Source: Candidatus Nomurabacteria bacterium (lineage in GTDB: Bacteria > Patescibacteriota > Minisyncoccia > Phycocordibacterales > UBA918). From it: DNA of 64,000 bases. The stretch covers positions 458,852 to 522,851 of the forward strand of contig JACKGH010000001.1 in NCBI GenBank assembly GCA_020632075.1. The letters run 5' to 3'. Every line of letters starts with the position of its first letter. Within the stretch, counting starts at the first letter, position 1. Positions 1 through 64,000 of this stretch are shown here, piece by piece. The translations under genes were made by a program, and so were the position numbers. The notes under the pieces were generated by a model, which saw nothing but the letters and a program-made list of their open reading frames with translations, was not told where the DNA came from and did not search any database.

Positions 1-93
1 TTTGTCTTTTCGTCCACAGTAGACCCCTTTTATAGAACAAGAAAAACGGATTACGTTCTGAATACTACTTATTTTTCATGACAGTGCAAGAGT

Positions 94-693
94 ATGGCTT
101 GTGGTAAGATAGTATTCATGCGATACATCGTCTTTGACCTTGAAACCCAGAATATTTTCCAGGAAGTAAACTCAAACGACCCAACTGCGCTCGACATCTC
201 GGTCGCAACGGTCTACGACAGCGAGGAAGACAAGTACACCACCGTCACCATCGATGAGATCGAACAACTCTGGCCGATCATCGAAAAAGCCGACGCGCTC
301 GTAGGCTACAACTCCAACCACTTCGACATTCCACTTTTAAACAAATACTATCCGGGTGACCTCACCCAGATCAAGAGTATTGATCTCCTAGAAGACATCA
401 AGCTTTCACTTGGTCGTCGCCTGCGACTCGACAGCGTCGCGCAGGCGACGGTCGGCGCCAAGAAAAGCGCGGATGGACTACAAGCAGTGCGCTGGTGGAA
501 AGAAGGAAACATCAAAGATATCAAAAAGTACTGTGAGCAAGACGTAAGAGTAACCAAAGAAGTGTTTGAATACGCCCGCAAGAACGGTCATGTCCTCTTT
601 AAGGACGGCGCTCGCAAGCGAGAGATACCACTCGACACTGCACACTGGGAAGAATGCGAAGAAGTCGCTATGACTCACTCACTACTATTTTAA
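94..693 (+). CDS. DEDDy-type 3'-5' exonuclease, RNase H-like fold (DnaQ/PolB-exo-like), standalone
   Basis: 199-aa ORF; Exo I FDLET, Exo II YNSNHFDIPLL and Exo III YCEQDVRV motifs read from the translation; alternative start at Met9 (118). Confidence 0.6.
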   Translation: MACGKIVFMRYIVFDLETQNIFQEVNSNDPTALDISVATVYDSEEDKYTTVTIDEIEQLWPIIEKADALVGYNSNHFDIPLLNKYYPGDLTQIKSIDLLEDIKLSLGRRLRLDSVAQATVGAKKSADGLQAVRWWKEGNIKDIKKYCEQDVRVTKEVFEYARKNGHVLFKDGARKREIPLDTAHWEECEEVAMTHSLLF

Positions 694-695
694 AA

Positions 696-726
696 AGCGC
701 CCGTCATCCTGACGGGCGCTATCTTA
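696..726. terminator. intrinsic terminator hairpin between convergent genes
   Basis: agcgcccgtc-atcct-gacgggcgct; A/T runs on both sides. Confidence 0.7.
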
Positions 727-1128
727 TTATTCTCCAGTCGGTTCGACGACAACCTGACAGTCGACGTGTCCACCACCGTACCTATCGAGGTCACGCTGCA
801 GCCACGTATTGAACTGCTTCGACGCAACCAGTCGGGTAAGTTGGTGACCATTCTCATCCCAGGTTTCGTATCGGTAAAAGATCACTGAATCTGGAATAGT
901 CTCCGCTCGAACCACGATCAGCTTACCAACCGCCGCGATCCAACGAGTTACCTCTTGACCATCCACCATCGCTGCATAGACCCGGATGGTACTATTTGGC
1001 GCCCCGTCGAGACTGGAACAGTAGAAAGTCTCTACCAGACGAGCATCTGGTACCGACCCTGTTTGCACTTTCGCGAAGGCACTAGACGTCGAAGCAAGCA
1101 GTAGAAAAAACAACAAAAGTGTACGCAC
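727..1128 (-). CDS. hypothetical small secreted protein
   Basis: 133-aa ORF with N-terminal hydrophobic signal-like segment MRTLLLFFLLLASTSSAFA; no recognisable domain. Confidence 0.45.
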   Translation of the reverse strand: MRTLLLFFLLLASTSSAFAKVQTGSVPDARLVETFYCSSLDGAPNSTIRVYAAMVDGQEVTRWIAAVGKLIVVRAETIPDSVIFYRYETWDENGHQLTRLVASKQFNTWLQRDLDRYGGGHVDCQVVVEPTGE

Positions 1129-1202
1129 AACATGTCTCCCTATTTGGAATGATGTGTGTTTAAATTAATACATCAGAAAATATTACTGTCAAGCAATGAC
1201 TT

Positions 1203-2012
1203 TTAGGTGAAAAAATGCACGTACCAAACTAGTCCCGACAAGATCACCCCATACCATACAAACGGCCACAGTGTGTAGCGACGAATGAACTGCAAAAAGA
1301 AATGTATCACGATCAGTGCTGTTACATAGGCAATGACCGCACCAACAAACATCATAGCCCAATCAACCGCCCCTCCTTCTTTAAGAAGGTCGATAGACTT
1401 CTTAAGCCCCACCCCAAGTGTGATCGGGATCGCCAGTAAAAAAGAAAAACGAGTAGCTTCGTATCGAGACAATCCAAGCAACATACCACCAGCAATGGTC
1501 GATCCAGACCGCGACATGCCCGGCAATAGCGCTAAAGCCTGAAACAAACCGACTAGCAGACCATTTTTCACCGTAACTTCCCCATGACTTGGATTCAGAT
1601 AGTATCGCCATTCAGCATACATAAAGAAAACGGAAGCCAAGAAGAGTACCGTCGCTACCACAAGCGGGGTCTGCAAGTAGGTCTCAACGATAGATTCAAG
1701 TAACAAGCCAATAATAACTGCCGGTATAGTGCCGATCACTAAGGCATATAGAAATGTTATATCCTTTTCGTTCACTGGCAATCGACCCAACTTTCGCAAA
1801 GCAACCTGGATCAAATTCCAAATGTCATTTTTAAAATAGGTGATCACCGCGGCAGTAGTAGCAAAATGCAAAATAGCTGTAAATGCGAGATCATGAGCAT
1901 GATCGACCGCAAGCCAATCTTGGAACAGCACCAAGTGACCACTTGAAGAGACAGGTAAAAACTCAGTAATTCCTTGTACCAATCCAAGCACGATCGCATC
2001 CACCCATTCCAT
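1203..2012 (-). CDS. uppP: undecaprenyl-diphosphatase (BacA/UppP family)
   Basis: 269-aa polytopic membrane ORF; GITEFLPVSSSGHL and PGMSRSGSTI motifs typical of UppP. Confidence 0.9.
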   Translation of the reverse strand: MEWVDAIVLGLVQGITEFLPVSSSGHLVLFQDWLAVDHAHDLAFTAILHFATTAAVITYFKNDIWNLIQVALRKLGRLPVNEKDITFLYALVIGTIPAVIIGLLLESIVETYLQTPLVVATVLFLASVFFMYAEWRYYLNPSHGEVTVKNGLLVGLFQALALLPGMSRSGSTIAGGMLLGLSRYEATRFSFLLAIPITLGVGLKKSIDLLKEGGAVDWAMMFVGAVIAYVTALIVIHFFLQFIRRYTLWPFVWYGVILSGLVWYVHFFT

Positions 2013-2087
2013 ACAGCCAGAAGTATAGCACGTATATTCGTGTGCTATACTTTTTTCATAGTAATTATAAAGACTAGTTGAGTACGT

Positions 2088-2876
2088 ATGGAACCATCAA
2101 CCGATCAAACATCACCGGCAGTGCCGATCGCGATCATTTGCGGCTTTGCCATGATCGCAATCGCCATCTTCTTCACTAACAAAAACGACCAAGCCCCTGT
2201 TACAAACCAACAAACTGCTGAGCGACAAGCCGGCGTCGGTGAGGCGCGCCCAGTTGATAAGACTGATTACATTTTTGGTAATCCGAACGCACCGATCCTC
2301 ATGGTTGAGTACTCTGACTATGACTGTCCGTTTTGTAAGCAGTACCACTACACCATGGGTCAGATCATGGACGAGTATGGTGTAACCGGTCAAGTAGCAT
2401 GGGTATATCGCCAGTTCCCGCTGGGCGACCTACACCCAAACTCTCCTAAGATCTCAGAGGCTGCACTTTGTGTTGGCGACCTTGGTGGAAACGCAGCTTT
2501 CTGGAAGTTCTCTGATCTAGTATTCGAAGAGCGCGATATCGACGCACCAACTAACGTAACAAAGCTTCCTGAATACGCAGAAGCAGCAGGCGTCGATCGG
2601 ACCAAGTATATTGAGTGTGTCCAAAGTGGCCGCATGGAAGAGAAGGTACTTCAGAGCATTGAGGACGGATACAACTCCGGAGCTCGTGGCACACCGTACA
2701 CAGTACTGATCGCTGGCAATCAACAAGCCGTGATCAGTGGCGCACAGCCGTACGATACCCTTAAGGGAGTAGTACAGAACCTGATCGACCAACTCGAAGG
2801 TACATTCGACCCAAGCACAGCACAACAATCTGGAGAAGTGCCAACTACTGCAAATGGCGTTCCGATCTTGGAGTAG
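2088..2876 (+). CDS. DsbA-like thiol:disulfide oxidoreductase, membrane-anchored
   Basis: 262-aa ORF with N-terminal TM and thioredoxin-fold CPFC active site (YSDYDCPFCKQYH). Confidence 0.8.
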   Translation: MEPSTDQTSPAVPIAIICGFAMIAIAIFFTNKNDQAPVTNQQTAERQAGVGEARPVDKTDYIFGNPNAPILMVEYSDYDCPFCKQYHYTMGQIMDEYGVTGQVAWVYRQFPLGDLHPNSPKISEAALCVGDLGGNAAFWKFSDLVFEERDIDAPTNVTKLPEYAEAAGVDRTKYIECVQSGRMEEKVLQSIEDGYNSGARGTPYTVLIAGNQQAVISGAQPYDTLKGVVQNLIDQLEGTFDPSTAQQSGEVPTTANGVPILE

Positions 2877-2883
2877 GCTACAA

Positions 2884-2927
2884 CAAAAAACAGACGGCGC
2901 CCCTTTGGGCGCCGTCTGTTTTTCTTT
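2884..2927. terminator. bidirectional intrinsic terminator
   Basis: aaaaaa-cagacggcgcc-cctttg-ggcgccgtctg-tttttcttt. Confidence 0.85.
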
Positions 2928-2932
2928 CCTTA

Positions 2933-5900
2933 CTATAGCAACTGCACCAAATGGCAATACTCACTCTCTTTCTCATCGCATGGCGTAGTCAGAAATGCAC
3001 CACTCGCGATTTCTTTGGCAGCTGTAATAATCTCTTGCTTCAACGCTTCCACTTCTTCATCCGTGATCACAAACGATTCTTCATGGATCTGCCCTTTTGC
3101 GTCAGCTCGCACAAACGATAACGCTCCCTCCCGACAGCGATATCGCTCATCATCATAGAGTTCAAGGAGCAGCGCATAAAATACCAGCTGGCGCTTATAT
3201 CCGCCATCAGATGACTTTGTCTTCCCTTCAATATCATTACGTGTCTTTGGCTTACCGGTCTTGTAGTCGACCACGCGCGCCACTGAACCATCTTCATTCA
3301 GATCAAGTCGGTCGAGCTTACCAGTTAGTGGTATTTCTGGCAGATCAGCGTCACCAGTCTCAAGCACCACCTTGATCGAAAATTCTTCCTTGGTGGATTT
3401 TGGTAGGCCGGCTGCCAGGTGTTCACTATAGAGCGTTATCTCTTCGATACCTTGCTCCAATAGCCGCGAGAATTCTTCAGTACTCAAGGGCAGCCGGCCA
3501 AGCTCCTGCTCCAGTTTTTTCTTGATCCAGGTTGTGGTCGGCAATTTCTCCTCGCTCGTATGCACACGAGTCATATACTCCAGCGTATTATGGACTGCCG
3601 TACCATACTGCATGTGCGCCGGCTGTGTTTCAGGAATACGTAAGACATTGCGGTACAGATAATCCCACGGACTACGCAGATAGTTGTTAAGTGACGTCGC
3701 AGAAAAACCACGCTCGACGAGCACCTGTTTTAAAAGTGCTGGATCGATCGCAATGGCTTTGGTCGCTGCAGTCAACGAGGCAATTGGATCAAACTTCTCC
3801 TCCTCAATCTTAGTTGACTCACTAACCACAAACTGCTCATCCACGTCATCAAGCAGTCGAGCCGGAATGAGTTCGCGACCGTCAGCGTTCACCTCTGAAG
3901 TAGACACATGCAGCTGTCGCTTCGCACGAGTCATCGCTACGTATAGAAGCCGACGTTCATCTTCAATAAACTCGTGCTTTTCAACTTCATGCGCCATAAG
4001 CGGTAGGTCAAAGTATGTTTTCTTCCCGGTGCCACTCCAACTAGAGTCGATCAAATGCGGCACCAAGACCACTTCAAACTCAAGTCCCTTAGACTTATGT
4101 GCTGTCATCACTTGCACGGACTCAGTAGCTGTCGAAATGTACGGAGCATTAAGCGGCAAGCCGTATGCTTCACGAGTCGTAAAAATGTCTCCGACTGCTC
4201 GTAAGTCTCCAATACCATCACGTAATACCTGCTCTTCAATCTCATCATACAGACGACGCACCACGCGGGTTCCTTCAAATGGATCATGTGCAATGAGGTG
4301 ATCAAGGAACCCACTTGCTTGTAGTAAATACTCCAGCACCCGATGCGGCGCCTCATGCACCTCGCGCGCACGAGCTTCACTCACCACCTCAGCTACTCGT
4401 AGAAACGAAGCTGGATCACTCACTTTGAGTCGCTCGAGCTCAGCTTCACTACTTATGAGACTCCAGAGTGTTTTATCGTATGATCTTGCATTCAATACCT
4501 TCAGCAGATCATTTACGTCAATCCCCCAGTACGCTCCGTGGAGTACAGTAAAAAGGGCAACTTCGCTTTTATCAGTCACCACCACATTAATCAGCGAACG
4601 CACTGCTTGTGTTACCGGATGCCGAAGGACATCACCGTCAGCTGAGGCAGTTACCGGAATTGCAGCCTTACGCAGCAAGGCTGCAAACTGTTCTACTTCT
4701 CGGTTGGAACGAACAATGATCGCGATCTCGCTCGCTGCAATACCATCTATGAGCAGTGACTGTACCTTTGATACCACCCACGCGTCTTCTACTGCCTGAT
4801 GTGAGAATGAGCGCCTGGTCAGCACTGCTTGATCGACAGCCTTTGCCTCAAGCGGCACACGCAGATCCTTGAGCGGACCTTCATCTACTCGCACCAAACT
4901 GTGTGCAGCATCGAGGATCGTCTGTCCAGACCGGTAGTTCTCAGTAAGAGATATCACTTTGGTCCCCTTGAACTTCTCAGTGAAGTATAAAAAGTTTTCG
5001 AGTGATGCACCCTGAAAACGATAGATCGCCTGCTTCTCATCTCCCACCGCAAAAATGTTCGGTGCATCATGAAACGATGCGAGCAGTTCGAGGATCTTGT
5101 TCTGAGAACCATTCACGTCTTGGTGTTCATCAGCCAAAATGTACAAGTAACGCTCTTGAAGATCACGAAGCATGTCTTCATTCTGCTCGAGCGCTTGGAC
5201 TGTCTCCACGATCATGTCTTCGAAGTCGTAGAGATTCCGATCGTTCAAGAGTGCTTCATACTGCCGATACACATAAATGAGCTCGCGATTCTTTGCGACA
5301 TTCTTTTCTAGCTTGGTGTACTCACCACGCACCTTACCTTTGTGCGCCCCTTTGGTGTGATATCGCTCCACTTCCCCAAGTGCTTGCTCTTGCTGATCGA
5401 CGATCACTACCAACGCGTCTGGGGTAATATACTCCTGCTTAAGCTGACCAATGATGCGCTGCAGATGCGTCACATAGTACGCAGGATTGCCAGCTGGACG
5501 CAGTTGCTTTACGTTGCCGTCATTAACAATCGACTCAATAAGATCGATCTTTTCGAGGTCAGTGGCAGGGCAGCCGCCTATCACACGGTCGTAGGCATCG
5601 GGGTACTCAGAGATCAGGCGCTGCGCGAAGCCATGGAAGGTAAAGATCGGCACTTGATAGGCGGTGGCCCCGATATATTTCCGCAACCGCTGTCGCATTG
5701 CCTTCGCACCCGATTCGGTGAATGTAAGTGCCAAGACACCGTCAGCATGCACATCAGTCAGGCGCAAGATGTTTGCGATTCGCAAGGTAAGGATCTGTGT
5801 CTTGCCTGTACCAGGACCCGCCACGACCATGACTGGCCCTTCGATCGAATCTACCGCTTCTTTCTGTGCGGCGTTTAAGGAAGCGTACGCTTCCTTAAAC

Positions 5901-5935
5901 GCCGCCTCCCCAACTCTCTCCTTATCTGTACTCAT
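2933..5935 (-). CDS. UvrD/PcrA/AddA-type helicase fused to a C-terminal PD-(D/E)xK RecB/Cas4-like nuclease domain
   Basis: 1000-aa ORF; N-terminal Walker A VAGPGTGKTQ and UvrD helicase motifs; C-terminal VVDYKTGKP with YKRQLVFYALL (QhxxY nuclease motif) and terminal Cys residues (CREG, CDEKESEYC). Confidence 0.8.
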   Translation of the reverse strand: MSTDKERVGEAAFKEAYASLNAAQKEAVDSIEGPVMVVAGPGTGKTQILTLRIANILRLTDVHADGVLALTFTESGAKAMRQRLRKYIGATAYQVPIFTFHGFAQRLISEYPDAYDRVIGGCPATDLEKIDLIESIVNDGNVKQLRPAGNPAYYVTHLQRIIGQLKQEYITPDALVVIVDQQEQALGEVERYHTKGAHKGKVRGEYTKLEKNVAKNRELIYVYRQYEALLNDRNLYDFEDMIVETVQALEQNEDMLRDLQERYLYILADEHQDVNGSQNKILELLASFHDAPNIFAVGDEKQAIYRFQGASLENFLYFTEKFKGTKVISLTENYRSGQTILDAAHSLVRVDEGPLKDLRVPLEAKAVDQAVLTRRSFSHQAVEDAWVVSKVQSLLIDGIAASEIAIIVRSNREVEQFAALLRKAAIPVTASADGDVLRHPVTQAVRSLINVVVTDKSEVALFTVLHGAYWGIDVNDLLKVLNARSYDKTLWSLISSEAELERLKVSDPASFLRVAEVVSEARAREVHEAPHRVLEYLLQASGFLDHLIAHDPFEGTRVVRRLYDEIEEQVLRDGIGDLRAVGDIFTTREAYGLPLNAPYISTATESVQVMTAHKSKGLEFEVVLVPHLIDSSWSGTGKKTYFDLPLMAHEVEKHEFIEDERRLLYVAMTRAKRQLHVSTSEVNADGRELIPARLLDDVDEQFVVSESTKIEEEKFDPIASLTAATKAIAIDPALLKQVLVERGFSATSLNNYLRSPWDYLYRNVLRIPETQPAHMQYGTAVHNTLEYMTRVHTSEEKLPTTTWIKKKLEQELGRLPLSTEEFSRLLEQGIEEITLYSEHLAAGLPKSTKEEFSIKVVLETGDADLPEIPLTGKLDRLDLNEDGSVARVVDYKTGKPKTRNDIEGKTKSSDGGYKRQLVFYALLLELYDDERYRCREGALSFVRADAKGQIHEESFVITDEEVEALKQEIITAAKEIASGAFLTTPCDEKESEYCHLVQLL

Positions 5936-5983
5936 GCCTCACAGTATATCAAATCAACCATTGTTGACTCTTTATAAAAACCC

Positions 5984-6012
5984 TTGCAAAATAGCACTTT
6001 CGGTCGTATAGT
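5984..6012 (+). promoter_or_regulatory. candidate sigma-70 promoter (TTGCAA-17-TATAGT) for the antiporter gene
   Basis: Hexamers read directly; ~35 nt upstream of ATG 6048. Confidence 0.4.
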
Positions 6013-6047
6013 AGCGCTCTGTTTCAAAATTAAGAAGAAACGATTTT

Positions 6048-8138
6048 ATGTTAACTATTGGCACCACACTCGCCATCTTCCTGATGCTTGGTATCTCAAG
6101 CCTCGGACTTTTTCTCGCAAAACGACTCAACCTACCACACACTGTACTACTGGTACTCATTGGTATCGGACTCGGCTTTTTAGCCATGACCGACACTTTT
6201 TCATTTTTAGGTGAATTCCAACTCACTCCCGAGCTCCTCTTCTTCCTGCTTCTTCCTACTCTCATCTTCGAGTCAGCCTACAACATGAGTATCCGTAAGC
6301 TCGTCGCAGACGGTGCTGCAGTATTCTCTCTTGCTATCGGCAGTTTCCTTATATCGACGGCGATCATCACCGGACTTCTTCATGTGTTACTCCTCCTTAT
6401 CGGCATCGATATCCCACTCAGCATCACCTTACTCTTTGGCGCCCTGATTTCTGCTACCGACCCAGTTGCCGTGCTTGCCCTATTCAAAGAATACGGAGTA
6501 CCACGCAGGCTCTCACTTATTTTTGAAGGCGAAAGTCTTTTCAATGACGCAACAGCAGTAGCAGTCTTCCTCATCACCCTTGAAGCTCTCAATCACGGTG
6601 GGCTCTCAGTCGTTACTTCGATCACCGGCTTTCTGACTTTCAGTTCTATGCTGGTGTTTGGAGTCATCTTTGGTCTCTTGATCGGAGGACTTTTCACCTA
6701 CCTGGTGGGAGCAGCGCGTGAAAGTGAGACCGCCAGCATCACCCTTACCATCGTGCTTGCCCACATCACCTTCATTTTGGCTGAAGTCATATCACACATT
6801 GAATGGTTCGGTACATTTTCACTTCACATTTCACCGATCATCAGTACCACGATCGCCTCACTCATCATGGGTAATTATGCTCGCACCAAGCTCAACCCAC
6901 ACGCCGAGTCATTCGTCACTGGTCTCTGGGAGCAATTTGCCTTCATGGCGAACTCCCTTGTCTTTATCTTGATCGGTCTCCTCATGGTAGAAGTGCCGCT
7001 CTTTGAACCACAAGTATTCTGGGCAATTCTCATCACCATCTTAGTCGTCGCAGTTGCTCGCGCACTATCGATCTACCCAGTGATGTCTTTCTACAACCTC
7101 TTCCAGAGCAAAGCGCGCACAATCCCCAAGAACTGGCAACATCTCATGGCTTGGGGCTCACTCCGTGGTGCACTTGCAGTCACTATGGTATTGCTTATCC
7201 CTGAAGACCTCTCGGTACCAGGCTGGAATCTAGAACTCTCACCACGCGATTTCCTCCTCGCGATCACTATTGGCTGTATTGCAGCCACCCTCTTTATAAA
7301 GGCTACTACGATCAAGACTTTGGTGCGTCGCTTTAAGCTAGACAAGCTCACTGCCGTCGAAGAGATCGAGTACCAGGAAGCACAAGCGATCATCCATCAC
7401 CAGGTGAACGATCGGTTAGCAATGTATGAAAAGCGCGGATACATCGACGAGGCCATCGCTCACGAACTTCGCGAGAAGCATCAAGCAGCCTTCCATCGCG
7501 CCTGTGAACAAGCGTGTGCACTCTCTCAAGAACGTCGTAACGACCTCGCTTTCCGCGTACTACGCATTTACGCCATCGGTATCGAAAAGCGACACCTCAA
7601 GTTGCTCTACGACCATAACGAAGTGACCGAGTCTGTCTTCCGTCGTATTCAAGGCAAGCTCCGCTTGCAGCTGGAGGCGATCGAGAACGGCAATCTATCG
7701 CCAGACGTGACCATTCACGCCGACGAACGCGATGTATTTGAACGTCTCTTCCACACCATTAAAAAGATGCTCCACCGCGAAGAGAATATCCGCTCATTTG
7801 AGCATCGCTACATGTATTACCGCGCGCAAGCGATCATTTCTCGCAAGGTACTGAAGGAACTGACCCAACTAGAAAAGGTCTCCGATACCATCTTTACTTC
7901 CGAAGCAGTGACGCACGTAAACGATCTTTACACTTCATTCAAAGAAAATTCACAACGTAAGCTGCAAGAACTAAGCGCACAAAACGCAAACACTGCACGC
8001 ACCCTCGCCGAATCGCTCGCCAAACACGGGGTCCATACCATTGAAGAGACGGTACTTGACGATATTTACCGCAAAGAGCTGATCACTCCAAAGCTGTACA
8101 TCCTTCTTAAGGAAGAACTACGTGAAGCGAGCAAGTAG
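6048..8138 (+). CDS. Na+/H+ antiporter (CPA1/NhaP-type) with long cytoplasmic C-terminal domain
   Basis: 696-aa ORF; about 11 TM segments; ATDPVAVLALFKEYGVP and ESLFNDATAVAVF exchanger motifs; C-terminal ~280 aa hydrophilic and charged. Confidence 0.85.
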   Translation: MLTIGTTLAIFLMLGISSLGLFLAKRLNLPHTVLLVLIGIGLGFLAMTDTFSFLGEFQLTPELLFFLLLPTLIFESAYNMSIRKLVADGAAVFSLAIGSFLISTAIITGLLHVLLLLIGIDIPLSITLLFGALISATDPVAVLALFKEYGVPRRLSLIFEGESLFNDATAVAVFLITLEALNHGGLSVVTSITGFLTFSSMLVFGVIFGLLIGGLFTYLVGAARESETASITLTIVLAHITFILAEVISHIEWFGTFSLHISPIISTTIASLIMGNYARTKLNPHAESFVTGLWEQFAFMANSLVFILIGLLMVEVPLFEPQVFWAILITILVVAVARALSIYPVMSFYNLFQSKARTIPKNWQHLMAWGSLRGALAVTMVLLIPEDLSVPGWNLELSPRDFLLAITIGCIAATLFIKATTIKTLVRRFKLDKLTAVEEIEYQEAQAIIHHQVNDRLAMYEKRGYIDEAIAHELREKHQAAFHRACEQACALSQERRNDLAFRVLRIYAIGIEKRHLKLLYDHNEVTESVFRRIQGKLRLQLEAIENGNLSPDVTIHADERDVFERLFHTIKKMLHREENIRSFEHRYMYYRAQAIISRKVLKELTQLEKVSDTIFTSEAVTHVNDLYTSFKENSQRKLQELSAQNANTARTLAESLAKHGVHTIEETVLDDIYRKELITPKLYILLKEELREASK

Positions 8139-8169
8139 TGTACACCCCCGTTTTTTGGGTGTATGATAT

Positions 8170-8622
8170 TTGTATATGCAGGTAAAAGATATCGTAAAAC
8201 CTGCGGTGATCATTGCTGAGACAGACACGTTTGAAGATGCCCTCAAAGCAATGAACACCCAACATACAAACACGCTTTTGGTCACTGACGAAAACGGTGA
8301 GCTCGTTGGTGAAGTAACCGTTGCCGACCTCCTCGACGCAGTCGTTCCGGACACACTCGACGGCAGTGCGGTCATGGATCATTTTTCAACCGATGACGCA
8401 TTCATCGCTTCAATTGATGTAGCGCGTGATCTCCCTGTATCAGAATTCATGTCACTCGACTACTCGCCGCTCACCCTCAAAGACAATCTCATGTCTATCG
8501 TTGCCACCGCGATCGCGCACGAGCGTGCTCGCATTCCTGTTGTTGATGACGAAAACCACCCGATCGGTATTATCTCTCGACAGGGACTCAAGCAGATCCT
8601 TGCGAAGTTCATGGATGAGTAG
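8170..8622 (+). CDS. CBS-domain pair protein
   Basis: 150-aa ORF with two CBS-like segments (VIIAETDTFEDALKAM... and IPVVDDENHPIGIISRQGL). Confidence 0.7.
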   Translation: MYMQVKDIVKPAVIIAETDTFEDALKAMNTQHTNTLLVTDENGELVGEVTVADLLDAVVPDTLDGSAVMDHFSTDDAFIASIDVARDLPVSEFMSLDYSPLTLKDNLMSIVATAIAHERARIPVVDDENHPIGIISRQGLKQILAKFMDE

Positions 8623-9515
8623 TGCCAAACAACCCAGTCATGTTCGAGATAACTGTGTTTTCTAGTGTTGTATACGGCCTAGCGCTGTGTACTGTCTACT
8701 ACCTAGTAGTCTCTGCAATCAAAAAGCAGCTCGTACGAATTCACTTTCGTACAGCTTTTTTCTATATCACACTCTTTTGTCTCTTCGGGATCGCGGGAGA
8801 AGTCTTTGTAAACAATATATGGGAACACATCTTTGGCTGGCCTCTATGGGAGTACCGACTGTTCCCTGCTCACGGCGGTGATATCAGTTACTTCTTTCCA
8901 CTTATCTGGGGCATGCTCGGTTTTTACAAATACATCAATGACACTGCGTTTCACCGCTTCCCGCCCGATCAGCACCTCAAGCCAGCTGTGATCATGGGTG
9001 CCGAGGCGATTCTTCTCGAACTCGTCTACAACGGCTTATTCCTTCTTCTTTTTGATGAATACATCTTTTACTATCTCCCCGCCAACATGGGGCCGCTTTC
9101 GCACCTATCTTGCTGGCAAGTGATTCCATTTTATTTCGTCGTCGGCTTCTTCACGAGCGAGTTGATTCACGGACAACAAAAAGCCGGATACCACAACCGT
9201 GTCTTGCTCCGCATTGCATTCTACTGGATGGTGATTGGAGCCTTGATACTCTTTAGTAAAACCGGCCGGCGGCCTTCGGGGCCGGCCGGTTTTACGTCAT
9301 CTATTTCAAATCCTAATACGACTTCAGTCGTCGCGCCTTCTCGTGCTGGCGGATTTTCTCGAGCGCTTTCGCTTCGATCTGTCGGATACGCTCACGAGTC
9401 ACCCCAAACTCTTTACCAACCTCTTCAAGCGTATGATACGTCCCATCGAGGAGTCCATGTCGCATCTCAAGAATCTTTCGTTCTTTCTCTGAAAGTGTAT
9501 CGAGGATCTCAGTGA
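8622..9515 (+). CDS. hypothetical polytopic membrane protein; 3' end uncertain
   Basis: 297-aa ORF with GTG start overlapping the upstream stop, or ATG at 8640; several hydrophobic segments. The frame reads through the rpoD terminator hairpin (9258-9296) and about 200 nt antisense to the rpoD 3' end. Confidence 0.45.
9258..9296. terminator. intrinsic terminator downstream of rpoD
   Basis: aaaccggccggcggcc-ttcg-gggccggccggtttt (~14-bp GC stem). Confidence 0.85.
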
Positions 9516-10704
9516 TCTGGTCAGTGAGAATGCTATGCGCCACTTCCTGATCTGGTGACGTGATCTTATCATCAGAAATAAAGTCTGAGAGACGTGAGCG
9601 ATCATCATCATCACCCACCGGCAGTTCGAGTGAAATAGTATCCTGTGAGATCTTTTCGATCTGATACACCTTTTCTACCTCTACCTGCATTTCAGTTGCA
9701 ATTTCTTCGGGCATCGGGTCGCGACCAAGGTCTTGTGCCAAGCGGCGAGACACCTGCTTGTACTTCGCCATGGTTTCCACCATATGAACCGGAATACGAA
9801 TCGTACGTGACTGGTCAGCGAGTGCACGTGTGATCGCCTGGCGAATCCACCAGGTCGCATAGGTAGAGAACTTAAATCCCTTCGTGAAATCGAACTTGTC
9901 TACCGCCTTGAAGAGACCGAGGTTTCCTTCCTGGATCAAGTCAAGCAAGGTAAGGTCAGGTGAACGACCAACATACTTCTTCGCGATCGATACCACGAGA
10001 CGAAGGTTTGCTCGTGCAAGGAGGTTACGTGCCTCATCGTCACCTTCCACAATACGCTTTGCGAGCACGCGCTCTTCGTGCGCATTAAGCAGTGGGTACT
10101 GACCGATCTCCCGCAGATACATCTGGATTGAATCGTATCCACTATCGCTACGCTTGAAAGCATTCTTTTGCGCCAAGACTTCAGTACTTGGATCTTCACC
10201 AAGCATGCCGCCGCTCTGGAGCACATCAATACCAGCGATACTAAAACGTTCGTAGAGCGTATCTAGAAAATCTACATCCTTCTCGATCTCCGGAAACGCG
10301 CGCAAAAGCTCATCGTAGGTTACATACCCACGTTCTTTTCCAAGCTGCATTAGTTCTGCAGATTTCGCCTCGAGCAACTTTTCACTCTTAGTCAGCTTCT
10401 TTGGTGCAACCTTCTTTACGGCCTTTTTAACAACCTTCTTTACGGCCTTTTTAACAACCTTCTTTACCACTTTCTTTGCTGGCGCTTTTTTCGCAGCAGA
10501 AGCAGCCGCTTTCTTGGCGACTTTTTTCACAACTTTCTTTACTACCTTCTTTGCTGCAACTTTCTTTGCAACGGTTTTTTTGGCCACAGCTGTTTTCTTT
10601 GTAGCTTTTTTCGGGGCCGATTTTTTTGGTTTTGTCACGGTTTTTTTCACCGCTTTTTTCGCAACTTTTTTTGTGGCTTTTTTGGCAGCCATAATGTTCC
10701 TCAC
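9313..10704 (-). CDS. rpoD: RNA polymerase sigma-70 factor RpoD with ~100-aa Lys/Ala-rich N-terminal extension
   Basis: 463-aa ORF; sigma-70 regions 1.2-4 ([56 protein letters not shown]); N-terminus is KKAxKKV repeats. Confidence 0.92.
10408..10455 (-). repeat. exact 24-nt tandem duplication (caaccttctttacggcctttttaa x2) within the Lys/Ala-rich coding region of rpoD
   Basis: Read directly; the broader degenerate KKAVKKV-coding repeats span ~10390-10690. Confidence 0.8.
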
Positions 10705-10727
10705 TATACAGAAATAGTTAAAAAAGT

Positions 10728-12485
10728 CTAGTCCCTAATCTTAAGGAAACTGTCTGATTCATACGCCGGCTCCCGTCGTTTTGTTTCACAAACTTTTATC
10801 TCATTAAGTAGCTCCGCCACACGATTGTCATTCTGTGCATCTTCTGCAGCTTGCAGTTCCTGTCGCAATTCAGCCAATCGTTTCTTGATCGCATACGTTT
10901 TAAACTGATTAAGCTTTGCGACTATCTCTTCAAGGACGGCATGCTCAGGTAAGCTAGCAAAATGCTGCTCGATCATAAAGATCACCCCCGCAATATCGGC
11001 GTCAGTCGGGTCAGCCAGAGTGGTCAGCTCACTGATCAACTTCATTTCTGGTTCAACTTTACTAGAAATAGCTGCGTCAATAACCTGCAGTGCGGCCGAC
11101 AGATACACGAACGACTTCTGCGCCGTGTCCACCTGCACCACCACCTCAGGCCGAGCAGTTCGTTCCCTTTGCTCGGACTCTACTGACGTCTGTTCTCTCG
11201 AACTCGACTGCTCACGAAGTCGATCAAGCTCAAACCGGATCGCGTCAGCTGTCGTACCGATCGCTTCGGCTACCTTACCGACAAAGTGCTCCTGATCGAT
11301 CCGATTAGGTAGCAGCAAGATAAATGGCAACACCTCATCGCGTGCCTTTAGCTTGAATGATCGATCATCCTCGATCTCCCGTCGTAGTACATGCAGTAAA
11401 AATTCGATCACATGCACTGACTTCCCGATCACCTGCTTAAACTGCGCCGGATCCTTTTGAATCATATCAGCCGGATCTTCGCCGAGTGGTAACTCTGCTA
11501 CTTTTACATCAAGTCCGCGACCGAGCATAACCGATGCACTTTTTTTCATGGCATTAATGCCGGCGCGATCAGCATCGAGCGCAAGCACGACTCGATCAGA
11601 GAGTCGCTCCAGGAGCTGTACATGATGGAGCGTGAGTGCTGTACCAGACACCGCTACTGTATTACCGTAGCCGGCCTGATGGCACATCACCACATCAAAC
11701 TGCCCTTCAACGATCAGTGAGAAATTGAGCTTGCGGATACTCTCCTTTGCTTTGTCGTAGCCAAATAGTAGATCAGACTTTTTATAGAGTAGTGTCTCTG
11801 GTGAGTTTACGTACTTCGGTGCTTTATCATCAGGATGCAGAATGCGTCCTGAAAAGGCAACGATTTTACCACTTGGCTCTGCCATCGGAAACATCACCCG
11901 ATCACGAAAGACGTCAAATGGTTCTTTCCCGCCTTCGGTAGTCTTGATGAGTCCAGCCTTGAGAATCTCGTCTTTCGTAAAGCCTTTTGCTTCGAGCTGC
12001 TCTTTCACGTGTCGCCAGCCGTGCTTAGGCGGGCCGGGCGCGTAGCCGATCCGCCACTTTGCAATGGTCTGCGGAGTCACTCCGCGGCGCTTGAGATATG
12101 CTGCTGCTTCTGATTCTTGATCAAGCCACTCCGCATAAAACACTGTCGCCGCCTCAAGCGCCGCGTACAACCGCTCTCGCTCACTGCGCTTTTTTGGATC
12201 TTCAGGCACCAGCTCTACTCCTGCCTTGTCGGCCAAGATCTTCAGCGCTTCTTTGAAATCAACTCCTTCCATCGCCTGCACAAAGCTGAACATATCGCCG
12301 CCCTGCGAGGTAGAAAAACAGTAGTACATCCCACGGTCAGGTGAGACGTAAAACGACGGCGTCTTCTCAGAAGAAAACGGTGACTTACCTTTAAAGTTCT
12401 TTCCTGCTTTGTGTAGCTCAACGTACGGCGTGATAACGTCCAGAATACTGAGTTTGTCTTTGATCTGCTGCACCGCATCGCTCAT
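10728..12485 (-). CDS. dnaG: DNA primase DnaG
   Basis: 585-aa ORF; TOPRIM region [26 protein letters not shown] and DADRAG; N-terminal zinc-binding-domain scaffold (EKTPSF) with ligand residues mostly replaced; immediately upstream of rpoD (classic dnaG-rpoD arrangement). Confidence 0.9.
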
Positions 12486-12584
12486 AGTGGCTGTAGTATA
12501 CCGGAGTTCATGACTGATCGCGACTACATTGACTTATGACACAATAGTGCTACAGTTTTAAAAATTCAACTGGAGTTTCTTCTC

Positions 12585-12989
12585 ATGAATCCAGACCCTG
12601 TTCTTGTAAAACCATTCACAACACAGTACACGCATTTCAAACCCGGGGATATGCTTCTCACTTTTAATGTTCGCGGCTGGCAAAAACCACTAGATCAACA
12701 CTGGACCAACCCTCTCGACTTCTCTCAGGTCCAAGACCTACGACCAGGTGATAAGGTGTGGATCCGCTACTTAAGGACCGATGACATAGTCCATGGCTTC
12801 ATCTTGGTTTCGATCGCAGGCACCACCGTAATCCCCGGCGGACTCGAAATCAGGTACGCCACCGGCGGTGAGCGCGGTAGCTTCATCGCCCACGACAGCG
12901 ATCCAAAATCATGGCCACACGAGCTGACAAGCGAGAATGCTGTGTATGCCTGGACACACGGCAAACGCTTGGCTCGGCATATTTCGTAG
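12585..12989 (+). CDS. hypothetical protein
   Basis: 134-aa ORF followed by an intrinsic terminator; no recognisable domain. Confidence 0.4.
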   Translation: MNPDPVLVKPFTTQYTHFKPGDMLLTFNVRGWQKPLDQHWTNPLDFSQVQDLRPGDKVWIRYLRTDDIVHGFILVSIAGTTVIPGGLEIRYATGGERGSFIAHDSDPKSWPHELTSENAVYAWTHGKRLARHIS

Positions 12990-12996
12990 CATACCC

Positions 12997-13026
12997 CAGT
13001 CCCGACAAGAGTCGGGACTTTTTTGT
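12997..13026 (+). terminator. intrinsic terminator
   Basis: gtcccgac-aaga-gtcgggac-tttttt. Confidence 0.8.
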
Positions 13027-13186
13027 TGACAAGCCCTTTGAAGACGCTATAGTACGAGCAGTTCGTTTTATACTTCCTGGAGACAGAGATCACACTGGAG
13101 TCTCATAATAATCTCTCTCCAGATAATCTTTGATGCTAGAGAAGCATCGTTAGAAAAACCCGCTCCAGCGGGCTTTATCTTTTTAC

Positions 13187-13858
13187 TTACGCATCAAATG
13201 CAAGGACTCCCTTCTCTGAAACCAAGATCTCGCTGAGAGCTTGCCGCTTGGCTGGTGTCATCTTGGCCTTGATATAGACAGTCCGCTCACTTGCAGATGT
13301 TCGAGATCGTCGAATATGTACCACCTGCACACCACATTCATCGAAGATGTCGAGAATATCATCTTCTGCAGCATCGGTATTTTTGATCGTTACGCGCACC
13401 TCAAGGAATTCATGCAAACGATCGAGCCAGCGCTCAAATGGCGGCAAAAGCCACAGCACCGCCATCGCTAGTAGCGTCACAGCAGTCACCAATGGATACT
13501 CACCAGCTCCCGCCGCCATACCGAGCGACGCAACGAGCCAGATGGTAGCAGCTGTAGTGATACCGCCAATAGTTGCACCGTCTTTGATGATCACACCCGC
13601 ACCAAGGAAACCAACACCGGTCACAATTGCAGCAGCGATTCGGCCGGTTTCTTTTTGTGGATCACCAATGATCTGCGCCATGATCATAAAGAGTGCAGAA
13701 CCAACTGCGATAAGGATCATCGTGCGAAACCCAGCACTCTTATCACGATACTCTCGTTCGATACCAATAAGCCCACCCACAAGCGCAGCTACGAGCACCG
13801 GTACAAAGTACTTGGAAAGTTCAATAAACATCTCCGTCATTACCACTGATTCTAGCAT
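13187..13858 (-). CDS. MgtC/SapB-family membrane protein
   Basis: 223-aa ORF; LVGGLIGIEREYRDKSAGFRTMILIAVGSALF N-terminal motif characteristic of MgtC. Confidence 0.8.
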   Translation of the reverse strand: MLESVVMTEMFIELSKYFVPVLVAALVGGLIGIEREYRDKSAGFRTMILIAVGSALFMIMAQIIGDPQKETGRIAAAIVTGVGFLGAGVIIKDGATIGGITTAATIWLVASLGMAAGAGEYPLVTAVTLLAMAVLWLLPPFERWLDRLHEFLEVRVTIKNTDAAEDDILDIFDECGVQVVHIRRSRTSASERTVYIKAKMTPAKRQALSEILVSEKGVLAFDA

Positions 13859-13998
13859 GACCGAAAAAACAAAGTTTTACACAGGTGTTGATTTTGCGGG
13901 TTTGGCCGGCGGAAGCTTCGCTTCCGCCGGCGAAACTTGATTTTTACAATTTTTTGTGTTATTATATAAACAACTGCACATTACAGGAGATTCAAGCA

Positions 13999-14301
13999 GT
14001 GGATACGATTCAGAGTCTTACGATCGGAGTAACGGGTGTATTGTTCACCCTCTCGCTCCTCATCCTGATCACCGGAGCAGCAGCCATCTATCATCTACCC
14101 AAGGCGACGGTTCCGATCCGCACCATTGAGGTTGCGATCCTCTTCGGCGCAACGATCTATGGGTTTTACTGGCTGTCGGTCAAAGACCCATATTTCGACT
14201 ACGATACGTACACGATCAACCTCTGCATCTGGCACGCTGTGGTACTGGTTGTACTCCAACCACTGCTGGTGCGCTATCTGAACAGACAAAATCAATCCTA
14301 G
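13999..14301 (+). CDS. hypothetical small membrane protein
   Basis: GTG start 9 nt downstream of AGGAG (13985-13989); three hydrophobic segments. The longer 6-frame ORF from 13885 would include a strong palindromic hairpin and is less likely. Confidence 0.4.
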   Translation: MDTIQSLTIGVTGVLFTLSLLILITGAAAIYHLPKATVPIRTIEVAILFGATIYGFYWLSVKDPYFDYDTYTINLCIWHAVVLVVLQPLLVRYLNRQNQS

Positions 14302-14365
14302 AGCTAGTTGGCAAGCTCCCCCACCCTACACACATGGACGTGTGTGGGGTGTTTTTAAATGCGAA

Positions 14366-14404
14366 AGAAAAGGCCGGGCGCGAAGCGCCCGGCCTTTTCT
14401 TTTT
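14366..14404. terminator. bidirectional intrinsic terminator downstream of rpoC
   Basis: aagaaaa-ggccgggcgc-gaa-gcgcccggcc-ttttcttttt. Confidence 0.9.
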
Positions 14405-14414
14405 GCTAGATCAC

Positions 14415-17400
14415 TTAGTCGCGACCTGCTTGTAGTTCTTTGATCATCTCATGCTTCTTTGATCCTTCGAAGCCTGATCCCGCTGGGATAAGTTTACCGA
14501 TGATCACGTTTTCCATGAGACCAGCGAGATTGTCACTACTTCCCTTCACAGCTGCGTTGATGAGAACGCGAGTCGTGTTCTGGAATGATGCAGCTGAGAG
14601 GAAACTCTTACGTGAGAGTGAGGTTTCGGTGATACCGAGGATGAGTCGATCACCCTTCGCGATCTCTTTACCTTCTGCCTTCAGCTTCTCGTTTTCTTCC
14701 TGCATGATCCACTCCTCTACCACTTCACCATTAGTGAATCGGCTTTCGCCGCGGCTTGTCACCTTCATGCGTGACATCATCTGCTTCACAATAAGCTCGA
14801 TGTGCTTACGTGCGATGGTTACACCCTGGAGTTCGTAGATCTTGTTTACTTCAGAAATGATGTAGTCCTGAGTTACTTCCTGTCCACCAAACTTGAAGAG
14901 TTCAGGGAGAAGTGCAGAACCATCAGTGAGGAGCTGTCCAGCGACGACATCGTCACCCTTAGAGACAGCTACCACACGACGGAAGTGAACTTCGTATTCG
15001 TTGTTATCCTTCTTCTTTGGCGCACCTGGTGCAGTCATATCTGGCGCTACGACGATCACCTTCTCGCGACCTTCGGTACGGATCTCCTTCACGACACCAG
15101 AGTACTTACAGATCACCGCTGGGATCTTTGGCTGACGCTTTTCAAAGACTTCCTCCACACGAGGGAGACCTTGGGTCACGTCTCCACCAGCTGACGCAGC
15201 ACCTCCGGCGTGCTTGGTGTTCATAGTAAGCTGTGTACCTGGCTCACCGATCGCTTGCGCTGCCACTGTACCGACTGCTTCACCAATATCAACGAGATCG
15301 TTGGTAGTGAGGTCGATACCGTAACACTGCTGACAAACTCCGCGGAGTGTCTTACAGGTCATTGGTGAACGCACCACCACTGATTCACAAGTTGATTCTT
15401 CCACCGCGATCGCATCGCGACGTGAGAGCAAATGACCCTTCTTAAAGATCACATTACCCTTCGTGTCGACCGCGTCTTCAGCGAGGATACGTCCCTTGAT
15501 CGCCTTCGCGAATGAAATCTCGATACCAGACGCTGAGATACGGTTGATAGTGGTACCAGCCTTAGTCTTACAATTTGCCTCAGTCACGATCGCATCTTGT
15601 GCTACAACGAAGAGACGACGAGTCAGGTATCCAGCCTTTGCAGTCTGGAGCGCCGTGTCGGCGAGACCCTTACGTGAACCGTGAGTCGTGTTGAAGTACT
15701 CGATCGGTGACAGTCCTTCCTTCATAGATGAGATAACCGGAGTTTCGAGTGTCTCACCACGAGTGTTCACGATCAGACCCTTCATACCCGCCATCTGTGC
15801 GATCTGGCCGAGTGAACCTCGAGCACCAGACTTCCACATTTCGTAAGCAGAACCGTCTTCAGAAAGTGTCTCTGGTAGCGCCTTTTCGATCTCGGTCTTC
15901 GCGCGGTGCCAGATCTCGACGATCATACGACGGCGCTCGTCGCGTGAAAGCAAACCTTCTTCGTAGTGCTCGATAACTTCACGCTCCTCGTCTCGCGCTC
16001 CAGCAACGATCGCTGCCTTCGCTTCTGGTACGACCACTTCGTCGATACCCCAGGTAGTTCCTGAGACAGTCGCGTAGCGGAAACCAAACTTCTTAAGACG
16101 GTCAACGATCGGTGGCACTGCTTCAGCACCACGATCATCAATAATATCGATGATGATCTGGAAGAGTGTCTTCTGTACGATCACATCGTTGATGAAGTCA
16201 TGATCACTTGGCAGTACTGAGTTGAAGAGAAGTCGTCCGACAGTAGTTTCAAACAGCTGTCCATCAAACTGAGCGTACTTTGGAGTGTCGGTTGCAAGCA
16301 CCTTTACCTTCGCGCGGAAGTCGATCACTCCGTAGTCGTACGCGTTGATCGCGTCGTTTGGTGACGAGAAGTACTTACCTTCTCCTTGTGCACCTTCAAC
16401 TACCTTAGTCATCCAGTACGCACCAAGCGCCATATCAAGCAGCTTTTCAGACACCACTGGTTCTGAAGATCCTGGCTTGAGGATGTTGTGGTTTGCAGAA
16501 ATGATCTCTTTTGCTTCCATCTGTGCCTCTTCTGAGAGTGGTACGTGAACCGCCATCTGGTCACCGTCGAAGTCCGCGTTAAACGCGCGACAAACGAGTG
16601 GGTGTACCTGAATCGCGTTACCCTCGATCAGTACCGGACGGAATGCCTGAATACCCTGACGATGGAGTGTTGGCGCACGGTTCAACATCACGTGCTTACC
16701 TTTAATAATATCTTCGAGAATTGCCCATACTTCTGGCACCCCGTCTTCAATGAGACGACCAGCACCACGAATGTTGTAGGCAAGTTCTTGCTTCAAAAGC
16801 TCTGCGATCACAAACGGACGGAAAAGCTCGAGTGCCATATGCTTCGGCAGACCACACTGGTCGAGCGCGAGCTCAGGACCGATCACAATCACTGAACGTC
16901 CTGAGTAGTCCACTCGCTTACCGAGCAAGTTCTGACGGAAGTAGCCCTGCTTTGACTTAAGGTAGTCAGAGAGAGACTTCAGTGGACGACGCTGTGCGGC
17001 ACTCATGACTGAGTACGCACCACCTCCATGACGGATTGAGTTGTCGATGAGTGCGTCGACTGCCTCCTGCATGATTCGCTTTTCGTTGCGAAGGATCACG
17101 TCTGGAGCCTGGATGTCGATCAGCTTCTTGAGACGGTTGTTACGGTTGATCACGCGACGGTATAGGTCGTTGAGGTCTGAAGACGCGTGACGTCCACCTT
17201 CAAGTGCCACCATCGGACGGATTGCCGGTGGTACCACTGGGATACGAGTCAGGAAGAGCCATTCAGGACGTACTCCGGCGTGGAGCATACCGCGAATGAG
17301 TGCGAGACGCTTATCGAGCTTTGCTCGTTCCATTGCACCAGCCTTAGTGTAGCGATCTTCGAGTTCGTCAACCAGCTTCGCAAGATCGATCTCCTTGAAA

Positions 17401-18113
17401 AGGTCGTAGATCGCTTCCGCACCAATACGTGCTTCAAAGAGGGTTGAGTACTTGATCGAGAACTTGTGGAAACTTGCTTCATCAAGTACCACACCCTGCT
17501 GAATACTGTCGACCTCCTTTTTCACTTCATCCATGCGTGACTTGAGTGCTTCACGTGCTTCATCGTTGGTGAGCGACTTGAGCTTGGTCTTGAATTCAGT
17601 ATCGAGCTCAGACAGGATACGTGCCCGATCAGCTTCGCTCACCTTGGTCACGATATAACCTGCAAAGTAGATCACTTTCTCTACTGATGAGGCAGTGATA
17701 CCAAGGATCATCGCGATGCGACTTGGCACACCACGAAGGAACCATATGTGAGACACTGGCACACAAAGGTCGATGTGGCCCATGCGTTCACGACGTACAA
17801 TTGCGCGAGTAACCTCTACTCCACACTTTTCACAAGTAATACCCTTGTAGCGGATACCACGGTACTTCTTACAACTACATTCGTAGTCTTCAACTGGACC
17901 GAAGATACGTTCATCGAAAAGACCGTGCTTCTCTGGACGCTGAGTTCGGTAGTTGATGGTTTCTGGCTTGGTCACCTCACCCCAAGACCAGTCGAGGATC
18001 TGTTCAGGTGACGCCAGCTTCAGGCTCACGCCTGTGTAGTTGGTTGGCACGGGTGCAGGCTTCTTGAAATCAGTTTTCTGGAATGTTGATTCGTTAGACA
18101 TAGGCGCAAGCAT
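14415..18113 (-). CDS. rpoC: DNA-directed RNA polymerase subunit beta'
   Basis: 1232-aa ORF; [16 protein letters not shown] catalytic motif; zinc-finger Cys in the N-terminus ([20 protein letters not shown]). Confidence 0.97.
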
Positions 18114-21100
18114 TAAGCGTTCTCATAATTACGTCGGGTATCTTCTTTCTCAAGATGCACATCGAGTGCGAGACCACGCAGCTGATTGAGAAGGACGTTG
18201 AAGGCTGCTGGGGTGTGTGGGTGTGAGATCTGCTCGCCTCGTACGATCGCATCGAAGGCTGCAGAGCGACCAACAATGTCGTCAGACTTGATCGTAAGCA
18301 TCTCTCGGAGTGTGTAGGCTGCACCATACCCAAGGAGCGCCCACACTTCCATTTCTCCAAAGCGCTGTCCACCGATCTGTGCCTTACCACCAAGCGGCTG
18401 CTGGGTAATAAGAGAGTATGGACCAATCGAACGCATGTGGATCTTGTCTTCCACCATGTGGTGCAGCTTCAAGATGTACATGTATCCAACCGCAGTCTTC
18501 TGTGCGAATTCCTCACCAGTGAGACCATCGCGGAGTTGGATCTTTCCGTCTTCTGGAAGGCCAGCCTCTACAAGCTGCTTCTTCACGTCGTCTTCGTTTG
18601 CTCCTGCAAACGGTGGCACGATCGCCTGGAAGCCGAGGGTATTGGCTGCCATACCGAGGTGAATCTCAAGGATCTGACCAAGGTTCATACGTGACGGCAC
18701 ACCAAGTGGTGTCAGGAGAATATCTACTGGATCACCGTTTTCATCGTACGGCATATCTTCTTCTGGAAGAATACGTGAGATAACACCCTTGTTACCGTGA
18801 CGACCAGCAAGCTTGTCACCCACTGAAACGTTACGTACCTGGGCTACCGTAATAAGGATCTTCTTGATCACACCACTTTCGAGCTGATCACCATTTTCAC
18901 GTGAGAAAATCTTTACGCCGATCACACGACCACGCTTCCCGGCTTCGAGTCGGAGTGAAGTATCCTTCACATCCTTCGCCTTTTCACCGAAGATCGAACG
19001 AAGGAGTCGCTCTTCTGGAGTGAGTTGGGTTTCGCCCTTCGGGGTCACCTTACCAACGAGAATGTCGCCTGGGCGCACCTCTGCACCAATGCGGATCACA
19101 CCGGTTTCGTCGAGGTTGCGGAGCTTCATTTCAGATACGTTTGGAATATCTGGAGTGGTTACTTCTGGGCCAAGCTTGGTGTCTCGTACCGCCACTTCAA
19201 GTTCGTCGAGGTGGATGGTTGAGAATTTTGCCTGCTTTACAAGACGCTCAGAAATGATGATCGCGTCTTCGTAGTTTGCTCCGTTCCAACTCATAAACGC
19301 AATACGTGCGTTCTGACCTACGGCGATCTGACCGTTGTCAGTCGCGGTGGTGTCGGCGAGGAGATCACCACGCTTCACCTTCTGTCCAAGCGATACCGCT
19401 GGACGATGTGCAAACGCTGAGAAGTCGTTGGTCCGCTGCAACTGAGTGAGTGGATATTCATCCTTCTTACCCTTGTTATTCTTCACCACGATCATACGAG
19501 CGTCAACTTCGATCACTTCACCTGGTTCACGAGCATAGAGCACACGACCAATGTCTCGTGCTGCTACACCTTCTACACCAGTCGCGACGATCGGTGCTTC
19601 TTGCACCACACACGGAGTTGACTGCTTCTGCATGTTTGATCCCATGAGCGTACGGTTCGCGTCGTCGTGGTTGAGGAATGGAATCATTGAGGTCGCCACG
19701 GAGAATGGCTGGTTGGTTGCGATATCGATGTAGTCGATGTCATCGCGTGAGACGATACGTGGCTCTCCCTTGTAGCGAGCTTCCACAAATTCATTCTTGA
19801 TCTTGCCCTTATCATCTACTTCCACCGCTGCGTGTGCAATGGTGTGACCTTCTTCTTCATGCGCGTTCATGTAGGTGATCTCATCAGTGAGCTTACCCTT
19901 CTTCACCGCCATGTATGGTGTCTCGATGATACCAAAGCGGTTAACGCGAGAGTACATTGAGAGACGAAGAATAAGACCAATGTTTGGACCTTCCGGGGTG
20001 TGGATCGGACAGAGACGTCCGTAGTGACTCGGGTGTACGTCACGTACTTCAAAGCCAGCGCGCTCACGAGTGAGACCGCCTGGACCAAGCGCTGAAAGGG
20101 TGCGGAGGTGTTCTACCTCAGCGAGGATGTTCTGCTGCTGTGAGAATTGTGACAACTGGTTGGTTGTGAAGAATTCCTTGATCGCAGCCTGGAGTGGACG
20201 TGGGTTGATGATCTGCATCGGCAAAGATGTCTCTGCTTCGATGGTAGACATACGGTCTTGGATGTTTCGCTTCATGCGAGTCATACCGACACGCACGCGC
20301 TGCTGGAGCATTTCACCGAAGTATCGCACACGACGGAAACCGAGGTGGTCGATGTCATCTGGTAGTGCTGACGCATCGTGATTAGATTCGATGATCTGCT
20401 TCAAGATAAGCTGCATGTCATCGATCGTGACTGAACGCTGTGCAGTTGCCTTGGCGTCAGTTGGAAGACCAAAACGACCATTGAAGTGATGACGACCGAT
20501 CTCTGACAGGTCGTATCGCTCAGTTGAGAAAATAGAATCCACGAACTCACGAGCGTTTTCTACTGTTGCGAGGTCACCGTCACGAAGACGCTTGTAGATC
20601 TCGATATACGCTTCGTCAGTAGTCTTCGCTGGATCTTTTTCAAGAGTTGCCTTGATGTATTCTTCACCACGCTCGACCTTGCTCATGAGCTTGATCATTT
20701 CAGCATCCTTTTCGAGTCCAAGCACACGAAGCAGTGAAGTGATCGGGAACTTCTTCTTGCGGTCGATCTTTACATAGATCACACCATCAGCTTCAGATTC
20801 GATCTCCACCCACGCACCACGCGCTGGGATGATCTTCGCACCGAAGTAGGTCTTTCCCTTAGATTCATTAGTAGTGAAGAAAATACCGTAACTACGCGCA
20901 AGCTGTGGCACGATCACTCGCTCCACACCATTGATGATGAAGGTACCGTTGTCGGTCATCACTGGGATGTCCGTCATGAAGATCTCTTGGTCCTTTTCAG
21001 AATCAAACGTCTTGTTCTTTAGTACAACTGTTGCACGAAGCGGCGCCTCGTAGGTGCGCTTATTTTCCTTCGCAAACTCTGGTGAGTACTTTGGCGCACC

Positions 21101-21325
21101 CACTTCGTACTTCTTAAACTGTAATTCAAACTTCTTCTCTGAGTAGTCAGCGATCGGAGAAAACTCCTTAAAGATCTCCTTGAGTGCAGTCTCTACAAAC
21201 CAGGTGTATGACTCACGCTGTGGCTCAATGAGGTCAGGTAACGGGATACGTGGCGCAGCCGCTTTTTCGAAGCGTCGCTGTGGCCAGTGTCCGATTGACT
21301 GATCCTTTACATCAGTTTTACTCAT
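18113..21325 (-). CDS. rpoB: DNA-directed RNA polymerase subunit beta
   Basis: 1070-aa ORF; conserved beta-subunit blocks (GRHGNKGVISRILPEEDMPY, HMVEDKIHMRSIGPYSLITQQPLGGKAQ); stop overlaps the rpoC start by 1 nt. Confidence 0.97.
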   Translation of the reverse strand: MSKTDVKDQSIGHWPQRRFEKAAAPRIPLPDLIEPQRESYTWFVETALKEIFKEFSPIADYSEKKFELQFKKYEVGAPKYSPEFAKENKRTYEAPLRATVVLKNKTFDSEKDQEIFMTDIPVMTDNGTFIINGVERVIVPQLARSYGIFFTTNESKGKTYFGAKIIPARGAWVEIESEADGVIYVKIDRKKKFPITSLLRVLGLEKDAEMIKLMSKVERGEEYIKATLEKDPAKTTDEAYIEIYKRLRDGDLATVENAREFVDSIFSTERYDLSEIGRHHFNGRFGLPTDAKATAQRSVTIDDMQLILKQIIESNHDASALPDDIDHLGFRRVRYFGEMLQQRVRVGMTRMKRNIQDRMSTIEAETSLPMQIINPRPLQAAIKEFFTTNQLSQFSQQQNILAEVEHLRTLSALGPGGLTRERAGFEVRDVHPSHYGRLCPIHTPEGPNIGLILRLSMYSRVNRFGIIETPYMAVKKGKLTDEITYMNAHEEEGHTIAHAAVEVDDKGKIKNEFVEARYKGEPRIVSRDDIDYIDIATNQPFSVATSMIPFLNHDDANRTLMGSNMQKQSTPCVVQEAPIVATGVEGVAARDIGRVLYAREPGEVIEVDARMIVVKNNKGKKDEYPLTQLQRTNDFSAFAHRPAVSLGQKVKRGDLLADTTATDNGQIAVGQNARIAFMSWNGANYEDAIIISERLVKQAKFSTIHLDELEVAVRDTKLGPEVTTPDIPNVSEMKLRNLDETGVIRIGAEVRPGDILVGKVTPKGETQLTPEERLLRSIFGEKAKDVKDTSLRLEAGKRGRVIGVKIFSRENGDQLESGVIKKILITVAQVRNVSVGDKLAGRHGNKGVISRILPEEDMPYDENGDPVDILLTPLGVPSRMNLGQILEIHLGMAANTLGFQAIVPPFAGANEDDVKKQLVEAGLPEDGKIQLRDGLTGEEFAQKTAVGYMYILKLHHMVEDKIHMRSIGPYSLITQQPLGGKAQIGGQRFGEMEVWALLGYGAAYTLREMLTIKSDDIVGRSAAFDAIVRGEQISHPHTPAAFNVLLNQLRGLALDVHLEKEDTRRNYENA

Positions 21326-21650
21326 AACTAATCGTTACGGTTATAAAAATAGGTTTTGAGAAATGTGCAGCAAAAAATCACGCTCGCGCGCTTTTTCTTT
21401 CTCGTACATTCTCTACCCGATGAATAAAAACATCACAATTGTGATTGATGGTCACTGTGTGGAGTTTTTTGTTGAAACATCCTCTGAACAACAAAAAACG
21501 CTACAAGGTACCTAATTTACCCCCGCGCAAAGTAATCTCTCTTCCACAACTCACCCGAGATCGCAATACTGCGTTTGTGGACAAGATTATACAGTAGCCC
21601 CCAAAATATGCAAGCATATTTTGGGGGCTCTGTACATCAAGTACTGGGTG

Positions 21651-22097
21651 TTACTTCAAAATCCGGAAATGACCAATGTATGGCAACTCTTTCTCTTGTC
21701 CTTGATACGCGTTGTACGCGCCGTAAATCACAAGCGCTAATAGAGCCAAGCCGAGTAATTGGTACACAAAAAGACCAATGTCACTCAACATGACCAGAAA
21801 CATACTATGCACAAACGTCACCGCTACCCCGGCAATGAGCAAGATCAGTTGCTGATTGGCATGGAAGCGCACGTACGGCACATTTTTTGTTTTATCATCT
21901 AGAAGTGGTAGGAAAAAGAGAAATGGCAGAATGTAGCCAAGTATTGCAAATGTGCGGTACTCAGAGACATCACTCATCACCTTCTCTTCCGTCTGTGCCT
22001 GGGTTGATTCTGCGGTCGGTTCTGTTGTTGGATTGGTCGGTTCAGTCTGAGGTTCTGTACCTTGTGGCATTTGCTCATTGTTATTTTGTGGTTCCAT
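21651..22097 (-). CDS. small membrane protein (DUF4870-like) with Pro/Thr/Glu-rich N-terminus
   Basis: 148-aa ORF; ILGYILPFLFFLPLL...NVPYVRFHANQQLILLI pattern; two or three TM segments. Confidence 0.5.
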   Translation of the reverse strand: MEPQNNNEQMPQGTEPQTEPTNPTTEPTAESTQAQTEEKVMSDVSEYRTFAILGYILPFLFFLPLLDDKTKNVPYVRFHANQQLILLIAGVAVTFVHSMFLVMLSDIGLFVYQLLGLALLALVIYGAYNAYQGQEKELPYIGHFRILK

Positions 22098-22142
22098 AAT
22101 GATATGTATTACCCTTGTTACTTAAAATAGTATCACAAGATG

Positions 22143-22817
22143 CTATTTTTGTTGTCGTCTTTTTTCTATCTCCTTATGATCTCCGCTCAGAAAGACCTCG
22201 GGTACTTTGAGTTTCTTTTTCTTATACTCGATCACCTCCGGGCGAGTATATGTCTCCCCCGTTGTCGCACGATCGTCTTCGAGCGAATCTATCTCACCCA
22301 GCACGCCTGGTATGTGCCGTGAAGTCGCATCGATGATCGCAAGCGCCGGCAATTCGCCGCCGGTGAGAATGTAGTCACCCACACTCACCTCTTCAGCATT
22401 CAGTGCCGTTTTTACCCGCGCATCGATCCCTTCGTAGCGACCACTAATAAGCACGAGGTGGTCGTATTTTTTGGCGTAGTATTTCGCGCGGGCCTGGCTG
22501 AAAGCCTGCCCGCGCGGCGACATGATCAAGGTTTTCACTTTCTTATGATCCTTCTTGCGACCAACCGCCTTCTCCCAAGCCTTTATGATTGGCTCGGCTT
22601 TCATGACCATACCCGGCCCGCCACCATATGGCTTGTCGTCGACCTTGCGATGTTTATCCTTAGTGAAGTCGCGTGGATTGTAGTATTTCACTTCTATCTT
22701 CTTGCCGCGATGCTTCGCCCCCTTCCCCTTCTCGGTCTTTTGCGCACGCCCAAGCACACTCGCGCTCGTGTACGCTTCACAGACTTCAGGGAATAATGTA
22801 ACAACATGGAATTGCAT
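22143..22817 (-). CDS. trmD: tRNA (guanine37-N1)-methyltransferase
   Basis: 224-aa ORF; SPOUT/TrmD motifs DKPYGGGPGMVMKAEPI and LISGRYEGIDARV. Confidence 0.9.
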   Translation of the reverse strand: MQFHVVTLFPEVCEAYTSASVLGRAQKTEKGKGAKHRGKKIEVKYYNPRDFTKDKHRKVDDKPYGGGPGMVMKAEPIIKAWEKAVGRKKDHKKVKTLIMSPRGQAFSQARAKYYAKKYDHLVLISGRYEGIDARVKTALNAEEVSVGDYILTGGELPALAIIDATSRHIPGVLGEIDSLEDDRATTGETYTRPEVIEYKKKKLKVPEVFLSGDHKEIEKRRQQK

Positions 22818-22818
22818 T

Positions 22819-23235
22819 TTACTTACAACTTAAACTTTCGGGTTCGTCGACTAACTCTACACCATTATTAGACTCGTCAACACAATAGTAATTCCCCTCA
22901 TTATACTGAAACACACTCGCTCTCCATTCGTCTGACGAATCAACACACGTAACATTTGAGTCATCACCCCCATAAGAATCCTGCATAAGCTTCAGGTCTT
23001 CACTCGCTGACTCTAGATAAATCGTGACTGATTCTGAATCACAGCCACCCTTGTAACTATACTGATTTTGATTCCGGTACAATTCCATTTGTGATCGAAT
23101 ATTAGTCAGCTTTTGCTGCAACGCTTCTCCGATACAGTAACTTTCAAAACCATCACAACTATCTTTATCTAAAAGCAACCCATATACAACTACCGCAGAA
23201 AGACACAGACCAATAATTACAATAGTTTTTTTCAT
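22819..23235 (-). CDS. hypothetical secreted Cys-containing protein
   Basis: 138-aa ORF; signal peptide MKKTIVIIGLCLSAVVVYG; 6 Cys. Confidence 0.5.
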   Translation of the reverse strand: MKKTIVIIGLCLSAVVVYGLLLDKDSCDGFESYCIGEALQQKLTNIRSQMELYRNQNQYSYKGGCDSESVTIYLESASEDLKLMQDSYGGDDSNVTCVDSSDEWRASVFQYNEGNYYCVDESNNGVELVDEPESLSCK

Positions 23236-23242
23236 ACACTAA

Positions 23243-23674
23243 CTACAGTTTATCTTTATATTTCTTCAAAAAATACGGAAATTGTGAGTGTTGTGGTTCT
23301 GGAAAATCTTCTAATGCAAACCATTTGAGCTCAAGGCATTTCTCAGGTTCATTTATCTGCACTTCAGTCGGATCAATCTCTACTTTAAAATCATGCTGGA
23401 TCCAGTGTGTAATCTTCCCGTCAATCTCACGAAACACTTCACGGATACCCAGTTTTTCGATCGCGACTACAGACGCATTGCATTCTTCCTTCACCTCTCG
23501 ATGGATTGCCTCTTCGATCGTCTCGCCAAACTTAATTCCACCGCTCCCAACCGGACTCCAGGTAAAGTGCTCATCACGACACTTGTCGCTCCGATGCTCA
23601 AGAAGATACTTTCCTCGCCCATCGTGACACATGGTCGTCACCGCTACACCAATGAAATCAAACCCTTTCTTCAT
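23243..23674 (-). CDS. NUDIX hydrolase
   Basis: Start taken at MKKGFDF just downstream of a 22-bp hairpin; Nudix box GGIKFGETIEEAIHREVKEECN. Confidence 0.75.
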   Translation of the reverse strand: MKKGFDFIGVAVTTMCHDGRGKYLLEHRSDKCRDEHFTWSPVGSGGIKFGETIEEAIHREVKEECNASVVAIEKLGIREVFREIDGKITHWIQHDFKVEIDPTEVQINEPEKCLELKWFALEDFPEPQHSQFPYFLKKYKDKL

Positions 23675-23876
23675 TGCTCGTAGCGTAGCACAGAAACAGC
23701 GCGGCGCCCACAAAGTGGGCGCCGCGCTGTTTCTGTTGGAGTGATCTGTTAGATCTTTAGGTTTCCTAGAGATAAAAATTGGATGAAGAGCGAGGAGTCT
23801 AAGAATTTTACGAGAGAGGCGTACCTTGATGTACGTGACCGAGTAAAATTCTGTAACAACGACGCTATTCGCCAAT

Positions 23877-24230
23877 TTATATCTTTAGGTCGTCAATTGC
23901 TTGATCAAGTGACTTTGGCTCTGCAGCAGGGTTATCTTCCTGCATTGCCTCTGACATTTCGCGACTCATACCCTTACCACCTTCTGGCTCGTTGATCTTA
24001 AGATTAACGCGAGCGTCGTGCTTCATTCCTACGACACGAAGAAGGGTGCGGATGGCCTTAGCGGTGTTTCCAGATCGACCAATGATCTTACCCATATCAT
24101 CTGCGTGCACATCGAGAGTGAGGAGGACTCCCATTTCATCTACTGTACGGTTAATCCCAACCGCATCAGGATGATCCACGAGTGCCTTCACGAGATTCTC
24201 GAGAAACTGCTTATCTTCGTACTGTTCCAT
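23877..24230 (-). CDS. KH-domain RNA-binding protein (YlqC/UPF0109-like)
   Basis: 117-aa ORF; KH core GKIIGRSGNTAKAIRTLL; sits downstream of rpsP as in rpsP-KH-rimM-trmD clusters. Confidence 0.75.
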   Translation of the reverse strand: MEQYEDKQFLENLVKALVDHPDAVGINRTVDEMGVLLTLDVHADDMGKIIGRSGNTAKAIRTLLRVVGMKHDARVNLKINEPEGGKGMSREMSEAMQEDNPAAEPKSLDQAIDDLKI

Positions 24231-24329
24231 ACATCAATTGTGGCTATACTGGTAAGCGACCGTCACAGGAATGCAACGTGCTATTAAAATCATATGAGAC
24301 AGGAGCTCAGTCGTCAATACTTGCATGGG

Positions 24330-24387
24330 AGTAAAAACGCAGCGTTTTCTAACAAAGTAGTAAAAAACGGCCAGCGGCCGTTTCATT
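24330..24387 (-). terminator. tandem hairpin terminators just downstream of rpsP
   Basis: aaaacgc-a-gcgtttt and aacggcc-agc-ggccgtt, each followed by a T run on the minus strand. Confidence 0.7.
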
Positions 24388-24853
24388 ACTTGGTTTCTTC
24401 AGCTTCTGCTTCTGGAGCAGGCGCTTCTTCTTTTGAGGCTTCAGCTTCTGCTGGAGCCGCTTCCTCTGAAACTTCAGTAGATTCTGCTGCTGCTTCAGGA
24501 GCAGCCTCAGCTTCGGCGGCTGCTTTTTCGGCCTCTGCCTTGGCTGCTGCTTCCTCCTCAGCTCGCTTGATCGCCTCTTCGTCGATAATTGGTGACTTCT
24601 TTGGCAACACGTTAATCTTCTTGCCCTCAATCACCTTTTCTGACACAAGCAGGTTGTGCATGGTCTCAGAAGGCTGCACACCCTTTGCAAGCCATTCCTT
24701 AGCCTTGTCCTTATCAAGCTGAATGTGATTCATCTTAGGATTGTACGAACCAAGACGATCGACATGCTTGTCGCTCTTTGGGCCAGTTCGCTTATCGGTA
24801 ACCACAATACGATATGAAGGATCGTTGCGGCGGCCGACTCGTTGTAAACGCAT
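24386..24853 (-). CDS. rpsP: 30S ribosomal protein S16 with A/E-rich C-terminal extension
   Basis: MRLQRVGRRNDPSYRIVV N-terminus typical of bS16 (the 6-frame ORF begins 3 codons earlier at 24862); ~60-aa Ala/Glu/Lys low-complexity tail. Confidence 0.85.
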   Translation of the reverse strand: MRLQRVGRRNDPSYRIVVTDKRTGPKSDKHVDRLGSYNPKMNHIQLDKDKAKEWLAKGVQPSETMHNLLVSEKVIEGKKINVLPKKSPIIDEEAIKRAEEEAAAKAEAEKAAAEAEAAPEAAAESTEVSEEAAPAEAEASKEEAPAPEAEAEETK

Positions 24854-24910
24854 CATTAACATAGTGGCGCTAGCATAGCAGATTGTTTAAATCCGTCAAT
24901 AGCTCTAAAT

Positions 24911-24940
24911 CAAAAGACACCGCTATAAATAGCGGTGTCG
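24911..24940 (-). terminator. intrinsic terminator after the zinc-ribbon gene
   Basis: gacaccgcta-taaa-tagcggtgtc with T4 on the minus strand. Confidence 0.7.
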
Positions 24941-24969
24941 TTCATGACTGAGGTCAAACCAGATTCCGG

Positions 24970-25155
24970 CTAATTCGGATCATGAGCCCAATTTTGCGTA
25001 TACGTACAGTTCGAGCATTTCCATCCTTCTGCAGAAGGAACCAGAACTTCGCCGCATTCACCGCAGGTATACGGATGTGCGCCTACTCGGTTTTGATGTT
25101 CCTGCAATTGCAGAACTTGCTCCTCTGTCCATGGTGCAAAAATCTTCTCAGACAT
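24970..25155 (-). CDS. small zinc-ribbon protein
   Basis: 61-aa ORF with CGEC...CSNC (two CxxC pairs); followed by a terminator hairpin. Confidence 0.5.
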   Translation of the reverse strand: MSEKIFAPWTEEQVLQLQEHQNRVGAHPYTCGECGEVLVPSAEGWKCSNCTYTQNWAHDPN

Positions 25156-25273
25156 TACTTATTCCTCCCATCAAAAAAATTAAGCAGCTACTCCTAGAGG
25201 AAACCATATAGTAGCCATATATGACTGTCAATGATACACTGCGCCAATGAATAAAACCCATGAAGGAGCTATC

Positions 25274-27193
25274 ATGATCCGCGGAAAAGGGACCGGATTT
25301 GTGGCTCACCCAGACCTTGAGGAGGATATTGTGGTAGAGCGCGAAGCCTTAGGCTTCGCGCTCGATGGCGATATTGTTGAAATCGAGCTCAAGAAAAAAG
25401 TCCCTGGCAAGCGCCAAGAAGGCAAGGTTATACGTGTAGTTAAGCCTGCTCATCGCGAGTTGATCGGTACTGTTAAAGAAAAGGAAGAAAACGGCAAGAA
25501 ATTTTTGTATCTCTCGCCCGACAATCGCCGTATTCACATACGACCGGTTTTAAATGAAGCAACTGCCAACGATCTTGATATGAAGGTAGTCGTAGAGATC
25601 ACCAAGTGGTCACAGCCAAATCTTGATCCATTTGCCAAGATCGTTGAGATTATCGGCCGTGCTGGTGATCATGAGACCGAAATGCAGGCGATCATCCGCT
25701 CTGGTGGTTTTTCAAAAGCCTTCCCGGAATCAGTCCAGCAAGCAGCCCACGATCTCTACGAACGCAAAGAGCAGATCTTTGCTGACGCAATTGCCGACCC
25801 AAAGCGCCGCGATGTCCGTGGTGTCACCACCATGACTATCGACCCAGCCGATGCCAAGGACTTCGACGACGCACTCTCGGTCCGCACCCTTGAAAACGGC
25901 AATATCGAAGTTGGTATTCATATTGCCGACGTGTCGCACTACGTGGTTGAAGGCGAACCTCTCGACCAAGAAGCGCAAGAGCGCGGTACTTCAGTGTATC
26001 TCGTCGACCGCGTGATCCCGATGCTCCCGGAAGTTCTCTCAAACGACCTCTGTTCCCTACGCCCAAACGAAGATCGACTCGCGTTCTCAGCCATCTTTGA
26101 ACTCACACCAGAAGCTCGCATTGAAAATGCGTGGTATGGCCAAACAATCATTCACTCAGACAAGCGCTTTGCGTACGAAGACGCACAGAAAGTCCTCGAC
26201 GATCAAGCTGGCGACTACCTCGACGAACTCAACATCATGATGAACCTTTCTCGCCTCTTGCGCAAAAAGCGCTACCAAAGCGGCGCGATCGCTTTTGAGC
26301 AGCCAGAAGTGAAATTTGAACTCGATGAACGAGGTGCGCCGATTCGCGCCTACAAGAAAGAGCGGACTGAAACAATGATGATGATCGAGGACTTCATGCT
26401 CCTCGCCAACCGCGAAGTCGCAACCTACATCAACACAAAAGCAAAAAGTCAGAATCGTGAACTTGCCTTTGTGTATCGAATCCACGACGTTCCAAATCCA
26501 GACAAGATCGAAGAACTTGCTACGTTTGTACACGCCCTCGGACACGAGTTTGAGACCAAGAAAGGTATTGTGAAAGCGACCGAGATCAACAAGCTTATGG
26601 AAGCTGTCGAAGGCACCCCTGAAGAAAACCTCATCAAGACCGCGAGTATCAGGTCCATGGCCAAGGCAGTCTACTCCACCAAGAACATTGGACACTTCGG
26701 ACTCGCCTTCAAATACTACACGCACTTCACCTCACCGATCCGTCGCTACCCCGACCTGATGGTGCACCGTATGTTGCGACGCCATCTTGATGGTTCAAAT
26801 ATTGGTGAAAAAGAGACCGCCAAGTACGAGCGTATCTCAGTCCAATCTTCAGAACGAGAAATGGAAGCCGTGTCTGCCGAACGTGATTCGATCAAGTTCA
26901 AGCAAGTTGAATACATGATGAATCATGTCGGCGAAGAATTCGATGGGGTGATCACCGGCGTAACTGACTGGGGTATCTACGTCCAAGAAACCGGCGCAAT
27001 GGCTGAAGGTATGGTGAAACTCTCCAGTCTTAAGAGCGACTTCTATGAACATGAAGCAAACAAGTACCGTGTCCGCGGGCAGCGCACCGGTAAGGTCTAC
27101 CACCTCGGTGACCCCGTCCGCGTGAAGCTCGTCCGGGCTGACAAAGACGAACGGCAACTTGATTTTGAGATGATTGAGGAGAAGAGTAAGTAG
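25274..27193 (+). CDS. rnr: ribonuclease R (RNB family 3'-5' exoribonuclease)
   Basis: Start at MIRGKG has GAAGGAG 5 nt upstream (the 6-frame ORF starts at 25247); RNB catalytic region YLVDRVIPMLPEVLSNDLCSLRP; C-terminal S1-like domain. Confidence 0.9.
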   Translation: MIRGKGTGFVAHPDLEEDIVVEREALGFALDGDIVEIELKKKVPGKRQEGKVIRVVKPAHRELIGTVKEKEENGKKFLYLSPDNRRIHIRPVLNEATANDLDMKVVVEITKWSQPNLDPFAKIVEIIGRAGDHETEMQAIIRSGGFSKAFPESVQQAAHDLYERKEQIFADAIADPKRRDVRGVTTMTIDPADAKDFDDALSVRTLENGNIEVGIHIADVSHYVVEGEPLDQEAQERGTSVYLVDRVIPMLPEVLSNDLCSLRPNEDRLAFSAIFELTPEARIENAWYGQTIIHSDKRFAYEDAQKVLDDQAGDYLDELNIMMNLSRLLRKKRYQSGAIAFEQPEVKFELDERGAPIRAYKKERTETMMMIEDFMLLANREVATYINTKAKSQNRELAFVYRIHDVPNPDKIEELATFVHALGHEFETKKGIVKATEINKLMEAVEGTPEENLIKTASIRSMAKAVYSTKNIGHFGLAFKYYTHFTSPIRRYPDLMVHRMLRRHLDGSNIGEKETAKYERISVQSSEREMEAVSAERDSIKFKQVEYMMNHVGEEFDGVITGVTDWGIYVQETGAMAEGMVKLSSLKSDFYEHEANKYRVRGQRTGKVYHLGDPVRVKLVRADKDERQLDFEMIEEKSK

Positions 27194-27195
27194 AG

Positions 27196-27240
27196 AAAAT
27201 AAAACAGCCGGGCCCCGAAGGGGCCCGGCTGTTTTATTTT
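27196..27240. terminator. bidirectional intrinsic terminator after rnr
   Basis: aaaacagccgggcccc-gaa-ggggcccggctgtttt-atttt (16-bp stem). Confidence 0.9.
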
Positions 27241-28296
27241 CTACCCTCTCTGTGACCGCAATTGCTCTAAAGCCAATGTCCAAGCTTCACCCTCTACAAG
27301 ATACTTTGCTGAAACAGCGCCATAGCCAGATAAATAATCTCCTGCATCAGACGCTCTAGCGAAATCAATGATCGCTGGCACAAGATCGCGACCGCGCGGG
27401 ATCTGATCAGCCGGAACTTGTTTAAAGTAGTATTTTACGGCCTCAGCCAACCTCCCTGCTCCAGCATGATGAGAATCAGCTGCTAATCGAGGCAATATTT
27501 CGTCCTGCAACGTCTGTTCTTCAACCCCATGCTGACGCAGCAAGTCCATTGTTCCCTGGGACTCAAGATGACTAATAAGCTGATCGTATTTTTCTTCTAG
27601 ATGCAACGCTGCTACCCTGATCTGTTCTGCAGGATCTTGATACTTTTTTGGATCACTGCCGTATGATTCCAGTAGCTTCTCGGATACCTGCAGTAAGCCA
27701 GCATACTCACCATTACGACGTGATGGATCAAACCGAGACTCTTTGGCACACATACCGATTAATAGCTCACGAAGCTTCGCCTGTGCCCGCGGCGGGATCC
27801 CTTCTTGCGTCTCTTCATTCCATGCAAAGGTCACCTTATCTCTTAGATAATCAATAAGCGGCACGCCATCAATCTCTAGCTCAGTCGCATTTCGGAGCGT
27901 CTGCTCGACATCAACCGGAGACAGCTTCTCCACTCCCTCAAGCACTTTCTGCTCCAACACACCAGCAACCGACCCGCCATCAACTTCAGCCCAGTTGGCG
28001 TAGCGTTCAGAATCAAAACCACTATCTGCAGCATAGGTCTCTGTCGTATTATGCTGTGCATCTAGCACCAACGGTTCGGCGTCGGGTGCCTGCCCAGAAT
28101 CCTTCACCGGAGTAAATGTCAAACCTGCTACCAACGCCAAAACTTTACGCAGATCACGCTTTTGCTCTGGCGTGTGAGCACCAAACTCCTCTACTGGATC
28201 TATTTCATCATCAACAAACTCATATCCATCAGTCAAACTATAACTTCCATCACTATACTTTTCTGGAGGGTTTAAACTCGGGCGTATTTTTTCCAT
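27241..28296 (-). CDS. hypothetical protein with lytic-transglycosylase (SLT)-like motif
   Basis: 351-aa ORF; GMCAKESRFDPSRRNGEYAGLLQVS resembles the SLT catalytic ES...GLMQ motif; no obvious signal peptide. Confidence 0.5.
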   Translation of the reverse strand: MEKIRPSLNPPEKYSDGSYSLTDGYEFVDDEIDPVEEFGAHTPEQKRDLRKVLALVAGLTFTPVKDSGQAPDAEPLVLDAQHNTTETYAADSGFDSERYANWAEVDGGSVAGVLEQKVLEGVEKLSPVDVEQTLRNATELEIDGVPLIDYLRDKVTFAWNEETQEGIPPRAQAKLRELLIGMCAKESRFDPSRRNGEYAGLLQVSEKLLESYGSDPKKYQDPAEQIRVAALHLEEKYDQLISHLESQGTMDLLRQHGVEEQTLQDEILPRLAADSHHAGAGRLAEAVKYYFKQVPADQIPRGRDLVPAIIDFARASDAGDYLSGYGAVSAKYLVEGEAWTLALEQLRSQRG

Positions 28297-28310
28297 GTAT
28301 TGATGATAAC

Positions 28311-28338
28311 AAAAAAAGCGGAGAGTAACTCCGCTTTT
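28311..28338 (-). terminator. intrinsic terminator ~250 nt downstream of smc
   Basis: gcggag-agtaa-ctccgc with A7 upstream (T7 on the minus strand). Confidence 0.7.
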
Positions 28339-28590
28339 CGACAGGTGGTCATAATCCAGCCCAGGGCTCGTGATGTGGCCTTACTCGCGCTTTGATCGTA
28401 AGCAGCAACAATGACATTCTGTGATACGTTTTGTACCACCATTTTTGTTGCAGCAAGCGCTGCGCACGATACCCGCGCTTACCTGTCGACAAAGTGTCTC
28501 TGTTTGTTTCATTCATGTACATGTCCTCCGTCAGGTCCGATGGCTGTAACGACTGGGAGAAACAAAAGGTTACATGCACTGCGAGCTCGT

Positions 28591-30831
28591 TTACTTTGCC
28601 ACAGCAGCCGCTTCATCAAACTTCACTGAGAGTACTTTCGAGACACCGTCGGCACCCATGGTAATACCATAGAGAATACCAGCACGACTCATAGTCTCTC
28701 GATTATGTGTGATAAGCACGAGCTGCGACTTCTTTGCAAGGGCCTCGATCATGTCTCCGTATCGGCGACTATTAGCCTCATCAAGCGCTGCGTCGGTCTC
28801 GTCGAGAATAATGAACGGTGGTGGATTGACCTGACTCATTGCAAAGATAAGTGCGATGGAAGTAAGCGCTCGCTCACCGCCTGAAAGCATCTCAAGACCC
28901 TTGACCCGTTTGTTTGGTAGCGAGACATGCAACTCGACTCCGTCCTCGATCTGTGAATCTTCCTCGCCCTCTTCTTCATCACCACGCTTTTTGAGCTCAA
29001 CCCGCTTAAGACTAGCCGCTCCACCACCAAACATAAGGGTGAAAAATGTATGAAATTCTTTCGTGATCTTCTCTAGACCAATGGTAAATTGCTCTTGTAG
29101 CTTCCCTTGCATATCGACGATCAGCTCTTTGAGATTCTGTACCGACTCTTCCAAGTCTGAGAGCTCACGAGCCAAAAATTCATCACGTTCTTTGACAGTG
29201 TTGTATTCCTTAAGCAGGTCCTCGGTTGCACCAACACCAAGCTCCTCAAGTCGGATCTTGAGCTTTTCAAGATCGTGCTGTCGCTTGCGCTGCACACCAC
29301 GATCTTCACTGATGATCATTTGTTCAGTAAGAGTAGAACCAGATTCATTGATGATCTCTTGCTGGTAGTAGTCTGAGGCACCACGACCAAGGAGCGTGAC
29401 CGCTTCTTGTAGTTGTACTTTAAAATCTGCGCGGTCACGCTCCAATACTGCCAACTCCCGATCGATCGCCGCCAATTTCCCTTCACTGTCTCGCTGCTCA
29501 TTCATGAGTTCAAACATCTCTCGTTCTGCTTCGCGATTCTTTTCCGTATCGGCTAGCTGTGCTGACTGCAATCCCTTCAGCTTCGTTGCCGCCTCTTCTT
29601 CAACACCAACCGCTTTGGCAACCATCTTCTCTGCAGCGTGCAACATCTTTGAGAGCGCTTCCAGTTCTTCTTGATCAGCCGCACTTGTGTCGATCACCTC
29701 ACCTTGTTCAGTCTTTAGAAAACCGCGCAACTTCTCTAACAAGTCTTTTAGAGCGCGCTTTACTTCCTTTACATCATCTACATCGAGCGCCTTTTCAGCG
29801 TGCTTCTCGAGCGATTCAACCAACTCTTCAAGCTGAGCTCGTGAGACGACAGTACTCACCGCTGTTTTCTTAGGTGGCGTTGTTAGGCGACGCTCAATGA
29901 ATGAGACCTGCCCTTCAAGCTTGCTGTATTCTCGTTCAGCCTCCTGACGAGCTTGTGCAGCCTTGCGCAACTCCGCCTCAGCTTCAGTTAACTCAGCTGG
30001 TACTTCTGCGGTTTCGGTTTTAGCCAAGAGTGCTTTTACCTCCACCAACTTTTCCTTCACTTCTTCCAGCTGTTTAGCTGGATTCGATCGTTCTTTGGTA
30101 AGGCGATCAAAGTGATGTGCGACATACACATCTTCGCGTTTCAGGTACTCAGCATACTTCGTTCGCAGCTCTTTTTGCACCTCAAGCGAACGTTCAGCTT
30201 TTTCTACCTGCTTCTTTAAATATTTTAAATGTGGCGCAGCCTCACGACGGAGGGACTCAACCTGCGCGATGTTTTCATGGGTCTTTTCTAGTTTGCGCTC
30301 AGTTTCTTGTTTTTTGAGTTGGTACACCTTGAGACCAAGGGCATCTTCGATCATTTCACGACGCTCTTTCGGACCAGCAGCAAGCACTCGATCAGCTTCC
30401 CCCTGGGAAATGATGTGATGTCCGGTCGAACCTATATTCGCGCCAGCTAAAAGCTCATGGATATCTTTGAGTCGAACCGAAGAGTCGTTGAGCTTGTATT
30501 CGTTTTGACCATCACGATGGACGATACGCTCGATTTTGACTTCGTCAAAATCGAGCGCAAGCGACCGACTCTTATTATCGAACACTACCTGCACACTCGC
30601 TCGATTACCACGCGAGACCTTCTCTGAACCACCCCAGATGAGGTCCTCACCACGCTTGCCACGCATTGACTTCACCGACTGCTCTCCGAGTACAAAACGA
30701 AACGACTCAGCAGTATTACTTTTCCCTGAACCGTTCGGACCAACGATCGCGGTGATCGGCGCAGAAAATTCGAGCTCGCTTTTTTTAGCGAATGACTTGA
30801 AGCCATTGATGGTGAGCTCTTTCAAATACAT
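28591..30831 (-). CDS. smc: SMC-family chromosome-partition ATPase, unusually short (746 aa, no evident hinge domain)
   Basis: N-terminal Walker A IVGPNGSGKSN with the canonical SMC N-terminus; C-terminal signature LSGGERALTSIALIFAM and Walker B FIILDETDAALD; central region is coiled-coil-like, with no globular Gly-rich hinge. Confidence 0.8.
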   Translation of the reverse strand: MYLKELTINGFKSFAKKSELEFSAPITAIVGPNGSGKSNTAESFRFVLGEQSVKSMRGKRGEDLIWGGSEKVSRGNRASVQVVFDNKSRSLALDFDEVKIERIVHRDGQNEYKLNDSSVRLKDIHELLAGANIGSTGHHIISQGEADRVLAAGPKERREMIEDALGLKVYQLKKQETERKLEKTHENIAQVESLRREAAPHLKYLKKQVEKAERSLEVQKELRTKYAEYLKREDVYVAHHFDRLTKERSNPAKQLEEVKEKLVEVKALLAKTETAEVPAELTEAEAELRKAAQARQEAEREYSKLEGQVSFIERRLTTPPKKTAVSTVVSRAQLEELVESLEKHAEKALDVDDVKEVKRALKDLLEKLRGFLKTEQGEVIDTSAADQEELEALSKMLHAAEKMVAKAVGVEEEAATKLKGLQSAQLADTEKNREAEREMFELMNEQRDSEGKLAAIDRELAVLERDRADFKVQLQEAVTLLGRGASDYYQQEIINESGSTLTEQMIISEDRGVQRKRQHDLEKLKIRLEELGVGATEDLLKEYNTVKERDEFLARELSDLEESVQNLKELIVDMQGKLQEQFTIGLEKITKEFHTFFTLMFGGGAASLKRVELKKRGDEEEGEEDSQIEDGVELHVSLPNKRVKGLEMLSGGERALTSIALIFAMSQVNPPPFIILDETDAALDEANSRRYGDMIEALAKKSQLVLITHNRETMSRAGILYGITMGADGVSKVLSVKFDEAAAVAK

Positions 30832-30833
30832 AG

Positions 30834-31430
30834 CTATTCACACTGGCCACCAGCGCTATAAACTGCTACGGTTTCATAGAAATCTGTTGAAGCCTTATAT
30901 GCAGCGTCATGAGTATTACCATCACACTCACCACAGCTCGTCGGACAACGAGCAAACGTGTCGTCAGGCTGAATCCCATCTGCAGCAGTATCAAATCCTC
31001 CTAGACAATTTTCAGCCGTTAGCTTAAACCAGTTTTGACTAGCTGATCCAACATTGTATATGTACGTACACGCTGAGTTTGCTGAGTCGTCAGGACTCGG
31101 AAGACTTGAAATGAAATCGGGGATCAGATCATCAACGAATGGATTGATGGCACAATGCCCAGCTCCTCCGGTATCAGAGTCTGCTGTTGAGGTTGCTGCG
31201 GCGGTTGTTCCGCAGGCAGGAATATCTGGATAATGTCCATGTTGTGCTCGATACAATTCAATTGCTAACTGCAACTCTTTTAACTCCGAAAACACCTCTT
31301 TGTTACGTGCTTCAGTACGAGCATGTCCAAAATTGGCGTACAAGATAGCGGACAAGATACTGATGATCGCCACTACGACCATGATCTCAACTAAGGTGAA
31401 ACCTTTTCGTGCAAGATAGCTTTTTTTCAT
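30834..31430 (-). CDS. type IV pilin / pseudopilin (prepilin-type N-terminal methylation domain)
   Basis: 198-aa ORF; KGFTLVEIMVVVAIISIL class III signal; C-terminal Cys residues. Confidence 0.8.
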   Translation of the reverse strand: MKKSYLARKGFTLVEIMVVVAIISILSAILYANFGHARTEARNKEVFSELKELQLAIELYRAQHGHYPDIPACGTTAAATSTADSDTGGAGHCAINPFVDDLIPDFISSLPSPDDSANSACTYIYNVGSASQNWFKLTAENCLGGFDTAADGIQPDDTFARCPTSCGECDGNTHDAAYKASTDFYETVAVYSAGGQCE

Positions 31431-31479
31431 AGAATCATTATAACGTAGCCCTTCTAGAGTCTAGGCTACTTACTACCAC

Positions 31480-32157
31480 TTACGGCATTCGGCAGATCAC
31501 CTTTTCGAGCTCTTCTTCGTAGCGAACTGCATTCAATGGCCTAGGCTCATCAGGATAACCACCCCACAACCCGTATGAGTACCGAAACTCACTGTCAGTA
31601 TTATCGCATTTGATAACGCCCAGTCCACCAAATGGTGACACTGCGTTACAAACAGCATCAGGATTGTTATCACTCACATCACAGCTCATGAATGGATGAG
31701 GATCAGGGTAAAAAGCATTCGGTTTTTGGATACCTGGCGGCGTAAGTTCTGCTGTACGAGCAGCCATGATCTTGTACGCCGAGCGAGCTGCGTTAGTCAC
31801 GTAGATGTAGCCAGAATTATTCCCATTACGCTTCGGGTCGGTCGGCAATGCGCGAATGTACTCAGGAGCCAAGCCAACGATATACTGACCATCATCTGCA
31901 CTTGGACAATCATATATCGTGCCGATCTCACCAGACCACACCAGCGCTCCGTTGCAGCCTGGAGGGTACATTCCTTTATCTAGTTTGTACTGCTCGATCG
32001 CACTCTGCAGCGCTCTAAGATCAGCCTGTCGCTGCGCATTTCGAGACTGAACTGAGGCGTCATTGAAGTTGTAATACAACAGACTAGAAAGAATTGTGAT
32101 AACAGCCACCACAACAAGCATCTCTGGAAGAGTAAAACCTAGTGAAGAGCGATTCAT
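31480..32157 (-). CDS. type IV pilin / pseudopilin
   Basis: 225-aa ORF; GFTLPEMLVVVAVITIL prepilin motif; C-terminal Cys residues. Confidence 0.8.
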   Translation of the reverse strand: MNRSSLGFTLPEMLVVVAVITILSSLLYYNFNDASVQSRNAQRQADLRALQSAIEQYKLDKGMYPPGCNGALVWSGEIGTIYDCPSADDGQYIVGLAPEYIRALPTDPKRNGNNSGYIYVTNAARSAYKIMAARTAELTPPGIQKPNAFYPDPHPFMSCDVSDNNPDAVCNAVSPFGGLGVIKCDNTDSEFRYSYGLWGGYPDEPRPLNAVRYEEELEKVICRMP

Positions 32158-32187
32158 GCTACTAGTGTAGCATGTAGAAATAATCTG

Positions 32188-32904
32188 CTACTCAGTTTGC
32201 CAACCTTTTGCTTCGATTGCTTTCTCTGCTGCTTGTTGCTCAGCTTCTTGTTTTGAGCGTCCTTTGCCTTCAGCTACCTTCTCCTTACGCAAAAAGACTC
32301 CAACCGTAAACACCCGGTCATGATCTGGGCCTTCCTGACTAACTGTCTCGTAGGTTGGGGTCACCGAAACATGCTCCTGAGCCATCTCTTGGAAGCGGCT
32401 CTTAGCATCTTGCCACAGGCGCTTACGGACGATCTCATCAGTCTTCCCAAAGAGGCGATCAGCAATAAAGTTTTTCGCCGCATCGTAGCCCCTATCCATG
32501 TAAATAGCACCGATGCAGGCTTCAAACGCGTTGGCGAGAATGTACTGGCGGGCGCGTCCGACGTCTTTCGCCTCGCCCTTACTCATCAGCAAATAGTCGT
32601 TTACACCGAGCTGCTCGGACGCGCCCGCCAGTGAAACTGTATTCACCAAAGCTGCCCGCACTGCAGTAAGTTCTCCTTCAGGCTTCTCTGGATATTTATG
32701 AAAGAGGTAATCAGTCACCACGAGCTCCAACACCGCATCACCCAAAAACTCTAGACGTTCATTGTGGTCCCAGGTCGCGTCGCGGTGTTCATTCAAGTAT
32801 GAACGATGTGTAATAGCTGATAACAGTATCTGAATATCAGCAAAAGTAACTCCGAGCAGCTCTTGCAGCTTCTCTAAGTCGGTATCAAGTTTTGTAACTT
32901 CCAT
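32188..32904 (-). CDS. rnc: ribonuclease III
   Basis: 238-aa ORF; RNase III signature ERLEFLGDAVLELVV; C-terminal dsRBD. Confidence 0.92.
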   Translation of the reverse strand: MEVTKLDTDLEKLQELLGVTFADIQILLSAITHRSYLNEHRDATWDHNERLEFLGDAVLELVVTDYLFHKYPEKPEGELTAVRAALVNTVSLAGASEQLGVNDYLLMSKGEAKDVGRARQYILANAFEACIGAIYMDRGYDAAKNFIADRLFGKTDEIVRKRLWQDAKSRFQEMAQEHVSVTPTYETVSQEGPDHDRVFTVGVFLRKEKVAEGKGRSKQEAEQQAAEKAIEAKGWQTE

Positions 32905-33011
32905 GTGTAAGTATTAGCTACGAACCCTTTCTAGAGGCTCATCACAAATACGATCAGACCCTAGAGAGGCTTCTTGTAAAGAAACGATAAGTTTCACTGC
33001 TGACAGTAGCA

Positions 33012-33914
33012 CTATTTTGAGCCCCTGCCAACCAAAACCGTAACTGCCTTGGTAACGATCGGAAGAATGTCTTCGTAGAAGTTGAGCTCGAGAATATCAG
33101 CTACTTTGAACCATTTTGCGTCGTCAAGACCGCCCTTCTTGAGCAGTTCAATATCCTGATATGGTGCATTAGCTAGAAAGTAGTGTACCTGCTTGCGCAC
33201 TTTGCCTTTTTCTGGCTGTGAAGCGACGTATTCATTATTGCCAAGCTCTTGCTCAAGCGTGATTGGAAGACCAACTTCTTCAAGGAGTGCGCGAGTTGCC
33301 CCCTCCTCGACCGTTTCTTCTTCCTTCACCTTACTCTTAGACAAAGTCCAGTGACCAAAGATATCGTGTACAAGCGCAAGGTACAGCTGCCCTTCGTGTT
33401 CTGCGTAGACTACCGCACCAGAAAGACGCTCAATTGGCATTTGATCAAACGGCACATCTTTCTTGCGACGCTTACTCACCTCATCCTTTCCAGGTTCACC
33501 GATCTCCTTGTAGACCGCACCGAGTACACCGTTTACAAACCGACTACTATTATCGCCACCAAACTGCTTGGCGAGTTCGATCGCTTCGTTGATCGCCACC
33601 TTTGCTGGCACTTCTGCTCGATCAGCAAAAAGCAGCTCGTACAGCCCGAGTCGGAGAATATTTCGATCAACTGGAGAGATGCGGTCGATCGGCCAGTCTG
33701 GTGCAGCCTTTTCGATCACGAGGTCGAGCTCCGGCTGCTTCGCCATAACGCCGTCGAGTAGTTTTTCCATAAATGGCATATCGGTCTTGTTGGGCGCGAA
33801 TTCTGCGACGTTTCGCTCCAAGACTTCATGAACTGCTTTTTTCTCAAGCGCATTTAAATCCCACTCAAAGAGTGACTGAAGAACAATGCTGCGTGATAAA
33901 TGTCGATTTGCCAT
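33012..33914 (-). CDS. nusB: transcription antitermination factor NusB fused to a C-terminal Nudix-like domain
   Basis: 300-aa ORF; N-terminal ~140 aa NusB-like (RSIVLQSLFEWDL, ILRLGLYELLF); C-terminal ~150 aa has a Nudix-fold pattern GHWTLSKSKVKEEETVEEGATRALLEEVGL with a degenerate Nudix box. Confidence 0.8.
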   Translation of the reverse strand: MANRHLSRSIVLQSLFEWDLNALEKKAVHEVLERNVAEFAPNKTDMPFMEKLLDGVMAKQPELDLVIEKAAPDWPIDRISPVDRNILRLGLYELLFADRAEVPAKVAINEAIELAKQFGGDNSSRFVNGVLGAVYKEIGEPGKDEVSKRRKKDVPFDQMPIERLSGAVVYAEHEGQLYLALVHDIFGHWTLSKSKVKEEETVEEGATRALLEEVGLPITLEQELGNNEYVASQPEKGKVRKQVHYFLANAPYQDIELLKKGGLDDAKWFKVADILELNFYEDILPIVTKAVTVLVGRGSK

Positions 33915-34021
33915 ACTAATGTACTAAACGTTAACTGCTCTTAGTGTACCATTTTCGCCAGCACACAAGGAACAAAATCCACAAACCAAAGCCCTGCGTT
34001 TGCAGGGCTTTGCGTGAATTG

Positions 34022-34318
34022 TTACTTGTCTTTCACCTCAGACTCTACTGCTTCAGCGGCTGGTTCTGGAGTTGCTTCCGCTCCACCAAAGTCTGCCTGC
34101 TGTGCGTTGATCATGTCGCGCTTCGCCTGAAGACGCTCTTCGCGAGCCTTTTTCTTAGCCGCCAGATCAACGACCATGCGACCCTTGTAGTGACCGCACT
34201 CGAGACACATGTGGTGTGGTCGGTGCTGTGCGCCACAGTTAGCACAAGTAGCCAAAGTAGGCGCCTTGAGCGCATGATGTGAACGACGGTTCGCGGTGTG
34301 TGCCCGCGTATGACGCAT
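34022..34318 (-). CDS. rpmF: 50S ribosomal protein L32 with C-terminal extension
   Basis: [18 protein letters not shown]-terminus; CANC...CLEC zinc ribbon; ~45-aa charged tail. Confidence 0.85.
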
Positions 34319-34387
34319 TCGAATTACCATAGTGGCGAAACTATAGCAGAATCAACGGGAAAAGCAATACCTCATTGATGTAAATAC

Positions 34388-34425
34388 AAAAAGGCCGGCT
34401 CGCACTACGTGCTCGCCGGCCCAAG
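34388..34425 (-). terminator. intrinsic terminator after the small Cys-rich ORF, upstream of rpmF
   Basis: ggccggc..gcac-tac-gtgc..gccggcc with A5 upstream (T5 on minus). Confidence 0.75.
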
Positions 34426-34427
34426 CT

Positions 34428-34661
34428 TCATCTCGACGACGAAACGGCTCTTTGGTCACCATAAGTGTGGGTGCCAGTGCTGTAGAAAAATTCGCACTTT
34501 TCAGGCGCGACAGCACACGATACCGGCACCAATCCCGCTGGCTTACACTGAGTGAACGCATGACGCCCGATCAGCATGAACACTTGTGAAAACGACGTAT
34601 CACGTTGTTTACACCCGCCACAGACTCCAAGGTAACTCTTACCATCAGAACAGTCGGACAT
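34428..34661 (-). CDS. hypothetical small Cys-rich protein (possibly YceD/DUF177-like, by its position upstream of rpmF)
   Basis: 77-aa ORF, 6 Cys, GGGAGAG RBS-like sequence upstream; intrinsic terminator immediately after the stop. Confidence 0.35.
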   Translation of the reverse strand: MSDCSDGKSYLGVCGGCKQRDTSFSQVFMLIGRHAFTQCKPAGLVPVSCAVAPEKCEFFYSTGTHTYGDQRAVSSSR

Positions 34662-34739
34662 TTTCTCTCCCCGATAAAACTGCCCAAAAAAAAAAAGAAC
34701 TAGACCTTTACTATCAGTTACACTGACAACCAGAATATT

Positions 34740-35333
34740 CTACAACGTTTTTATATTCTTGCAATAGCTGGCGCGGTGGATCGGGCACTTACCTCGCTCG
34801 GCTATAGCTTGACGATGCGCTTTAGTGCCGTAACCCATATGCTGCTCGAAGCCATACTGGGTGTAGCGCCTGGCCATTTTGGTCATATATTTATCACGAG
34901 TGACTTTCGCAACGATCGACGCCAGACCGATCGCTGGCTCAGTCGCGTCGCCCTTTATGATGGTTTCCTGAGAGTATTCTGTTGGTGCATGGAGCGAGCC
35001 ATCGAGTCGTATGCGGCAGGTAGCCGGATCGAGCTCCAGGCGCTTGATACAACGATTCATTGCCAGCTTGATCGCGTATGAAATTCCTTTTTCATCGATC
35101 ACCGACGAACCGACCATCGCGACCGCAAAATCAAGCTTGCGGTGGTGACGCAGGTCTTGCGCCCGCCGGAAAAGCGCTTCGCGCTTTTCCGGCTTGATCT
35201 GCTTCGAGTCCCCCACTCCTTCAATTAGACCCCAATCAAACGAGGCTGGCACCACAACCACCCCTACACTTACCGGTCCTGCCAGTGGTCCTCGTCCAGC
35301 TTCATCTACTCCAACCAGCCATTTTGCTTTCAT
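34740..35333 (-). CDS. rnhB: ribonuclease HII
   Basis: 197-aa ORF; GVDEAGRGPLAGPV active-site motif. Confidence 0.92.
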   Translation of the reverse strand: MKAKWLVGVDEAGRGPLAGPVSVGVVVVPASFDWGLIEGVGDSKQIKPEKREALFRRAQDLRHHRKLDFAVAMVGSSVIDEKGISYAIKLAMNRCIKRLELDPATCRIRLDGSLHAPTEYSQETIIKGDATEPAIGLASIVAKVTRDKYMTKMARRYTQYGFEQHMGYGTKAHRQAIAERGKCPIHRASYCKNIKTL

Positions 35334-35410
35334 ACAGGAAGTATACCAAATTGACTTGTACTTAATGTTATTACATACTACAAAAAGTTGTTCATCCTGA
35401 GGAATCTGAC

Positions 35411-35773
35411 ATGAACTGTACTCAAATACTGTTTACATTGTTCATCAGCTTGTTTACTTGGTCTGTCAGTTACGCTGAAGAATCGAGGACCCCGGAGAAG
35501 ATGATCGAATCATCCCACGTATGCCCGCTCCAAGATTACAGGAATGTAAAGTTTGATTGGAAGATCATACACAAGGATGGAGACCAGAAGACCTCGGTTT
35601 TCCGGCAATTCCTTACTGGGAAAAGTTATCCTCCACAGGTCACTATAGAGTGGACTTCGACCACGCCGGTTGAGATTGAGTGCCAAAATGAACACATCGC
35701 CATCACCGTGAGAGACACAGCACTAATTAAGATCTTCCTACCGATGAAGTCAGGTCCCATTGGTACCATCTAA
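35411..35773 (+). CDS. hypothetical secreted protein
   Basis: 120-aa ORF; GAGGAA RBS; N-terminal signal-like segment. Confidence 0.5.
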   Translation: MNCTQILFTLFISLFTWSVSYAEESRTPEKMIESSHVCPLQDYRNVKFDWKIIHKDGDQKTSVFRQFLTGKSYPPQVTIEWTSTTPVEIECQNEHIAITVRDTALIKIFLPMKSGPIGTI

Positions 35774-35940
35774 TATAAAGACGGCGCGTTCAACACAGTT
35801 GAGCGCGCTTTTTTATCTACATTCTCGCACCAACCAGTCATTTCGCTTTCATGCAGGAAGCATACTAAACATTGACTTTTCAATATTATATGATACTATT
35901 TTAGCGAAAATGTTATTTTGGTAGCCAGGGAGTTACACCA

Positions 35941-36471
35941 ATGTATACTGACGAAACGACCAACCTTCCCTCCTTCGAAACAGCCAAGCCCGACGACCTG
36001 GTGTATGAGCTGTTCCACCTGTTCGAAAGAAGCGGACGCTGGTTCGACAACGTCGCACAGCAATGTGAGCGACTACTATGGACCGAGGCTGACCGTGAAG
36101 CCTGGACTAAGGCACAACATGCTATGTCCGAGGAACAACGTGCAGCCGAACAAGCAGCCTATATGGCGACACTCGGCAGCTTCGCTTGGATCTCCGAGCT
36201 CGATGAGTTCGGACTGTGGATGCACACCACCCTTGAGTCAAGAGGTGTCACCATCCACGCATTCCGCCTCGGATACGGGGAACCTGGTCGATCAGACGAC
36301 CCAACGATGTACGTTCTACATCATCCTGACGACAAAGATGATTACACGAAGGTGTATGTCATTCGCCGAGACGTAGATCCAAACTCATCGCTCCGTCGAA
36401 CAATCTGGGTCAACGAACCGATTCAGAAAATGTACGAGTGGTATCTCCAAAGTGAGGATATGGACGTATAG
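35941..36471 (+). CDS. hypothetical protein
   Basis: 176-aa ORF followed by a strong terminator; no recognisable domain. Confidence 0.5.
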   Translation: MYTDETTNLPSFETAKPDDLVYELFHLFERSGRWFDNVAQQCERLLWTEADREAWTKAQHAMSEEQRAAEQAAYMATLGSFAWISELDEFGLWMHTTLESRGVTIHAFRLGYGEPGRSDDPTMYVLHHPDDKDDYTKVYVIRRDVDPNSSLRRTIWVNEPIQKMYEWYLQSEDMDV

Positions 36472-36488
36472 CGTCCAGAACCTCTTCG

Positions 36489-36520
36489 AACACGGCCCAT
36501 GGGCCGTGTTTTTTTGTTTG
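36489..36520 (+). terminator. intrinsic terminator
   Basis: acacggccc-at-gggccgtgt-ttttttg. Confidence 0.85.
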
Positions 36521-36571
36521 AAGTACCCCTTCCAAAAAAGCATTGCGAAGGTTTGTTTCCAGATAGAGCGA

Positions 36572-36731
36572 GCATTCGCGGAAAAATACAATTGTGGAGA
36601 AATGTATATTTTTAATGATCTGGAACAGCAAATTACGACTGTTTGAGCCGTAGGCGAGTTTCGTAATTTGCGTTGTGTAAGAGAATATAAAAATAACAGT
36701 TCGGAGCATTCTTGTATTTTTCCGCGAATGC
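36572..36731. repeat. perfect 20-bp inverted repeat pair (GCATTCGCGGAAAAATACAA / TTGTATTTTTCCGCGAATGC) separated by 120 bp, just upstream of the dnaE promoter
   Basis: Arms 36572-36591 and 36712-36731 are exact reverse complements. Confidence 0.85.
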
Positions 36732-36739
36732 GAGCGAAA

Positions 36740-36748
36740 TGCTATAAT
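36740..36748 (+). promoter_or_regulatory. extended -10 (TGcTATAAT) 9 nt upstream of dnaE ATG; possible leaderless mRNA
   Basis: TGCTATAAT at 36740-36748, ATG at 36758, no SD between. Confidence 0.4.
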
Positions 36749-36757
36749 CACCCCACC

Positions 36758-39700
36758 ATGGCAGAATCCGACCAATCCTACCCACCAATCAAGGCTGACT
36801 TCGTCCACCTGCACGTACATTCAATGTACTCCCTCCTCAATGCCGTCCCGACCCCAAAGGAGCTTGTTAAAGCCGCCAAAGCAGACGGTCAGGATGCTCT
36901 TGCCATCACCGACGCTGGCGCACTCTACGGCGCGATCGACTTCTACAAAGCTTGCACCTACGAAGATGTGAAGCCGATCATCGGCCTCGACGCTTACCTT
37001 GCGCCACGGACTCGTTTTGATAAAGAAATGCAAGACCGGCCCCACTCGCGTCTTGTTCTCCTTTCGAAGACTTTTTCCGGCTACCAAAATCTTATCGAGA
37101 TGGTGACTCGTTCCAATGTCGACGGGTTTTACTACAAACCTCGCCTCGACGACGAGCTCCTTGAAAAACATCACGAGGGACTGATCTGTATCATCCCATC
37201 CTTTGCCGGGGAGATAGCTCAAGCACTCAAAGACAACAATCCCGACAAAGCCGCCGAACGCCTCGATTGGTACAAGAGCCTCTTTGGCGACGACTGCTAT
37301 CTTGAGATCTCCCATCACCCAGAGATCTTCGGCCACCAAGAAAATCAAGAACTCATCAAGAAGCTCGCGAGAGAGACAGACACTCCCCTCGTAGCTGCCC
37401 AAGACATCTACTATATGAAGCCTGGCGATCGGTTGGCGCGTGAGGTGATGGTGAAGATTGGGAGCGGTGGTGTCGTAGACACCACCGCTGATCACGATAC
37501 CGGCGAAGACTTTTCGTTCAAGACGCAAGCAGAGATGAAAGAATGGTTTGCTGATACTCCTGAGGCGATTTCAAATACCGTCAAGATCGCAAATGAATGC
37601 AACGTAAAAATCACCCTTGGCCAGGATGCCTGGATGTTCCCGAAGTACATCATCGAGAGTGGTCGTACACCCGACAACGAACTCCACCATCGCGCCTGGG
37701 AAGGAGTGACCTGGCGCGGTATGGATCCAGAAGACGAGGAACTAAAAGACCGCCTCACCTTCGAGCTCGACGTGATCAAGATGAAGGGCTACGCAACTTA
37801 CTTCCTCGCTGTGGGCGACCTCCTGCGTGAAGCGCGTGAGCGCGGCATCTACACCACCATTCGTGGTTCGGTGGCTGGATCACTCGCCACCTACGTGCTC
37901 GGGATCACCAACGTGGACCCGCTTGAGTACCGCCTCCCCTTCGAGCGTTTCCTCAACCCGGAACGACCATCGGCACCTGATATCGACATGGACTTTGCTG
38001 ATAATCGTCGCGATGAGATCATTTCCTATGCCCGCGAGAAATACGGCTACGACAACGTGGCGCAGATCGGTACCTTTGGAACTATGATGGCGAAAGCGGC
38101 CGTGCGCGACGTGGCGCGAGCCCTTGGTCATAGCTACTCCACCGGTGATCGTATCTCCAAAATGATACCAATGGGGAGCCAAGGATTTGCCATGACCATT
38201 GATCGCGCGATAGACATCGAACCTGAACTCGCCGAGTTGTACAAGAAAGATGCAGAAAGTCGCGAAGTGATCGACCTCGCGAAGCAGATCGAAGGGCGCG
38301 TACGACACCTCGGAGTACACGCGGCTGGTGTAGTGATCGCACCTGAACCCCTCAATAACTACGTTCCGATCCAGATCGACTCCAAGACCGGCAAGCAGAT
38401 CACCCAGTACGAAATGAAGTCTGTGGGTGAAGATGGTGTTGGTCTCCTCAAGTTCGACTTCCTCGGTATCAAAAACCTCGCCATTTTGGCTGACGCTGTA
38501 AAGCGTGTGAAAAAGATCCACAACGTTGACATTGATATTGAAAACATTCCACTTGATGACCCAAAGACCTTCGAGATCCTCGCCTCTGGTCAGACTATGG
38601 GACTTTTCCAGCTCAATGGTTCCGGTATGACTGCGTTCCTTAAGCAGCTGAAGCCGACTACTATTCATGACATCAACGCGATGGTGGCGCTCTATCGTCC
38701 TGGCCCGATGGAAATGATCCCGACGTACATCGAGCGAAAATACAATCCTTCCCTCGTAACCTATCTCGACCCACGCCTCGAGCCAATTCTTGAGCGATCG
38801 TACGGGGTGATCACCTACCAGGATGACGTGATGATGATCTCCATCCAGCTCGCAGGCTACTCTTGGCTCGAGGCTGACATGCTGCGTAAGGCGATGGGTA
38901 AGAAGATCCCTGAACTCATGGAAGAGCAAAAGAAAAAGCTGTTTGCTGGCTTCCTCGAACACGGCCTCTCGCAGGATAAGGCAGATAAGCTCTGGCAGCT
39001 CATTGAACCATTTGCGGCATATGGATTCAACAAAGCGCACGCTGCGTCGTACGGTCGCGTCGCCTACCAAACCGCCTACATGAAAGCCAACTTCCCCGTG
39101 GAGTACATGTCGGCCGTGCTCACCGCTGACTCGGGCGACACCGAAAAGATCTCTGAGATCATTCACGAATGTGAACGTATGGGCGTACCAGTACTTCCAC
39201 CAGACATCAATGAATCCTTTTCCGACTTCTCCGTGGTGCCGGGGAAAAATACCATCCGCTTTGGACTCACCACCATCAAAAACTTCGGTGAAGGCATCGC
39301 TGATGTGATCATCGAAGAACGAAAGAAGAACGGTCCGTTTGCATCCATGCAAGACTTCCTCACCCGCATCCATGACCGAGGACTCAACAAGAAATCCCTC
39401 GAAGCGCTTATCATGACCGGTGCCTTTGATAAGTTCGGTGAACGTGGCGAACTTATTGCCAACCTAGACAATCTCCTCGCCTACAACCGCGAGCAAGTTA
39501 GTGGCAAGGAAACTGGTCAGGACTCGCTCTTCGGCGGCATGGACGAAGTCTCTGGCCTCACTCTCGAACCGGCCGAAGACGCACCAATGGCCCAGAAACT
39601 CCTTTGGGAAAAGGAACTGCTTGGCGTGTACGTGTCCGGCCACCCACTCGACGCAGTGAAGGACGAGGTCGACAAACGACCAAGTATTGAGCAAGTAAAG

Positions 39701-39997
39701 AAGGGCCACCAGGGCACGACCGTTGTGACCACCGGCCTCATCGAGATCGTCAAAGAACTCCTCACCAAAAAGGGTGACAAAATGGCCTTCATCAAGATCG
39801 CCAACCAAACCGACAGTATCGAAACCGTCGCCTTCCCCGAAACCTACAAAGACAATCGTGAGCTCTTCGTGCCAGGCACCTGCGTGGCCATCAAAGGTAA
39901 GTTCAATGTCCGCAATGACGAGCCATCGATTTTGATCGATAAAGTGAAGCGACTTGGGAGTGATGAGATGGTGGGAGAGCCGATTTCTAGTAATTGA
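36758..39997 (+). CDS. dnaE: DNA polymerase III alpha subunit
   Basis: Start at MAESDQSY (the 6-frame ORF begins 30 codons earlier at 36668); PHP domain FVHLHVHSMYSLL; polymerase core through C-terminal OB domain; ~1080 aa. Confidence 0.95.
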   Translation: MAESDQSYPPIKADFVHLHVHSMYSLLNAVPTPKELVKAAKADGQDALAITDAGALYGAIDFYKACTYEDVKPIIGLDAYLAPRTRFDKEMQDRPHSRLVLLSKTFSGYQNLIEMVTRSNVDGFYYKPRLDDELLEKHHEGLICIIPSFAGEIAQALKDNNPDKAAERLDWYKSLFGDDCYLEISHHPEIFGHQENQELIKKLARETDTPLVAAQDIYYMKPGDRLAREVMVKIGSGGVVDTTADHDTGEDFSFKTQAEMKEWFADTPEAISNTVKIANECNVKITLGQDAWMFPKYIIESGRTPDNELHHRAWEGVTWRGMDPEDEELKDRLTFELDVIKMKGYATYFLAVGDLLREARERGIYTTIRGSVAGSLATYVLGITNVDPLEYRLPFERFLNPERPSAPDIDMDFADNRRDEIISYAREKYGYDNVAQIGTFGTMMAKAAVRDVARALGHSYSTGDRISKMIPMGSQGFAMTIDRAIDIEPELAELYKKDAESREVIDLAKQIEGRVRHLGVHAAGVVIAPEPLNNYVPIQIDSKTGKQITQYEMKSVGEDGVGLLKFDFLGIKNLAILADAVKRVKKIHNVDIDIENIPLDDPKTFEILASGQTMGLFQLNGSGMTAFLKQLKPTTIHDINAMVALYRPGPMEMIPTYIERKYNPSLVTYLDPRLEPILERSYGVITYQDDVMMISIQLAGYSWLEADMLRKAMGKKIPELMEEQKKKLFAGFLEHGLSQDKADKLWQLIEPFAAYGFNKAHAASYGRVAYQTAYMKANFPVEYMSAVLTADSGDTEKISEIIHECERMGVPVLPPDINESFSDFSVVPGKNTIRFGLTTIKNFGEGIADVIIEERKKNGPFASMQDFLTRIHDRGLNKKSLEALIMTGAFDKFGERGELIANLDNLLAYNREQVSGKETGQDSLFGGMDEVSGLTLEPAEDAPMAQKLLWEKELLGVYVSGHPLDAVKDEVDKRPSIEQVKKGHQGTTVVTTGLIEIVKELLTKKGDKMAFIKIANQTDSIETVAFPETYKDNRELFVPGTCVAIKGKFNVRNDEPSILIDKVKRLGSDEMVGEPISSN

Positions 39998-40404
39998 CAA
40001 ATGACAAACAATATGTATAGTATTTTAGTCCTAGGTCTTACTGGAGAACATCATGGAAGTTAATCCTGAAGAGTATCTCAATCGCGAATTCTTGTCTTTT
40101 GCAAAGAAATTTGGGTTTTCACCCTCGACATCTCAACCTCAACAGTTTAACGAACTTAGAACGACAGCCGTGGTGCACCTTCTCTATAGCATGGTTGACA
40201 CAAACCGTTTCGCCTCGCTTGACGAGACAAAACGACTACGGATTGGGGGATTGTCGCTGCAGCGTCGAAGAATGCCTGTCACAACAATAGTAACTACGAA
40301 CAAAATTTTAACTTGTCTCTATCGCTGGCAACCTGGATCAACACCTACCCGGCTGAGTAGAGAGGGATTCGTTGCACACCGCGTCCTCGGCCGCGGTTTT
40401 TTGT

Positions 40405-40430
40405 TTGACAATATTTTTTAGCGCTAGGAT
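40405..40430 (+). promoter_or_regulatory. promoter-like motif copy B (TTGACA-14-TAGGAT)
   Basis: tttgacaatattttttagcgctaggattgtagaaacagagattg is near-identical to copy A, including downstream ACAGAGATTG. Confidence 0.4.
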
Positions 40431-40456
40431 TGTAGAAACAGAGATTGTAACTTGAA

Positions 40457-40696
40457 CTAGTTAGGCGAACTTTGCTTCTTGAGCAAAATGTATGAAACCA
40501 AACCAGAAATAAACACGATGCAGAAGAGAAATAGAGCAAGATAAGCTTCGCTCACACCGATCATCCAGTACATACCAAACACCATCATCCAAACCAAATT
40601 CAATACGAAAGCAATACCGACCGTCAAGAGTATGAATTTTAGCAAGTAAATCACCTTAGAATCTGATGCGATAATTTCTTTTTGCAATATATTCAT
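40457..40696 (-). CDS. hypothetical small two-TM membrane protein (doubtful)
   Basis: 79-aa ORF with two hydrophobic segments; no SD; lies antisense to a region downstream of a promoter-like motif. Confidence 0.25.
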   Translation of the reverse strand: MNILQKEIIASDSKVIYLLKFILLTVGIAFVLNLVWMMVFGMYWMIGVSEAYLALFLFCIVFISGLVSYILLKKQSSPN

Positions 40697-40759
40697 AGCA
40701 TTACATTCTTAAATTTTATTATTCACATAATAGCATAGGCGACTTCTTTTCTGGAAAAA

Positions 40760-40787
40760 TTGACAATATTTCTAGTCGCGTTAGGAT
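40760..40787 (+). promoter_or_regulatory. promoter-like motif copy A (TTGACA-16-TAGGAT) upstream of the T-box leader
   Basis: TTGACA 40760-40765, TAGGAT 40782-40787; conserved block AATATTTCTAG...GCG.TTAGGATTGTA shared with copy B. Confidence 0.5.
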
Positions 40788-40792
40788 TGTAC

Positions 40793-40980
40793 GTACAGAG
40801 ATTGCAGCGGCTACCAACCGCTGGGGCGCGAACGAAGTGAGCGCCCATGAGGAATCACTTCCCTTCTAACCTGTACCAATGAAGCGCCGAGCGGCATACC
40901 AGCTCGGAAACTCGGTGGAACCGCGATCAAGATCGTCCGAGTAGGCACACGAATTTCGTGTATCTACTCGGACGTTTTTT
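40793..40980 (+). promoter_or_regulatory. T-box riboswitch leader (Thr-specific; ultrashort stem I with ACC in a 7-nt loop) ending in a terminator/antiterminator
   Basis: T-box sequence CUCGG-UGGAACC-GCGAUCAAGAUCG-CCGAG (40911-40941): 7-nt UGGAACC bulge flanked by helices, with the 3' strand shared with terminator stem GTCCGAGTAG/CTACTCGGAC + T6 (40935-40980); specifier hairpin CAGCGG-CUACCAA-CCGCUG at 40805-40823; UGGA bulge matches discriminator U of the tRNA-Thr in this window. Confidence 0.75.
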
Positions 40981-41353
40981 AAATGAGAAAAGGAGCCTAC
41001 GGCGACTATTTCGAATTTATGCAGGCGCTTCAGCAGATTCGACCTACCAAGGGAGAATATGCTAATAGCGAGCTGCACCAATTTATTAACCAGATTGTTC
41101 CTTTCAGACCTTTTCCAGACACGCATCCTCGCCTCCAGCGGGCTCGGCGCTATGCTCGCTGAGTTTCGCACTTTCGTGCGACCGAGCAAATCGAGCTGCG
41201 CAATGTCTGTCAAAAGTCTGAAAGGAACAATCACCACATCCGAGAGCCAGAGAATTATTGCTGTCTAGCGAAACATCTGCAGCGACAATACCCGGAGCGA
41301 AGCCGTTTCGTCTGATAGTAATAATTCTCTGGCTCTAAGAAAAATTCACAATT

Positions 41354-43105
41354 ATGGACCAATCACTCGAACACAAACGACACACCCTTGCTCACCTGCT
41401 CGCGGCAGCGGTGTTGCAGCGATACCCGCACGCCAAGCTCACCCTCGGCCCAGCGATCGACAACGGCTTTTACTACGATATCGACTTCTCAGCTGGCGAA
41501 ACACCGGGCGATAGCGATCTCAAGGGTCTCCAGAAAGACATGAAGAAGCTCCTCAATAAGTGGACTGACTTTACCCACGAGGAAGTCTCGGCGGAGCAGG
41601 CACGCGAAGCTTTTGCCGGCAACAAGTTCAAACTCGAGCTCATCGACGAGATCGAAGGCAAGAGTGAGACAATTACGCTCTACACATGTGGCGGCTTTAC
41701 CGATCTCTGTCGTGGTGGCCACTGTGAACACCCAAACAAAGACATCAACGCTGACGCGTTCAAGCTCGATAAGATCGCTGGTGCCTACTGGCGTGGTGAT
41801 GAGAAGAACCCGATGCTCACTCGCATCTACGGTCTCGCATTTGAGACCAAAGAAGAGCTCGAAGCCTATGAGAAGCAGCAGGAGGAAGCCAAAGCGCGTG
41901 ACCACCGCAAGCTCGGCAAAGAACTCGACCTCTTCACCTTCTCTGAACTGATTGGTCCAGGCCTCCCTCTTTTCACCCCTAAAGGCACCCTTATGCGTGA
42001 CCTCATCGTAGAAAAGATCATGAAGATTCAGGCGAAGTTCGGCTACACCAAAGTAACCATTCCGCACATCACCAAAAGCGATCTCTACAAGACCTCCGGT
42101 CACTGGGACAAGTTTAAGGATGAGCTCTTCCATGTTAAAGGTCAGTCTGACGCTGAGTTTGTGATGAAACCAATGAACTGTCCGCACCACACACAGATAT
42201 TCGACAGCCGGCCACGTTCATACAAAGAGCTACCGATCCGTTACGCCGAGACCACGATGGTCTATCGCGACGAGCAGGCCGGCGAGCTGATTGGTCTTAG
42301 TCGAGTGCGCAGTATTACGCAAGACGATGGACACGTGTTCTGTACCGTTGATCAGATCGAGCAGGAAGTCGAAAATATTCTTAACGTGATCAAGGAGTTC
42401 TACACTGCGCTTGGTATGTACGAAGAAGGTAAGTTCTGGGTTTCGCTCTCAGTCAGTGATCCAAATGATCCCGACGGCCGGCTAGGAGATGACGCTGTGT
42501 GGGACAAAGCAGAAAGCACCCTCGAAGAAGTAGCGAAGCGACTCAACCTCCCGTACAAGCGAGTTGAGGGTGAAGCAGCCTTTTATGGACCAAAGATCGA
42601 CTTCATGTTCTATGATGCGATCGGGCGCGAGAGGCAGCTTGGCACCGCCCAGCTCGACTTCGTGATGCCAAGTCGCTTTGGCCTCACCTACACTGACAAC
42701 GAAGGCAACAAGCAGATTCCAGTAATGATCCATCGTGCCATTGCAGGATCACTCGAGCGCTTTATGGCTGTGATGATCGAGCACTTCGCCGGCAACTTCC
42801 CACTCTGGCTCTCGCCGGTACAGCTCGCCGTGATTCCGGTCGCTGATGCGCACAATGAATATGCACGAGAGGTGGCGGAAATTTTGCGCCAGCAAAATTT
42901 CCGCGTCGAGCTCGACGACTCAAAAGAAGGTATGGGCAAGAAGATCCGCGCTGCCAAACAAGCCAAACTCCCCTACTTCATCGTCATTGGTGACAAAGAA
43001 GTTGAAGGGAAAACCATCACCCTTGAAAGTCGTGACGCCGAGGGTTCAGAATCGCTCAACATTGAGGCATTGCTGGCGAAATTATCTACCGAGGCAAGCG
43101 TATAA
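41354..43105 (+). CDS. thrS: threonyl-tRNA synthetase (lacks N-terminal TGS domain)
   Basis: 583-aa ORF beginning in the editing domain (RHTLAHLLAAAV); class II motifs and C-terminal anticodon-binding domain. Confidence 0.95.
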   Translation: MDQSLEHKRHTLAHLLAAAVLQRYPHAKLTLGPAIDNGFYYDIDFSAGETPGDSDLKGLQKDMKKLLNKWTDFTHEEVSAEQAREAFAGNKFKLELIDEIEGKSETITLYTCGGFTDLCRGGHCEHPNKDINADAFKLDKIAGAYWRGDEKNPMLTRIYGLAFETKEELEAYEKQQEEAKARDHRKLGKELDLFTFSELIGPGLPLFTPKGTLMRDLIVEKIMKIQAKFGYTKVTIPHITKSDLYKTSGHWDKFKDELFHVKGQSDAEFVMKPMNCPHHTQIFDSRPRSYKELPIRYAETTMVYRDEQAGELIGLSRVRSITQDDGHVFCTVDQIEQEVENILNVIKEFYTALGMYEEGKFWVSLSVSDPNDPDGRLGDDAVWDKAESTLEEVAKRLNLPYKRVEGEAAFYGPKIDFMFYDAIGRERQLGTAQLDFVMPSRFGLTYTDNEGNKQIPVMIHRAIAGSLERFMAVMIEHFAGNFPLWLSPVQLAVIPVADAHNEYAREVAEILRQQNFRVELDDSKEGMGKKIRAAKQAKLPYFIVIGDKEVEGKTITLESRDAEGSESLNIEALLAKLSTEASV

Positions 43106-43156
43106 GATTACAGATAGCACGAAGTGGCCGACTCCATTGCAGTCTGCTACTTATCC

Positions 43157-43205
43157 AAAAAACAAAGGCCGCGCCCACATTCGTGGGCGCGGCCTTTTGT
43201 TTTTA
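43157..43205. terminator. bidirectional intrinsic terminator between thrS and the surface-protein gene
   Basis: aaaaaacaaa-ggccgcgcccac-attc-gtgggcgcggcc-ttttgttttt. Confidence 0.9.
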
Positions 43206-43206
43206 C

Positions 43207-46200
43207 TTATGAAACAGCCTTCACTGCTTTCATGATAGCCATCTTCACGGCTTCTTGTTCAGAGGTGTATGTACCATCGAGTGCACTCGTAAGTGCAGAG
43301 ATCGCATTTTTGAGCTGCCCATCAGACAACCGAGTAGTTTCTCGCGTAAGCATGTCTGAAACCTTTTCAGAACCACCCTTACGATTGCGATAGACCGCAT
43401 CAAGGTCGGCAGAAGCGTCAGCTAGTGCAAACATTGGTCGCTTTCCGATCATCTCGTACGCAGCAACGATGTTGCCAGTCACGATCGCTTCAGCAAGTGA
43501 ACCGGTACCTTCAGGTACTGTCGCTGGAATGAACGGCTCCTGACTTGAAGACACTTGACCGACCTGACACACGTCACACAGATTACGCATGCGTGCTTCG
43601 TTGATAACGATCCAGCCGTCTTCAAGCGGGTACGTTTTCTTTGCTTCTGCGATCACTGTATCAAGCGCTTCGTTACGCTCAACTTCACCTGTGGTCGTGC
43701 CTACAAAGTGACGCACCGCATCACTTGAAAGTAATGCCTTTTGGGCGTGCGCACGGTTCTCAAGATCAGTTACTACTGCATCGTCCACCTGATGTGGATT
43801 TACCGCAGGAACTTCGACCTCGTTTTCTTTGTGGTTTTCATAACCGATCGCTGGCGTACCAGTTGGCAAATTACTCGGAGTTGCAAAGTCAGCTGGCGCT
43901 GGAGTAGTGGTCACCGACTTCACAAAGAGGTCAGGCTTCACTCCTTCCGCCTTCTGCATTGCCGCCACACCATCGAAAGATGGTGATGGTGTGGCCTTAG
44001 TAAAATTTACCGGCGAATCAGTTACGGTTCGCTTTCGGATCACCAAAAGGTAGGTAATGAAGAATGCCCATGCCACAAGCAATCCATAGAAGAGGAAAGT
44101 CATGATCGGACCAGCTTCAAAACCGGTGTATGGCACCTGTGAGAGTGAGATACCAGCAACGAGTGGCTGCTGATCGCGAGTCTGTAGCACAACTACATCA
44201 TCATCGATCGCAACAGCAACAGTACACTCATCTTCACGTGAACCTCGCTCAGCAAGCAATGTGAACTTCGTGTCACGAGTTGGACGCAAGGTAAGCTCAC
44301 CATCGTAGTAATCCTCCTTGTCACTTGCAAGGTAATCATCAGTCGTGAAGAGGATCTCACCACGATCGTCCTTGATCGTTACCTCAGTTGCGCGTGAAGT
44401 GTCCCACGTAAGAGTCACTTCATCGCCACGTGAGATACGAGTGTCTGAAATATCGAGTTCACAACGTGGTGATGAGCTTCCGCCACCGCCACCGCCGCTT
44501 GATACATCAATAGTAAGTGGACAGGTAATGGTCTTATCACCCTGCGTAGCAGTAAGAGTGTACGTAGTGTCATCAGATGGAGTTACTGACTGGCTTCCAG
44601 AAAGTGAAGTCGCATTGATGTTACTGATCGATACCGTATCAACGTTGGTTGTACTCCAGTTAAGTGTACTTTCGCTACCACGCGTGATCGAGTAGTCATC
44701 CGCAGTGAAGGTAACGTTATCAGCACACGTGAATACCGGCTCTGGATCTGCTACCGCAACTGGCGCCACACAACTCACCTGATCATTGTTCCCGTCGATC
44801 GCAGTGAGAGTGAACGTGGTTGATTCAGTTACGTTAAGTGACTGTGAACCAGTAAGTCCGACAGTTCCTATCGTTGGTGTGATCGATACTGTATTTGCGC
44901 CAGTTACTTCCCAGTTAAGTGATACTGGACCACCGCCATATGGAAGCTGGTTTGGTGTTGCAGTGAAGAATTCACATACTGGCACCGGATCTTCTGAGAC
45001 AGTTACTGGTGCCGTACAGTTCACAGTCTGATCGTTCTCACCTTTGACCGTGAGGATGTAGGTAGTGTTAGTTGTTGGAGAAACAGTATGTGTACCATCT
45101 ACAGCAACAATACCGATCCCATTATCAAGACTGACCTCAGTCGCGTTGGTGGTTTCCCAAGTCAAAGTTGTGCTGTCTCCAACGGTAATACCTGATGGAT
45201 TAGCCACGAACAGATCACAGCTTGGGAGCTTAGGCACTTCAACAGTTACCGGTACCTGACATTCTGTCACCTGGTCCTTCTGACCGATCACGGTCAGAGT
45301 GTATGTGATAGTAGCAAGCGGTGTCACGCTGATCGAACCATCTGCAGAAACTGCACCGATACCGTTGTTGATAAACACCTGATCAGCGTTTGAACTCTCC
45401 CACGTAAGGGTTGCGCTTTCACCTAGCAATATGGTGCTTGGAGTTGCAGTGAACAGATCACAGCTTGGCACTGGTACGATCGACACGTCAACCGGTACTG
45501 AACAAGTAACCGACTGACCAGTCGCTCCGTATACAGTAAGTGTGTACGTTGTATCTACTGTAGGCGATACAACGATCGAACCATCTGCAGAAACTGCACC
45601 GATACCGTTGTTCATAACAACATCAGTTGCGTTTGAAGTATTCCAGGTCAAGGTTGCGCTGTCGCCGACCATGATCGCAGTTGGATTAGCAGAGAAGTAA
45701 TCACAACTTGGAGCTGGTGGCTGTGTGACAGTCACCGGTACTGAACAAGTAACCGACTGACCAGCAAGACCTGCAACCGTCATGACGTAGGTCGTGTTGG
45801 TTGTTGGTGACACTGACACCGAACCGTCTGCAGCAACAACACCAACACCGTTGTTGATGGTTACTGATTCTGCGTTGGTTGTTTCCCATGTCAGAGTCAC
45901 TGTGCCACCGGTAGTGATCGTAGACGGAGTAGCAGTGAACATATCACAGCTCGGTGCCGGGATAGTAGTTACGGTCACTGGCACAGAACAGGTCACTGTT
46001 TGTCCAGTGCCATATGCTGTGAGTACGTATGTAGTATTGACTGTCGGTGACACAACGCGCGTACCGTCTACAGACACTGCACCGATACCGTTGTTAATAC
46101 TTACTGCAGTTGCGTTGGTTGTTTCCCAACTCAAAAGTGTCGTCTCACCAACAGTGATCACTGCTGGTGTCGCGGTGAATGAATCGCAACGTGGGACTGG

Positions 46201-47174
46201 AGTATAACAGTCGGTATCAATGAGAGTTCGAACAGTTTGGCTGTACTCCCAGGTCTGGAAGTTATTGAGTTCCTTGGCTGATGCCTTAGCTTGGTTGGTC
46301 ACTTCAAAATCACCACACTGTGCAGGAGTCTTTACGGTACCTCCCCACGTGATAGTTCCTACTTCACCTGGTTCGAGTACGTGTCCATTAAAACGAAGAG
46401 TTCGGTCGCTGGCGGTGTAGACAGGACTAGTGCCGTATCCAGCACTGAGATTCGATGACACTTGATACCAAGCGTAGTTCAGATCAGTGTCGACCACATC
46501 GACGATCTTCACTCCTCCACCAGTACAGTCAGCATCACCAACGTTCTTCACGGTGATAGTGTAGATGAGCTCGTCACCAGGTAGACCGACGGTCTTATTG
46601 ACTGATTTCTGAACATCAAGCTCACAGTACTTTGGAGTTTCTGGGGGCAGACAGGTGACTTGTACTTGCTGCACACACGACGATCCGCCGTTTGACAAAG
46701 CTTGCAAGGTAAAGATGGTACTTTCCTGAAGGTTATTGATCACCATCGAGCCTGAATCCGCTGAGACAGTATTGCCGTTGATCGTAATGGTGTCGAAACC
46801 ACTCGTTGACCAATTGAGGGTAAAGCTCTCACCAGTAGTTACAAGTGTTTTGCTAGCATCAAGTACACACTCGATAAAATCACTACTGTAAGCACCACCT
46901 GAAGTGTCCGTCGTGTAATTGAGATCAAAATCTCCACCAAGGTCCAAATTCGAACCTAGATCGAGATTTGTATCAAGATTTAGACCTGAGTTCAGGTCGA
47001 GATTTGTATCTAAATTGGTCCCAGGGCTAAAATCGATCCCTGAGTCGAGCTGCGTGAGCGCGATCGCAGTACTTGCTGGAGGCAAGACCGTGGTCACCAC
47101 AAACGCAAAGACCACCATCACACTTGCGATGGTCTTGAATTTCTTGTTCATAACATTACGCTTAGTTTGATTCA
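43207..47174 (-). CDS. giant cell-surface protein: signal peptide, DUF11-like domain, ~8 tandem Ig-like repeats, VPYTG + TM + RKR, then a ~280-aa cytoplasmic domain
   Basis: Start MNQTKRNVMNKKFKTIASVMVVFAFVV has AGGAG upstream (the 6-frame ORF starts at 47211); ~95-aa repeats CDxFTATP...TLTWETTNA...NNGIG...VSPTxNTTYxLT...VTCxVPV; Gly6 linker; VPYTGFEAGPIMTFLFYGLLVAWAFFITYLLVIRKR. Confidence 0.85.
44180..46190 (-). repeat. coding tandem repeats (~285 bp, ~8 degenerate copies) for Ig-like domains of the giant surface protein
   Basis: Periodic ~95-aa protein repeats bounded by conserved Cys; visible as a recurring DNA pattern. Confidence 0.7.
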
Positions 47175-47331
47175 TAACATCTATACTCCTGTCTACACCT
47201 GTGCGACACAAGAGTAATGAAGGTTACGAAACAGCGCCTACAATAAGGCTATCTAAGAACGTTGAGCGACTAGCTCACGGAGAACAAATGATGGAAAATC
47301 ATAGTTCAAAAAGCACCTTTTGTCAAGGAAT

Positions 47332-48054
47332 CTAGAGTGCTTGTACGTCAACGAGCTTGGCCTCTACGATGTAGCGATCGTCAACACTTCCAAAGCTGTT
47401 ACAAGTGGCCAACGTCAGCGTTTTACTGGTGCCTGCAATTGGCACTGTCACATCCTGGGCTCGAGCTCGATACACTTTTTCAACTCGATACTCATACATA
47501 CCATCTTCAGAATAGAGCTTGATCTTATCGCCCCACTCTAGATTCTGAATACCATTGAAAGCCTGGAAGTTTTTATTGAAGACTTGCGGCAAATAACTCG
47601 AGTGACCCAAGATGAAGACGGTCCCTTCCTGCGCCAACGTTGCAGAATCAGGATGCCGAACGACACCCTCGAGCAAAGACGCGTCAAGATCAGCGATCGT
47701 ACGTGAGGTCGGATTAAGCACTGTCACGTCTTTCTCAAGACGATCGATCACCAATCGCATTGGCAACACACCTTCAACTGAGATTGACTCAGACGACACT
47801 GCTGGAGCCACTTCAGGCTCATCTATTTCTTCTACCACTTCCTCGACTTCTGCTTCTGCTGTTTCTTCAGCCTGCGCACGCGGCGTAACCGAAACCACCT
47901 CAGTAGCTTCTTCTGTTTCCATTGTGGTTTCGGCCGGCGGCTCAGGAATAAAGTCGACCGCCACCAACAAAATGTACGTGAGCGTGAACACCAAAAAGAA
48001 CGTGCCAAGAAACACGGACTTCTTTGCCCAGATTTGATCAAACAGTGCGTTCAT
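47332..48054 (-). CDS. sortase (class undetermined)
   Basis: 240-aa ORF; N-terminal TM anchor; FILGHSS (His) and TLTLATC (TLxTC catalytic Cys) motifs; immediately upstream of the giant surface protein on the same strand. Confidence 0.8.
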   Translation of the reverse strand: MNALFDQIWAKKSVFLGTFFLVFTLTYILLVAVDFIPEPPAETTMETEEATEVVSVTPRAQAEETAEAEVEEVVEEIDEPEVAPAVSSESISVEGVLPMRLVIDRLEKDVTVLNPTSRTIADLDASLLEGVVRHPDSATLAQEGTVFILGHSSYLPQVFNKNFQAFNGIQNLEWGDKIKLYSEDGMYEYRVEKVYRARAQDVTVPIAGTSKTLTLATCNSFGSVDDRYIVEAKLVDVQAL

Positions 48055-48206
48055 TTAGAATAGCTGAATTTAGTGTATAAACTATAGCATTATATTAAGA
48101 TATGTCAATATATTTGCTGGCTCTTTGTTGTACTTCGCCACAGTACGAAAATAATGATAGATTGTATATTGACAAGTCATATACCTTGTGGTAGCTTTCG
48201 CGCATT

Positions 48207-49274
48207 ATGAACAATGTGTCAGAAAAACAAAAGGACTCAGTCCTCAAGACGCTCGCGATCGTAGGTTTTATTGGTGTAATTATTTTGATCGCGTGGTTGT
48301 CTGTAAAATTTGTAGCCGTCGCACCAGGAGCGTTTTCATCACTCGCTTCCCTTGCCGGTACACTCAACGAACGAGAATCAGCGATCCAGGAGACTGGAGC
48401 AAAGCAAACATTTACAGTAACCAGTGACGCAACCCTTGTTGCAGCTGGTACTTCGGTGGGGCTTTCTTGGGAAGACACCGAAACACCCGGATCATATGCA
48501 TTCTTTTACGATTGTGTTGAAGGGGTAGCGATCGACCTCGTTAATGAAGACGGCGTACAAAGTATTAGCTGTGGCACAAACTATAATCTTGGCAAAACCA
48601 CTTCTCTTTTGCTTACGATCGATTCAGAAAAGAATCGATACACTGATGTTGACTACACTGTCTCGTTCCTTGGCACGAACGACACCACTCCACGGGCAAG
48701 CGGAACTTCATCACTGACTGTCGTGAATAGTAATATCAGCTCTTACGTACCAACAACTGTTGCAACTATCGATACGGAACTGCCGGCACAAGACCAGGTA
48801 GTCGTGGCGACTCCGGAACCTGAGATTGAAGCACCTATCGTTGAAACTCAACCAACACCAAGCGTACCAACAACCCCAACCTACGAACAAGAGTACGTAT
48901 ACACCATTCCGACTTCTGACCCGAATGGTCGCACTGATCTTGGTACACGCTTCATCGCAGCTGGATCGATCGTCGGAAATACTTTCTTCTCCGAAGCAAT
49001 TAAGCGCGGTGACGATGGCGCAATCCAGTTCGCTGTAAAGAACTACGGTACCAAAACCTCAGCTAAGTGGACTTTCTCAGTCACACTTCCAGGTGGTGGC
49101 ACCTACAACTCAGCTGAGCAACAGCCACTGAAGCCAAATGAAGAAGCAACACTGACCATCGGTTTCCCTGAAGCATTCGGCTCTAGTCACACCTTTGTTG
49201 TTACTATCGACGAATCAACTGACCGGAACACCATCAACGACCGATTCGCACAACCTGTCACATTCATAAACTAA
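48207..49274 (+). CDS. hypothetical membrane-anchored extracellular protein
   Basis: 355-aa ORF; N-terminal TM (LAIVGFIGVIILIAWL); Thr/Pro-rich linker; terminator follows. Confidence 0.55.
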   Translation: MNNVSEKQKDSVLKTLAIVGFIGVIILIAWLSVKFVAVAPGAFSSLASLAGTLNERESAIQETGAKQTFTVTSDATLVAAGTSVGLSWEDTETPGSYAFFYDCVEGVAIDLVNEDGVQSISCGTNYNLGKTTSLLLTIDSEKNRYTDVDYTVSFLGTNDTTPRASGTSSLTVVNSNISSYVPTTVATIDTELPAQDQVVVATPEPEIEAPIVETQPTPSVPTTPTYEQEYVYTIPTSDPNGRTDLGTRFIAAGSIVGNTFFSEAIKRGDDGAIQFAVKNYGTKTSAKWTFSVTLPGGGTYNSAEQQPLKPNEEATLTIGFPEAFGSSHTFVVTIDESTDRNTINDRFAQPVTFIN

Positions 49275-49280
49275 CTACAG

Positions 49281-49316
49281 TAAAAACGGCCGGCCCCTTT
49301 GGGGCCGGCCGTTTTA
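49281..49316. terminator. bidirectional intrinsic terminator
   Basis: aaaaa-cggccggcccc-ttt-ggggccggccg-tttt. Confidence 0.9.
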
Positions 49317-49332
49317 TCTCCTCGTGCTTTTG

Positions 49333-51411
49333 CTAAATATCCAAGTTCGCCATCTTCGCATTACTCTGGATGAATGACTTTCGACTCGTTACGTCAGTAC
49401 CCATGAGAATATCGAAGATCTTGTCTGCCTGCTGTGCATCTTCGATATCAACGCGCTTGAGAATTCGGTTATCAATGTTCATCGTGGTCTCCGCGAGTTC
49501 TTCAGCATTCATCTCACCAAGACCCTTGTAGCGCTGAATGCGAGCCTTGCCTTTTTTAGCAGTTGTCTCCACCTCAGCTTCCTCTCCTTCTTCTACCTCC
49601 TCCTCAACTGTATCCATGTCTACATCCTCGCCCATTCCCTTGAGAATTTCGAACTTCTCTTCATCGGTGAAAGCATAGTGTGTCTCCTTCCCTTTCTGGA
49701 TCTTATACAGTGGTGGTTGCGCAATGTAGATATACCCCTCATCGATCAGTGTGCGGAAATACCGGAAGAACAGTGTGAGCAAGAGCGTACGAATGTGCGC
49801 TCCATCAACGTCAGCGTCAGTCGCAATGATGATCTTGTGATAGCGAAGCTTGTTTACATCAAACACATCACCAATTGCAGTACCAAGCGCGATCACGAGA
49901 TTCTTGATCTGCTCTGAAGCAAGCATCTTGTCGATACGTGCTCGTTCCACGTTGAGGATCTTACCGCGTAGCGGCAACACTGCCTGCGTCTTGCGGTCGC
50001 GTCCCATCTTGGCACTACCACCAGCAGAGTCTCCCTCCACAATGAAGAGTTCTGAGTCTTCGGCCTTTTTACTCTGACAATCAGCCAACTTTCCTGGGAG
50101 CGACATCCCCTCAAGCGCACCCTTTCGAAGCACCGAGTCCTTTGCTGCTTTTGCTGCTTTGCGTGCCTTTACCGCAAGGATCACCTTATTGATGATCGCT
50201 TTAGCGTCATCTGGGTTTTCTTCAAGGAAGGTGCCAAACGCATCTGCAAATACCTGCTCAGTCGCACCACGTGCTTCTACCGAACCAAGCTTCGCTTTGG
50301 TCTGTCCTTCAAACTGAATTTCCGGCATCTTCACCGATATCACTGCAGTGATACCTTCAAGAACGTCATCTCCAGTAAAACCAGCGTCCTTGTCTTTTGC
50401 TGAGAAAAAGTTTCCTTTCTTGGCGTAGTTGTTGAGCGTACGAGTGAGTGCAGTCTTAAAACCAGTCACATGCGTACCTTGTTCTGGGTTGTAGATGTTG
50501 TTTGCAAACGCAGTGATGCGCGGTGAAATATCATCAACATACTGGAGCGCCACTTCTACCGCCAGCACTTCCTTACTTACGTCAGTCTTTTCAACATAGA
50601 AAATATTCTTGTTGATCGGCTTTTGGTAGTGATTGTTGAATGCTACAAGTGACTTAAGTCCTCCTTCGAAGTAGAAATGTTCGTGTGGTACCGGCAAATG
50701 TTCGTCAGACAAATAGATAGTATCTTGAAGCGACTTCGGATCGAGCTTTGCACCACTCTCACGAGCATCTACCACTGACATCTTCATACCTTTCACCAAG
50801 TACGCCTGCTGACGAAGGTGTGACACTACCTTTTTCCAATCAAACTTGATCTCCGGGAAGATCGTCGGGTCAGCTTGGAAGATCACGATCGTACCATTGT
50901 GTTTAGTGCTACCGAGTTTCTTTACTTTCGCTTTCGCCACACCAATGTTGTACTCCTGCATGTAGTGACCACCCTCTTTGTGAACATCCACACGTGTATG
51001 AGTAGACAGCGCGTTCACCACCGACACACCCACGCCATGAAGACCACCAGAAACTTTGTAGCCTGATTCATCACCACCAAACTTACCACCAGCGTGAAGT
51101 GTACACATGATCGTCTCGAGTGCAGATACTTTCGTCTGCTTGTGAATATCGACTGGAATACCACGACCGTTGTCCACCACGCGGATGTAGTTGTCCGGGA
51201 GGAGCGCCACTTCTACTCGATCAGCAAAGCCACCCATCGCCTCATCGCGAGAGTTGTCAAAGATCTCCCAGATCATGTGATGAAGACCTTCCGGACCAGT
51301 CGTACCGATGTACATACCCGGGCGCTTTCGCACTGGCTCAAGTCCTTCAAGAACAGAGATGGATGAGGCATCATAGCCTTTTTCTTTCTTCGCTGGTTTT
51401 TTGGCAGCCAT
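49333..51411 (-). CDS. gyrB: DNA gyrase subunit B (type IIA topoisomerase ATPase subunit)
   Basis: 692-aa ORF; GHKL ATPase N-terminus (YDASSISVLEGLEPVRKRPGMYIG); TOPRIM EGDSAGG; C-terminal RYKGLGEM; ParE not formally excluded. Confidence 0.8.
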   Translation of the reverse strand: MAAKKPAKKEKGYDASSISVLEGLEPVRKRPGMYIGTTGPEGLHHMIWEIFDNSRDEAMGGFADRVEVALLPDNYIRVVDNGRGIPVDIHKQTKVSALETIMCTLHAGGKFGGDESGYKVSGGLHGVGVSVVNALSTHTRVDVHKEGGHYMQEYNIGVAKAKVKKLGSTKHNGTIVIFQADPTIFPEIKFDWKKVVSHLRQQAYLVKGMKMSVVDARESGAKLDPKSLQDTIYLSDEHLPVPHEHFYFEGGLKSLVAFNNHYQKPINKNIFYVEKTDVSKEVLAVEVALQYVDDISPRITAFANNIYNPEQGTHVTGFKTALTRTLNNYAKKGNFFSAKDKDAGFTGDDVLEGITAVISVKMPEIQFEGQTKAKLGSVEARGATEQVFADAFGTFLEENPDDAKAIINKVILAVKARKAAKAAKDSVLRKGALEGMSLPGKLADCQSKKAEDSELFIVEGDSAGGSAKMGRDRKTQAVLPLRGKILNVERARIDKMLASEQIKNLVIALGTAIGDVFDVNKLRYHKIIIATDADVDGAHIRTLLLTLFFRYFRTLIDEGYIYIAQPPLYKIQKGKETHYAFTDEEKFEILKGMGEDVDMDTVEEEVEEGEEAEVETTAKKGKARIQRYKGLGEMNAEELAETTMNIDNRILKRVDIEDAQQADKIFDILMGTDVTSRKSFIQSNAKMANLDI

Positions 51412-51588
51412 AATGTGTGTCTGTAGTACTAAATAAAACGGTTAAATTGGCCGTAATTATATCATTTTCACCACCTAAAATCCCTTCCCTTTAGAGCGGT
51501 TTGTTGAGTAATTTTGTATTGATATTTTAATAATATATGTTATTTATTATAGAAACTGTACTTATGTAAATTGAATGGGAGTAGACCA

Positions 51589-51855
51589 ATGCACGGCGCC
51601 GCCTCTATATTCTTGCTGCTTGCTGCCATGTTTGTGGAACTGCTGGCACACACCGTTATGTCAACATCTCGATATGCGGACCTCTGGACCATTGTCGGTA
51701 TCCTATTCGCTTTTTTCAGTGTCCTGACTGGAATTGCAGCATACCTACGGTCAAATCTGGAGAGATCCAGACGCCAACTAGACTTTGAACAAAGACTGTA
51801 TCGCCTACGAGAAGCGGGTATACGGATGCACGAAGAATGCAAAAACAAGAAGTGA
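51589..51855 (+). CDS. hypothetical small membrane protein
   Basis: Start MHGAASIFLLLAAMF with GGGAG 7 nt upstream; two TM segments; terminator follows. Confidence 0.4.
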   Translation: MHGAASIFLLLAAMFVELLAHTVMSTSRYADLWTIVGILFAFFSVLTGIAAYLRSNLERSRRQLDFEQRLYRLREAGIRMHEECKNKK

Positions 51856-51863
51856 TCAATCAC

Positions 51864-51892
51864 AAAAGACCGGCTCTAGGCCGGTCTTTCTT
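51864..51892. terminator. bidirectional intrinsic terminator
   Basis: aaaa-gaccggc-tctag-gccggtc-tttctt. Confidence 0.75.
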
Positions 51893-51903
51893 ATCTAATA
51901 TAG

Positions 51904-53841
51904 TTATCTCACTTCCCATCCCTTCTCTGCTGCCACCTTGTACACCACATCCATGTATCCATTCACCTCTTCGTCGGTGAGGGTTTTTTCGGTTGACTGG
52001 AAAACGAGACGAAAGGCGTAACTCGTGCGGCCGTCTTTTTCGAAAGTGTCGAAGAGATCAGAGCGGACCAAGAGTGGGCCGGCGGCGGCAGTGAGCTCGG
52101 CTTCGACCATTTCGTGTTGGTCGCCGCCGGCCACCCACAACGCGATATCGCGTGACATCGCCGGGTACGGCGACACTCGCTTATACTGTGCATCAGGCTT
52201 TTTTACAAACTCGTCATACGCATCTGGCGTCGTAAGCTTCTCAAGTACAGCACTGAGGTCGAGCTCAGCTACCCCTTTTTCAATATCCCACTCCAGCTCA
52301 TTGCCGAGCACGGTCGACACTACTGCCATGCCTTCCTCCAACACCTTATCGTCATTTGGACTGTAACCATTCCCCTTCGTACGCACACCAAGGGTTAAGG
52401 CCACATGCTCCCCCACTCCCGTTTCTGTCTTATCAAACACCGTACCGATCTCAAACACGCGCACCGCGTCGACACCGAGCAAGTCACAGTGCGTATGATT
52501 CGCATCAAGCACCGCCGTGATGTTTTTCTTCAGTGTATTGCGGACATAACTCTTATCGCTCGCCAGCGCATTCTGCAGCTGGATCTTCGCTTTCTTGAGA
52601 AACGATGAAGTGATCACTTCTGAGTACCCAGACTCAGTCAGTCGCATGCGAAGCACATCACTAAAGTACTGCTTCTGATTCACTTCTGCGAGCGGTACTG
52701 CCTCTGGCACTATCGACTCCACTTTGGTGAGTCCATGAATCCGTCCGACTTCTTCGATGTAATCAGCCTCAATCGCAAGATCAGTCCGCTCCCACGGTGC
52801 GGTCGCCACGAGCACCCCAGCTTCCTTTTCTTCTACCGCAGCCCCTGTGCGCGCAATGATATTCTTCACCTCGTCTGCCGAAAGTGTAAGTCCAAGCAAT
52901 GCATTCACCTTCTCTACCCGCACCTCAGTCGAGACCGGTTCGTACTTTTCAAGATACTCATCCACCACCCCCTCACAAGCACCACCGGCAATATCAGTAA
53001 TAAGCTTGATGATCTCAGCCTGCGCGTACATTGGCAGCTCGCGTGCTGGCTCATTTTCAAAACGCTTTGAGGCATCTGTGAGGATGCCGAGACGGCGGGC
53101 GGTTTTGCGGATAGTCGTTGGGTTGAAGTGTGCTGCTTCCAGGATAATATTCTTCGAGTCCGCGGTCAGTTCCGCAAACCGCCCGCCTTTGATACCAGCG
53201 AGCCCCACCGGTGTATCAGTCGATCCGTCAACGATCAAAAGTTCGTCTCCACGCAACTCGACGATACGATCCTCAGATGATCCACTTTCGCCTAAAAGAC
53301 TCACCGACTCACCTTCTTTGGCGAAGCGCACATCAAACTGCCACTCGCCGTCTTGCTTCGGGAACTTATCCGCATCATACGCGTGCATTGGCTGCCCAAG
53401 CGCAAACATCACGTAGTTAGTTGCGTCCACAATGTTATTGATAGAGCGTTGGCCAAGCGCCTCAAGACGCTGCACCAGCCACTTGGGCGACGCCTTCACC
53501 TTGATACCGGTCATCAGCGCAAGCGAAAAGCGTGGACACGCAGCGCTGTCAGCAATATTGATCTTGATCTTATCGGTCGAGACAAGTTCTGACTTCTCTG
53601 CCAGCGGATCGTGTGCGAGCGATACATCAAGTAGCGTCGCAAGCTCACGCGCAATACCCCGATGCGAAAGACAATCGCTCGAACGATTGGGCAACACGTC
53701 GACATCGATCACCGTTTCGCCTGCTCGCTCCTCGACTCCCTCAATCTCAAACGCATGGAAGGTCAACAAATCTTCTACCTGCTTAGGGTCAGGCAATGCA
53801 TCACCAAGATAATCTTTGAGCCAACTGTGTACTACTTCCAT
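51904..53841 (-). CDS. pheT: phenylalanyl-tRNA synthetase beta subunit (short form)
   Basis: 645-aa ORF; N-terminus MEVVHSWLKDYLG; B3/4, B5 and C-terminal catalytic-like domains; immediately downstream of pheS. Confidence 0.9.
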   Translation of the reverse strand: MEVVHSWLKDYLGDALPDPKQVEDLLTFHAFEIEGVEERAGETVIDVDVLPNRSSDCLSHRGIARELATLLDVSLAHDPLAEKSELVSTDKIKINIADSAACPRFSLALMTGIKVKASPKWLVQRLEALGQRSINNIVDATNYVMFALGQPMHAYDADKFPKQDGEWQFDVRFAKEGESVSLLGESGSSEDRIVELRGDELLIVDGSTDTPVGLAGIKGGRFAELTADSKNIILEAAHFNPTTIRKTARRLGILTDASKRFENEPARELPMYAQAEIIKLITDIAGGACEGVVDEYLEKYEPVSTEVRVEKVNALLGLTLSADEVKNIIARTGAAVEEKEAGVLVATAPWERTDLAIEADYIEEVGRIHGLTKVESIVPEAVPLAEVNQKQYFSDVLRMRLTESGYSEVITSSFLKKAKIQLQNALASDKSYVRNTLKKNITAVLDANHTHCDLLGVDAVRVFEIGTVFDKTETGVGEHVALTLGVRTKGNGYSPNDDKVLEEGMAVVSTVLGNELEWDIEKGVAELDLSAVLEKLTTPDAYDEFVKKPDAQYKRVSPYPAMSRDIALWVAGGDQHEMVEAELTAAAGPLLVRSDLFDTFEKDGRTSYAFRLVFQSTEKTLTDEEVNGYMDVVYKVAAEKGWEVR

Positions 53842-53844
53842 ACT

Positions 53845-54564
53845 TTAGAATTGATTAACGAACCGAAGGTCTCCCGTATAAAAATCACGAACGTCCTCGA
53901 CTCCATACTTCATCACGCCGAGTCGATCGATACCCATACCAAACGCAAAACCTGAGTAGACGTCTGGATCAATCCCGCTGGCACGAAGCACATTCGGATG
54001 CACCATCCCTGCCCCCATCACTTCGATCCATTTGCCACAGAGCTTGCCTTCACCTTCGATCTTCATATCAACCTCAAAGCCTGGTTCCACAAACGGAAAG
54101 AAGCTCGGACGAAACCGCACTTCGGTCTTACCGCTAAAGAGCTTTGAGAAAAAATGTTCAAGCGTGCCTTTGAGATGTCCGAGATGCACACCCTTGTCGA
54201 CATAAAGTCCTTCCAGCTGATAAAACTGCGCTTCGTGCGTCGCGTCGGTGGTTTCGTTGCGGAATACCTTGCCCGGCACAATGATGCGGATCGGCGGCTC
54301 ATGACTTTCCATGTAGCGCGCCTGCACTGGACTGGTGTGGGTACGAAGCACCGTCGGTTCAGATACGTCCTTAGCCTTAAACCAAAACGTATCCTGCATA
54401 TCGCGTGACGGGTGGTCCTTCGGGACATTGAGCTGGTCAAAGTTGTAGTGCTCGGTCTCAGCCTCCGGACCTTCCGCAAACACAAACCCGATCTCCGCAA
54501 AGATCGCATTGATCTCTGTGATCATTTGAGTAATCGGGTGTTGGTGTCCGGGTTTTGGTTTCAT
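53845..54564 (-). CDS. pheS: phenylalanyl-tRNA synthetase alpha subunit (short form)
   Basis: 239-aa ORF; class II aaRS motifs (FRNETTDATHEAQFYQLEG, GAGMVHPNVL); ends ...FVNQF. Confidence 0.92.
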   Translation of the reverse strand: MKPKPGHQHPITQMITEINAIFAEIGFVFAEGPEAETEHYNFDQLNVPKDHPSRDMQDTFWFKAKDVSEPTVLRTHTSPVQARYMESHEPPIRIIVPGKVFRNETTDATHEAQFYQLEGLYVDKGVHLGHLKGTLEHFFSKLFSGKTEVRFRPSFFPFVEPGFEVDMKIEGEGKLCGKWIEVMGAGMVHPNVLRASGIDPDVYSGFAFGMGIDRLGVMKYGVEDVRDFYTGDLRFVNQF

Positions 54565-54591
54565 AGATGGAAACTAATTAGAAATATGTCG

Positions 54592-54600
54592 CAATCCTAA
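54592..54600 (-). promoter_or_regulatory. TTAGGATTG motif (copy C) 28 nt upstream of pheS start
   Basis: Minus strand reads gcgcggcTTAGGATTGcgacatatttctaattagtttccatctATG; the AATATTTTCTAC block occurs further upstream. Confidence 0.4.
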
Positions 54601-54770
54601 GCCGCGCAAAATTTGAGTAGAAAATATTGCAGACGACTGAGTCATACTTGAGTATGACGAAGAAGGATAAAATATTTTATGCCAAATTTTGCGCGGCGTC
54701 GATGCGAAATGATTTGTAAAAGATAACTTCATATCAGATTTCTTATTAGTTTCCCAAGTGTAGCACGCGT

Positions 54771-55925
54771 TTAAATTGGTTCAATTTCAGTGACAACGGC
54801 AAAATACTGATCATTATCACGAATGTAGATCTCGTCGTTTTCTACCACCACCTGGAAGTCGGTTCCTGGGTAAAGCAACTGCGAGTTTTGCCAAGCGCGA
54901 TCATCGATCTCGGTTACATAGAGACCGTCCTCAAGTTGCAGCAAGACCAGATCTGAACGACGAGGGAAGAAATCATAAAAGTACACATCCTGTCGCTGGC
55001 GATCAAGTTTGATCTCCGGTCGACAGAGTCGATTAGCATCTAGCACAAGCGGTGTGGTTGTCGACTCTGACAGCAGCTCAATCTGATCTGCCACGTGTTC
55101 TCCATACCGCACAGCAATTGAAGTCGTCGATGAGTCGCTTACACAAAAGTACGGTGGAATCGTGCCACCTGACTGCTGCCAGACCGCATAAAGCTCTTCG
55201 TCTCGTTCAACCAATCGGATGTTGCCGCGTTCGATCGGCAATTCTGGGGTAGTCGTCGCGTCGCCCAAAAGAGGCGCAGTGGTCGTCGCAAACCGGAAAC
55301 GTTCTACGCCATCAAGCAATCGCGCAAACACCGATTGTGAAGAGGTCGAGGTGGTACTGAACAAGCTTTCAACATAGATAAACTCTTCATTCAGATCATA
55401 CTGTGACTTAAATGTCGTCGTTGCCACAAGCACCGGCACCGTCGAACTTGCTCGTTCAAAAATAGATTCTGTCGACCGTGTACCGAAATACACCGGCACT
55501 CCACCACCAGCAACATACTCAGTGATCGGCCGCAGCTGTGGCCGAACCGGCATGTTGAACGCAGCGGCCTCGATTACAATATGCGCGTCTACCGGCAACA
55601 CCTTCACCCACGTCTGCAAATCTGGCCGCTGCACCACCACTCGATGATTGCCCGCTTCAATATTCTGAATGTAGTACGCCGACCGGAAAAAGCGTGGCTG
55701 CTCAACCAATTCTTCATCAAGATACACATCGACATCAAGCACGTCGGTGGTGACATACATACCACCAACCGTTACGATTGTTGTTTCTTCATTATCAAAA
55801 CTGAGACGATATCCAGTAGTGTAGAAAATAAGCACCGGCAGCGTAAACAAGAACACCAAAACCAACACAAAGAATAATCCTTGTCGACGTTTATATGAAA
55901 GTTCTCCGATCTGTGGCTCTTGCAT
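54771..55925 (-). CDS. hypothetical membrane-anchored protein, partner of the GT2 synthase
   Basis: 384-aa ORF; N-terminal TM (LFFVLVLVFLFTLPVLIFY) then a large Thr-rich extracytoplasmic domain; its start abuts the stop of the upstream GT2 gene. Confidence 0.5.
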   Translation of the reverse strand: MQEPQIGELSYKRRQGLFFVLVLVFLFTLPVLIFYTTGYRLSFDNEETTIVTVGGMYVTTDVLDVDVYLDEELVEQPRFFRSAYYIQNIEAGNHRVVVQRPDLQTWVKVLPVDAHIVIEAAAFNMPVRPQLRPITEYVAGGGVPVYFGTRSTESIFERASSTVPVLVATTTFKSQYDLNEEFIYVESLFSTTSTSSQSVFARLLDGVERFRFATTTAPLLGDATTTPELPIERGNIRLVERDEELYAVWQQSGGTIPPYFCVSDSSTTSIAVRYGEHVADQIELLSESTTTPLVLDANRLCRPEIKLDRQRQDVYFYDFFPRRSDLVLLQLEDGLYVTEIDDRAWQNSQLLYPGTDFQVVVENDEIYIRDNDQYFAVVTEIEPI

Positions 55926-55927
55926 AC

Positions 55928-57490
55928 TTAATTTTTTTGTCGCTTAGGAGTCACCCAGAAGCCCATATACTTCCCAAATAGTAACCGAGTCTGTGAATCG
56001 AGTCCTGGGATGGCACTAAAAACCACCATGGTGATTGGCACCATGATCCATTGTACTGCCATTACGACATAGCGGAACCGGCTGTGGTGCGCAGGGCGTG
56101 GCGGCGTGAGTGACAATGAGATGATCGAAGATAACACCAAACCACCCATCGCCAAGATAAGCAGGTTGCGGACCATGATCGGCAGCTCAAAAGAGAGTAG
56201 TGTCTGATGAAAATCCGGGGGGCCGAGATAGATCGGTGCCCAGCCCAAAATGAAAAGCACAAGTGGATAGGTAGCAAGCGACCAGTACCCCTCCCCTTGC
56301 AGTAAGCCAATTGCCCAGCGCTTCTTCAGCGGAATGTCTTTATTCTTCACAAAGTGATACACGATGTAGCACCAGTTCTCGACACCGTACGTCCAACGTC
56401 GATGTTGCTTGTAGATATTTTTGATCGTACCGCGAAGCGTCGGCGCTACCGTTGCATCCATAGCGATCGGGTATGACAATGACACCACTTCAAAATCACC
56501 GTTGTTCGCGACAAGTAAATTCCAATAAATACGCGAATCTTCACTCACCACGTTCGCTTGGCCATAGCCGATCTCATAGAGTGCTTGGAAGCTCACTGAG
56601 TGCGACGAGAATGTCGCCGCTTTCTCCGGACGTTCCTGCATGATCATCTGCCAGAAGGTACTCGACATCGCCATTACGCGTGAGAGCGCTGGCGCATCCC
56701 AGAGATTGTTCGTGAAAAGCGGCACTGGCTGGAACGCGCTCTTGTACGGATTCTCAACGGTCATGAAATGCCAAATAAGACAATTGAAATAATCTGGATA
56801 GATCACTGTGTCGACGTCGAAGATTGATGTGATGACGTTTTTGTACGGAATCTGGTGCTTGTCGATGATCTGCTCACGCACCTGATGCAGGGCATGATGT
56901 GTATTCGAACCCTTTCCGGCCAACTCCCCTGGCAGGTCTGCCGGGTGGACCGTCACCATAAAGTGACCAAACTTGCCGGCATACTTTCGCTCCATCTCGC
57001 GCGCAAGGTTTTCGGCATCTTTGCCGGCGCGGCCTTCGGCCGCGAGCACGACGATCATTTTCTTTGGATCGTATTTGGCTTCAAGTAGACCTTTCAGCGC
57101 CCCTTCAAGCACCTCCTTCGGCTCTTCATAAAATGGGAAGATCACGAGGTGATAAAAATGGTCATAACAAAAACGACCAACGAGCTGCTCCCAATCGAGT
57201 TCCATATGATGCTTCAGCCGCTTCCAATTATGTCGCACATGGTACGACAAGAAGATGGTCTTTAAGAGCCAAAAGACGGCGAAAGCGATAATGAAGTATG
57301 CCGCAAAGAATGATGCATAAATTGACGCGAGTACGAGACCGATCAAAAAACCCCACGACGCGATACCTGGTACGATCTCAAGGAATCGATAAAAACGCCG
57401 GTCTTTGCCGGTTAGTTCTGAGGCGCGAGCGACTTTGAAGTCGGCCCTGCGCGCATATGGAAGCAAATGCGACTGGTCTACCTCCGCCAT
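55928..57490 (-). CDS. processive family-2 glycosyltransferase (cellulose/chitin-synthase-like) with integral membrane domains
   Basis: Start MAEVDQ (the 6-frame ORF starts at 57514); GT-A region with DVDT; QHRRW (QxxRW) motif; N- and C-terminal TM segments. Confidence 0.75.
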   Translation of the reverse strand: MAEVDQSHLLPYARRADFKVARASELTGKDRRFYRFLEIVPGIASWGFLIGLVLASIYASFFAAYFIIAFAVFWLLKTIFLSYHVRHNWKRLKHHMELDWEQLVGRFCYDHFYHLVIFPFYEEPKEVLEGALKGLLEAKYDPKKMIVVLAAEGRAGKDAENLAREMERKYAGKFGHFMVTVHPADLPGELAGKGSNTHHALHQVREQIIDKHQIPYKNVITSIFDVDTVIYPDYFNCLIWHFMTVENPYKSAFQPVPLFTNNLWDAPALSRVMAMSSTFWQMIMQERPEKAATFSSHSVSFQALYEIGYGQANVVSEDSRIYWNLLVANNGDFEVVSLSYPIAMDATVAPTLRGTIKNIYKQHRRWTYGVENWCYIVYHFVKNKDIPLKKRWAIGLLQGEGYWSLATYPLVLFILGWAPIYLGPPDFHQTLLSFELPIMVRNLLILAMGGLVLSSIISLSLTPPRPAHHSRFRYVVMAVQWIMVPITMVVFSAIPGLDSQTRLLFGKYMGFWVTPKRQKN

Positions 57491-57600
57491 ACGTATCCGC
57501 GAGTATATACCCATTTGGGCTTAAAATAAAGGCTTCTGGCGCAACCTTTTCTCGAAAAATAAAACGAACAATTGCACTAGCATTACTTAAAAATATCTGG

Positions 57601-57606
57601 TAGGAT
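57601..57606 (+). promoter_or_regulatory. TAGGAT -10-like element upstream of the tRNA-Thr locus
   Basis: aaaatatctggTAGGATgcatg resembles the TAGGAT motifs at 40425 and 40782. Confidence 0.3.
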
Positions 57607-57621
57607 GCATGTCACCAAAAA

Positions 57622-57645
57622 GCCACCTTTGCTCAGTTGGTAGAG
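57622..57645 (+). other. tRNA-like 5' fragment: 23/24 nt identical to the 5' end of the downstream tRNA-Thr
   Basis: gccacctttgctcagttggtagag versus gccaccttagctcagttggtagag at 57741; no matching 3' half found before the complete tRNA. Confidence 0.6.
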
Positions 57646-57740
57646 TTGAAATAGTCTGGGAGATTATTTCAAAGTTTTGTCACAAAACCGTTGCTCTGAC
57701 CTCTGAAACATTGCGGGCAGTTGGGCACAAAATTAAATAC

Positions 57741-57813
57741 GCCACCTTAGCTCAGTTGGTAGAGCAACGGTTTTGTAAACCGTGGGTCGTCAGTTCGAGT
57801 CTGACAGGTGGCT
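57741..57813 (+). tRNA. tRNA-Thr (anticodon UGU); CCA not encoded
   Basis: Cloverleaf read directly: acceptor GCCACCT/AGGTGGC, D-arm GCTCAGTTGGTAGAGC, anticodon arm ACGGT-TTTGTAA-ACCGT, T-arm GTCAG-TTCGAGT-CTGAC, discriminator U. Confidence 0.9.
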
Positions 57814-57823
57814 CAGAGTACAT

Positions 57824-57863
57824 AAAAGAAAGAGCCGGGCGCTTCGCGCCCGGCTCTTTCTTT
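57824..57863. terminator. bidirectional intrinsic terminator after tRNA-Thr
   Basis: aaaagaaag-agccgggcgc-ttcg-gcgcccggct-ctttcttt. Confidence 0.9.
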
Positions 57864-58305
57864 AAAAACTCTCCTCCAACTTCTTTTTCCGCAATTTCCG
57901 TTGCTCCGCTGGCGTCAATGCCGTCTCTTCTTTGTGCTGTGCCATTTGTCGCAAATGGTTGAGTTCGTGGAGCTCTCGCTTCTCGCGACGCAACTGCTTG
58001 GTCCGCGCCCGATTGCGTTCAAACATACTCTCGAAGTATGTGTACATCGCCACAATACCGCGCAGGAAAGTCCGTAACACACCATGAATACTGTAATACC
58101 AGTTGAGCTGCACGATGTATTTCACAAAGTGCTCCCAACTGCGCACGATCCACGAACCCAGTCGATCTGTTTTATCATCAAGCCAATCACGCAGTGATGA
58201 CGCAAAAAAGCGTCGACCACGACGCTTTTCTGCTCGCACGAGCAATAGTAATGCAACAAAGACAAGGAGCACGATCGTAAATGTCGTTGTTGCAGTAGAG
58301 ATCAT
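57862..58305 (-). CDS. hypothetical membrane-anchored protein
   Basis: 147-aa ORF; N-terminal TM; basic/coiled C-terminus. Confidence 0.5.
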   Translation of the reverse strand: MISTATTTFTIVLLVFVALLLLVRAEKRRGRRFFASSLRDWLDDKTDRLGSWIVRSWEHFVKYIVQLNWYYSIHGVLRTFLRGIVAMYTYFESMFERNRARTKQLRREKRELHELNHLRQMAQHKEETALTPAEQRKLRKKKLEESF

Positions 58306-58311
58306 TGCTGA

Positions 58312-58896
58312 CTATTTTACAGAGACTCGTGAGATCTGTGCAATTGAGATATTCTCACCAAACTTCTGCACGCCACCAGTTACCATCTCACCGATGGTCT
58401 GATCTGGATTCTTCACGAAGTCCTGTTCCATAAGCACCTGATCCTTGAAGTACGAATCAAGCTTGCCTTGCATGATCTTTTCCTTCATGTCTTCTGGCTT
58501 GCCTTCGAGCTCAGGAGCAAACACTTCCTTTGCTTTTTCGATCGCATCTTCTGGAAGTTCATCCTTTGAGATGTACTTTGGATCAGTTGCCGCTACATGC
58601 ATCGCAATATCCTTCGCAAGTGCAACGAATTCTTCGTTCTTTGATACGAAGTCAGTTTCACAGGCTAGCAGCACCACTGCCGCTACTTCATTAGTGTTGT
58701 GTACGTACACACCGACTGCGCCAGCACCAAGTTCACGGTCTGCTTTTTTCTCTGCAGCTTCAGAACGCTTCTTCTTAAGGATGATCACAGCCTTGTCCAT
58801 GTCACCCGCTGCTTCTTCAAGCGCCTTCTTACACTGCATCACTGAGATGCCAGTCTTATCTCGTAATTCTTTGAGTTGTGCTGATGTAATTTCCAT
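58312..58896 (-). CDS. tsf: elongation factor Ts (short form)
   Basis: 194-aa ORF; N-terminal UBA-like ITSAQLKELRDKTGISVMQCKKALEEAAGDMDKA. Confidence 0.9.
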   Translation of the reverse strand: MEITSAQLKELRDKTGISVMQCKKALEEAAGDMDKAVIILKKKRSEAAEKKADRELGAGAVGVYVHNTNEVAAVVLLACETDFVSKNEEFVALAKDIAMHVAATDPKYISKDELPEDAIEKAKEVFAPELEGKPEDMKEKIMQGKLDSYFKDQVLMEQDFVKNPDQTIGEMVTGGVQKFGENISIAQISRVSVK

Positions 58897-58995
58897 ATGA
58901 ATGAATATCCAGAGGATATATTTATGAATGTACGTCTGAATGTGCGCTATTCCCAGCGCACATTCCTAGACGAATCTAACAAATTATAACAGAGA

Positions 58996-59742
58996 CTATG
59001 CAGGACGACGTCGGTCTCCACCACGTGGACGGCTGTCCGCAGGCTTTGGTACGTACGTTGCCTTTCCTTCTGCGTACGCGTCTACCAATTCGTGCACCAA
59101 GAGTGACACACTGCTCTGAAGCGAATCGTTCGCTACTACCGGGTAGGTGATCTTTCGAGCATCACAGTCTGAGCTCATAAGCGCGATCACTGGAATATTC
59201 TTTTCACGAGCTTCGTTGATCGCGATCTCATCATGACGTGGGTCTACCACTACCATAAGATCTGGAAGCTTTGGCATCTTTGCAATACCTGCAAAGTTGA
59301 AGCTGAGCTTATCGATCTCGCGACCAAGCACGACACGCTCCTTCTTGGTGTACTTTCGTTCGAGTTCACCTGATTCCTTTTCGTGCATCAACGCTTCAAG
59401 ACGATTGATACGCTTCTTGATCTCGCTCCAGTTAGTGAGCATACCTCCGATCCAACGGTTAGTCACATATGGTGACTCGGTCTTTTCTGCCGCTGCAGTG
59501 ACGATCTTTGCTGCTTCGTCCTTGGTACTTACAAACAGCACGATCTTGCCGTGTGAACCAGCTTCCTTAAGAGTTTCCTTGGCAGTTTCGAGTAATGCGG
59601 TTGTCTTTTCGAGGTCGATGATATCGCTTCCGTCTTTGGTTGCGAACACATACTTTGCCACCGAAGGGTGACGACGACTCTTCTTAAAACCGAAGTGTGA
59701 CCCGGCTTCAAAAAGCTTGTCGATGATTGATGTTGTTGACAT
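58996..59742 (-). CDS. rpsB: 30S ribosomal protein S2
   Basis: 248-aa ORF; AGSHFGFKKSRRHPSVAKYVF and NRWIGGMLTNW motifs; rpsB-tsf order. Confidence 0.93.
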   Translation of the reverse strand: MSTTSIIDKLFEAGSHFGFKKSRRHPSVAKYVFATKDGSDIIDLEKTTALLETAKETLKEAGSHGKIVLFVSTKDEAAKIVTAAAEKTESPYVTNRWIGGMLTNWSEIKKRINRLEALMHEKESGELERKYTKKERVVLGREIDKLSFNFAGIAKMPKLPDLMVVVDPRHDEIAINEAREKNIPVIALMSSDCDARKITYPVVANDSLQSSVSLLVHELVDAYAEGKATYVPKPADSRPRGGDRRRPA

Positions 59743-59927
59743 AAATATTGTTATTGGCGACTCATGTGAGCTATCACGCGGCGAGACTGGTTACTATTAA
59801 TGCCTCCCGAGGTGAAACAACTGCACGCTGACCGAAGTGAACGTTACGCAGTCTGAGTCTTTCTAAAAAAGCGCCTAATTGCGCTAGCGGCGAGATAGTA
59901 CCATGGCGACGCATGGAGCGCAATAGA

Positions 59928-60920
59928 TTATTCATCTTCGTCAGTACCAAGTTCGCCACCTGCAGCGACTTTCTGCAGCGACTCTACGATCGGACCAAGT
60001 GCCCCACCAAGGGTTGCCTCGATCGAGTGCCATGACTGCTTAATACGATGATCGGTGATGCGATTTTGCGGGAAGTTGTAGGTACGGATCTTTTCTGAAC
60101 GATCACCAGTACCGATCTGATTTTTGCGCGTATCGGCGTGCTTTTTCATTTCTTCTTCTTCATGCATTGCTTCAAGCTTCGCGATCAAAAGTGTCATCGC
60201 TTTTTCACGATTCTTCAACTGTGAACGCTCACTCTGGGAACGCACATCAACACCAGTCGGACGATGAATGAGTCGTACTGCAGTTTCCACCTTGTTGACA
60301 TTCTGACCGCCAGCGCCCCCAGAGCGTGAAAATTCCATATCAATATCGCTTGGATTGATCTCGATACTTGGCTTTTTACGCAGTGGCAAAATTGCCACCG
60401 ATGCAGTAGAGGTATGAATACGGCCCTGCTTCTCGGTCGCCGGAATACGCTGTACACGATGAACACCCGTTTCATAGCGCAGGTCTTCATATGCCTTTGG
60501 GTGCAAGATCTCAAACGCCGCTTCTTTGTATCCACCCGCTTCAGTCGCTGAGACATGCTCAGTGGTGCGCGGCCAGCCATTTACTTCGGCATACTTTAGA
60601 TACATGTTGGCTAACTCACCTGCAAAGAGCGACGCTTCATCGCCACCAGCACCAGCCCGCACTTCGAGAACGACACCATACGGCTTTGCTTCCTCTTCTC
60701 TACTTGCTTCAATGATGTGGTCCATTTCATCCCATTGTCCTTGAAGCTGCTTGGTGAGTGATTCGATTTCTTCTTGTGCAAGCTCTGCCATTTCTGGATC
60801 TGATGCAGCAAGTTCCTCAGCTTCGCGGAGCTTCGCAAGCTCACTCTCAAACTGCGACGCCAAAAATTGCGTCTTTTGATTTTCTTTGAATTCTTTCAGT
60901 TTGTCTTGGTCGATCTCCAT
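59928..60920 (-). CDS. prfA: peptide chain release factor 1
   Basis: 330-aa ORF; GGQ motif [13 protein letters not shown]; PAT tripeptide motif (RIPATEKQG) indicating RF1. Confidence 0.9.
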
Positions 60921-61116
60921 GTGCGCTCAAGTGTACTTATTATCGTAGCAATAGCAAGACTCCTTACTCATTAAGTCGCGCAATGAAACGCTGTCCTGAA
61001 GACACGAATCAAGTTCTCCGCTCGCGACGCGAACCCGTCAAGAGACTCTGTCTCTTGACTGAACCGCTGCTCCGCGAGGTCTTCCGGACAGCGTTTCAAT
61101 CGCGCTCGCAGCCAGA

Positions 61117-61148
61117 CCAAAACAAAACCACCCTCTCGGGTGGCTTTG
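61117..61148 (-). terminator. intrinsic terminator after rpmE
   Basis: ccaccc-tctc-gggtgg preceded by aaaacaaaa (T-rich on the minus strand). Confidence 0.7.
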
Positions 61149-61162
61149 TGAAGGTAGTGACT

Positions 61163-61429
61163 TTACTTCTTCTTGCGATCGCCAGCCTTGGCCATTCGCT
61201 GCTTGAAGCGGTCTACTCGACCGGCGCTGTCCATTACCTTCTCCTGTCCAGTATAAAACGGGTGTGAGGCGCTGGTTACATCTACCTTAAAGATTGGGTA
61301 CTCCTTACCATCAGTCCAGGTGTCAGTCTCTTCAGTTTCGATAGTTGAACCGATGAGCATACGCTCATTTGAAGAGTTGTCGTGAAAGATTACCATGCGG
61401 TAATTTTCTGGATGAATATCTTTTTTCAT
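61163..61429 (-). CDS. rpmE: 50S ribosomal protein L31 (type B, no zinc-binding Cys)
   Basis: 88-aa ORF; [11 protein letters not shown]-terminus; no CxxC motifs. Confidence 0.85.
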
Positions 61430-61554
61430 ATTACAAATACTTCGGCGTTCTCATGAAGTCAGCGGTCTGACTTCGGGAATATAATAAGCAAGAACACCTA
61501 ATTTCTTGTGGCGGTTACTATAGCAGAAACCAATAACATTTCAATACTTCGACA

Positions 61555-61992
61555 TCAGCACTTTTTAGCCCATAATTTATCTATCTGTTCACTGATTCTT
61601 AAGACGAGAGGTTCGAGTTCTTTTTCAGCGGTATGATTCGCAAGCACCTCCGCTAAACGTTCTATATCTTCTGCAGTTTTTTTGTCATATTTTTTAACTC
61701 TTGCTGCAGCGTATTTCAACCTTAATCTTATTCCGTTTTGCTCTTTTCGTTCGAAATTGACCAGCAGTTCAGTTAACCGATCATGGATTTTTGTATGGAG
61801 TTCCTTTACATCATCTGCCTCACGCTGGTATTTTGCATACTTCTTTCTAAACGAAAATTTAACCAGTTCTTTTGCCAACAAAACACCAAGAGTGACAAAA
61901 AATGGCAGAGCTAGTGAATATAGCGTAACAGTCATAAGATGTAAGCTTGATAAGTACTCAACTATTGCCTTGATTACATTTGAGATATCCAT
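61555..61992 (-). CDS. hypothetical membrane protein
   Basis: Start at MDISNV avoids overlap with the upstream gene (the 6-frame ORF extends to 62031); one TM; charged helical C-terminus. Confidence 0.45.
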   Translation of the reverse strand: MDISNVIKAIVEYLSSLHLMTVTLYSLALPFFVTLGVLLAKELVKFSFRKKYAKYQREADDVKELHTKIHDRLTELLVNFERKEQNGIRLRLKYAAARVKKYDKKTAEDIERLAEVLANHTAEKELEPLVLRISEQIDKLWAKKC

Positions 61993-61999
61993 GTAATTC

Positions 62000-63361
62000 T
62001 TACGATCCCAAGATCTGAATCTCCTGTGCAAGACGTGATTTACGATTCATCACCTGGTCACCATAGAAGGCATTAGCAGGATTAGAGGCGCCGCCCCAAC
62101 CAGCGTAGTAGCGAAGTGCAGCCAAACGGTCGCCACTGTACGTGCCATTTGCACCATTATCTCGCAGCAAGAGCGCGGTCGCGATAAAGGCATCGCGGTT
62201 GTTGAATGGGTTGGCTGGTGTGTTGTTGCCATTGATACGGCGAATCGCGTCAGACCCCTTGTCGTATGTCCACTCACCACCGATATTAATAATACCGCCA
62301 TAGATCGCCCACGTTGATGGGATAAACTGTGATGGACCCATCGCTCCTCCCCACCCTACACGCGACCCATTTTGCATGATTGGACACGACACAGTGCGAG
62401 AGTATGGATCAAAGCCAAGAATATCCGCGATCGCCAAGAACACTGGTTCATCGCGCGTCGGGTGCATTACCGGTCGCGAGCTGTGACTATCGCTAAAGAG
62501 ACAGCTACCAAGATTAGAGCCGATGTTTGTCTCTTGTTCCAAGATCGCCAAGATCAGTGCCGCACTCACTCCTGTTACACCAGACGCATACTGCGCTAAA
62601 GCAACCGCGTCTGGGAATGGAATACCACCGCCACCACCAAGGAGTTCGAAGAGTGCACTACGAAGCTGGGCTGCGGTCTTTCGTTGAGAATCAAGCAATG
62701 CTTGATACTCCTCTTCTTCACCCTTTGTCACAGTCAGAATACGCGCTTTCTCTGCTTCTTTGGCTTCGATATCATCCTTCTGTAGTTCCTGGATCCGCTT
62801 CATCTCCGCTTCAGTTTGCTGCTTGTTCTCAAGCTCGTTCTTCTGCTCAACGGTATCACGTCGAATACCATGAAGCACCGCAAGTGATTCGTTGAGTGAT
62901 TCCTTGATTGATTGATAGGTTGCAACATCGGTAAAGAACTCTGAAAAGCTTTGCTTACTCAACATCACCTCAACCAACGAGTAGTCTTCTAGAAGCGCTG
63001 ACTTCCGAACCAAATCAGCAAGAGATTCCTGCTGTTTTGCCAGTCGCTCTGCCAAAATATCAAGCACCACTTCCTTCTCACCGATCTGATCTGAAAGCTG
63101 CTCGATTGCTACTGCGCGTGCTTGAATACCAAGCTGTGCTTTCTTGATCTCACCCTCAATAATAGTTAGGTCGCGTTCGAGTGTCTGCCTTTCTTGTTGC
63201 TTGTCCTCCACCAATCGCTGCTGCGTGAGGATCTGTCGCTCAACATTTTGCAACTCAGTCTCAAGACGCTTACGGCGTTCCGCTTCTGTTTCACTATCAG
63301 CCCATTGTGGGGGTATCAGTAAAGCTAATACGAAAATACCGGCGATGAACGTACGTGTCAT
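62000..63361 (-). CDS. secreted coiled-coil protein with C-terminal MltB-like lytic transglycosylase domain
   Basis: 453-aa ORF; signal peptide; ~230-aa coiled coil; C-terminal GAMGPSQFIPSTW (GxMQFxPxTW family-3 LT motif). Confidence 0.7.
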   Translation of the reverse strand: MTRTFIAGIFVLALLIPPQWADSETEAERRKRLETELQNVERQILTQQRLVEDKQQERQTLERDLTIIEGEIKKAQLGIQARAVAIEQLSDQIGEKEVVLDILAERLAKQQESLADLVRKSALLEDYSLVEVMLSKQSFSEFFTDVATYQSIKESLNESLAVLHGIRRDTVEQKNELENKQQTEAEMKRIQELQKDDIEAKEAEKARILTVTKGEEEEYQALLDSQRKTAAQLRSALFELLGGGGGIPFPDAVALAQYASGVTGVSAALILAILEQETNIGSNLGSCLFSDSHSSRPVMHPTRDEPVFLAIADILGFDPYSRTVSCPIMQNGSRVGWGGAMGPSQFIPSTWAIYGGIINIGGEWTYDKGSDAIRRINGNNTPANPFNNRDAFIATALLLRDNGANGTYSGDRLAALRYYAGWGGASNPANAFYGDQVMNRKSRLAQEIQILGS

Positions 63362-63407
63362 GCCGGTATTATAGCAGAGTCTGTCAGGTGTCTAGTCTCG
63401 ACAAACC

Positions 63408-64000
63408 CTATGCTTTCTCCTCCTCTACGTCTTCCTTTCCTTTCTTTTCAACCTCGATCGAGCTCATATCGACTGGCTCACTTGATTCTTCTTCAGATCC
63501 ACTTGCGCGTGAGGCGCTGATGACCACTACTGCTTCTTCTGGGTCAAGCTCTACCTTCACGCCAGCAGGAATCGAAAGATCACTTACGTGGATCTTATCT
63601 GAAACCTTCTGAAGTACGCTTAGATCAACATCGATATGACTTGGCAATACACCAGGCTTACATACAACCTCGATCTCATGATGCACTTTAGTAACTGAAC
63701 CTTCCTTACTTTCTTCAACTGGCGCTTCACCGATGAAGTGTAGTGGTACATGAGCGGTGATCTCCATATCCTTATCTACTGCGTAGAGATCGACATGCAT
63801 TACTCGCTGCTTTACTGGATTAAACTCTACATCCTTGATAAGCACTTCAACTGACTTACTGAGTCCAGAGAGCTCGATCACGGTTGCTTCACCAGCCTCT
63901 TTAAGCACCTTATCAAATGCCTTTTCATCAAGCACCACGCTAGTTGGCTCTTGCTTTGGGCCATAAATGACCGCCGGTACGCTACCGTTAGCTCGTAAAG
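63408..64000 (-). CDS. rplY: 50S ribosomal protein L25 / general stress protein Ctc (5' end beyond window)
   Basis: Frame stays open upstream of the reported GTG to the window edge (…AVIYGPKQEPTSVVLDEK); L25 beta-barrel region and acidic C-terminal tail. Confidence 0.8.
   Translation of the reverse strand, partial: LRANGSVPAVIYGPKQEPTSVVLDEKAFDKVLKEAGEATVIELSGLSKSVEVLIKDVEFNPVKQRVMHVDLYAVDKDMEITAHVPLHFIGEAPVEESKEGSVTKVHHEIEVVCKPGVLPSHIDVDLSVLQKVSDKIHVSDLSIPAGVKVELDPEEAVVVISASRASGSEEESSEPVDMSSIEVEKKGKEDVEEEKA

Follow-up and report, generated by a model that had tools for sequence, protein, structure and literature searches.

The CHC2 zinc site in the N-terminal domain of the bacterial primase DnaG has been discussed as an antibiotic target and, to our knowledge, is treated as universal. 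In reviews, the CHC2 ligands of DnaG are called highly conserved, and no exception is given (PMC6163395, PMC8928506). Ligand loss has been described in other systems. The ribosomal proteins S4, S14, L31, L33 and L36 occur in discrete C+ and C− forms, in which cysteines were lost, the function was conserved and the distribution is non-vertical; horizontal transfer of both forms was documented for S4 (PMC3087516). The ssDNA-binding ribbon modules of topoisomerase I, which is also a Toprim-family enzyme, are either zinc-bound (Topo_C_ZnRpt, C4 zinc) or free of cysteines (Topo_C_Rpt) across bacteria (PMC9369019). Metazoan TWINKLE possesses a DnaG/T7-type zinc-binding domain (ZBD) without three of the four Cys ligands (PMC7231222). 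TWINKLE has also lost its primase activity and catalytic residues. In the U-box, hydrogen bonds and salt bridges are said (Aravind and Koonin, 2000) to replace the zinc of the RING finger with function kept, although the fold and function of these domains are unrelated to those of the DnaG ZBD.

No account of a DnaG ZBD without zinc came up in a full-text search of the literature. The domain presented here, from a Candidatus Nomurabacteria bacterium, is a new variant of the ZBD within the known DnaG primase. It shares with the canonical ZBD (1d0q, Geobacillus; 2au3, Aquifex) the PF01807 family, the place in the three-domain enzyme, the predicted fold and the EKTPSF, GGD and F-x-F scaffold, but differs in the replacement of three of the four ligands and the knuckle Gly, together with approximately ten co-varying positions. 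In comparison to the C+/C− ribosomal proteins, the affected protein is a replisome enzyme and the switch seems to concern a patch of ~40 codons within one gene instead of whole-gene paralogues. Many ribosomal C− forms coexist with a C+ paralogue under zinc (Zur) control; the window (the whole 64,000-nucleotide stretch of DNA that was analysed) showed neither a second copy of the gene nor regulation of the Zur type. Topoisomerase I differs in the domain family and in the role, which is strand passage and not primer-site recognition. TWINKLE resembles the studied protein in the number of missing ligands, but the DnaG of the candidate phyla radiation (CPR) keeps all its catalytic motifs and a highly conserved ZBD.

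Results

The dnaG gene and its neighbourhood

The dnaG gene (10728..12485, minus strand) is an intact ORF of 585 aa plus stop, encoding a DnaG-type primase. Over residues 3–408, the protein matched the NCBIfam equivalog TIGR01391 (dnaG) with 388.5 bits (cut-off 283.6), as well as the Aquifex primase structure 2au3 (E = 6.9e-67 over residues 1–377). [quoted passage not shown] Pfam also matched DNAG_N (residues 116–247) and Toprim (residues 257–344), which together constitute the RNA-polymerase domain (RPD; 11454..12140, minus strand). The acidic catalytic motif classes EGxxD, DxD and DPD were scored together with the KYxNS motif. The motifs VEGQFDV, LDADRAG, GEDPAD and PKYVNSPET were intact in the alignments to 2au3 and 1dd9; a total of 23 motif residues plus LGEDPAD were kept in the RPD in these alignments, and 29 residues of catalytic motif lined up with the motifs of the solved primases. 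The C-terminal region (residues 431–585; 10731..11195, minus strand), presumed to be the helicase-binding domain, had no Pfam match and was 0.14–0.43 identical among relatives; this region is poorly conserved across all DnaG (PMC8928506), as is also visible in our own identities.

The rpoD gene (9313..10704, minus strand; Sigma70 regions 1.1–4) is located directly downstream of dnaG, in a dnaG-rpoD operon context. The same adjacency was common to a locus with a canonical ZBD (L061) and a zinc-free one (L063). No second dnaG was seen within the 64-kb window, no other primase was present among the window ORFs scanned, and the scan of the genome collection with query-specific peptide patterns returned one dnaG locus per genome. 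When the window was scanned for Rfam families and tRNAs, the single match was tRNA-Thr at 57741–57814. In our reading, the protein is the organism's replicative DnaG primase: it shows the whole-protein match, the ZBD, the catalytic motifs and the rpoD neighbourhood of a DnaG, but not the zinc ligands.

Replacement of the zinc ligands

The ligands fall within the ZBD stretch at 12295–12383 (minus strand; residues 35–64, 29 residues followed by Asp). In the HMMER alignment to 2au3, the query SPFS was placed under CPFH and CFST under CFGC. The first ligand, Cys, is replaced by Ser35 (TCA, 12381–12383) and the second, His, by Ser38 (TCT, 12372–12374); the third, Cys56 (TGT, 12318–12320), is the sole retained ligand, and the fourth, Cys, is replaced by Thr59 (ACC, 12309–12311), all on the minus strand. 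The knuckle Gly that separates ligands 3 and 4 has changed as well, to Ser58 (TCT, 12312–12314, minus strand), so that Ser58-Thr59 (TCT ACC; 12309..12314, minus strand) substitutes for the Gly-Cys of the second knuckle. The five codons were confirmed on the raw sequence. Thus, the query lacks the Cys-His-Cys-Cys set of DnaG (S35, S38, C56, T59), and the residue assignment of the sequence-only reading, including a retained scaffold, was exact when compared with 2au3 and relatives. Both knuckles, as well as nearly all positions differing between the canonical and zinc-free states, lie in a ZBD core 'cassette' of residues 24–62 (12300..12416, minus strand).

The possibility that the true ligands are situated elsewhere in the domain, which that reading had named as a way to be wrong, was ruled out. 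Within residues 1–110, C56 is the only Cys and H25, which is variable in relatives, the only His, and therefore a classical Cys/His site at another place in the ZBD is impossible. His55, considered as a compensating ligand, was rejected, as it is as frequent in the canonical forms (35%) as in the zinc-free forms (42%).

Conservation of the zinc-free core

The 120 best homologues (63–77% identical) were drawn from 5.8 billion proteins and come from independent assemblies; those with names were Paceibacteria, Nomurabacteria, Kaiserbacteria or Parcubacteria. The pattern S-P-F-[S/A/T]…Y-Y-C-F-S-T was present in 118 of them, which share the substituted pattern of the query, and the two exceptions (P0097 and P0098) were canonical (CPFH…CYGC). 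At the 41 loci with DNA available, all four TCN or ACN codons were used at each of Ser35, Ser58 and Thr59, and both Cys codons at Cys56, with the amino acids fixed. Such a codon pattern indicates synonymous turnover under purifying selection at these four positions. An artefact of sequencing or assembly would account for the oddity of the motif and for nothing else recorded here, and so would a pseudogene; this explanation was rejected, with a negligible residual probability, because the 585-aa ORF is intact, the zinc-free state occurs in hundreds of independent assemblies and the substituted codons vary synonymously. The same observations dispose of an error whose correction would restore the Cys codons.

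The ZBD core was the most conserved region of the zinc-free protein. Among zinc-free pairs with an RPD identity of 0.7–0.8, the identity of the core (residues 24–62) was 0.95, versus 0.33 for the C-terminal region. When zinc-free and canonical pairs were compared at the same RPD identity, the core identity was 0.68 versus 0.69 (RPD 0.4–0.5) and 0.82 versus 0.76 (RPD 50–60%). Judging by these alignments, zinc-free and canonical cores are conserved to the same degree once the divergence of the catalytic domain is matched.

Two discrete states of the domain

When 1.84 billion cluster representatives were scanned in full with HMMER, the 150 nearest 50%-identity clusters were 37–54% identical to the query. 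A total of 147 of these representatives were aligned through the ZBD, of which 117 were CHCC and 30 were S-x-[C/D]-[S/T]; none of the 147 had two or three ligands. In the wider set of 269 aligned sequences, 120 were CHCC and 149 were S-x-[C/D]-[S/T], again with no partial sites, and the same split was observed among loci from species-representative genomes. The Saccharibacteria displayed SPFS…WHDFSS, in which every ligand is gone and the third Cys is replaced by Asp. In a dedicated search, S-x-D-S without any ligand Cys was found in 120 of the 120 Saccharimonadales matches listed. Asp at position 56 was found in the Saccharimonadales and a few other lineages.

The two states differed at a defined set of positions. 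Among the former ligands, Cys at position 35 was replaced by Ser in 100% of the zinc-free forms, His at position 38 by any of several residues (S/A/T/N/K/V/G) and Cys at position 59 by Ser or Thr; the canonical Gly at position 58 was Ser in 98%. Further changes included Ala to Gly at position 33, a variable residue to Lys or Arg at position 29, Ser or Thr to Met, Leu or Ile at position 53, a variable residue to Lys or Gln at position 61, Lys or Gly to Gly at position 62 and Phe or Ile to Met at position 72. Position 53 aligns with Ile58 of Geobacillus, a specificity residue (PMC8928506). The state-linked columns of the core were 25, 29, 33, 34, 35, 38, 53, 58, 59, 61 and 62; all the state-linked changes were located within residues ~20–75, and neither the RPD nor the C-terminal region had a state-linked column (d > 0.5). 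The core identity between the states reached a plateau of 0.55–0.67 even when the flanks were 0.78–0.91 identical. On the evidence of these alignments, the zinc-free ZBD appears to be a widespread alternative version of an essential enzyme in CPR/Patescibacteria, which have tiny cells, and not a defect. The earlier suggestion of a zinc-less form in this lineage thus stands, except that the form is not private to it, as it extends through the Patescibacteria to the Cys-free Saccharimonadales.

Predicted structure and zinc use

The AlphaFold2 model of query residues 1–100 had a pLDDT of 88, and the Foldseek comparison of the query ZBD model with the Geobacillus domain (1d0q_A) gave a TM of 0.87 and an rmsd of 1.3 Å; AlphaFold2 is blind to metals, and the input alignment included two canonical sequences. 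The structure prediction is consistent with a folded ZBD in the query. In the full-length AlphaFold2 model of the Cys-free Saccharimonadales form, the pLDDT of the ribbon (residues 27–61) stayed below 50, so modelling lends no support to fold retention in that variant.

Two other zinc proteins encoded in the window were considered. RpoC keeps its CxCx12CxxC zinc site and ThrRS its Cys/His/His catalytic zinc site. Since both sites are intact, the organism has not given up zinc in general, and a genome-wide abandonment of zinc was rejected for the window. The Cys content was ~0.7%, which is low, not extreme. None of the zinc-ribbon ribosomal proteins L31, L32, L33, L36, S14, S18 and L28 was encoded in the window.

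Origins of the zinc-free state

The codon for Ser35 belonged to the TCN family in 41 of 41 Paceibacteria-type loci and to the AGY family in 8 of 8 Saccharibacteria loci. Each family is one step from the Cys codon TGY, and the two are two steps apart, via a non-Ser intermediate. As the two codon families are separated in this way, the data argue for at least two independent losses converging on the same solution; the changes shared by the Saccharimonadales and Paceibacteria types were C35S, G58S and C59S.

On the neighbour-joining (NJ) tree of the RPD, the zinc-free state was scattered and not monophyletic. The deep branches of this tree were short and unreliable, and the query clade (34 sequences, 100% bootstrap) was therefore examined on an NJ tree with the core columns excluded. 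Three canonical lineages nested among the zinc-free sequences of this clade, with bootstrap values of 88–100%. The canonical pair P0097/P0098 was placed inside a 16-member group (bootstrap 92%), the canonical P0121 was paired with the zinc-free L055 (98%), and the canonical L030, L033 and L036 formed a clade with the zinc-free L032 (100%), to which the zinc-free L028 was sister (95%). The distribution of the two forms was thus incongruent with vertical descent, both in the trees built without the core and in the scatter on the wider tree. A single origin followed by vertical descent was rejected on account of the non-monophyly, the bootstrap-supported nesting and the differing Ser35 codon families. 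A phage origin of the ZBD was also rejected, as no phage record was more than 60% identical to it.

Tyr57 (CYGC) occurred in the six canonical cores of the query clade only, among 128 canonical sequences; because it is unique to them, these six cores appear to be mutually related even though the rest of their genes are not. The zinc-free L032 differed from its closest relative, the canonical L030, at 13 of 37 core positions, with 55 of 59 positions identical in the ZBD flanks. All of the 13 core differences corresponded to the local zinc-free type, including five of five non-signature sites. Identical synonymous codons between L032 and L030 amounted to 7 of 23 in the core versus 175 of 327 elsewhere, a marginal difference (p = 0.05), and the synonymous sites of the P0097 pair were saturated, so that the nucleotide comparison was uninformative for it. 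The pattern seen in L032 and Tyr57 favours the replacement of a patch of ~110–120 nt by recombination.

A cassette-like exchange is also favoured by the confinement of the state-linked changes to residues ~20–75, and we lean, with some reserve, towards the zinc-free and canonical cores being two discrete alleles that related Patescibacteria have passed to one another through short-patch recombination. The scatter could instead stem from numerous separate conversions by point mutation, driven by convergent selection without any recombination; this alternative would affect the exchange of alleles and no other part of the interpretation. Convergence has a precedent, since it evidently happened once between the Saccharimonadales (AGY) and the Paceibacteria type (TCN) with the same C35S, G58S and C59S changes, and the nucleotide signal for recombination is weak, given the marginal p value and the saturation. 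Repeated conversion would nevertheless require at least 3–6 events in one clade, each with the same ~13 residues including sites that are not state-linked, as well as either the reversal of a zinc-free core to a working Cys3His site or the repeated loss of the clade-specific Tyr57. We therefore regard convergence without recombination as rather unlikely, albeit a serious competitor.

Discussion

The ZBD of the studied DnaG combines zinc-ribbon homology with ligand replacement and sequence conservation, the features of a C-minus derivative. Probably, this domain is a zinc ribbon of the 'C-minus' kind, which needs no metal and still does the work of a ZBD. We infer its zinc independence from the sequence, and its function would have been retained. 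The earlier description of the domain as folded but zinc-less has the best support: one of four ligands is left with no spare Cys or His, the former His position is free, strong purifying selection acts on the remainder of the core, and the AlphaFold2 model reproduces the ZBD fold.

In the proposed mechanism, the Cys3His site would have been converted to Ser35, a variable residue 38, Cys56 (or Asp) and Ser or Thr59, along with the fixed companion changes of Gly58 to Ser, Ala33 to Gly, position 29 to Lys or Arg, position 53 to Met, Leu or Ile and position 62 to Gly. The Ser/Thr hydroxyls and the added hydrophobic packing may replace the metal in joining the two knuckles. A network of hydrogen bonds and packing instead of a metal is suggested because position 38 is free, positions 35, 58 and 59 are fixed as hydroxyl residues and positions 53 and 72 show a hydrophobic gain. 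The ZBD would then continue to recognise the template trinucleotide and to control how the Toprim catalytic domain, which is intact, initiates primers.

The invariable hydroxyl residues at positions 35, 58 and 59, together with Cys or Asp at position 56, could also be read as the ligands of a site that still binds metal, either zinc held by Cys56 (or Asp56) with His55, carboxylates or water, or Mg2+, Ca2+ or Na+ held by Ser/Thr/Asp oxygens. The hard-cation version would represent a soft-to-hard metal swap and not a metal loss. His55 does adjoin position 56 in the above-mentioned share of zinc-free forms and in all the Saccharimonadales (WHDF), but its equal frequency in the canonical forms speaks against a ligand role, zinc is poorly bound by Ser and Thr, and Ala, Val, Gly and Lys are all accepted at position 38. 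Moreover, the known C-minus ribbons of ribosomal proteins and TopA repeats are metal-free (PMC3087516, PMC9369019). A re-ligated metal site is thus improbable.

Even less probable is that the ZBD is a decayed relic like that of metazoan TWINKLE, with sequence-specific priming lost or relaxed and priming carried out non-specifically or by another enzyme. This explanation draws on TWINKLE itself, in which three of the four ZBD cysteines as well as primase activity are missing (PMC7231222) and which was a weak structural match to the query ZBD, and on the requirement of the zinc motif of T7 primase for template recognition, as stated in works cited in PMC2910064 and PMC6163395. However, the relaxed constraint on the primase region that characterises TWINKLE was absent here: no other part of the protein is as conserved as the core, which is not decaying, and the RPD has kept its catalytic residues, which TWINKLE has not. 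The gene also remains in the dnaG-rpoD locus, and the scanned ORFs of the window encode no primase that could substitute for it.

With the C-minus ribbon as the preferred interpretation, we tentatively propose that Patescibacteria might keep two interchangeable primase modules (CHCC and S-x-C/D-S/T), which would have arisen more than once and been swapped by short-patch recombination. The pressure might be zinc scarcity or oxidative damage to the zinc-thiolate in minimal, defence-poor cells.

According to these sequence comparisons, large bacterial radiations, namely all Saccharimonadales sampled and a sizeable share of Paceibacteria-like lineages, would replicate with a primase 'zinc finger' that is unable to bind zinc classically and is under tight selection. 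The finding would extend the C+/C− zinc economy from ribosomal proteins to the replisome, and it draws attention to mosaic evolution within a gene for which vertical inheritance is the usual assumption. The natural matched pairs, which are 66–85% identical and differ essentially in a 40-residue core, offer a direct test of the role of zinc in primase. That whole radiations may dispense with the primase zinc site would surprise replication specialists. If the two-module proposal is true, the metal would be dispensable for trinucleotide recognition by DnaG, contrary to the work on T7 and E. coli.

Cysteine content and domain organization of neighbouring gene products

The rpoD gene lying directly downstream of dnaG (9313-10704, minus strand) encodes a protein entirely devoid of cysteine, in which sigma region 1.1 is preceded by an N-terminal extension of approximately 110 aa. 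This extension is rich in lysine and alanine, contains repeated AKK/VKK motifs and is histone-H1-like. Cysteine was also absent from the SMC_N-family protein (28591-30831, minus strand), which, at 746 aa, is far shorter than a typical bacterial SMC (~1,180 aa). Approximately one fifth of all the cysteines counted belonged to a single protein of 1334 aa (43207-47211, minus strand), which contains 26 Cys and whose N-terminus is signal-like; the proteome is otherwise Cys-poor (~0.7%). The gene adjoins that of a sortase (47332-48054, minus strand), and its product is probably a sortase-anchored surface protein. Two neighbouring small proteins of 198 and 225 aa (30834-32157, minus strand) each contained 6-8 Cys and carried type IV pilin-like N-termini (GFTLVEIMVV and FTLPEMLVV); one further small ORF, at 22819-23235, was likewise Cys-rich. 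A 300-aa ORF (33012-33914, minus strand) combined a NusB domain (residues 7-136) and a NUDIX hydrolase domain (residues 167-282) in a single reading frame.

Variation among DnaG relatives

Several MAGs with a CPR-type dnaG were titled Acidimicrobiales, Azotimanducaceae or Patiriisocius (the record titles of loci L032, L031 and L057), and many Paceibacteria-like sequences were labelled 'uncultured Candidatus Saccharibacteria'. Both kinds of mismatched label probably reflect mistakes of binning or naming in the public records. One of the representatives, P0191 (1358 aa), was a large fusion protein with a canonical CHCC DnaG module; four of its stretches matched the query, and the primase region spanned residues 846-1193.

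At DnaG residues 29-35, the zinc-free loci L031 and L028 read KHMKGKSPF and KSMKGKSPF, respectively, and the neighbouring canonical loci L030, L033 and L036 read KHMKA[RKL]CPF. Because L031 and L028 share the H/S30-Met31 motif with their canonical neighbours, whereas zinc-free L032 has N30-F31 in its place, as do more distant zinc-free relatives, the comparison of these residues suggests that the recombination breakpoints differ among lineages. The Asp56 variant (…GMYYDFSSGQGGD) was present outside Saccharimonadales too, in the representatives P0133 and P0151, whose catalytic domain was nearer to the Paceibacteria-like set. Therefore, the Cys56-to-Asp change may have had more than one origin as well.

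What the first reader, a model, noticed from the sequence alone, without database searches (positions are those of the whole stretch)
28591..32904. rnc-smc cluster interrupted by two type IV pilin genes, and an SMC of only 746 aa with no recognisable hinge
rnc followed by smc is a widely conserved arrangement. Here two prepilin-type genes (GFTLxEM N-termini) are inserted between them, all co-oriented with 3-50 nt gaps. The SMC has intact head motifs (Walker A, signature LSGGE, Walker B) but only ~450 aa between them and no Gly-rich globular hinge. This suggests a drastically shortened coiled coil, closer to a RecN/MukB-like design than to canonical 1150-1200-aa SMC.
Basis: partly seen in the sequence, partly recalled or inferred. 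Interest (0 to 1): 0.5.

Follow-up and report, generated by a model that had tools for sequence, protein, structure and literature searches.

The report
Hinge-less half-length Smc behind inserted pilins
In this ultra-small (Parcubacteria/CPR) bacterium the chromosome-organising protein Smc has lost its hinge domain and about half of each arm, a form conserved across at least 80 related species, and pilin genes were inserted stepwise between rnc and smc.

Summary
On the minus strand lie rnc (32188-32904), two paralogous prepilin genes (31480-32157, 30834-31430) and a 746-aa SMC (28591-30831), with gaps of 30, 49 and 2 nt.

The 746-aa protein is the Smc orthologue, not RecN or SbcC. Its head halves are 41% and 38% identical to B. 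subtilis Smc, all ATPase motifs are intact, and it sits in the conserved rnc-smc slot.

It has no hinge. Pfam, PDB profile and HHalign searches are all negative, while a canonical hinge used as a control finds hinges from bacteria to humans.

AlphaFold gives arms of about 140-150 aa. Canonical arms are 344 aa. The arms end in a roughly 65-aa two-helix tip.

The short form is a large family in Paceibacteria. All 150 best 50%-identity clusters are short, as are all 80 species genomes I checked. Arm length is nearly invariant, whereas the tip varies.

In a sister lineage (Vogelbacteria and relatives) the tip is replaced by a conserved CxxCGQ motif that looks like a Rad50 zinc hook.

Pilin number between rnc and smc rises from 0 to 1 to 2-5 with relatedness to this genome.

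I could not test whether ScpAB is present, nor how the protein dimerises. The closest precedent is a 2025 report of hinge-less SMC in marine Actinobacteria.

The parts
33012..33914 (-). nusB-Nudix fusion gene, the upstream neighbour in the conserved block rnhB-rpmF-nusB-rnc-(pilins)-smc
   Evidence: Pfam NusB plus NUDIX. Found at 57-93% identity in the same position in nearly all 80 related loci.
32188..32904 (-). rnc (RNase III), 238 aa
   Evidence: TIGR02191 scores 251 bits against a cutoff of 166. Pfam Ribonucleas_3_3 plus dsrm.
31480..32157 (-). Prepilin-type gene A, 225 aa. It lies next to rnc and is probably the later of the two copies.
   Evidence: N_methyl PF07963 and TIGR02532 pass; there is a GspG-like N-terminal helix. 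The processing motif G|FTLPE is visible in the sequence. It is 34% identical to pilin B, E=5e-23.
30834..31430 (-). Prepilin-type gene B, 198 aa, ending 2 nt before the smc start codon. It probably corresponds to the single pilin in the 54-60% identity relatives.
   Evidence: N_methyl and TIGR02532 pass. Loci with a single pilin mostly match this copy.
30337..30831 (-). smc N-terminal head half (residues 1-165), with Walker A at 31-39 and Q-loop Q143
   Evidence: 41% identical to B. subtilis Smc residues 1-217. The motif residues are invariant in A1.
29881..30336 (-). smc N-terminal arm helix (residues 166-317). It includes the neck and the conserved E306-G307 'GRxEG' motif that marks the end of the arm.
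   Evidence: AF2 helices 168-273 and 279-317, with pLDDT up to 97. The G166-to-G307 distance is 141-143 aa (IQR) across 148 cluster representatives.
29686..29880 (-). Tip module that stands where the hinge would be (residues 318-382): loop, 19-aa helix, turn at 350-353, 22-aa helix, loop
   Evidence: AF2 gives pLDDT 82-85 for the two helices. The tip has no hinge homology. Its length varies from 35 to 99 aa in the family. The turn lies at the sequence midpoint between the head-proximal anchors.
29077..29685 (-). smc C-terminal arm helix, joint loop and neck (residues 383-585)
   Evidence: AF2 helices 383-481, 511-531 and 536-601. The 386-to-476 distance is 90 aa (IQR 90-90). The best structural match is the Smc head plus joint, 5xei.
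28591..29076 (-). smc C-terminal head half (residues 586-746 plus the stop codon), with signature LSGGE 649-653, Walker B 673-680, D-loop and H709
   Evidence: 38% identical to the B. subtilis Smc C-terminal head. The motif residues are invariant in A1.
28313..28339 (-). Intrinsic-terminator-like hairpin (11-bp stem followed by a T run), about 250 nt after the smc stop codon. It is the likely end of the transcription unit.
   Evidence: sequence. No comparable site lies between rnc and smc.

Best explanation
**What it is.** This is the orthologous smc gene of a Paceibacteria (Parcubacteria, CPR) genome, in a derived architecture.
- It keeps a complete Smc ATPase head, neck and joint.
- About 185 aa of each arm and the whole hinge domain are gone.
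- In their place is a roughly 65-aa two-helix tip at the end of a roughly 140-150-aa antiparallel coiled coil. That arm is about 21-25 nm long, against about 49 nm in canonical Smc.

**How it probably works (inferred, not shown).**
- It still acts as a chromosome-organising ATPase.
- Two protomers are probably joined at the tip module, which takes over the dimerisation role of the hinge.
- The heads engage through ATP.
- The strongly conserved neck probably still binds a kleisin.
- The result would be a half-size Smc rod or ring on a roughly 1-Mb chromosome.

**The pilins.** They are a lineage-specific insertion into the ancient rnc-smc pair. The insert then expanded by tandem duplication and is probably co-transcribed with its neighbours. 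Nothing suggests a functional link to Smc.
For: **Shown: it is an Smc orthologue.**
- TIGR02168 is the top family hit at 532 bits. The next unrelated families score 56 bits or less.
- The head halves are 41% and 38% identical to B. subtilis Smc.
- Foldseek's best match is the Smc head plus joint, 5xei.
- The block rnhB-rpmF-nusB-rnc-smc is syntenic in about 75 of the related loci. In the more distant ones rnc abuts smc directly.

**Shown: there is no hinge**, with a positive control.

**Shown: the gene is under selection and is not decaying.**
- All 150 best clusters at 50% identity are 643-782 aa.
- All 80 checked species genomes carry the short form, out of about 550 candidate species genomes.
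- ATPase motifs are invariant.
- Arm segment lengths are almost fixed, at 141-143 aa and 90 aa.

**Topology.** Two AF2 runs agree. Arm pLDDT reaches 97 and the tip helices score 82-85.

**Support for the tip as the dimerisation site.**
- In the Vogelbacteria-type orthologues, which share the synteny, 41 of the 120 nearest relatives of P0182 carry a conserved C-x-x-C-[GA]-Q motif exactly at the hairpin tip.
- One CxxC per chain can complete a zinc site only with a second chain. This rests on established knowledge of Rad50 hooks.
- In B. subtilis the hinge can be replaced by a Rad50 zinc hook with near-normal function (PMC5344682).

**Neck conservation.** The neck scores 0.6-0.74 against 0.23-0.30 in the mid-arm, which suggests a retained partner.

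**Pilins.**
- The number between rnc and smc is 0 (23 of 24 loci) at under 54% Smc identity to the window. It is 1 (23 of 25 loci) at 54-60% identity, and 2-5 (24 of 25 loci) at 61% or more.
- The two window copies are paralogues.
- No terminator-like site lies between rnc and smc; one follows smc.
Against: - Dimerisation through the helical tip is not demonstrated. No multimer prediction was possible.
- Outside the close clade the tip is poorly conserved in sequence and varies from 35 to 99 aa.
- The tip has no recognisable structural relative.
- No ScpA or ScpB gene was found in the 64-kb window or in 1.36 Mb of smc-flanking DNA from 80 relatives. The rest of the genome could not be searched, so a kleisin partner is assumed.
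- I could not exclude a second, canonical Smc elsewhere in these genomes.
- The head is poorly modelled in the full-length AF2 run, with pLDDT below 50.
- The CxxC motif has no sequence-level match to Rad50 hooks.
- CxxC variants are not monophyletic in a crude NJ tree.
Confidence: 0.7

Rival explanations
1. The short Smc does not dimerise at its tip. It would work as a head-only ATP-dependent dimer or DNA clamp, like RecF or an ABC ATPase. The short arm and tip would then serve as a spacer or a protein-interaction stalk, with or without a kleisin, and there would be no ring or loop-extrusion function.
For: - The tip is variable in sequence and length in the wider family.
- The tip has no known dimerisation fold.
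- No ScpAB gene is linked to smc.
Against: - Arm length is held almost constant over deep divergence. That is the behaviour of mechanically functional Smc arms (PMC5344682).
- Sister orthologues have a conserved single CxxC at the tip, which makes sense only as an intermolecular zinc site.
- The neck is strongly conserved.
Confidence: 0.2
2. It is not the condensin Smc. It would be a paralogous SMC-like repair ATPase of RecN, SbcC or Rad50 type that happens to sit next to rnc.
For: - The architecture resembles RecN or Rad50: short arms and no globular hinge.
- It falls just below the TIGR02168 trusted cutoff, at 532 bits against 567.
- NCBI names it 'AAA family ATPase'.
Against: - RecN scores 43 bits against a cutoff of 408, and Rad50 models score 56 bits or less against cutoffs of 700-1000.
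- It is 41-48% identical to the B. subtilis Smc head.
- All the best PDB matches are Smc, cohesin or condensin.
- It occupies the conserved rnc-smc position.
- No Mre11/SbcD-like neighbour appears in the loci inspected.
Confidence: 0.06
3. The short gene is an artefact, from mis-assembly, internal deletion or gene-calling error, or it is a decaying remnant.
For: None beyond the unusual length.
Against: - The ORF is uninterrupted, with canonical N- and C-termini.
- The same architecture appears in 80 independent species genomes, including closed chromosomes, and in all 150 best 50%-identity clusters.
- The catalytic motifs are invariant.
Confidence: 0.01

Closest known systems
Bacterial Smc of Smc-ScpAB (B. 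subtilis type; TIGR02168, COG1196)
   Same: - ABC head with all motifs, at 41% and 38% identity for the two halves.
- Neck and joint; the best fold match is 5xei.
- An antiparallel intramolecular coiled coil.
- A position next to rnc. The rnc-smc pairing itself is established knowledge from B. subtilis.
   Different: - No hinge domain.
- Arms of about 140-150 aa instead of 344 aa.
- A roughly 65-aa helical tip in place of the hinge.
- A score below the equivalog cutoff.
- ScpAB partners not found nearby.
'Hinge-less SMC' clade from ocean metagenomes assigned to Actinomycetes (Sussfeld et al. 2025, PMC12153180)
   Same: An SMC by sequence and fold, with an ATPase head and coiled coil but no hinge and no CxxC. 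It is conserved as a clade and is not a Rad50 or SbcC protein.
   Different: - A different lineage. That clade branches near the base of Actinobacteria, and its authors did not describe any CPR case.
- I could not compare sequences directly.
- Here the orthology is anchored by synteny, the arm length is measured, and a tip module with a zinc-hook alternative is identified.
Engineered B. subtilis Mini-Smc and Smc(Zh) (Burmann et al. 2017, PMC5344682)
   Same: - The hinge can be replaced by an unrelated dimerisation element.
- Arms function only at discrete lengths, spaced about 91-99 aa apart. A minor natural mode lies at 163 aa.
- The arms here are roughly two such periods shorter than the 344 aa of B. 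subtilis Smc. This is my estimate.
- The Vogelbacteria-type relatives look like natural Smc(Zh) proteins.
   Different: - Those were laboratory constructs.
- Arms of about 160 aa were not reported as functional in B. subtilis.
- The natural sequences in that survey were identified through their hinge.
RecN and Rad50/SbcC
   Same: A short or hinge-less coiled-coil ATPase design. The apex serves as the dimerisation site, through coiled-coil contacts in RecN and a CxxC zinc hook in Rad50/SbcC.
   Different: - Sequence scores are far below the family cutoffs.
- The window protein contains no cysteine at all.
- No nuclease partner lies nearby.

Membership tests
Bacterial Smc (TIGR02168 / COG1196) | ABC-type head with Walker A, Q-loop, signature LSGGE, Walker B, D-loop and H-loop | tested here: met
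   All motifs are present and invariant in 61 homologues. SMC_N E=1.8e-64. 41% and 38% identity to the B. subtilis head halves.
Bacterial Smc (TIGR02168 / COG1196) | Long intramolecular antiparallel coiled-coil arm, about 340 aa per strand | tested here: not met
   A coiled-coil hairpin is present but only about 140-150 aa per strand. The best, non-significant fold matches are Smc arm fragments.
Bacterial Smc (TIGR02168 / COG1196) | Central globular hinge dimerisation domain (PF06470) with Gly-rich motifs | tested here: not met
   No PF06470 hit at E<=10 in 11 family members. A profile against the PDB finds no hinge. HHalign gives 0.2%. The positive control works.
Bacterial Smc (TIGR02168 / COG1196) | Score above the curated equivalog cutoff | tested here: not met
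   532.4 bits against a cutoff of 567.35. It is still by far the best family hit.
Bacterial Smc (TIGR02168 / COG1196) | Orthologous genomic position next to rnc | tested here: met
   rnc-smc are adjacent, with gaps of 12-120 bp, in the more distant relatives. The same block with inserted pilins occurs in the closer ones.
Bacterial Smc (TIGR02168 / COG1196) | ScpA (kleisin) and ScpB (kite) partners encoded in the genome | not testable with these tools
   Absent from the window and from 1.36 Mb of flanks in 80 relatives.
RecN (TIGR00634) | Sequence membership above the cutoff | tested here: not met
   42.6 bits against a cutoff of 407.85.
Rad50/SbcC | CxxC zinc hook at the coiled-coil apex, and sequence membership | tested here: not met
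   The window protein has no cysteine. Rad50 models score 56 bits or less against cutoffs of 700-1000. A CxxCGQ apex does occur in orthologues of a sister lineage.
MukB / MksB | MukB-type N-terminal domain and a long arm with an elbow | tested here: not met
   PF04310 does not hit the window protein. In relatives it reaches only E=0.4-0.5.
Type IV pilin / T2SS pseudopilin superfamily | Class III signal peptide: short basic leader, G|F-T-L-x-E, then a hydrophobic helix | tested here: met
   PF07963 scores 34.9 and 25.8 bits against a cutoff of 21.2. TIGR02532 scores 36 and 28 bits against a cutoff of 16.3. The motifs are visible. No specific pilin equivalog cutoff is reached.
RNase III (TIGR02191) | RNase III catalytic domain plus dsRBD, scoring above the cutoff | tested here: met
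   251 bits against a cutoff of 166.25. Pfam domains.

The most novel reading that the evidence does not exclude
A whole class of bacteria (Paceibacteria) organises its chromosome with a natural hinge-less, half-length Smc. The apex of this Smc is an exchangeable dimerisation cassette: a helical cap in most lineages and a Rad50-like zinc hook in others. If so, nature has already run the 'hinge replacement' and 'arm resizing' experiments. The hinge would then be dispensable for the core Smc mechanism, while arm length stays quantised.
Probability: 0.45. Interest if true: 0.75.

Novelty: new variant of a known kind. Interest (0 to 1): 0.6.

Why it matters
**Why the hinge matters.** The hinge is treated as a defining and functionally important part of SMC proteins. 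It is credited with dimerisation and DNA binding, and is a proposed DNA gate.

**What this family offers.** It is a deeply conserved natural Smc orthologue that has lost the hinge but keeps a rigidly fixed, roughly half-length arm. Sister lineages carry a zinc-hook-like apex instead of the helical tip. Together these form a ready-made comparative system for asking which SMC features are truly required.

**Practical point.** Annotation pipelines label these proteins only as 'AAA family ATPase', so gene inventories of CPR genomes can score Smc as missing.

**The pilins.** The stepwise insertion of 0, then 1, then 2-5 pilin genes is a clean phylogenetic marker within Paceibacteria. Otherwise it is an ordinary genome rearrangement.

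Tried and rejected
- **Exact-sequence contig lookup for the window protein.** Not on record. I used relatives instead.
- **ScpA/ScpB search.** I built small HMMs from PDB-verified ScpA-N and ScpB sequences. I ran them over six-frame ORFs of the window plus 83 loci and found nothing at E<=0.1. Pfam scans of 46 window ORFs also found neither. This shows only that the genes are not linked to smc.
- **Finding where short and canonical Smc meet in the phylogeny.** Every search tool returns only the best 80-150 hits, and all of them are short forms. I therefore could not place the hinge loss within Patescibacteria.
- **AF2 with an alignment of locus translations (A2).** I rebuilt the alignment from substrings of database proteins (A3).
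- **Foldseek on the arm-plus-tip model.** No significant match for the tip.
- **Sequence search of the CxxC region against the PDB.** No Rad50 hit, only unrelated zinc-finger noise.
- **Neighbour-joining tree to test monophyly of the CxxC variants.** They are not monophyletic, but the tree is too crude to interpret.
- **Rfam scan of the window.** It found only one tRNA. Nothing matches the 250-nt stretch after smc.
- **Promoter scan.** At background level and uninformative.
- **Literature.** No paper in the library mentions SMC or ScpAB in Patescibacteria.

Full report
**1. The observation**

ORF listing confirms four co-oriented minus-strand genes at the stated coordinates:
- rnc, 32188-32904, 238 aa
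- a 225-aa gene, 31480-32157
- a 198-aa gene, 30834-31430
- a 746-aa gene, 28591-30831

The intergenic gaps are 30, 49 and 2 nt.

rnc passes the RNase III equivalog model, at 251 bits against a cutoff of 166. Both small proteins begin with a class III signal, G|FTLPEM and G|FTLVEI, and pass PF07963 and TIGR02532. They are paralogues of each other, 34% identical over about 190 aa, E=5e-23.

The 746-aa protein matches SMC_N end to end (residues 2-731, E=1.8e-64). It has no SMC_hinge hit.

**2. What the 746-aa protein is**

*Family assignment.* Its best NCBIfam match is bacterial Smc, TIGR02168, at 532 bits. That is just under the trusted cutoff of 567, which explains why NCBI names it 'AAA family ATPase'. 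RecN scores 43 bits and the Rad50 models 56 bits or less, far below their cutoffs.

*Head.* Against the PDB, residues 1-217 and 523-741 align to the B. subtilis Smc head (E=9.5e-88). BLAST gives 41% and 38% identity for the two halves, and up to 48% for other family members. The following motifs are present, and all are invariant in a 61-sequence alignment:
- Walker A (31-39)
- Q143
- LSGGE (649-653)
- Walker B (673-680)
- the D-loop
- H709

*Fold.* A Foldseek search with the full-length AlphaFold model finds the Pyrococcus Smc head-plus-joint structure 5xei first.

*Organism.* The exact sequence is on record from a 1,004,653-bp contig of 'Candidatus Nomurabacteria'.

**3. The hinge is really absent**

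- PF06470 does not appear even at E<=10 in the window protein or in 10 relatives down to 41% identity.
- A 42-sequence profile of residues 230-500 (alignment A2) searched against all PDB sequences at E<=10 returns only generic coiled coils such as GCN4, tropomyosin and designed helical bundles. It returns no SMC hinge.
- As a positive control, a canonical hinge sequence retrieves Geobacillus, Thermotoga and Pyrococcus hinges and the eukaryotic SMC1-4 hinges at 1e-68 to 1e-9. Hinge homology is therefore easy to detect when it exists.
- HHalign of A2 against the Geobacillus hinge gives 0.2% probability.
- The window protein has no cysteine, so it has no zinc hook either.

**4. Anatomy**

Two AlphaFold runs agree on the topology. 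One is full-length, with mean pLDDT 70; its arms are confident but its head is poor. The other covers residues 230-500 with a more diverse alignment, mean pLDDT 85.8. The elements are:

| Residues | Element |
|---|---|
| 168-273, 279-317 | N-terminal arm helices |
| 318-330 | loop |
| 331-349 | tip helix 1 |
| 350-353 | turn |
| 354-375 | tip helix 2 |
| 376-382 | loop |
| 383-481 | C-terminal arm helix |
| about 491-510 | joint loop |
| 511-531, 536-601 | neck helices |

The turn at 350-353 coincides with the sequence midpoint (346.5) between the head-proximal anchors G166 and R527. This is what a symmetric hairpin predicts.

In 148 cluster representatives at 41-60% identity, most of the length variation falls in two places:

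| Segment | Length |
|---|---|
| G166 to G307 | 141-143 aa (IQR) |
| 386 to 476 | 90 aa (IQR 90-90) |
| Tip | 35-99 aa, median 76 |
| Joint loop | variable |

A conserved GRxEG motif (E306-G307 here) marks the end of the N-terminal arm.

The neck is much better conserved than the mid-arm, at 0.6-0.74 against 0.23-0.30.

At about 0.15 nm per residue the arm is roughly 21-25 nm long. B. subtilis Smc has arms of about 49 nm and 344 aa (PMC5526789 abstract; PMC5344682).

By my estimate each arm is about 185 aa shorter than in B. subtilis. That is about two of the 91-99-aa periods that Burmann et al. found to govern permissible arm lengths, and it puts the arm near their minor natural mode at 163 aa. 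The comparison is approximate, because I set the B. subtilis domain boundaries from memory.

**5. It is a large, conserved family**

- The best 120 hits in the 90%-clustered database are all 689-774 aa, and none carries a hinge Pfam domain.
- In the exhaustive search of 50%-identity representatives, the best 150 clusters are all 585-782 aa; the shortest are fragments, and 148 lie between 690 and 790 aa. Most align 1:1 over the full length.
- A scan of GTDB species genomes found about 550 genomes encoding a relative. The best 80 are all full-length short forms at 48-76% identity. They are labelled Nomurabacteria, Kaiserbacteria, Adlerbacteria, Taylorbacteria, Parcubacteria, Paceibacteria/-ota and Minisyncoccia.

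I could not reach the point where short and canonical forms meet, because every tool lists only the best hits.

**6. Orthology by synteny, and the pilin insertion**

tblastn of the window's neighbouring genes against the 83 loci shows one conserved block: rnhB - rpmF (L32) - nusB::Nudix - rnc - [insert] - smc, with rnr on the opposite strand downstream.

Counting prepilin-motif ORFs between rnc and smc gives a clean gradient with Smc identity to the window:

| Smc identity to window | Loci | Pilin genes between rnc and smc |
|---|---|---|
| 61% or more | 25 | 2 (16 loci), 3 (5), 4 (1), 5 (2), 1 (1) |
| 54-60% | 25 | 1 (23 loci), 0 (2) |
| under 54% | 24 | 0 (23 loci); gap often only 12-120 bp |

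So rnc-smc adjacency is ancestral in this group, as it is in B. subtilis (established knowledge). One pilin gene was inserted in a subclade and was later duplicated in tandem.

The only strong terminator-like hairpin lies about 250 nt after smc, at 28339-28313. None lies between rnc and smc. This is consistent with co-transcription but does not prove it.

I see no evidence for a functional link between the pilins and Smc. No type IV pilus machinery genes turned up among the 46 window ORFs scanned.

**7. A zinc-hook-like tip in sister lineages**

While preparing alignments I noticed that six cluster representatives lack the helical tip. They are 49-53% identical to the window protein and 663-719 aa long. 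About 20-25 residues after GRLEG they carry C-x-x-C-[GAK]-Q, for example ...GKSCPVCGQLV....

- P0182 comes from 'Candidatus Vogelbacteria'. It lies in the same nusB::Nudix - rnc - ... - smc - rnr block, so it is an orthologue.
- A homologue search seeded with P0182 shows the motif, mostly CPYCGQ, in 41 of its 120 nearest relatives. These have a median length of 709 aa, against 745 aa for the 79 without the motif.
- The CxxC lies 158-173 aa after G166 and 138-152 aa before the R527 equivalent, which puts it at the hairpin tip.

A single CxxC at the apex of a coiled coil is the hallmark of the Rad50/SbcC zinc hook, in which two chains share one zinc ion (established knowledge). Burmann et al. 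showed that exactly this swap, Smc(Zh), supports growth in B. subtilis.

The resemblance rests on the motif and its position. Sequence search does not link the region to Rad50. A crude NJ tree does not make the variants monophyletic.

**8. Mechanism**

*Shown:*
- It is an intact Smc-type ATPase head with neck and joint.
- It has a fixed-length half-size arm and a non-hinge tip.
- It is under strong purifying selection.

*Inferred:*
- The protein still forms homodimers joined at the tip.
- The heads engage through ATP.
- The conserved neck binds a kleisin.
- The result is a small Smc rod or ring acting on a roughly 1-Mb chromosome.

*Not tested:*
- Whether ScpA and ScpB exist in this genome. 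They are absent from the window and from 1.36 Mb of flanks.
- Whether a second Smc exists in this genome.
- Whether the helical tip dimerises.

The main rival is that the tip is not a dimerisation site and the protein acts as a head-only clamp. I give this about 0.2. The paralogue reading (about 0.06) and the artefact reading (about 0.01) are poorly supported.

**9. Comparison with what is known, and novelty**

The closest family is bacterial Smc. It shares the head, neck and joint, the coiled-coil hairpin and the locus. It differs in having no hinge, half-length arms and a sub-threshold equivalog score.

The closest published precedent is the 'hinge-less SMC' clade that Sussfeld et al. (2025) found in ocean metagenomes and assigned to Actinomycetes. 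[quoted passage not shown] They did not describe any CPR case. I could not compare the sequences, though one member of the present family is in the Tara data (P0044).

Full-text searches found no paper that discusses SMC or ScpAB in Patescibacteria.

I therefore rate this a new variant of a known kind. Hinge loss in SMC has been reported once elsewhere. I found no earlier description of the following:
- its conservation across Paceibacteria
- the fixed arm length
- the distinct tip module
- the natural CxxC-hook alternative
- the stepwise pilin insertion

**10. Verdict**

The 'RecN/MukB-like' comparison holds only as an architectural analogy.

Interest is 0.6. An SMC specialist would find a naturally hinge-less, half-length orthologous Smc with an exchangeable apex surprising and experimentally useful. 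Against that, hinge-less SMCs already have one published precedent, and the dimerisation mechanism and partner proteins remain inferred.

Noticed in passing
Relatives only: P0161, P0182, P0203, P0212, P0214, P0217, P0271-P0305 and others; L084 987-3095 and L085 6001-8109: Orthologous short Smc proteins of a sister lineage ('Candidatus Vogelbacteria' and relatives) carry a conserved C-x-x-C-[GA]-Q motif, mostly CPYCGQ, at the coiled-coil tip in place of the helical cap. It looks like a natural Rad50-type zinc hook on an Smc. 41 of the 120 nearest relatives of P0182 have it.
   Followed up: partly
window 33012-33914 (-): NusB is fused to a C-terminal Nudix hydrolase domain in one 300-aa protein. 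The fusion is conserved at 57-93% identity in nearly all 80 related loci, immediately upstream of rnc.
   Followed up: no
window 28297-28590 (-): About 250 nt after the smc stop codon contain no convincing ORF and no Rfam match. The stretch ends in a strong terminator-like hairpin at 28339-28313. Relatives have small or medium unannotated ORFs of 58-209 aa at this position.
   Followed up: partly
window 27241-28296 (-): A 351-aa protein downstream of smc has a weak lytic-transglycosylase (SLT) domain in its C-terminal half. It is weakly conserved, at 24-28% identity, in the same position in several relatives. A second SLT_2-like protein lies at 62000-63361.
   Followed up: no
L001/L004 (CP060229.1), locus coordinates 4765-7991 in L001: In this closed Nomurabacteria genome, five prepilin-type genes lie in tandem between rnc and smc: one of 230 aa without a precomputed Pfam hit but with the prepilin motif, plus four N_methyl genes. 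This is the largest expansion seen.
   Followed up: partly
window 43207-47211 (-) and 47332-48054 (-): A 1,334-aa protein with DUF11 and Ig-like repeats lies next to a sortase gene. It is probably a sortase-anchored surface adhesin.
   Followed up: no
window 53845-54564 (-): The PheS-like protein is only 239 aa and consists of the catalytic core alone (tRNA-synt_2d positions 12-246). It appears to lack the usual N-terminal extension.
   Followed up: no
L084 3167-3835: A Y1 (IS200-type) transposase gene sits immediately downstream of the hook-type smc in a Vogelbacteria contig.
   Followed up: no
window 54771-55925 (-), 35411-35773 (+), 35941-36471 (+), 40053-40421 (+): Four ORFs of 120-384 aa have no Pfam match at E<=0.01.
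   Followed up: no

What the first reader, a model, noticed from the sequence alone, without database searches (positions are those of the whole stretch)
33012..33914. NusB fused to a C-terminal Nudix-like domain with a degenerate Nudix box
The N-terminal ~140 aa are NusB-like. The C-terminal ~150 aa follow the Nudix-fold pattern (GxWxL...V.E....A..RExxEExG) but read GHWTLSKSKVKEEETVEEGATRALLEEVGL: the PGG loop is replaced by SKS and the first catalytic Glu by Ala. This is either an inactive Nudix module recruited as a binding domain on an antitermination factor, or a divergent hydrolase. The fusion is uncommon.
Basis: partly seen in the sequence, partly recalled or inferred. Interest (0 to 1): 0.5.

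Follow-up and report, generated by a model that had tools for sequence, protein, structure and literature searches.

The report
NusB with tethered degenerate Nudix domain
This is the ordinary rRNA-antitermination factor NusB of a tiny "candidate phyla radiation" bacterium, carrying on a flexible tail an Ap4A-hydrolase-like Nudix domain that has lost a key catalytic residue but kept its nucleotide-binding pocket; the combination is common in that lineage and I found no published description of it.

Summary
Window 33012..33914 (minus strand) is one uninterrupted 300-aa ORF: NusB (residues 1-140; TIGR01951 132.9 bits), a disordered basic linker (141-165), and a Nudix fold (166-290; Pfam 9e-12). 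The Nudix box reads S-x5-E-x7-R-A-x2-EE-x-G-L: the first Gly is Ser, and the "RE" Glu is Ala, matching the inactivating RppH E53A and NUDT2 E58A mutations.

The gene sits in the orthologous rpmF-nusB-rnc slot, so it is the locus-orthologous nusB. The fusion is not rare in its lineage: at least 240 90%-identity clusters, about 55 50%-identity clusters, and about 50 of the best 80 species-level loci.

The nearest solved folds are diadenosine-polyphosphate hydrolases, which carry PKG rather than PGG. Many family members keep a canonical box. The window's clade is fixed for S…RA, and the Glu changed at least 16 times on a rough tree. In degenerate lineages the positions aligned to Ap4A-hydrolase phosphate- and adenine-contact residues stay 76-96% conserved, with no relaxation of overall constraint.

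Best reading: a nucleotide or 5'-polyphosphate binding (not efficiently hydrolysing) module tethered to the rRNA antitermination factor. The mechanism is inferred. No paper describing this fusion was found.

The parts
33012..33914 (-). Complete nusB-nudix fusion gene (300 codons plus stop at 33012-33014)
   Evidence: Single ORF. Both Pfam domains present. Identical product on 6 independent contigs.
33495..33914 (-). NusB domain, residues 1-140 (seven helices)
   Evidence: PF01029 E=7e-37. TIGR01951 132.9 bits, above the 88.35 cut-off. PDB NusB chains at about 1e-18. AF2 pLDDT about 83-97. Foldseek 1tzv and 3r2d TMt 0.85, rmsd about 2 A.
33420..33494 (-). Linker, residues 141-165: conserved IGEPGKD motif, then a basic KRRKK stretch, predicted disordered
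   Evidence: pLDDT below 50 for residues 141-152. The same GEPGKD motif plus a K/E-rich tail ends many stand-alone NusB proteins of related Patescibacteria.
33045..33419 (-). Nudix-fold domain, residues 166-290, ApnA-hydrolase-like
   Evidence: PF00293 E=9e-12. Foldseek: 3i7u Ap4A hydrolase TMt 0.89, 1vc8 Ndx1 0.87, 4mpo CT771 0.81, also 9cxx Rv2985 and 3gz8 NrtR.
33267..33335 (-). Degenerate Nudix box, residues 194-216: SKVKEEETVEEGATRALLEEVGL (Gly1->Ser194; Glu16->Ala209, codon at 33288-33290)
   Evidence: Alignments to Rv2985, Ndx1 and CT771 and to NUDT2. Signature S-E-R-A-E-E-G in 118 of 120 close homologues.
34022..34330 (-). rpmF (ribosomal protein L32), upstream neighbour in the conserved gene order
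   Evidence: PF01783 E=1e-17. Synteny in L001-L080.
32188..32904 (-). rnc (RNase III), immediately downstream neighbour in the conserved gene order
   Evidence: Ribonuclease_3 and dsrm domains. It follows nusB or nusB-nudix in nearly all 80 loci.

Best explanation
The gene is the locus-orthologous (presumably housekeeping) nusB of a Patescibacteria (Paceibacteria/'Kaiserbacteria'-type) genome. NusB is the factor that, with ribosomal protein S10, binds BoxA in nascent rRNA leaders and nucleates the rRNA antitermination complex. To its pre-existing disordered, basic C-terminal tail an ancestor appended a Nudix domain of the diadenosine-polyphosphate (Ap4A/ApnA) hydrolase type. That is the same structural group as NUDT2, and experiment shows NUDT2 and RppH also strip 5'-phosphates from RNA. 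In many lineages the module keeps a canonical catalytic box and is probably an active pyrophosphohydrolase. In the window's clade the box has lost Gly1 and the 'RE' glutamate, the residue whose Ala mutant is dead in RppH and NUDT2. The positions that align to the Ap4A-hydrolase P1-phosphate and adenine contacts (K193, Y229, K241, Y280, D282) are retained. The most likely working mode here is therefore a flexibly tethered module that binds, but does not efficiently hydrolyse, a nucleoside 5'-polyphosphate. The ligand would be either the 5'-ppp/Np4-capped end of the nascent rRNA leader held next to BoxA, or a free ApnA-type nucleotide. Either way it would couple 5'-end status or a nucleotide signal to NusB-dependent rRNA transcription and processing. 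Shown: architecture, orthology of the locus, fold class, box state, conservation pattern. Inferred: loss of catalysis, the ligand, and any effect on antitermination.
For: Architecture and fold. Orthologous slot: rnhB-rpmF-nusB(-nudix)-rnc-smc is conserved in 80 species-level loci, and stand-alone NusB occupies the same slot with no Nudix gene there. ApnA-hydrolase class: top Foldseek hits, the WTxxKG motif and the Tyr downstream of the box (PMC2425470, PMC4734340). A209 equals RppH E53 (motif residues 38-60, position 16) and NUDT2 E58, both inactive as Ala (PMC6061791, PMC8616924). PDB 1xsa carries the same R-A-xx-EE state. Purifying selection is maintained: among 120 close homologues the Nudix domain is 89% conserved against 95% for NusB, and S194/A209 are fixed. 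Across 100 divergent fusions the Nudix/NusB divergence ratio is 1.27 in canonical-box lineages and 1.33 in degenerate ones. In the 71 degenerate sequences the ligand-contact positions are kept (K193 68/71, Y229 64/71, K241 54/71 plus 11 Arg, Y280 68/71, D282 63/71, W268 68/71), whereas box residues fall to 42-55 of 71 and the RE Glu to 5 of 71. The Glu changed at least 16 times on an NJ tree. Precedents for non-catalytic Nudix modules that bind nucleotides in RNA or transcription factors: CFIm25 binds Ap4A (Kd 2.4 uM) without hydrolysis (PMC2425470), and NrtR's Nudix domain is a structural neighbour here.
Against: There is no biochemical data for any member. The window protein still has E200, R208, E212 and E213, fixed in its shallow clade, so metal binding and weak or altered catalysis remain possible. 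The conserved aromatic and Lys residues could be conserved partly for fold stability rather than ligand binding. AF2 gives no confident inter-domain geometry (pTM 0.64, disordered linker), so no contact with RNA, S10 or RNAP is shown. The RNA-5'-end versus free-nucleotide alternatives are not discriminated. No rRNA operon or BoxA lies in the window, so the NusB target could not be examined.
Confidence: 0.55

Rival explanations
1. Divergent but still active hydrolase: the module keeps three of four box glutamates plus Arg, and hydrolyses an ApnA, ppp-RNA or capped RNA using another residue as base or ligand.
For: E200, R208, E212 and E213 are each retained in 119-120 of 120 close homologues. 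Canonical-box sisters exist at 77% Nudix identity (L002), so the loss is recent. The ligand pocket is intact.
Against: Ala at this exact position abolishes activity in the two nearest characterised enzyme types (RppH E53A, PMC6061791; NUDT2 E58A, PMC8616924). Gly1 is also lost. Other lineages of the same family go on to lose E200, R208, E212 and E213 without losing the domain, which suggests catalysis is dispensable for whatever keeps the module.
Confidence: 0.25
2. Structural or protein-interaction subunit: the Nudix fold serves as a docking surface within the antitermination complex or towards RNase III. This would resemble SuhB, an enzyme-fold protein that (from my own knowledge of the rrnTAC literature) acts structurally in the E. 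coli rRNA antitermination complex.
For: Catalytic residues are repeatedly lost while the fold is kept. The partner-gene neighbourhood (rnc immediately downstream) is conserved. Non-catalytic Nudix domains in multidomain proteins are known (PMC5389931).
Against: The best-conserved positions coincide with nucleotide-contact positions of Ap4A hydrolases rather than an obviously new surface. No interaction could be modelled with these tools.
Confidence: 0.12
3. Functionally unlinked fusion: a housecleaning Nudix gene was fused to nusB by accident, is merely co-expressed, and in this clade is decaying.
For: Nudix genes are promiscuous fusion partners. The box is degenerate here.
Against: The fusion persists from about 100% down to about 30% identity across many candidate phyla. 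There is no relaxation of constraint in degenerate lineages. The Nudix domain is 89% conserved in the window's clade. A Komeilibacteria-type fusion carries a Nudix module closer to free-standing Nudix proteins (33.8% mean, maximum 45.9%) than to the main fusion type (26.4%), which suggests the same partnership arose twice.
Confidence: 0.07
4. Artefact: two adjacent genes joined by a sequencing or assembly error or a missed stop.
For: None found.
Against: The reading frame is continuous. The identical 300-aa product occurs on 6 contigs from different assemblies. At least 240 independent clusters have the same architecture.
Confidence: 0.01

Closest known systems
NusB (transcription antitermination factor; TIGR01951 / PF01029)
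   Same: The N-terminal 140 aa score above the equivalog cut-off, fold like solved NusB (TMt 0.85) and occupy the orthologous rpmF-nusB-rnc slot.
   Different: Canonical NusB is about 130-150 aa with no enzymatic module. This one carries a 160-aa linker plus Nudix extension.
Nudix diadenosine-polyphosphate hydrolases (Aquifex Ap4A hydrolase 3i7u, T. thermophilus Ndx1, M. tuberculosis Rv2985/MutT1 Nudix domain, Chlamydia CT771, human NUDT2)
   Same: They are the best structural matches (TMt 0.81-0.89). They share the WTxxKG loop, the Tyr after the box, the K-x-V-x-Y strand and the C-terminal aromatic.
   Different: Box Gly1 is Ser and the RE Glu is Ala. The Tyr is 13 rather than about 17 residues after the box. 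The domain scores far below every NCBIfam Nudix equivalog cut-off. It is fused to NusB.
RppH (bacterial RNA 5'-pyrophosphohydrolase) and the RNA 5'-dephosphorylation activity of NUDT2
   Same: Same Nudix structural neighbourhood. It is the mechanistic model for a Nudix module acting on the 5' end of an RNA. A209 corresponds to the classic dead mutant E53A (PMC6061791, PMC8616924).
   Different: It is not an RppH orthologue (PRK00714 models 12-13 bits against cut-offs of 118-139). No RNA activity has been shown.
Non-catalytic Nudix modules: NrtR-family regulators (ADP-ribose-binding Nudix plus wHTH; AraR) and CFIm25 (binds Ap4A and RNA, no hydrolysis)
   Same: A degenerate box with a preserved ligand pocket, in a factor that acts on transcription or RNA processing. 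NrtR (3gz8) and AraR (5bs6) appear among the hits. CFIm25 precedent: PMC2425470.
   Different: The partner domain is NusB, not a DNA-binding wHTH. The nearest folds are ApnA hydrolases rather than ADP-ribose pyrophosphatases. Many members of this family still have a canonical box.
RsmB/Sun (NusB-like N-terminal domain fused to a 16S rRNA methyltransferase)
   Same: It is a precedent for a NusB-fold RNA-binding domain fused N-terminally to an enzyme that acts on rRNA. RsmB models hit the N-domain weakly.
   Different: The N-domain here is a true NusB equivalog in the nusB locus, not the RsmB paralogue, and the appended enzyme fold is Nudix.
Dcp2 (helical regulatory domain plus Nudix decapping domain)
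   Same: Same order of an all-helical N-domain followed by a Nudix domain. Foldseek aligns about 260 columns.
   Different: Rmsd is about 10 A and identity 12-14%. The similarity is one of architecture only, with no evidence of homology for the N-domains.

Membership tests
NusB (TIGR01951 / PF01029) | Scores above the curated equivalog and Pfam thresholds | tested here: met
   TIGR01951 132.9 bits against 88.35. PF01029 127.2 bits against 23.1.
NusB (TIGR01951 / PF01029) | All-helical NusB fold | tested here: met
   AF2 predicts seven helices with pLDDT about 83-97. Foldseek 1tzv and 3r2d TMt 0.85, rmsd 1.9-2.0 A.
NusB (TIGR01951 / PF01029) | Orthologous genomic position (the copy in the conserved nusB slot) | tested here: met
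   The rpmF-nusB-rnc order is shared with stand-alone NusB genes of related Patescibacteria. Absence of a second nusB elsewhere in the genome could not be checked.
NusB (TIGR01951 / PF01029) | Binds S10 (NusE) and BoxA RNA; supports rRNA antitermination | not testable with these tools
   No rRNA operon in the window. No complex modelling available.
Nudix hydrolase superfamily (PF00293) | Nudix alpha/beta/alpha fold | tested here: met
   PF00293 45.6 bits against 21.1. TMt up to 0.89 to solved Nudix enzymes.
Nudix hydrolase superfamily (PF00293) | Complete Nudix box GX5EX7REUXEEXGU | tested here: not met
   Box reads S-x5-E-x7-R-A-L-x-E-E-x-G-L, with Gly1->Ser194 and Glu16->Ala209.
Nudix hydrolase superfamily (PF00293) | Mg2+-dependent pyrophosphohydrolase activity | not testable with these tools
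   The equivalent Ala mutants of RppH and NUDT2 are inactive (PMC6061791, PMC8616924). This is a prediction only for this protein.
Ap4A/ApnA hydrolase subfamily (NUDT2, Aquifex Ap4A hydrolase, Ndx1, Rv2985) | Closest structural and sequence neighbours are ApnA hydrolases | tested here: met
   Foldseek ranks 1-4, 8 and 11. phmmer hits to 9cxx, 4ilq and 1vc8.
Ap4A/ApnA hydrolase subfamily (NUDT2, Aquifex Ap4A hydrolase, Ndx1, Rv2985) | Phosphate-binding Lys before the box, and a stacking Tyr/Phe about 17 residues after the box plus a C-terminal aromatic (PMC2425470, PMC4734340) | tested here: inconclusive
   K193, Y229, K241 and Y280 align to human K42, Y82, K89 and F128. However, the Tyr is 13, not 17, residues after the box, and the mapping rests on a sequence alignment, not a ligand complex.
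Ap4A/ApnA hydrolase subfamily (NUDT2, Aquifex Ap4A hydrolase, Ndx1, Rv2985) | Catalytic Glu of the RE pair (human E58) | tested here: not met
   A209.
RppH (NCBIfam PRK00714 models) | Scores above the equivalog cut-off | tested here: not met
   12.2-13.1 bits against cut-offs of 118-139.
Non-catalytic ligand-sensing Nudix domains (NrtR/CFIm25-like) | Degenerate box with a conserved ligand pocket, under purifying selection | tested here: met
Non-catalytic ligand-sensing Nudix domains (NrtR/CFIm25-like) | NrtR architecture: Nudix plus C-terminal winged-helix DNA-binding domain | tested here: not met
   The partner is an N-terminal NusB domain. No wHTH was detected.

The most novel reading that the evidence does not exclude
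Many CPR bacteria have built a 5'-end or dinucleoside-polyphosphate 'reader/eraser' directly into the rRNA antitermination machinery. A Nudix module tethered to NusB decaps or dephosphorylates (canonical-box lineages) or merely clamps (degenerate lineages such as this one) the ppp- or Np4-capped 5' end of the nascent rRNA leader. Alternatively it senses Ap4A-type alarmones. Either way, rRNA transcription and RNase III processing would be tied to 5'-end chemistry or stress nucleotides. The partnership may have arisen at least twice (main Paceibacteria type and Komeilibacteria type).
Probability: 0.25. Interest if true: 0.75.

Novelty: new variant of a known kind. Interest (0 to 1): 0.45.

Why it matters
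NusB is one of the most conserved bacterial transcription factors and is normally a bare 15-kDa RNA-binding protein. A lineage-wide, long-maintained fusion to an Ap4A-hydrolase/RppH-like module suggests that, in reduced-genome CPR bacteria, chemistry at the RNA 5' end (or ApnA signalling) is physically coupled to rRNA antitermination. The family also offers a natural series, from canonical catalytic box to many independently degenerate boxes with an intact binding pocket. That series is a ready-made system for asking how an enzyme domain becomes a binding domain. Public records name these proteins simply 'NusB', so the extra module is invisible to annotation-based surveys.

Tried and rejected
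1. Frameshift or misassembly. Rejected: continuous ORF, identical product on 6 contigs, hundreds of same-length homologues.

2. Looking for split nusB | nudix gene pairs as Rosetta-stone evidence. None of the roughly 30 stand-alone-NusB loci has a Nudix gene between nusB and rnc. The apparent 'free' Nudix P0392 next to rnc turned out to be a truncated gene call of a fusion: the frame runs from the NusB C-terminal motif straight into the Nudix domain. Several short 'stand-alone' hits start inside the fusion and look like fragments.

3. AFDB fold search for fusions outside the clade. The library was unavailable.

4. Promoter and terminator consensus scan around the gene. Counts were no better than shuffles.

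5. Literature. Three searches and a search inside the 2017 Nudix-clan review found no mention of a NusB-Nudix fusion.

6. A first residue mapping to NUDT2 with MAFFT --keeplength dropped human residues and mis-indexed. It was redone correctly.

7. Ancestral state of the RE Glu. Midpoint-rooted NJ with Fitch parsimony gives an ambiguous or non-Glu root. I do not rely on the root, only on the minimum number of changes. That the ancestor was canonical is inferred from the domain's descent from Nudix hydrolases and from canonical boxes in the most divergent members.

8. Independent origin of the Komeilibacteria-type fusion. It is supported only by identity values and a rough NJ tree of a short domain, so I treat it as suggestive.

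Full report
**1. What is in the sequence**

Window 33012..33914 holds a single 300-codon ORF on the minus strand, with an ATG start and no internal stop. Three parts can be distinguished:
- Pfam places NusB (PF01029) at residues 7-136 (E=7e-37) and NUDIX (PF00293) at residues 167-282 (E=9e-12, 45.6 bits against a gathering score of 21.1).
- The NCBIfam nusB equivalog TIGR01951 scores 132.9 bits against a cut-off of 88.35.
- Solved NusB chains match the N-terminal half at about 1e-18. Solved Nudix enzymes match the C-terminal half, the best being M. tuberculosis Rv2985/MutT1, Chlamydia CT771 and Thermus Ndx1.

The identical 300-aa product is called on six contigs from different metagenome assemblies. 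The 120 most similar 90%-identity clusters are 298-315 aa (nearly all 300) and all carry both Pfam domains. A frameshift or assembly artefact is excluded.

**2. The box**

I aligned it residue by residue to Rv2985 ([27 protein letters not shown]), Ndx1 and CT771. The Nudix box is S194-x5-E200-x7-R208-A209-L-x-E212-E213-x-G215-L216. Two core positions deviate: Gly1 is Ser, and the Glu of the 'RE' pair is Ala.

A209 is motif position 16. That is E53 in E. coli RppH (motif residues 38-60) and E58 in NUDT2. RppH E53A is the standard inactive mutant (PMC6061791), and NUDT2 E58A has no activity on ppp-RNA or pppGpA (PMC8616924). The NMR construct 1xsa of human Ap4A hydrolase carries the same R-A-xx-EE state.

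**3. Structure**

AlphaFold2 on a 145-sequence alignment gives mean pLDDT 86.3. It predicts a seven-helix NusB domain, a disordered linker (residues 141-152, pLDDT below 50) and a confident Nudix alpha/beta/alpha domain that includes the box helix 202-214. The pTM of 0.64 fits two independently folded domains on a flexible tether.

The best Foldseek matches in the PDB are:
- Aquifex Ap4A hydrolase 3i7u (TMt 0.89)
- Rv2985, a 'Nudix diadenosine polyphosphatase' (9cxx)
- Ndx1 Ap6A hydrolase (TMt 0.87)
- the ADP-ribose-bound Nudix domain of NrtR (3gz8)
- CT771 (TMt 0.81)
- C. elegans and human Ap4A hydrolases

NusB structures match the N-domain at TMt 0.80-0.85. The module is therefore an ApnA-hydrolase-type Nudix fold. 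It reaches no NCBIfam Nudix equivalog cut-off: MutT1 scores 29 bits against 475, and the RppH models score 12-13 bits against 118-139.

**4. It is the nusB in the conserved slot**

In 80 species-level genome loci the gene order rnhB-rpmF-nusB-rnc-(…)-smc is conserved.
- In about 50 loci the nusB gene carries the Nudix extension. These are record titles naming Kaiser-, Nomura-, Zambryski-, Niyogi-, Ryan- and Komeilibacteria and 'Paceibacterota'.
- In about 30 loci a 140-186-aa stand-alone NusB sits in the same slot with no Nudix gene before rnc. These name Yanofsky-, Azam-, Moran-, Nealson- and Wildermuthbacteria, among others.

Many of those stand-alone proteins already end in the motif Y(R/K)E(I/M)GEP(G/M)KD followed by a 20-45-aa K/E-rich tail. 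The window protein has the same motif (IGEPGKDE…KRRKK) as its linker. So the Nudix domain was added to the end of a pre-existing disordered tail.

**5. How common is it**

The exhaustive search of 1.84 billion 50%-identity representatives found about 55 full-length fusion representatives, down to 31% identity. Both 90%-identity searches returned 120 of 120 listed hits with both domains, and the lists were truncated. The fusion is rare across bacteria but is a standard architecture in this block of Patescibacteria. Sources name these proteins only 'transcription antitermination factor NusB'.

**6. Box state across the family**

- Among the 120 clusters closest to the family profile, 76 have the fully canonical signature G-E-R-E-E-E-G.
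- Among the 120 close relatives of the window protein, 118 have S-E-R-A-E-E-G.
- Among 47 species-level fusion genes about half are canonical. These include a near sister (L002, 85% NusB and 77% Nudix identity, …SKGKIEENE…RELKEEMGL) and the most distant Komeilibacteria-type members.
- In a combined set of 100 divergent fusions, 29 are canonical and 71 are not. Position 209 is E 34, K 20, V 14, I 13, A 10, others 9.
- On a rough NJ tree built without the box columns, Fitch parsimony needs at least 16 changes between Glu and non-Glu.

**7. What stays conserved when the box decays**

The Ap4A-hydrolase literature names the ligand contacts. Human K42, Y82 and K89 contact the P1 phosphate, Y82 and F128 stack the adenine, and E130 contacts its amino group (PMC4734340). 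A Tyr/Phe downstream of the box is a hallmark of Nudix Ap4A hydrolases (PMC2425470). These align to window K193, Y229, K241, Y280 and D282.

| Position class in the 71 degenerate-box sequences | Retention |
|---|---|
| K193 | 68/71 |
| Y229 | 64/71 |
| K241 | 54/71, plus 11 Arg |
| Y280 | 68/71 |
| D282 | 63/71 |
| W268 | 68/71 |
| Box E200, R208, E212 | 42/71 each |
| Box E213 | 55/71 |
| RE Glu (position 209) | 5/71 |

The ratio of Nudix-domain to NusB-domain divergence is 1.27 among canonical sequences and 1.33 among degenerate ones. In the window's own clade the Nudix domain is 89% conserved, against 95% for NusB and 80% for the linker. So the domain remains under purifying selection after catalytic residues are lost, and the pocket is better kept than the metal-binding box.

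**8. Possible second origin**

The Nudix module of the Komeilibacteria-type fusion (L061) lacks the GEPGKD linker. Its nearest database relatives are free-standing 140-170-aa Nudix proteins (40-48% identity) that lie in unrelated gene neighbourhoods. Identity to the window's module is only about 27%. Mean identities are 33.8% for L061-type against free-standing, 26.4% for L061-type against the main type, and 25.8% for the main type against free-standing. In an NJ tree the L061-type modules group with some free-standing proteins. This suggests, but does not prove, that an ApnA-hydrolase-like Nudix was joined to nusB more than once. The closest 'free' hit next to rnc (P0392) is a truncated call of a fusion.

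**9. Mechanism (inference)**

From established knowledge, NusB with S10 binds BoxA in the rRNA leader and stays with the elongating polymerase, so the leader's 5' end is held close by. A Nudix module of the type that hydrolyses ApnA, and whose relatives RppH and NUDT2 convert ppp-RNA to p-RNA (PMC8616924), sits on a 25-residue basic tether. It would be positioned to act on, or hold, that 5' end. Alternatively it could sense a free ApnA-type nucleotide. In canonical-box lineages hydrolysis is plausible. In this clade the E→A and G→S changes predict binding without efficient turnover. Precedents are CFIm25, which binds Ap4A at 2.4 uM without hydrolysing it (PMC2425470), and the NrtR regulators. 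The conserved downstream neighbour is RNase III, which processes rRNA precursors, but adjacency predates the fusion and is only circumstantial.

Rivals are residual or alternative catalysis, a purely structural role in the antitermination complex, or an unlinked fusion. They are weighed in the rival section. None can be excluded without biochemistry.

**10. Novelty and score**

Both domains are textbook families, and the architecture is visible in precomputed Pfam annotations. Even so, three literature searches and the Nudix-clan review returned nothing on a NusB-Nudix fusion. I rate it a new variant of a known kind. It is of moderate interest because it links a core transcription factor to RNA-5'-end or ApnA chemistry in CPR bacteria and offers a natural enzyme-to-binder series. 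It is not categorically new, and the function is unproven.

Noticed in passing
window 23243..23875 (-), probable start at the internal Met (MKKGFDF…, about 143 aa): A second, free-standing Nudix gene with an almost canonical box (GGIKFGETIEEAIHREVKEECNA; only the final G is N). It lies between a KhpA-type KH gene and rpsP (S16) on one side and trmD on the other, i.e. inside the rpsP-khpA-(rimM)-trmD ribosome-biogenesis cluster. The 138-aa ORF at 22819..23235, where rimM would be expected, has no Pfam hit. The genome therefore keeps at least one probably active Nudix enzyme, again beside ribosome-related genes.
   Followed up: partly
window 33988..34011 (transcribed on the - strand), between rpmF and nusB-nudix: A perfect 10-bp GC-rich hairpin (AAAGCCCUGC-AAAC-GCAGGGCUUU) starts 10 nt after the rpmF stop and is followed by GGUUUGUGGAUUUUGUU. 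MFE of the 66-nt stretch is -26.8 kcal/mol, z = -3.7 against shuffles. It looks like a terminator or attenuator in front of nusB. The consensus scan missed it.
   Followed up: partly
loci L050-L064, L067-L070 (stand-alone NusB); proteins P0247, P0253, P0266: Many Patescibacteria NusB proteins without a Nudix domain still carry a conserved GEP(G/M)KD motif and a 20-45-aa K/E-rich low-complexity tail. A few 338-345-aa representatives have a long K/E-rich C-terminal extension instead of a Nudix domain. C-terminal elaboration of NusB seems to be a general trait of the group.
   Followed up: partly
window 34022..34330 (-); loci L081-L084: The rpmF ORF is 102 aa: an L32 zinc-ribbon region (Pfam residues 6-54) plus a roughly 50-aa K/E/A-rich acidic tail. 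In four public contigs the gene was called as only 51 aa, which corresponds to the tail half and omits the L32 domain. This is probably a start-codon miscall in those records.
   Followed up: no
window 30834..31430 (-) and 31480..32157 (-): Two type IV pilin-like genes (N-terminal methylation motif) are inserted between rnc and smc. Pilin matches between rnc and smc were detected only in the closest relatives (L001, L002), not in the other loci, where smc follows rnc with no detected pilin match.
   Followed up: no
window 28591..30831 (-): The SMC-family protein is only 746 aa, with the SMC_N model spanning residues 2-731. The matched segments in the related loci are of similar length, about 2.2-2.3 kb. 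From general knowledge this is much shorter than typical bacterial SMC (about 1,150-1,200 aa).
   Followed up: no
protein residues 156-160 (DQMPI), window about 33435-33449 (-): Several database 'proteins' begin exactly at the Met just before the Nudix domain (MPIE…GAVVY; P0191, P0250, P0256). Most look like fragments or truncated calls. The Pro is at least 90% conserved, but the Met is not conserved family-wide, so an internal start producing a free Nudix domain seems unlikely.
   Followed up: partly

What the first reader, a model, noticed from the sequence alone, without database searches (positions are those of the whole stretch)
36566..36760. Perfect 20-bp inverted repeats spaced 120 bp apart, immediately upstream of a TGnTATAAT box and a probably leaderless dnaE
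GCATTCGCGGAAAAATACAA (36572-36591) and its exact reverse complement (36712-36731) bracket a 120-bp AT-rich segment. The right arm ends 8 nt before an extended -10 (36740-36748). That -10 is only 9 nt from the dnaE ATG, with no SD. The pair could be a two-site operator that loops the dnaE promoter, a MITE-like insertion, or a long stem in an upstream transcript.
Basis: seen in the sequence. Interest (0 to 1): 0.5.

Follow-up and report, generated by a model that had tools for sequence, protein, structure and literature searches.

The report
Conserved hairpin element beside dnaE promoter
The perfect inverted repeat is real: it is the outer stem of a 172-base hairpin conserved upstream of the DNA polymerase gene in several related uncultured (CPR) bacteria, with stems that change sequence yet stay paired, so it is probably a functional structured element and not a jumping-gene scar or a pair of repressor sites.

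Summary
The arms at 36572-36591 and 36712-36731 are 20/20 complementary, and TGCTATAAT lies 9 nt before the dnaE ATG at 36758.

The arms are the outer stem of a 172-nt rod-like hairpin (36566-36737). Five other Kaiserbacteria-like assemblies carry the same element at the same spot, 170-172 nt long. Across the six copies:
- 39 of 60 base pairs show compensatory double changes, and 95.5% of cells are paired.
- Fourfold-degenerate sites in dnaE are only 38% identical, so neutral sequence is nearly saturated.
- Loop motifs are conserved and purine-rich on the dnaE-sense strand only.
- The flanking GAGCGA "direct repeat" is conserved and forms the base of the stem, so it is not a target-site duplication.

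The 20-mer has no other copy in the window. It gave only 5 single hits in unrelated phyla among GTDB representative genomes, and a 24-mer of the arm gave none in JGI metagenomes.

The leaderless reading holds. TGnTATAMT sits 6-9 nt before the dnaE ATG in every close relative (DnaE N-terminus 73% identical or more), and about a dozen other window genes have a −10 at the same distance from their ATG.

Other hairpin families with conserved cores and variable paired arms sit upstream of thrS, pheS and a release-factor gene. In relatives they sometimes replace this one at dnaE.

Best reading: a new, lineage-specific structured element, probably RNA. Its function is not shown. The MITE and operator-pair readings are not supported.

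The parts
36488..36511 (+). Intrinsic terminator of the upstream 176-aa ORF (10-bp stem, then a T-run). It lies before the element and is not part of it.
   Evidence: terminator scan; sequence
36520..36565 (+). Upstream flank conserved with relative L012 (CCTTCCAAAAnAGCnTTGCGnAGG..TGTTTC). It may be the remnant of a second tandem copy, but this was not significant.
   Evidence: alignment score 64.5 against 25.3 +/- 4.0 for shuffles (0 of 500). Similarity to the half copies in L051 and L053 was not significant (32-33 of 500).
36566..36571 (+). Left GAGCGA, the base of the hairpin. It pairs with the right GAGCGA through G-C and C-G pairs flanked by tandem G.A.
   Evidence: Invariant in 6 of 6 copies. 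Pairs 3-173, 4-172 and 7-169 in the consensus fold.
36572..36591 (+). It contains the invariant A-tract.
   Evidence: helix 1 has 22 pairs, 14 with compensatory changes, 96.9% paired
36592..36599 (+). Conserved 5' internal-loop motif TTGTGGAG (family consensus YTGYGGAG).
   Evidence: alignment; structure
36600..36627 (+). 5' strands of the middle helices. The sequence varies but the pairs covary.
   Evidence: in helices 3-5, 16 of 17 pairs have compensatory changes
36628..36671 (+). Inner stem (11-bp perfect repeat) closing the conserved apical region CTGTTTGAGCCGTAGGCGAGTT.
   Evidence: repeat I6; invariant CTGT.TGAG and GCGAGTTT
36672..36702 (+). 3' strands of the middle helices.
36703..36711 (+). 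Conserved 3' internal-loop motif GGAGCATTC (family consensus AGCATTMT).
   Evidence: AGCATT invariant
36712..36731 (+). Its invariant T-tract falls roughly at the -35 position of the dnaE promoter.
   Evidence: the position relative to the -10 is read
36732..36737 (+). Right GAGCGA, the base of the hairpin. It is also present next to the -10 in relatives that carry other hairpin types. In two hairpin-less relatives the corresponding sequence is AAGCGA or GCGAGA.
36740..36748 (+). Extended -10 promoter element TGCTATAAT.
   Evidence: Conserved as TGnTATAMT at 6-9 nt from the ATG in all close relatives.
36758..39997 (+). dnaE (DNA polymerase III alpha, 1079 aa). Leaderless, or with a leader of about 3 nt.
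   Evidence: 100% identity to a Candidatus Kaiserbacteria DnaE; PHP, DNA_pol3_alpha and related domains; N-terminus MAES... conserved

Best explanation
The two 20-mers are the outer helix of a 172-nt hairpin element, which I call F1 (36566-36737). It has been inherited at the upstream edge of the dnaE promoter in a group of Kaiserbacteria-like CPR bacteria.

Shown:
- Selection keeps the helices paired while their sequence turns over.
- Selection also keeps a set of purine-rich unpaired motifs: GAGCGA at the base, YTGYGGAG, CTGTYTGAG...GCGAGTTT and AGCATTMT. These motifs are all on the dnaE-sense strand.

Inferred:
- The element acts as a folded single strand, most likely RNA of the sense strand. 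That RNA would be made when transcription enters from upstream.
- A factor recognises the GAG/GCGAG loops, or RNase III cuts the 20-bp perfect stem. RNase III is encoded 4 kb away.
- The effect is to delimit or process such transcripts. dnaE would then be expressed from its own extended -10 promoter as a leaderless mRNA, or one with a leader of about 3 nt.

F1 is one of several hairpin families in this lineage. All have a conserved core and variable, perfectly paired arms. They occupy the 5' flanks of housekeeping genes.
For: 1. Orthologous copies. Five further assemblies carry the element: L009, L012, L030, L051 and L053. These come from JGI, ENA and NCBI. Each copy is 170-172 nt from GAGCGA to GAGCGA and abuts TGnTATAMT.
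2. Covariation. Of 60 consensus pairs, 95.5% of cells are paired and 39 pairs show changes on both sides. Shuffles give 17.5 +/- 2.7 such pairs, with 0 of 500 reaching 39. Slid controls give 8-12 such pairs and 37-48% pairing.
3. Constraint against a neutral yardstick. Fourfold-degenerate sites of dnaE in the same six genomes are 38% identical. Unpaired element columns are 70% identical and paired columns 61%.
4. Strand asymmetry. GCGAG/AGCGA occurs 4-8 times on the sense strand of each copy and never on the antisense strand. Unpaired positions are 64-72% purine on the sense strand against 30-34% on the antisense. The sense strand folds more stably in 5 of 6 copies.
5. Same design in other families. 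The family upstream of thrS (F2) has 20 of 28 pairs with compensatory changes. thrS has no proximal -10, so those copies must lie in a transcribed leader. Across 25 element copies from all the hairpin families, the strand with purine-rich loops is also the more stable one in most copies. That strand is sense to the downstream gene in roughly three quarters of copies (my tally).
6. Modularity. The -10 and ATG region stays unpaired in the consensus fold that includes the flanks.
7. RNase III is encoded at 32188-32904.
Against: - No transcript data exist.
- No conserved promoter was found upstream of the element.
- In the window, L030 and L051 a canonical terminator lies between the upstream gene and the element, so read-through would be limited.
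- In L012 and L053 the upstream gene is divergent.
- G.U pairs are no commoner on the sense strand than on the antisense strand: 16 against 16 in the minimum-energy folds. The outer stems are almost purely Watson-Crick. This pattern is less typical of RNA than of DNA palindromes.
- The element is dispensable. About half of the related lineages lack any hairpin at this site, and the closest relative (L006/L007, DnaE 90% identical) carries a different hairpin there.
Confidence: 0.45

Rival explanations
1. DNA-level palindrome. The element works, or merely persists, as DNA: either a cruciform or a hairpin in transiently single-stranded DNA. Its right arm overlies the -35/UP region of the dnaE promoter, so extrusion would switch or tune the promoter. 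Arm-to-arm template switching could keep the arms perfect without selection.
For: - The arms are almost purely Watson-Crick. G.U and A.C cells are equally frequent.
- The base of the hairpin sits at a fixed 0-2 nt from the TG of the -10 in all six copies.
- The only invariant stretch of the outer stem is A4/T4, and the T-tract falls at about -35.
- Two other families (F3, F5) occur in both orientations in different genomes, as expected for recombination between inverted arms.
- The DNA fold is strong: -41 kcal/mol, z = -8.2.
Against: - A 22-nt non-palindromic apical loop and several internal loops make extrusion from duplex DNA kinetically unfavourable (established knowledge of cruciforms).
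- The conserved unpaired motifs are strongly strand-asymmetric. A symmetric DNA mechanism does not predict that.
- Template switching cannot explain 70% identity in the loops when neutral sites are at 38%.
- An extended -10 promoter needs little from the -35 region.
- All six F1 copies keep one orientation. The model scores 142-184 bits on the sense strand against at most 48 on the antisense.
Confidence: 0.2
2. Selfish or neutral hairpin repeat. The element is a resident copy of a low-copy, structure-dependent mobile repeat, like REP/REPIN, ERIC or Correia elements. Such repeats would tend to land next to promoters, perhaps at GAGCGA, and would have no host function.
For: - The dnaE site shows presence/absence and family replacement: families A, B, C/F2 and D, or nothing.
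- L051 and L053 carry tandem full plus half copies, each bounded by GAGCGA.
- The F2 core lies upstream of thrS in some genomes and upstream of dnaE in others. The F5 core lies upstream of a release-factor gene in the window but between dnaE and thrS in L012, L050 and L052.
Against: - F1 was found only at dnaE in 311 kb of window plus related loci.
- The arm has no other copy.
- The arms, which would be the transposase-binding ends of a MITE, are the least conserved part.
- Orthologous resident copies keep their loops and pairing far above neutral expectation.
- No transposase, integrase or RAYT gene lies among about 40 window proteins.
Confidence: 0.15
3. Independent small RNA made from the antisense strand. 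ATGnTATAAT also reads as TAnCAT on the other strand, giving a divergent -10. A transcript from it would start at about the right-hand base of the hairpin.
For: - TAnCAT is present in all six F1 copies and in the type B copies (read from the sequences).
- Bidirectional promoters arising from -10 symmetry are known in bacteria (my own knowledge; not checked in the library).
- Terminator-like hairpins or T-runs follow the element on the minus strand in L009, L012, L013 and L030.
Against: - On the antisense strand the conserved loops are pyrimidine-rich, and the GAGCGA base would give C.U mismatches.
- The antisense strand folds less stably in 5 of 6 copies.
- The window itself has no consistent terminator on that strand.
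Confidence: 0.08
4. Two-site operator. A dimeric or tetrameric repressor binds the two identical 20-bp sites and loops out the 120 bp between them.
For: Two identical sites lie 140 bp apart centre to centre, next to a promoter.
Against: - The site sequence is not conserved between orthologous copies; only the complementarity is.
- The interior is itself paired and covaries, which a looping spacer does not need.
Confidence: 0.02

Closest known systems
ERIC/IRU and Correia (NEMIS) intergenic hairpin repeats
   Same: These are imperfect palindromes of 100-170 nt in intergenic regions next to gene starts. When transcribed they fold into long hairpins. Correia hairpins are RNase III substrates and can affect neighbouring promoters or mRNA stability (my own knowledge).
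   Different: Those families are high-copy, and their terminal inverted repeats and target duplication (TA for Correia) are conserved. Here the arms are the variable part and the loops are conserved. The copy number appears to be one, and GAGCGA is part of the stem.
REP/REPIN elements mobilised by RAYT transposases
   Same: Hairpin-forming intergenic elements in which the two arms evolve in a correlated way. They are long-lived, vertically inherited residents of the chromosome.
   Different: REPINs are built from two conserved REP 20-25-mers with a GTAG head, occur in tens to hundreds of copies, and accompany a RAYT gene. None of these features was seen here, although only about 6% of the genome could be read.
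Integron attC sites
   Same: Hairpins of 57-141 nt whose structure, not sequence, is conserved. They act as a folded single strand, and different cassettes succeed one another at one site.
   Different: attC sites are defined by inverse core sites (RYYYAAC / GTTRRRY), extrahelical bases and an integrase. Here the flanks are a direct GAGCGA repeat, the loops are conserved in sequence, and no integrase lies nearby.
RNase III processing hairpins (phage T7 R sites, rRNA operon stems, the E. coli rnc leader)
   Same: A long, nearly perfect stem of at least 20 bp, interrupted by conserved internal loops, lying between transcription units.
   Different: Cleavage has not been shown here, and no sequence similarity exists.
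TIGR-Tas stem-loop arrays (PMC12045711)
   Same: They are reported from parasitic bacteria and phages. Each unit has variable but consistently palindromic stems around conserved short motifs.
   Different: TIGR units are short, arranged in tandem arrays next to a Nop-domain Tas gene, and carry box C/D motifs and 8-12-nt spacers. Here there is no Nop-domain protein in the window. CUGA is present in only 3 of 6 copies and is base-paired. The element is a single orthologous copy.
6S RNA
   Same: A rod-like RNA of about 180 nt, conserved in structure more than in sequence.
   Different: 6S RNA has a large central bubble, which this element lacks. No Rfam match was found even at E = 10.

Membership tests
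MITE (transposase-mobilised miniature inverted-repeat element) | Terminal inverted repeats conserved among the copies of a family | tested here: not met
   The arms differ at most positions between the six orthologous copies. The 20-mer has no further copy in the window.
MITE (transposase-mobilised miniature inverted-repeat element) | Target-site duplication created on insertion | tested here: not met
   GAGCGA does flank the element. However, it is invariant in all six copies, base-pairs as the foot of the stem, and bounds the tandem half copies. A duplication scar would decay.
MITE (transposase-mobilised miniature inverted-repeat element) | Many dispersed copies in the genome | tested here: inconclusive
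   Covariance model R1 found F1 only at dnaE in 311 kb. The GTDB scan gave 5 single hits in unrelated phyla, which I take to be chance. The JGI metagenome scan gave none. The rest of this 1.0-Mb genome could not be read.
REP/REPIN | Two inverted conserved REP units with a GTAG head, plus a RAYT gene | tested here: not met
   No conserved arm sequence. No Y1 transposase among about 40 window proteins. The genome-wide check is not possible with these tools.
Any Rfam RNA family (including 6S, T-box, ribozymes) | A covariance-model match | tested here: not met
   The gathering-threshold scan of the window finds only tRNA-Thr. The permissive scan of 36300-36900 gives only chance-level hits of at most 19 bits.
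Intrinsic terminator | G+C-rich stem immediately followed by a U-tract | tested here: not met
   No T-run follows the hairpin on either strand. The internal T5 is base-paired and is preceded by A/U-rich pairs.
Inverton (invertible promoter switch) | Inverted repeats flanking a promoter, both orientations observed, a recombinase present | tested here: not met
   The promoter lies outside the repeats. All six copies have one orientation. No recombinase is in the window.
Operator pair / DNA looping | The protein-binding site sequence is conserved across species | tested here: not met
   The arm sequence is not conserved; only the complementarity is.
Integron attC | R''/R' inverse core sites (RYYYAAC...GTTRRRY) and an IntI integrase | tested here: not met
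   The core sites are absent from the sequence. No integrase is in the window.
Conserved structured element (evolutionary definition) | Compensatory base-pair changes well above controls, together with conserved unpaired nucleotides | tested here: met
   39 of 60 pairs are compensatory and 95.5% of cells are paired; 0 of 500 shuffles reach this. Loops are 70% identical against 38% at neutral sites.
Leaderless gene with an extended -10 promoter | A -10 element at 6-9 nt from the start codon, no Shine-Dalgarno sequence, conserved in relatives | tested here: met
   for dnaE in the relatives; for about a dozen other window genes. The transcription start itself cannot be tested with these tools.

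The most novel reading that the evidence does not exclude
These CPR bacteria carry an undescribed class of single-strand-acting hairpin cassettes. Each has a conserved core with purine-rich GAG/GCGAG loops, clamped by fast-evolving but perfectly paired arms. The cassettes dock at the 5' edges of housekeeping genes (dnaE, thrS, pheS, a release-factor gene), many of them leaderless. They succeed one another at the same site and are read by a dedicated, still unknown protein. That system could be regulatory, or it could be a structure-specific mobilisation system.
Probability: 0.3. Interest if true: 0.8.

Novelty: new variant of a known kind. Interest (0 to 1): 0.6.

Why it matters
Almost nothing is known about gene regulation in CPR/Patescibacteria. 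They are uncultured and have tiny genomes with little non-coding DNA. Three points make this worth following.

- A 170-nt element kept under structural selection next to the replicative polymerase gene is costly in a 1-Mb genome. Sister families lie in front of thrS, pheS and a release-factor gene. That cost argues for a function.
- It gives a concrete, testable candidate for a new structured RNA (or DNA) class that is not in Rfam.
- It documents that this lineage runs largely on extended -10, leaderless promoters. This bears on gene-start annotation: NCBI starts this DnaE 10 codons too late, at an ATC codon.

If the element is only a selfish hairpin repeat, it is still an unusual one, because the arms vary and the loops are conserved.

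Tried and rejected
- MITE or dispersed repeat. I searched the window with 3 mismatches, GTDB representative genomes with the exact 20-mer (five single hits in unrelated phyla, which I take to be chance) and JGI metagenomes with a 24-mer (none). The window's own genome is not in either collection, so within-genome copy number outside the 64 kb stays untested.
- Target-site duplication. I first read GAGCGA...GAGCGA as a duplication. I rejected this once it proved invariant across species and paired in the consensus fold.
- Rfam. Nothing was found.
- TIGR-Tas or box C/D-like guide RNA (a lead from PMC12045711). Rejected because there is no Nop-domain protein, no array and no consistent C/D boxes.
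- Conserved partner gene. The small ORFs upstream of dnaE differ between relatives and have no Pfam hits.
- Leader peptide. A 14-codon ORF lies inside the hairpin, but its start is not conserved in L009 or L012 (read).
- DnaA box. TGTGGAGAA matches 8 of 9 positions in three copies only, so it is not conserved.
- Hairpin sequestering the dnaE start. The consensus fold that includes the flanks shows no pairing with the -10 or ATG region.
- Relic of a second copy in the window's upstream flank. Not significant.
- Strand assignment from G.U against A.C counts. Uninformative at 16 against 16. Loop composition and folding energies did give a strand signal.
- Literature. Searches for CPR leaderless genes or hairpin repeats found nothing relevant.
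Full report
**1. The observation**

The sequence is as described. GCATTCGCGGAAAAATACAA (36572-36591) and its exact reverse complement (36712-36731) are 20/20 complementary with 120 nt between them. TGCTATAAT lies at 36740-36748, 8 nt after the right arm. Nine nt (CACCCCACC) separate it from the ATG at 36758, and there is no Shine-Dalgarno sequence.

Allowing 3 mismatches, the 20-mer occurs only as these two arms in 64 kb. Shuffles give a mean of 0.02 matches.

- The interior is largely self-complementary too, with an inner perfect 11-bp repeat at 36628-36638 / 36661-36671. The 172 nt from 36566 to 36737 therefore fold as one rod. The RNA fold is -67.2 kcal/mol with z = -7.7 on the + strand, and -58.4 on the - strand. 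The DNA fold is -41 kcal/mol with z = -8.2.
- GAGCGA flanks both arms.
- The element is conserved in relatives.

**2. Organism and setting**

The downstream ORF is DnaE. It is 100% identical to a Candidatus Kaiserbacteria (CPR/Patescibacteria) protein on a 1.0-Mb contig. The window is core chromosome: sigma-70, dnaG, rpoB/C-sized ORFs, RNase R, RNase III, nusB, L32, rnhB, dnaE, thrS, gyrB, pheST, tsf, rpsB and a release-factor gene. There is no transposase, integrase or Nop-domain protein.

A canonical terminator of the upstream ORF sits at 36488-36511.

**3. The promoter and leaderless reading**

I examined close relatives with DnaE or its N-terminus 73-90% identical. These came from NCBI, JGI, ENA and Logan assemblies. 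In every one, TGnTATAMT lies 6-9 nt upstream of the dnaE ATG, whether or not a hairpin is present.

In the window itself, about a dozen other genes have TGnTAnnnT at 6 or 9 nt before their first ATG. They include bacA, an AddA-like helicase, S16, RNase R, rnhB and L32. A few more, such as dnaG, have a -10 hexamer at the same distance without the TG. The 9-nt class ends in CCAC(T/C), which suggests a 3-nt leader. The transcription start itself remains unmapped.

**4. Not unique to this genome, and not a recent insertion**

Five further assemblies (L009, L012, L030, L051, L053) carry a homologous element in the same orientation at the same place. Each is 170-172 nt from GAGCGA to GAGCGA, and TG of the -10 follows after 0-2 nt.

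The arm sequences differ:

| Copy | Left arm |
|---|---|
| window | GCATTCGCGGAAAAATACAA |
| L009 | GGGCTTGCTGGAAAAAGTCA |
| L012 | GTACCTGCAGAAAATCTCA |
| L030 | GGCTTCACTTAAAAACATCA |

Yet each is complementary to its own partner arm.

- RNAalifold gives 60 consensus pairs, 39 of them with compensatory double changes.
- The explicit count gives 95.5% of cells paired. In shuffles the mean is 17.5 +/- 2.7 compensatory pairs, and 0 of 500 shuffles reach 39. Sliding the partner by 1-3 columns gives 8-12 such pairs and 37-48% pairing.
- As a neutral yardstick, fourfold-degenerate sites in the first 700 codons of dnaE are only 38% identical among the six genomes. Unpaired columns of the element are 70% identical and paired columns 61%.

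So the loops are under purifying selection for sequence, and the helices for pairing.

The conserved unpaired motifs are:
- GAGCGA at both ends;
- YTGYGGAG in the 5' internal loop;
- CTGTYTGAG...(A/G)GCGAGTTT at the apex;
- AGCATTMT in the 3' internal loop.

The two GAGCGA copies pair with each other through G-C and C-G pairs flanked by tandem G.A. They are invariant. In L051 and L053 they also bound a truncated extra copy, giving GAGCGA-half-GAGCGA-full-GAGCGA. They are therefore part of the structure and not a target-site duplication.

**5. Is it a dispersed repeat?**

- A covariance model of the six copies (R1) was searched over 311 kb of window plus related loci. It finds only the six dnaE-upstream copies (142-184 bits) and a weak 22-bit hit in L009.
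- In L009 that hit is a miniature hairpin with the same loop motifs, followed by GAGCGA and a TATGCT -10.
- The exact 20-mer gives five single hits, which I take to be chance, in unrelated phyla among GTDB representatives.
- A 24-mer gives none in JGI metagenomes.
- The rest of this genome could not be read, so copy number outside the window is untested.

**6. A wider phenomenon**

The window holds other long hairpins just upstream of gene starts:

| Coordinates | Family | Downstream gene |
|---|---|---|
| 41093-41232 | F3 | thrS |
| 41243-41336 | F2 | thrS |
| 54569-54754 | F4 | pheS |
| 60984-61098 | F5 | a release-factor gene |

- The F2 core (TGTCTAGCGAAACATCTGCAG...CGAAGCCGTTGAGTCTGA) recurs upstream of thrS in L008 and L049, and upstream of dnaE in L048 and L006/L007. 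The arms are different each time but always perfectly paired. In F2, 20 of 28 pairs are compensatory.
- F3 is 85-88% identical in L006, L012 and L050 but inverted there.
- The F5 core lies between dnaE and thrS in L012, L050 and L052, in both orientations.
- At the dnaE site itself, relatives carry F1, an F2-like hairpin (L006/L007, L048), a third type that is also GAGCGA-flanked (L013, L021), a fourth whose arm runs into the -10 (L020, L022), or nothing. Where there is nothing, there is often a plain terminator (L008, L047, L049, L050, L052 and others).

The design is common to all families: a conserved core with variable paired arms, placed at the 5' edge of a gene. Individual copies are gained, lost and replaced.

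**7. Which strand, and RNA or DNA?**

For RNA of the sense strand:
- GCGAG/AGCGA occurs 4-8 times per F1 copy on the sense strand and never on the antisense strand.
- Unpaired positions are 64-72% purine on the sense strand against 30-34% on the antisense.
- The sense strand is the more stable fold in 5 of 6 copies.
- Across 25 copies of all families, the purine-loop strand is usually also the more stable one. It is usually sense to the downstream gene.
- thrS has no proximal -10, so its hairpins must lie in a transcribed leader.
- The base and internal loops contain tandem G.A, a common RNA motif.
- RNase III, which cuts stems of about 20 bp or more, is encoded at 32188-32904.

Against RNA:
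- No conserved promoter precedes F1.
- A terminator lies upstream of the element in three of the six genomes, and the upstream gene is divergent in two others.
- G.U pairs are no more frequent on one strand than on the other (16 against 16).
- The arms are almost purely Watson-Crick.

For a DNA-level role:
- The spacing to the -10 is fixed.
- The only invariant part of the outer stem is A4/T4, and the T-tract falls at about -35.

Against cruciform extrusion: the 22-nt asymmetric apex and the internal loops.

The consensus fold that includes the flanks shows the -10 and ATG region unpaired, so the hairpin is a separate module.

**8. Verdict**

The leaderless promoter is supported. The operator-pair and MITE readings are not supported. 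The "long stem" reading is closest to the evidence.

The element is a conserved, structure-constrained hairpin of a kind not in Rfam. It belongs to a lineage-specific set of hairpin elements.

I commit, at moderate confidence, to a sense-strand RNA module that is recognised at its GAG-rich loops and/or cut by RNase III. It would delimit transcripts entering the dnaE promoter region. A DNA-level palindrome effect on the promoter and a selfish low-copy hairpin repeat are the main rivals. Function is inferred, not shown. Transcript mapping and a whole-genome scan would decide.

Noticed in passing
window 32544-32632 (inside rnc, 32188-32904, minus strand): The RNase III gene carries an 18-bp perfect inverted repeat inside its coding sequence (RNA fold -47.6 kcal/mol). 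Relatives L051 and L053 have a nearly identical protein in this stretch (GRARQ conserved) but lack the perfect repeat. It may be a self-target for RNase III autoregulation.
   Followed up: partly
window 57622-57814: tRNA-Thr(UGU) at 57741-57814 is preceded by a near-identical (23 of 24) direct copy of its first 24 nt at 57622-57645. An inverted copy of its nt 12-36 lies at 57682-57706, so the upstream region could pair with the 5' half of the tRNA.
   Followed up: partly
window 41093-41336: Two different hairpin elements lie in tandem just before thrS. The first (41093-41232) is 85-88% identical to elements in L006, L012 and L050 but is inverted relative to thrS. thrS itself has no nearby -10 and no Shine-Dalgarno sequence.
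   Followed up: partly
window 54569-54754: A 186-nt hairpin ends 4 nt before the pheS ATG (54564, minus strand). Its proximal arm contains a -10-like TAGTTT 6 nt from the ATG. No homologue was found in the loci fetched.
   Followed up: no
window 60984-61098; L012 6957-7039; L050 7738-7805; L052 6230-6297: The hairpin upstream of the release-factor gene (60920, minus strand) shares its core with elements that lie between dnaE and thrS in three relatives, in both orientations. The core is 89% identical over 83 nt to the L012 copy.
   Followed up: partly
window, e.g. starts at 2012-, 5935-, 12485-, 24862-, 25247+, 28296-, 34330-, 35333-, 63361-: An extended -10 (TGnTAnnnT) lies 6 or 9 nt before the ATG at about a dozen genes, and few genes have a Shine-Dalgarno sequence. 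At a few starts, such as 12485, the -10 hexamer is there without the TG. The 9-nt class ends in CCAC(T/C), which suggests a 3-nt leader. Leaderless expression appears to be the default in this genome.
   Followed up: partly
window 36758 against 36788; proteins P0001 and P0003: NCBI's DnaE entries for this genome and a close relative start 10 codons downstream at an ATC codon (MKADF...). JGI, ENA and Logan calls start at the conserved ATG (MAES...). The automatic ORF list also offers a spurious TTG start at 36668, inside the hairpin.
   Followed up: yes
L016, L017, L020-L022, L025, L026 (upstream of dnaE): More distant relatives share a conserved hairpin-plus-tail motif, GCCCCGG-loop-CCGGGGCGTCACTACGTCTGCT, just upstream of the dnaE promoter or of its hairpin. 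It resembles a terminator, but the tail is conserved.
   Followed up: no
L009 597-679: A miniature hairpin carries the same loop motifs as F1 (CTGTGGA / GTAGCATTCTG), followed by GAGCGA, TATGCT and an ATG-TAA. It lies at a different locus, upstream of a PMSR/SelR gene.
   Followed up: partly
L051 9723-9812 and L053 9668-9758: Truncated left halves of an F1-type element lie in tandem before the full copy. The L051 half resembles the left half of the full L009 copy more than it resembles its own neighbour. This suggests an ancestral two-copy array.
   Followed up: partly
window 23690-23736, 27194-27242, 14364-14402, 57825-57863: The ordinary terminators of this genome are perfect 18-23-bp palindromes with 3-nt loops. 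In at least some (for example 27194-27242) an A-rich outer arm mirrors the T-run, which suggests they could act in both directions.
   Followed up: no
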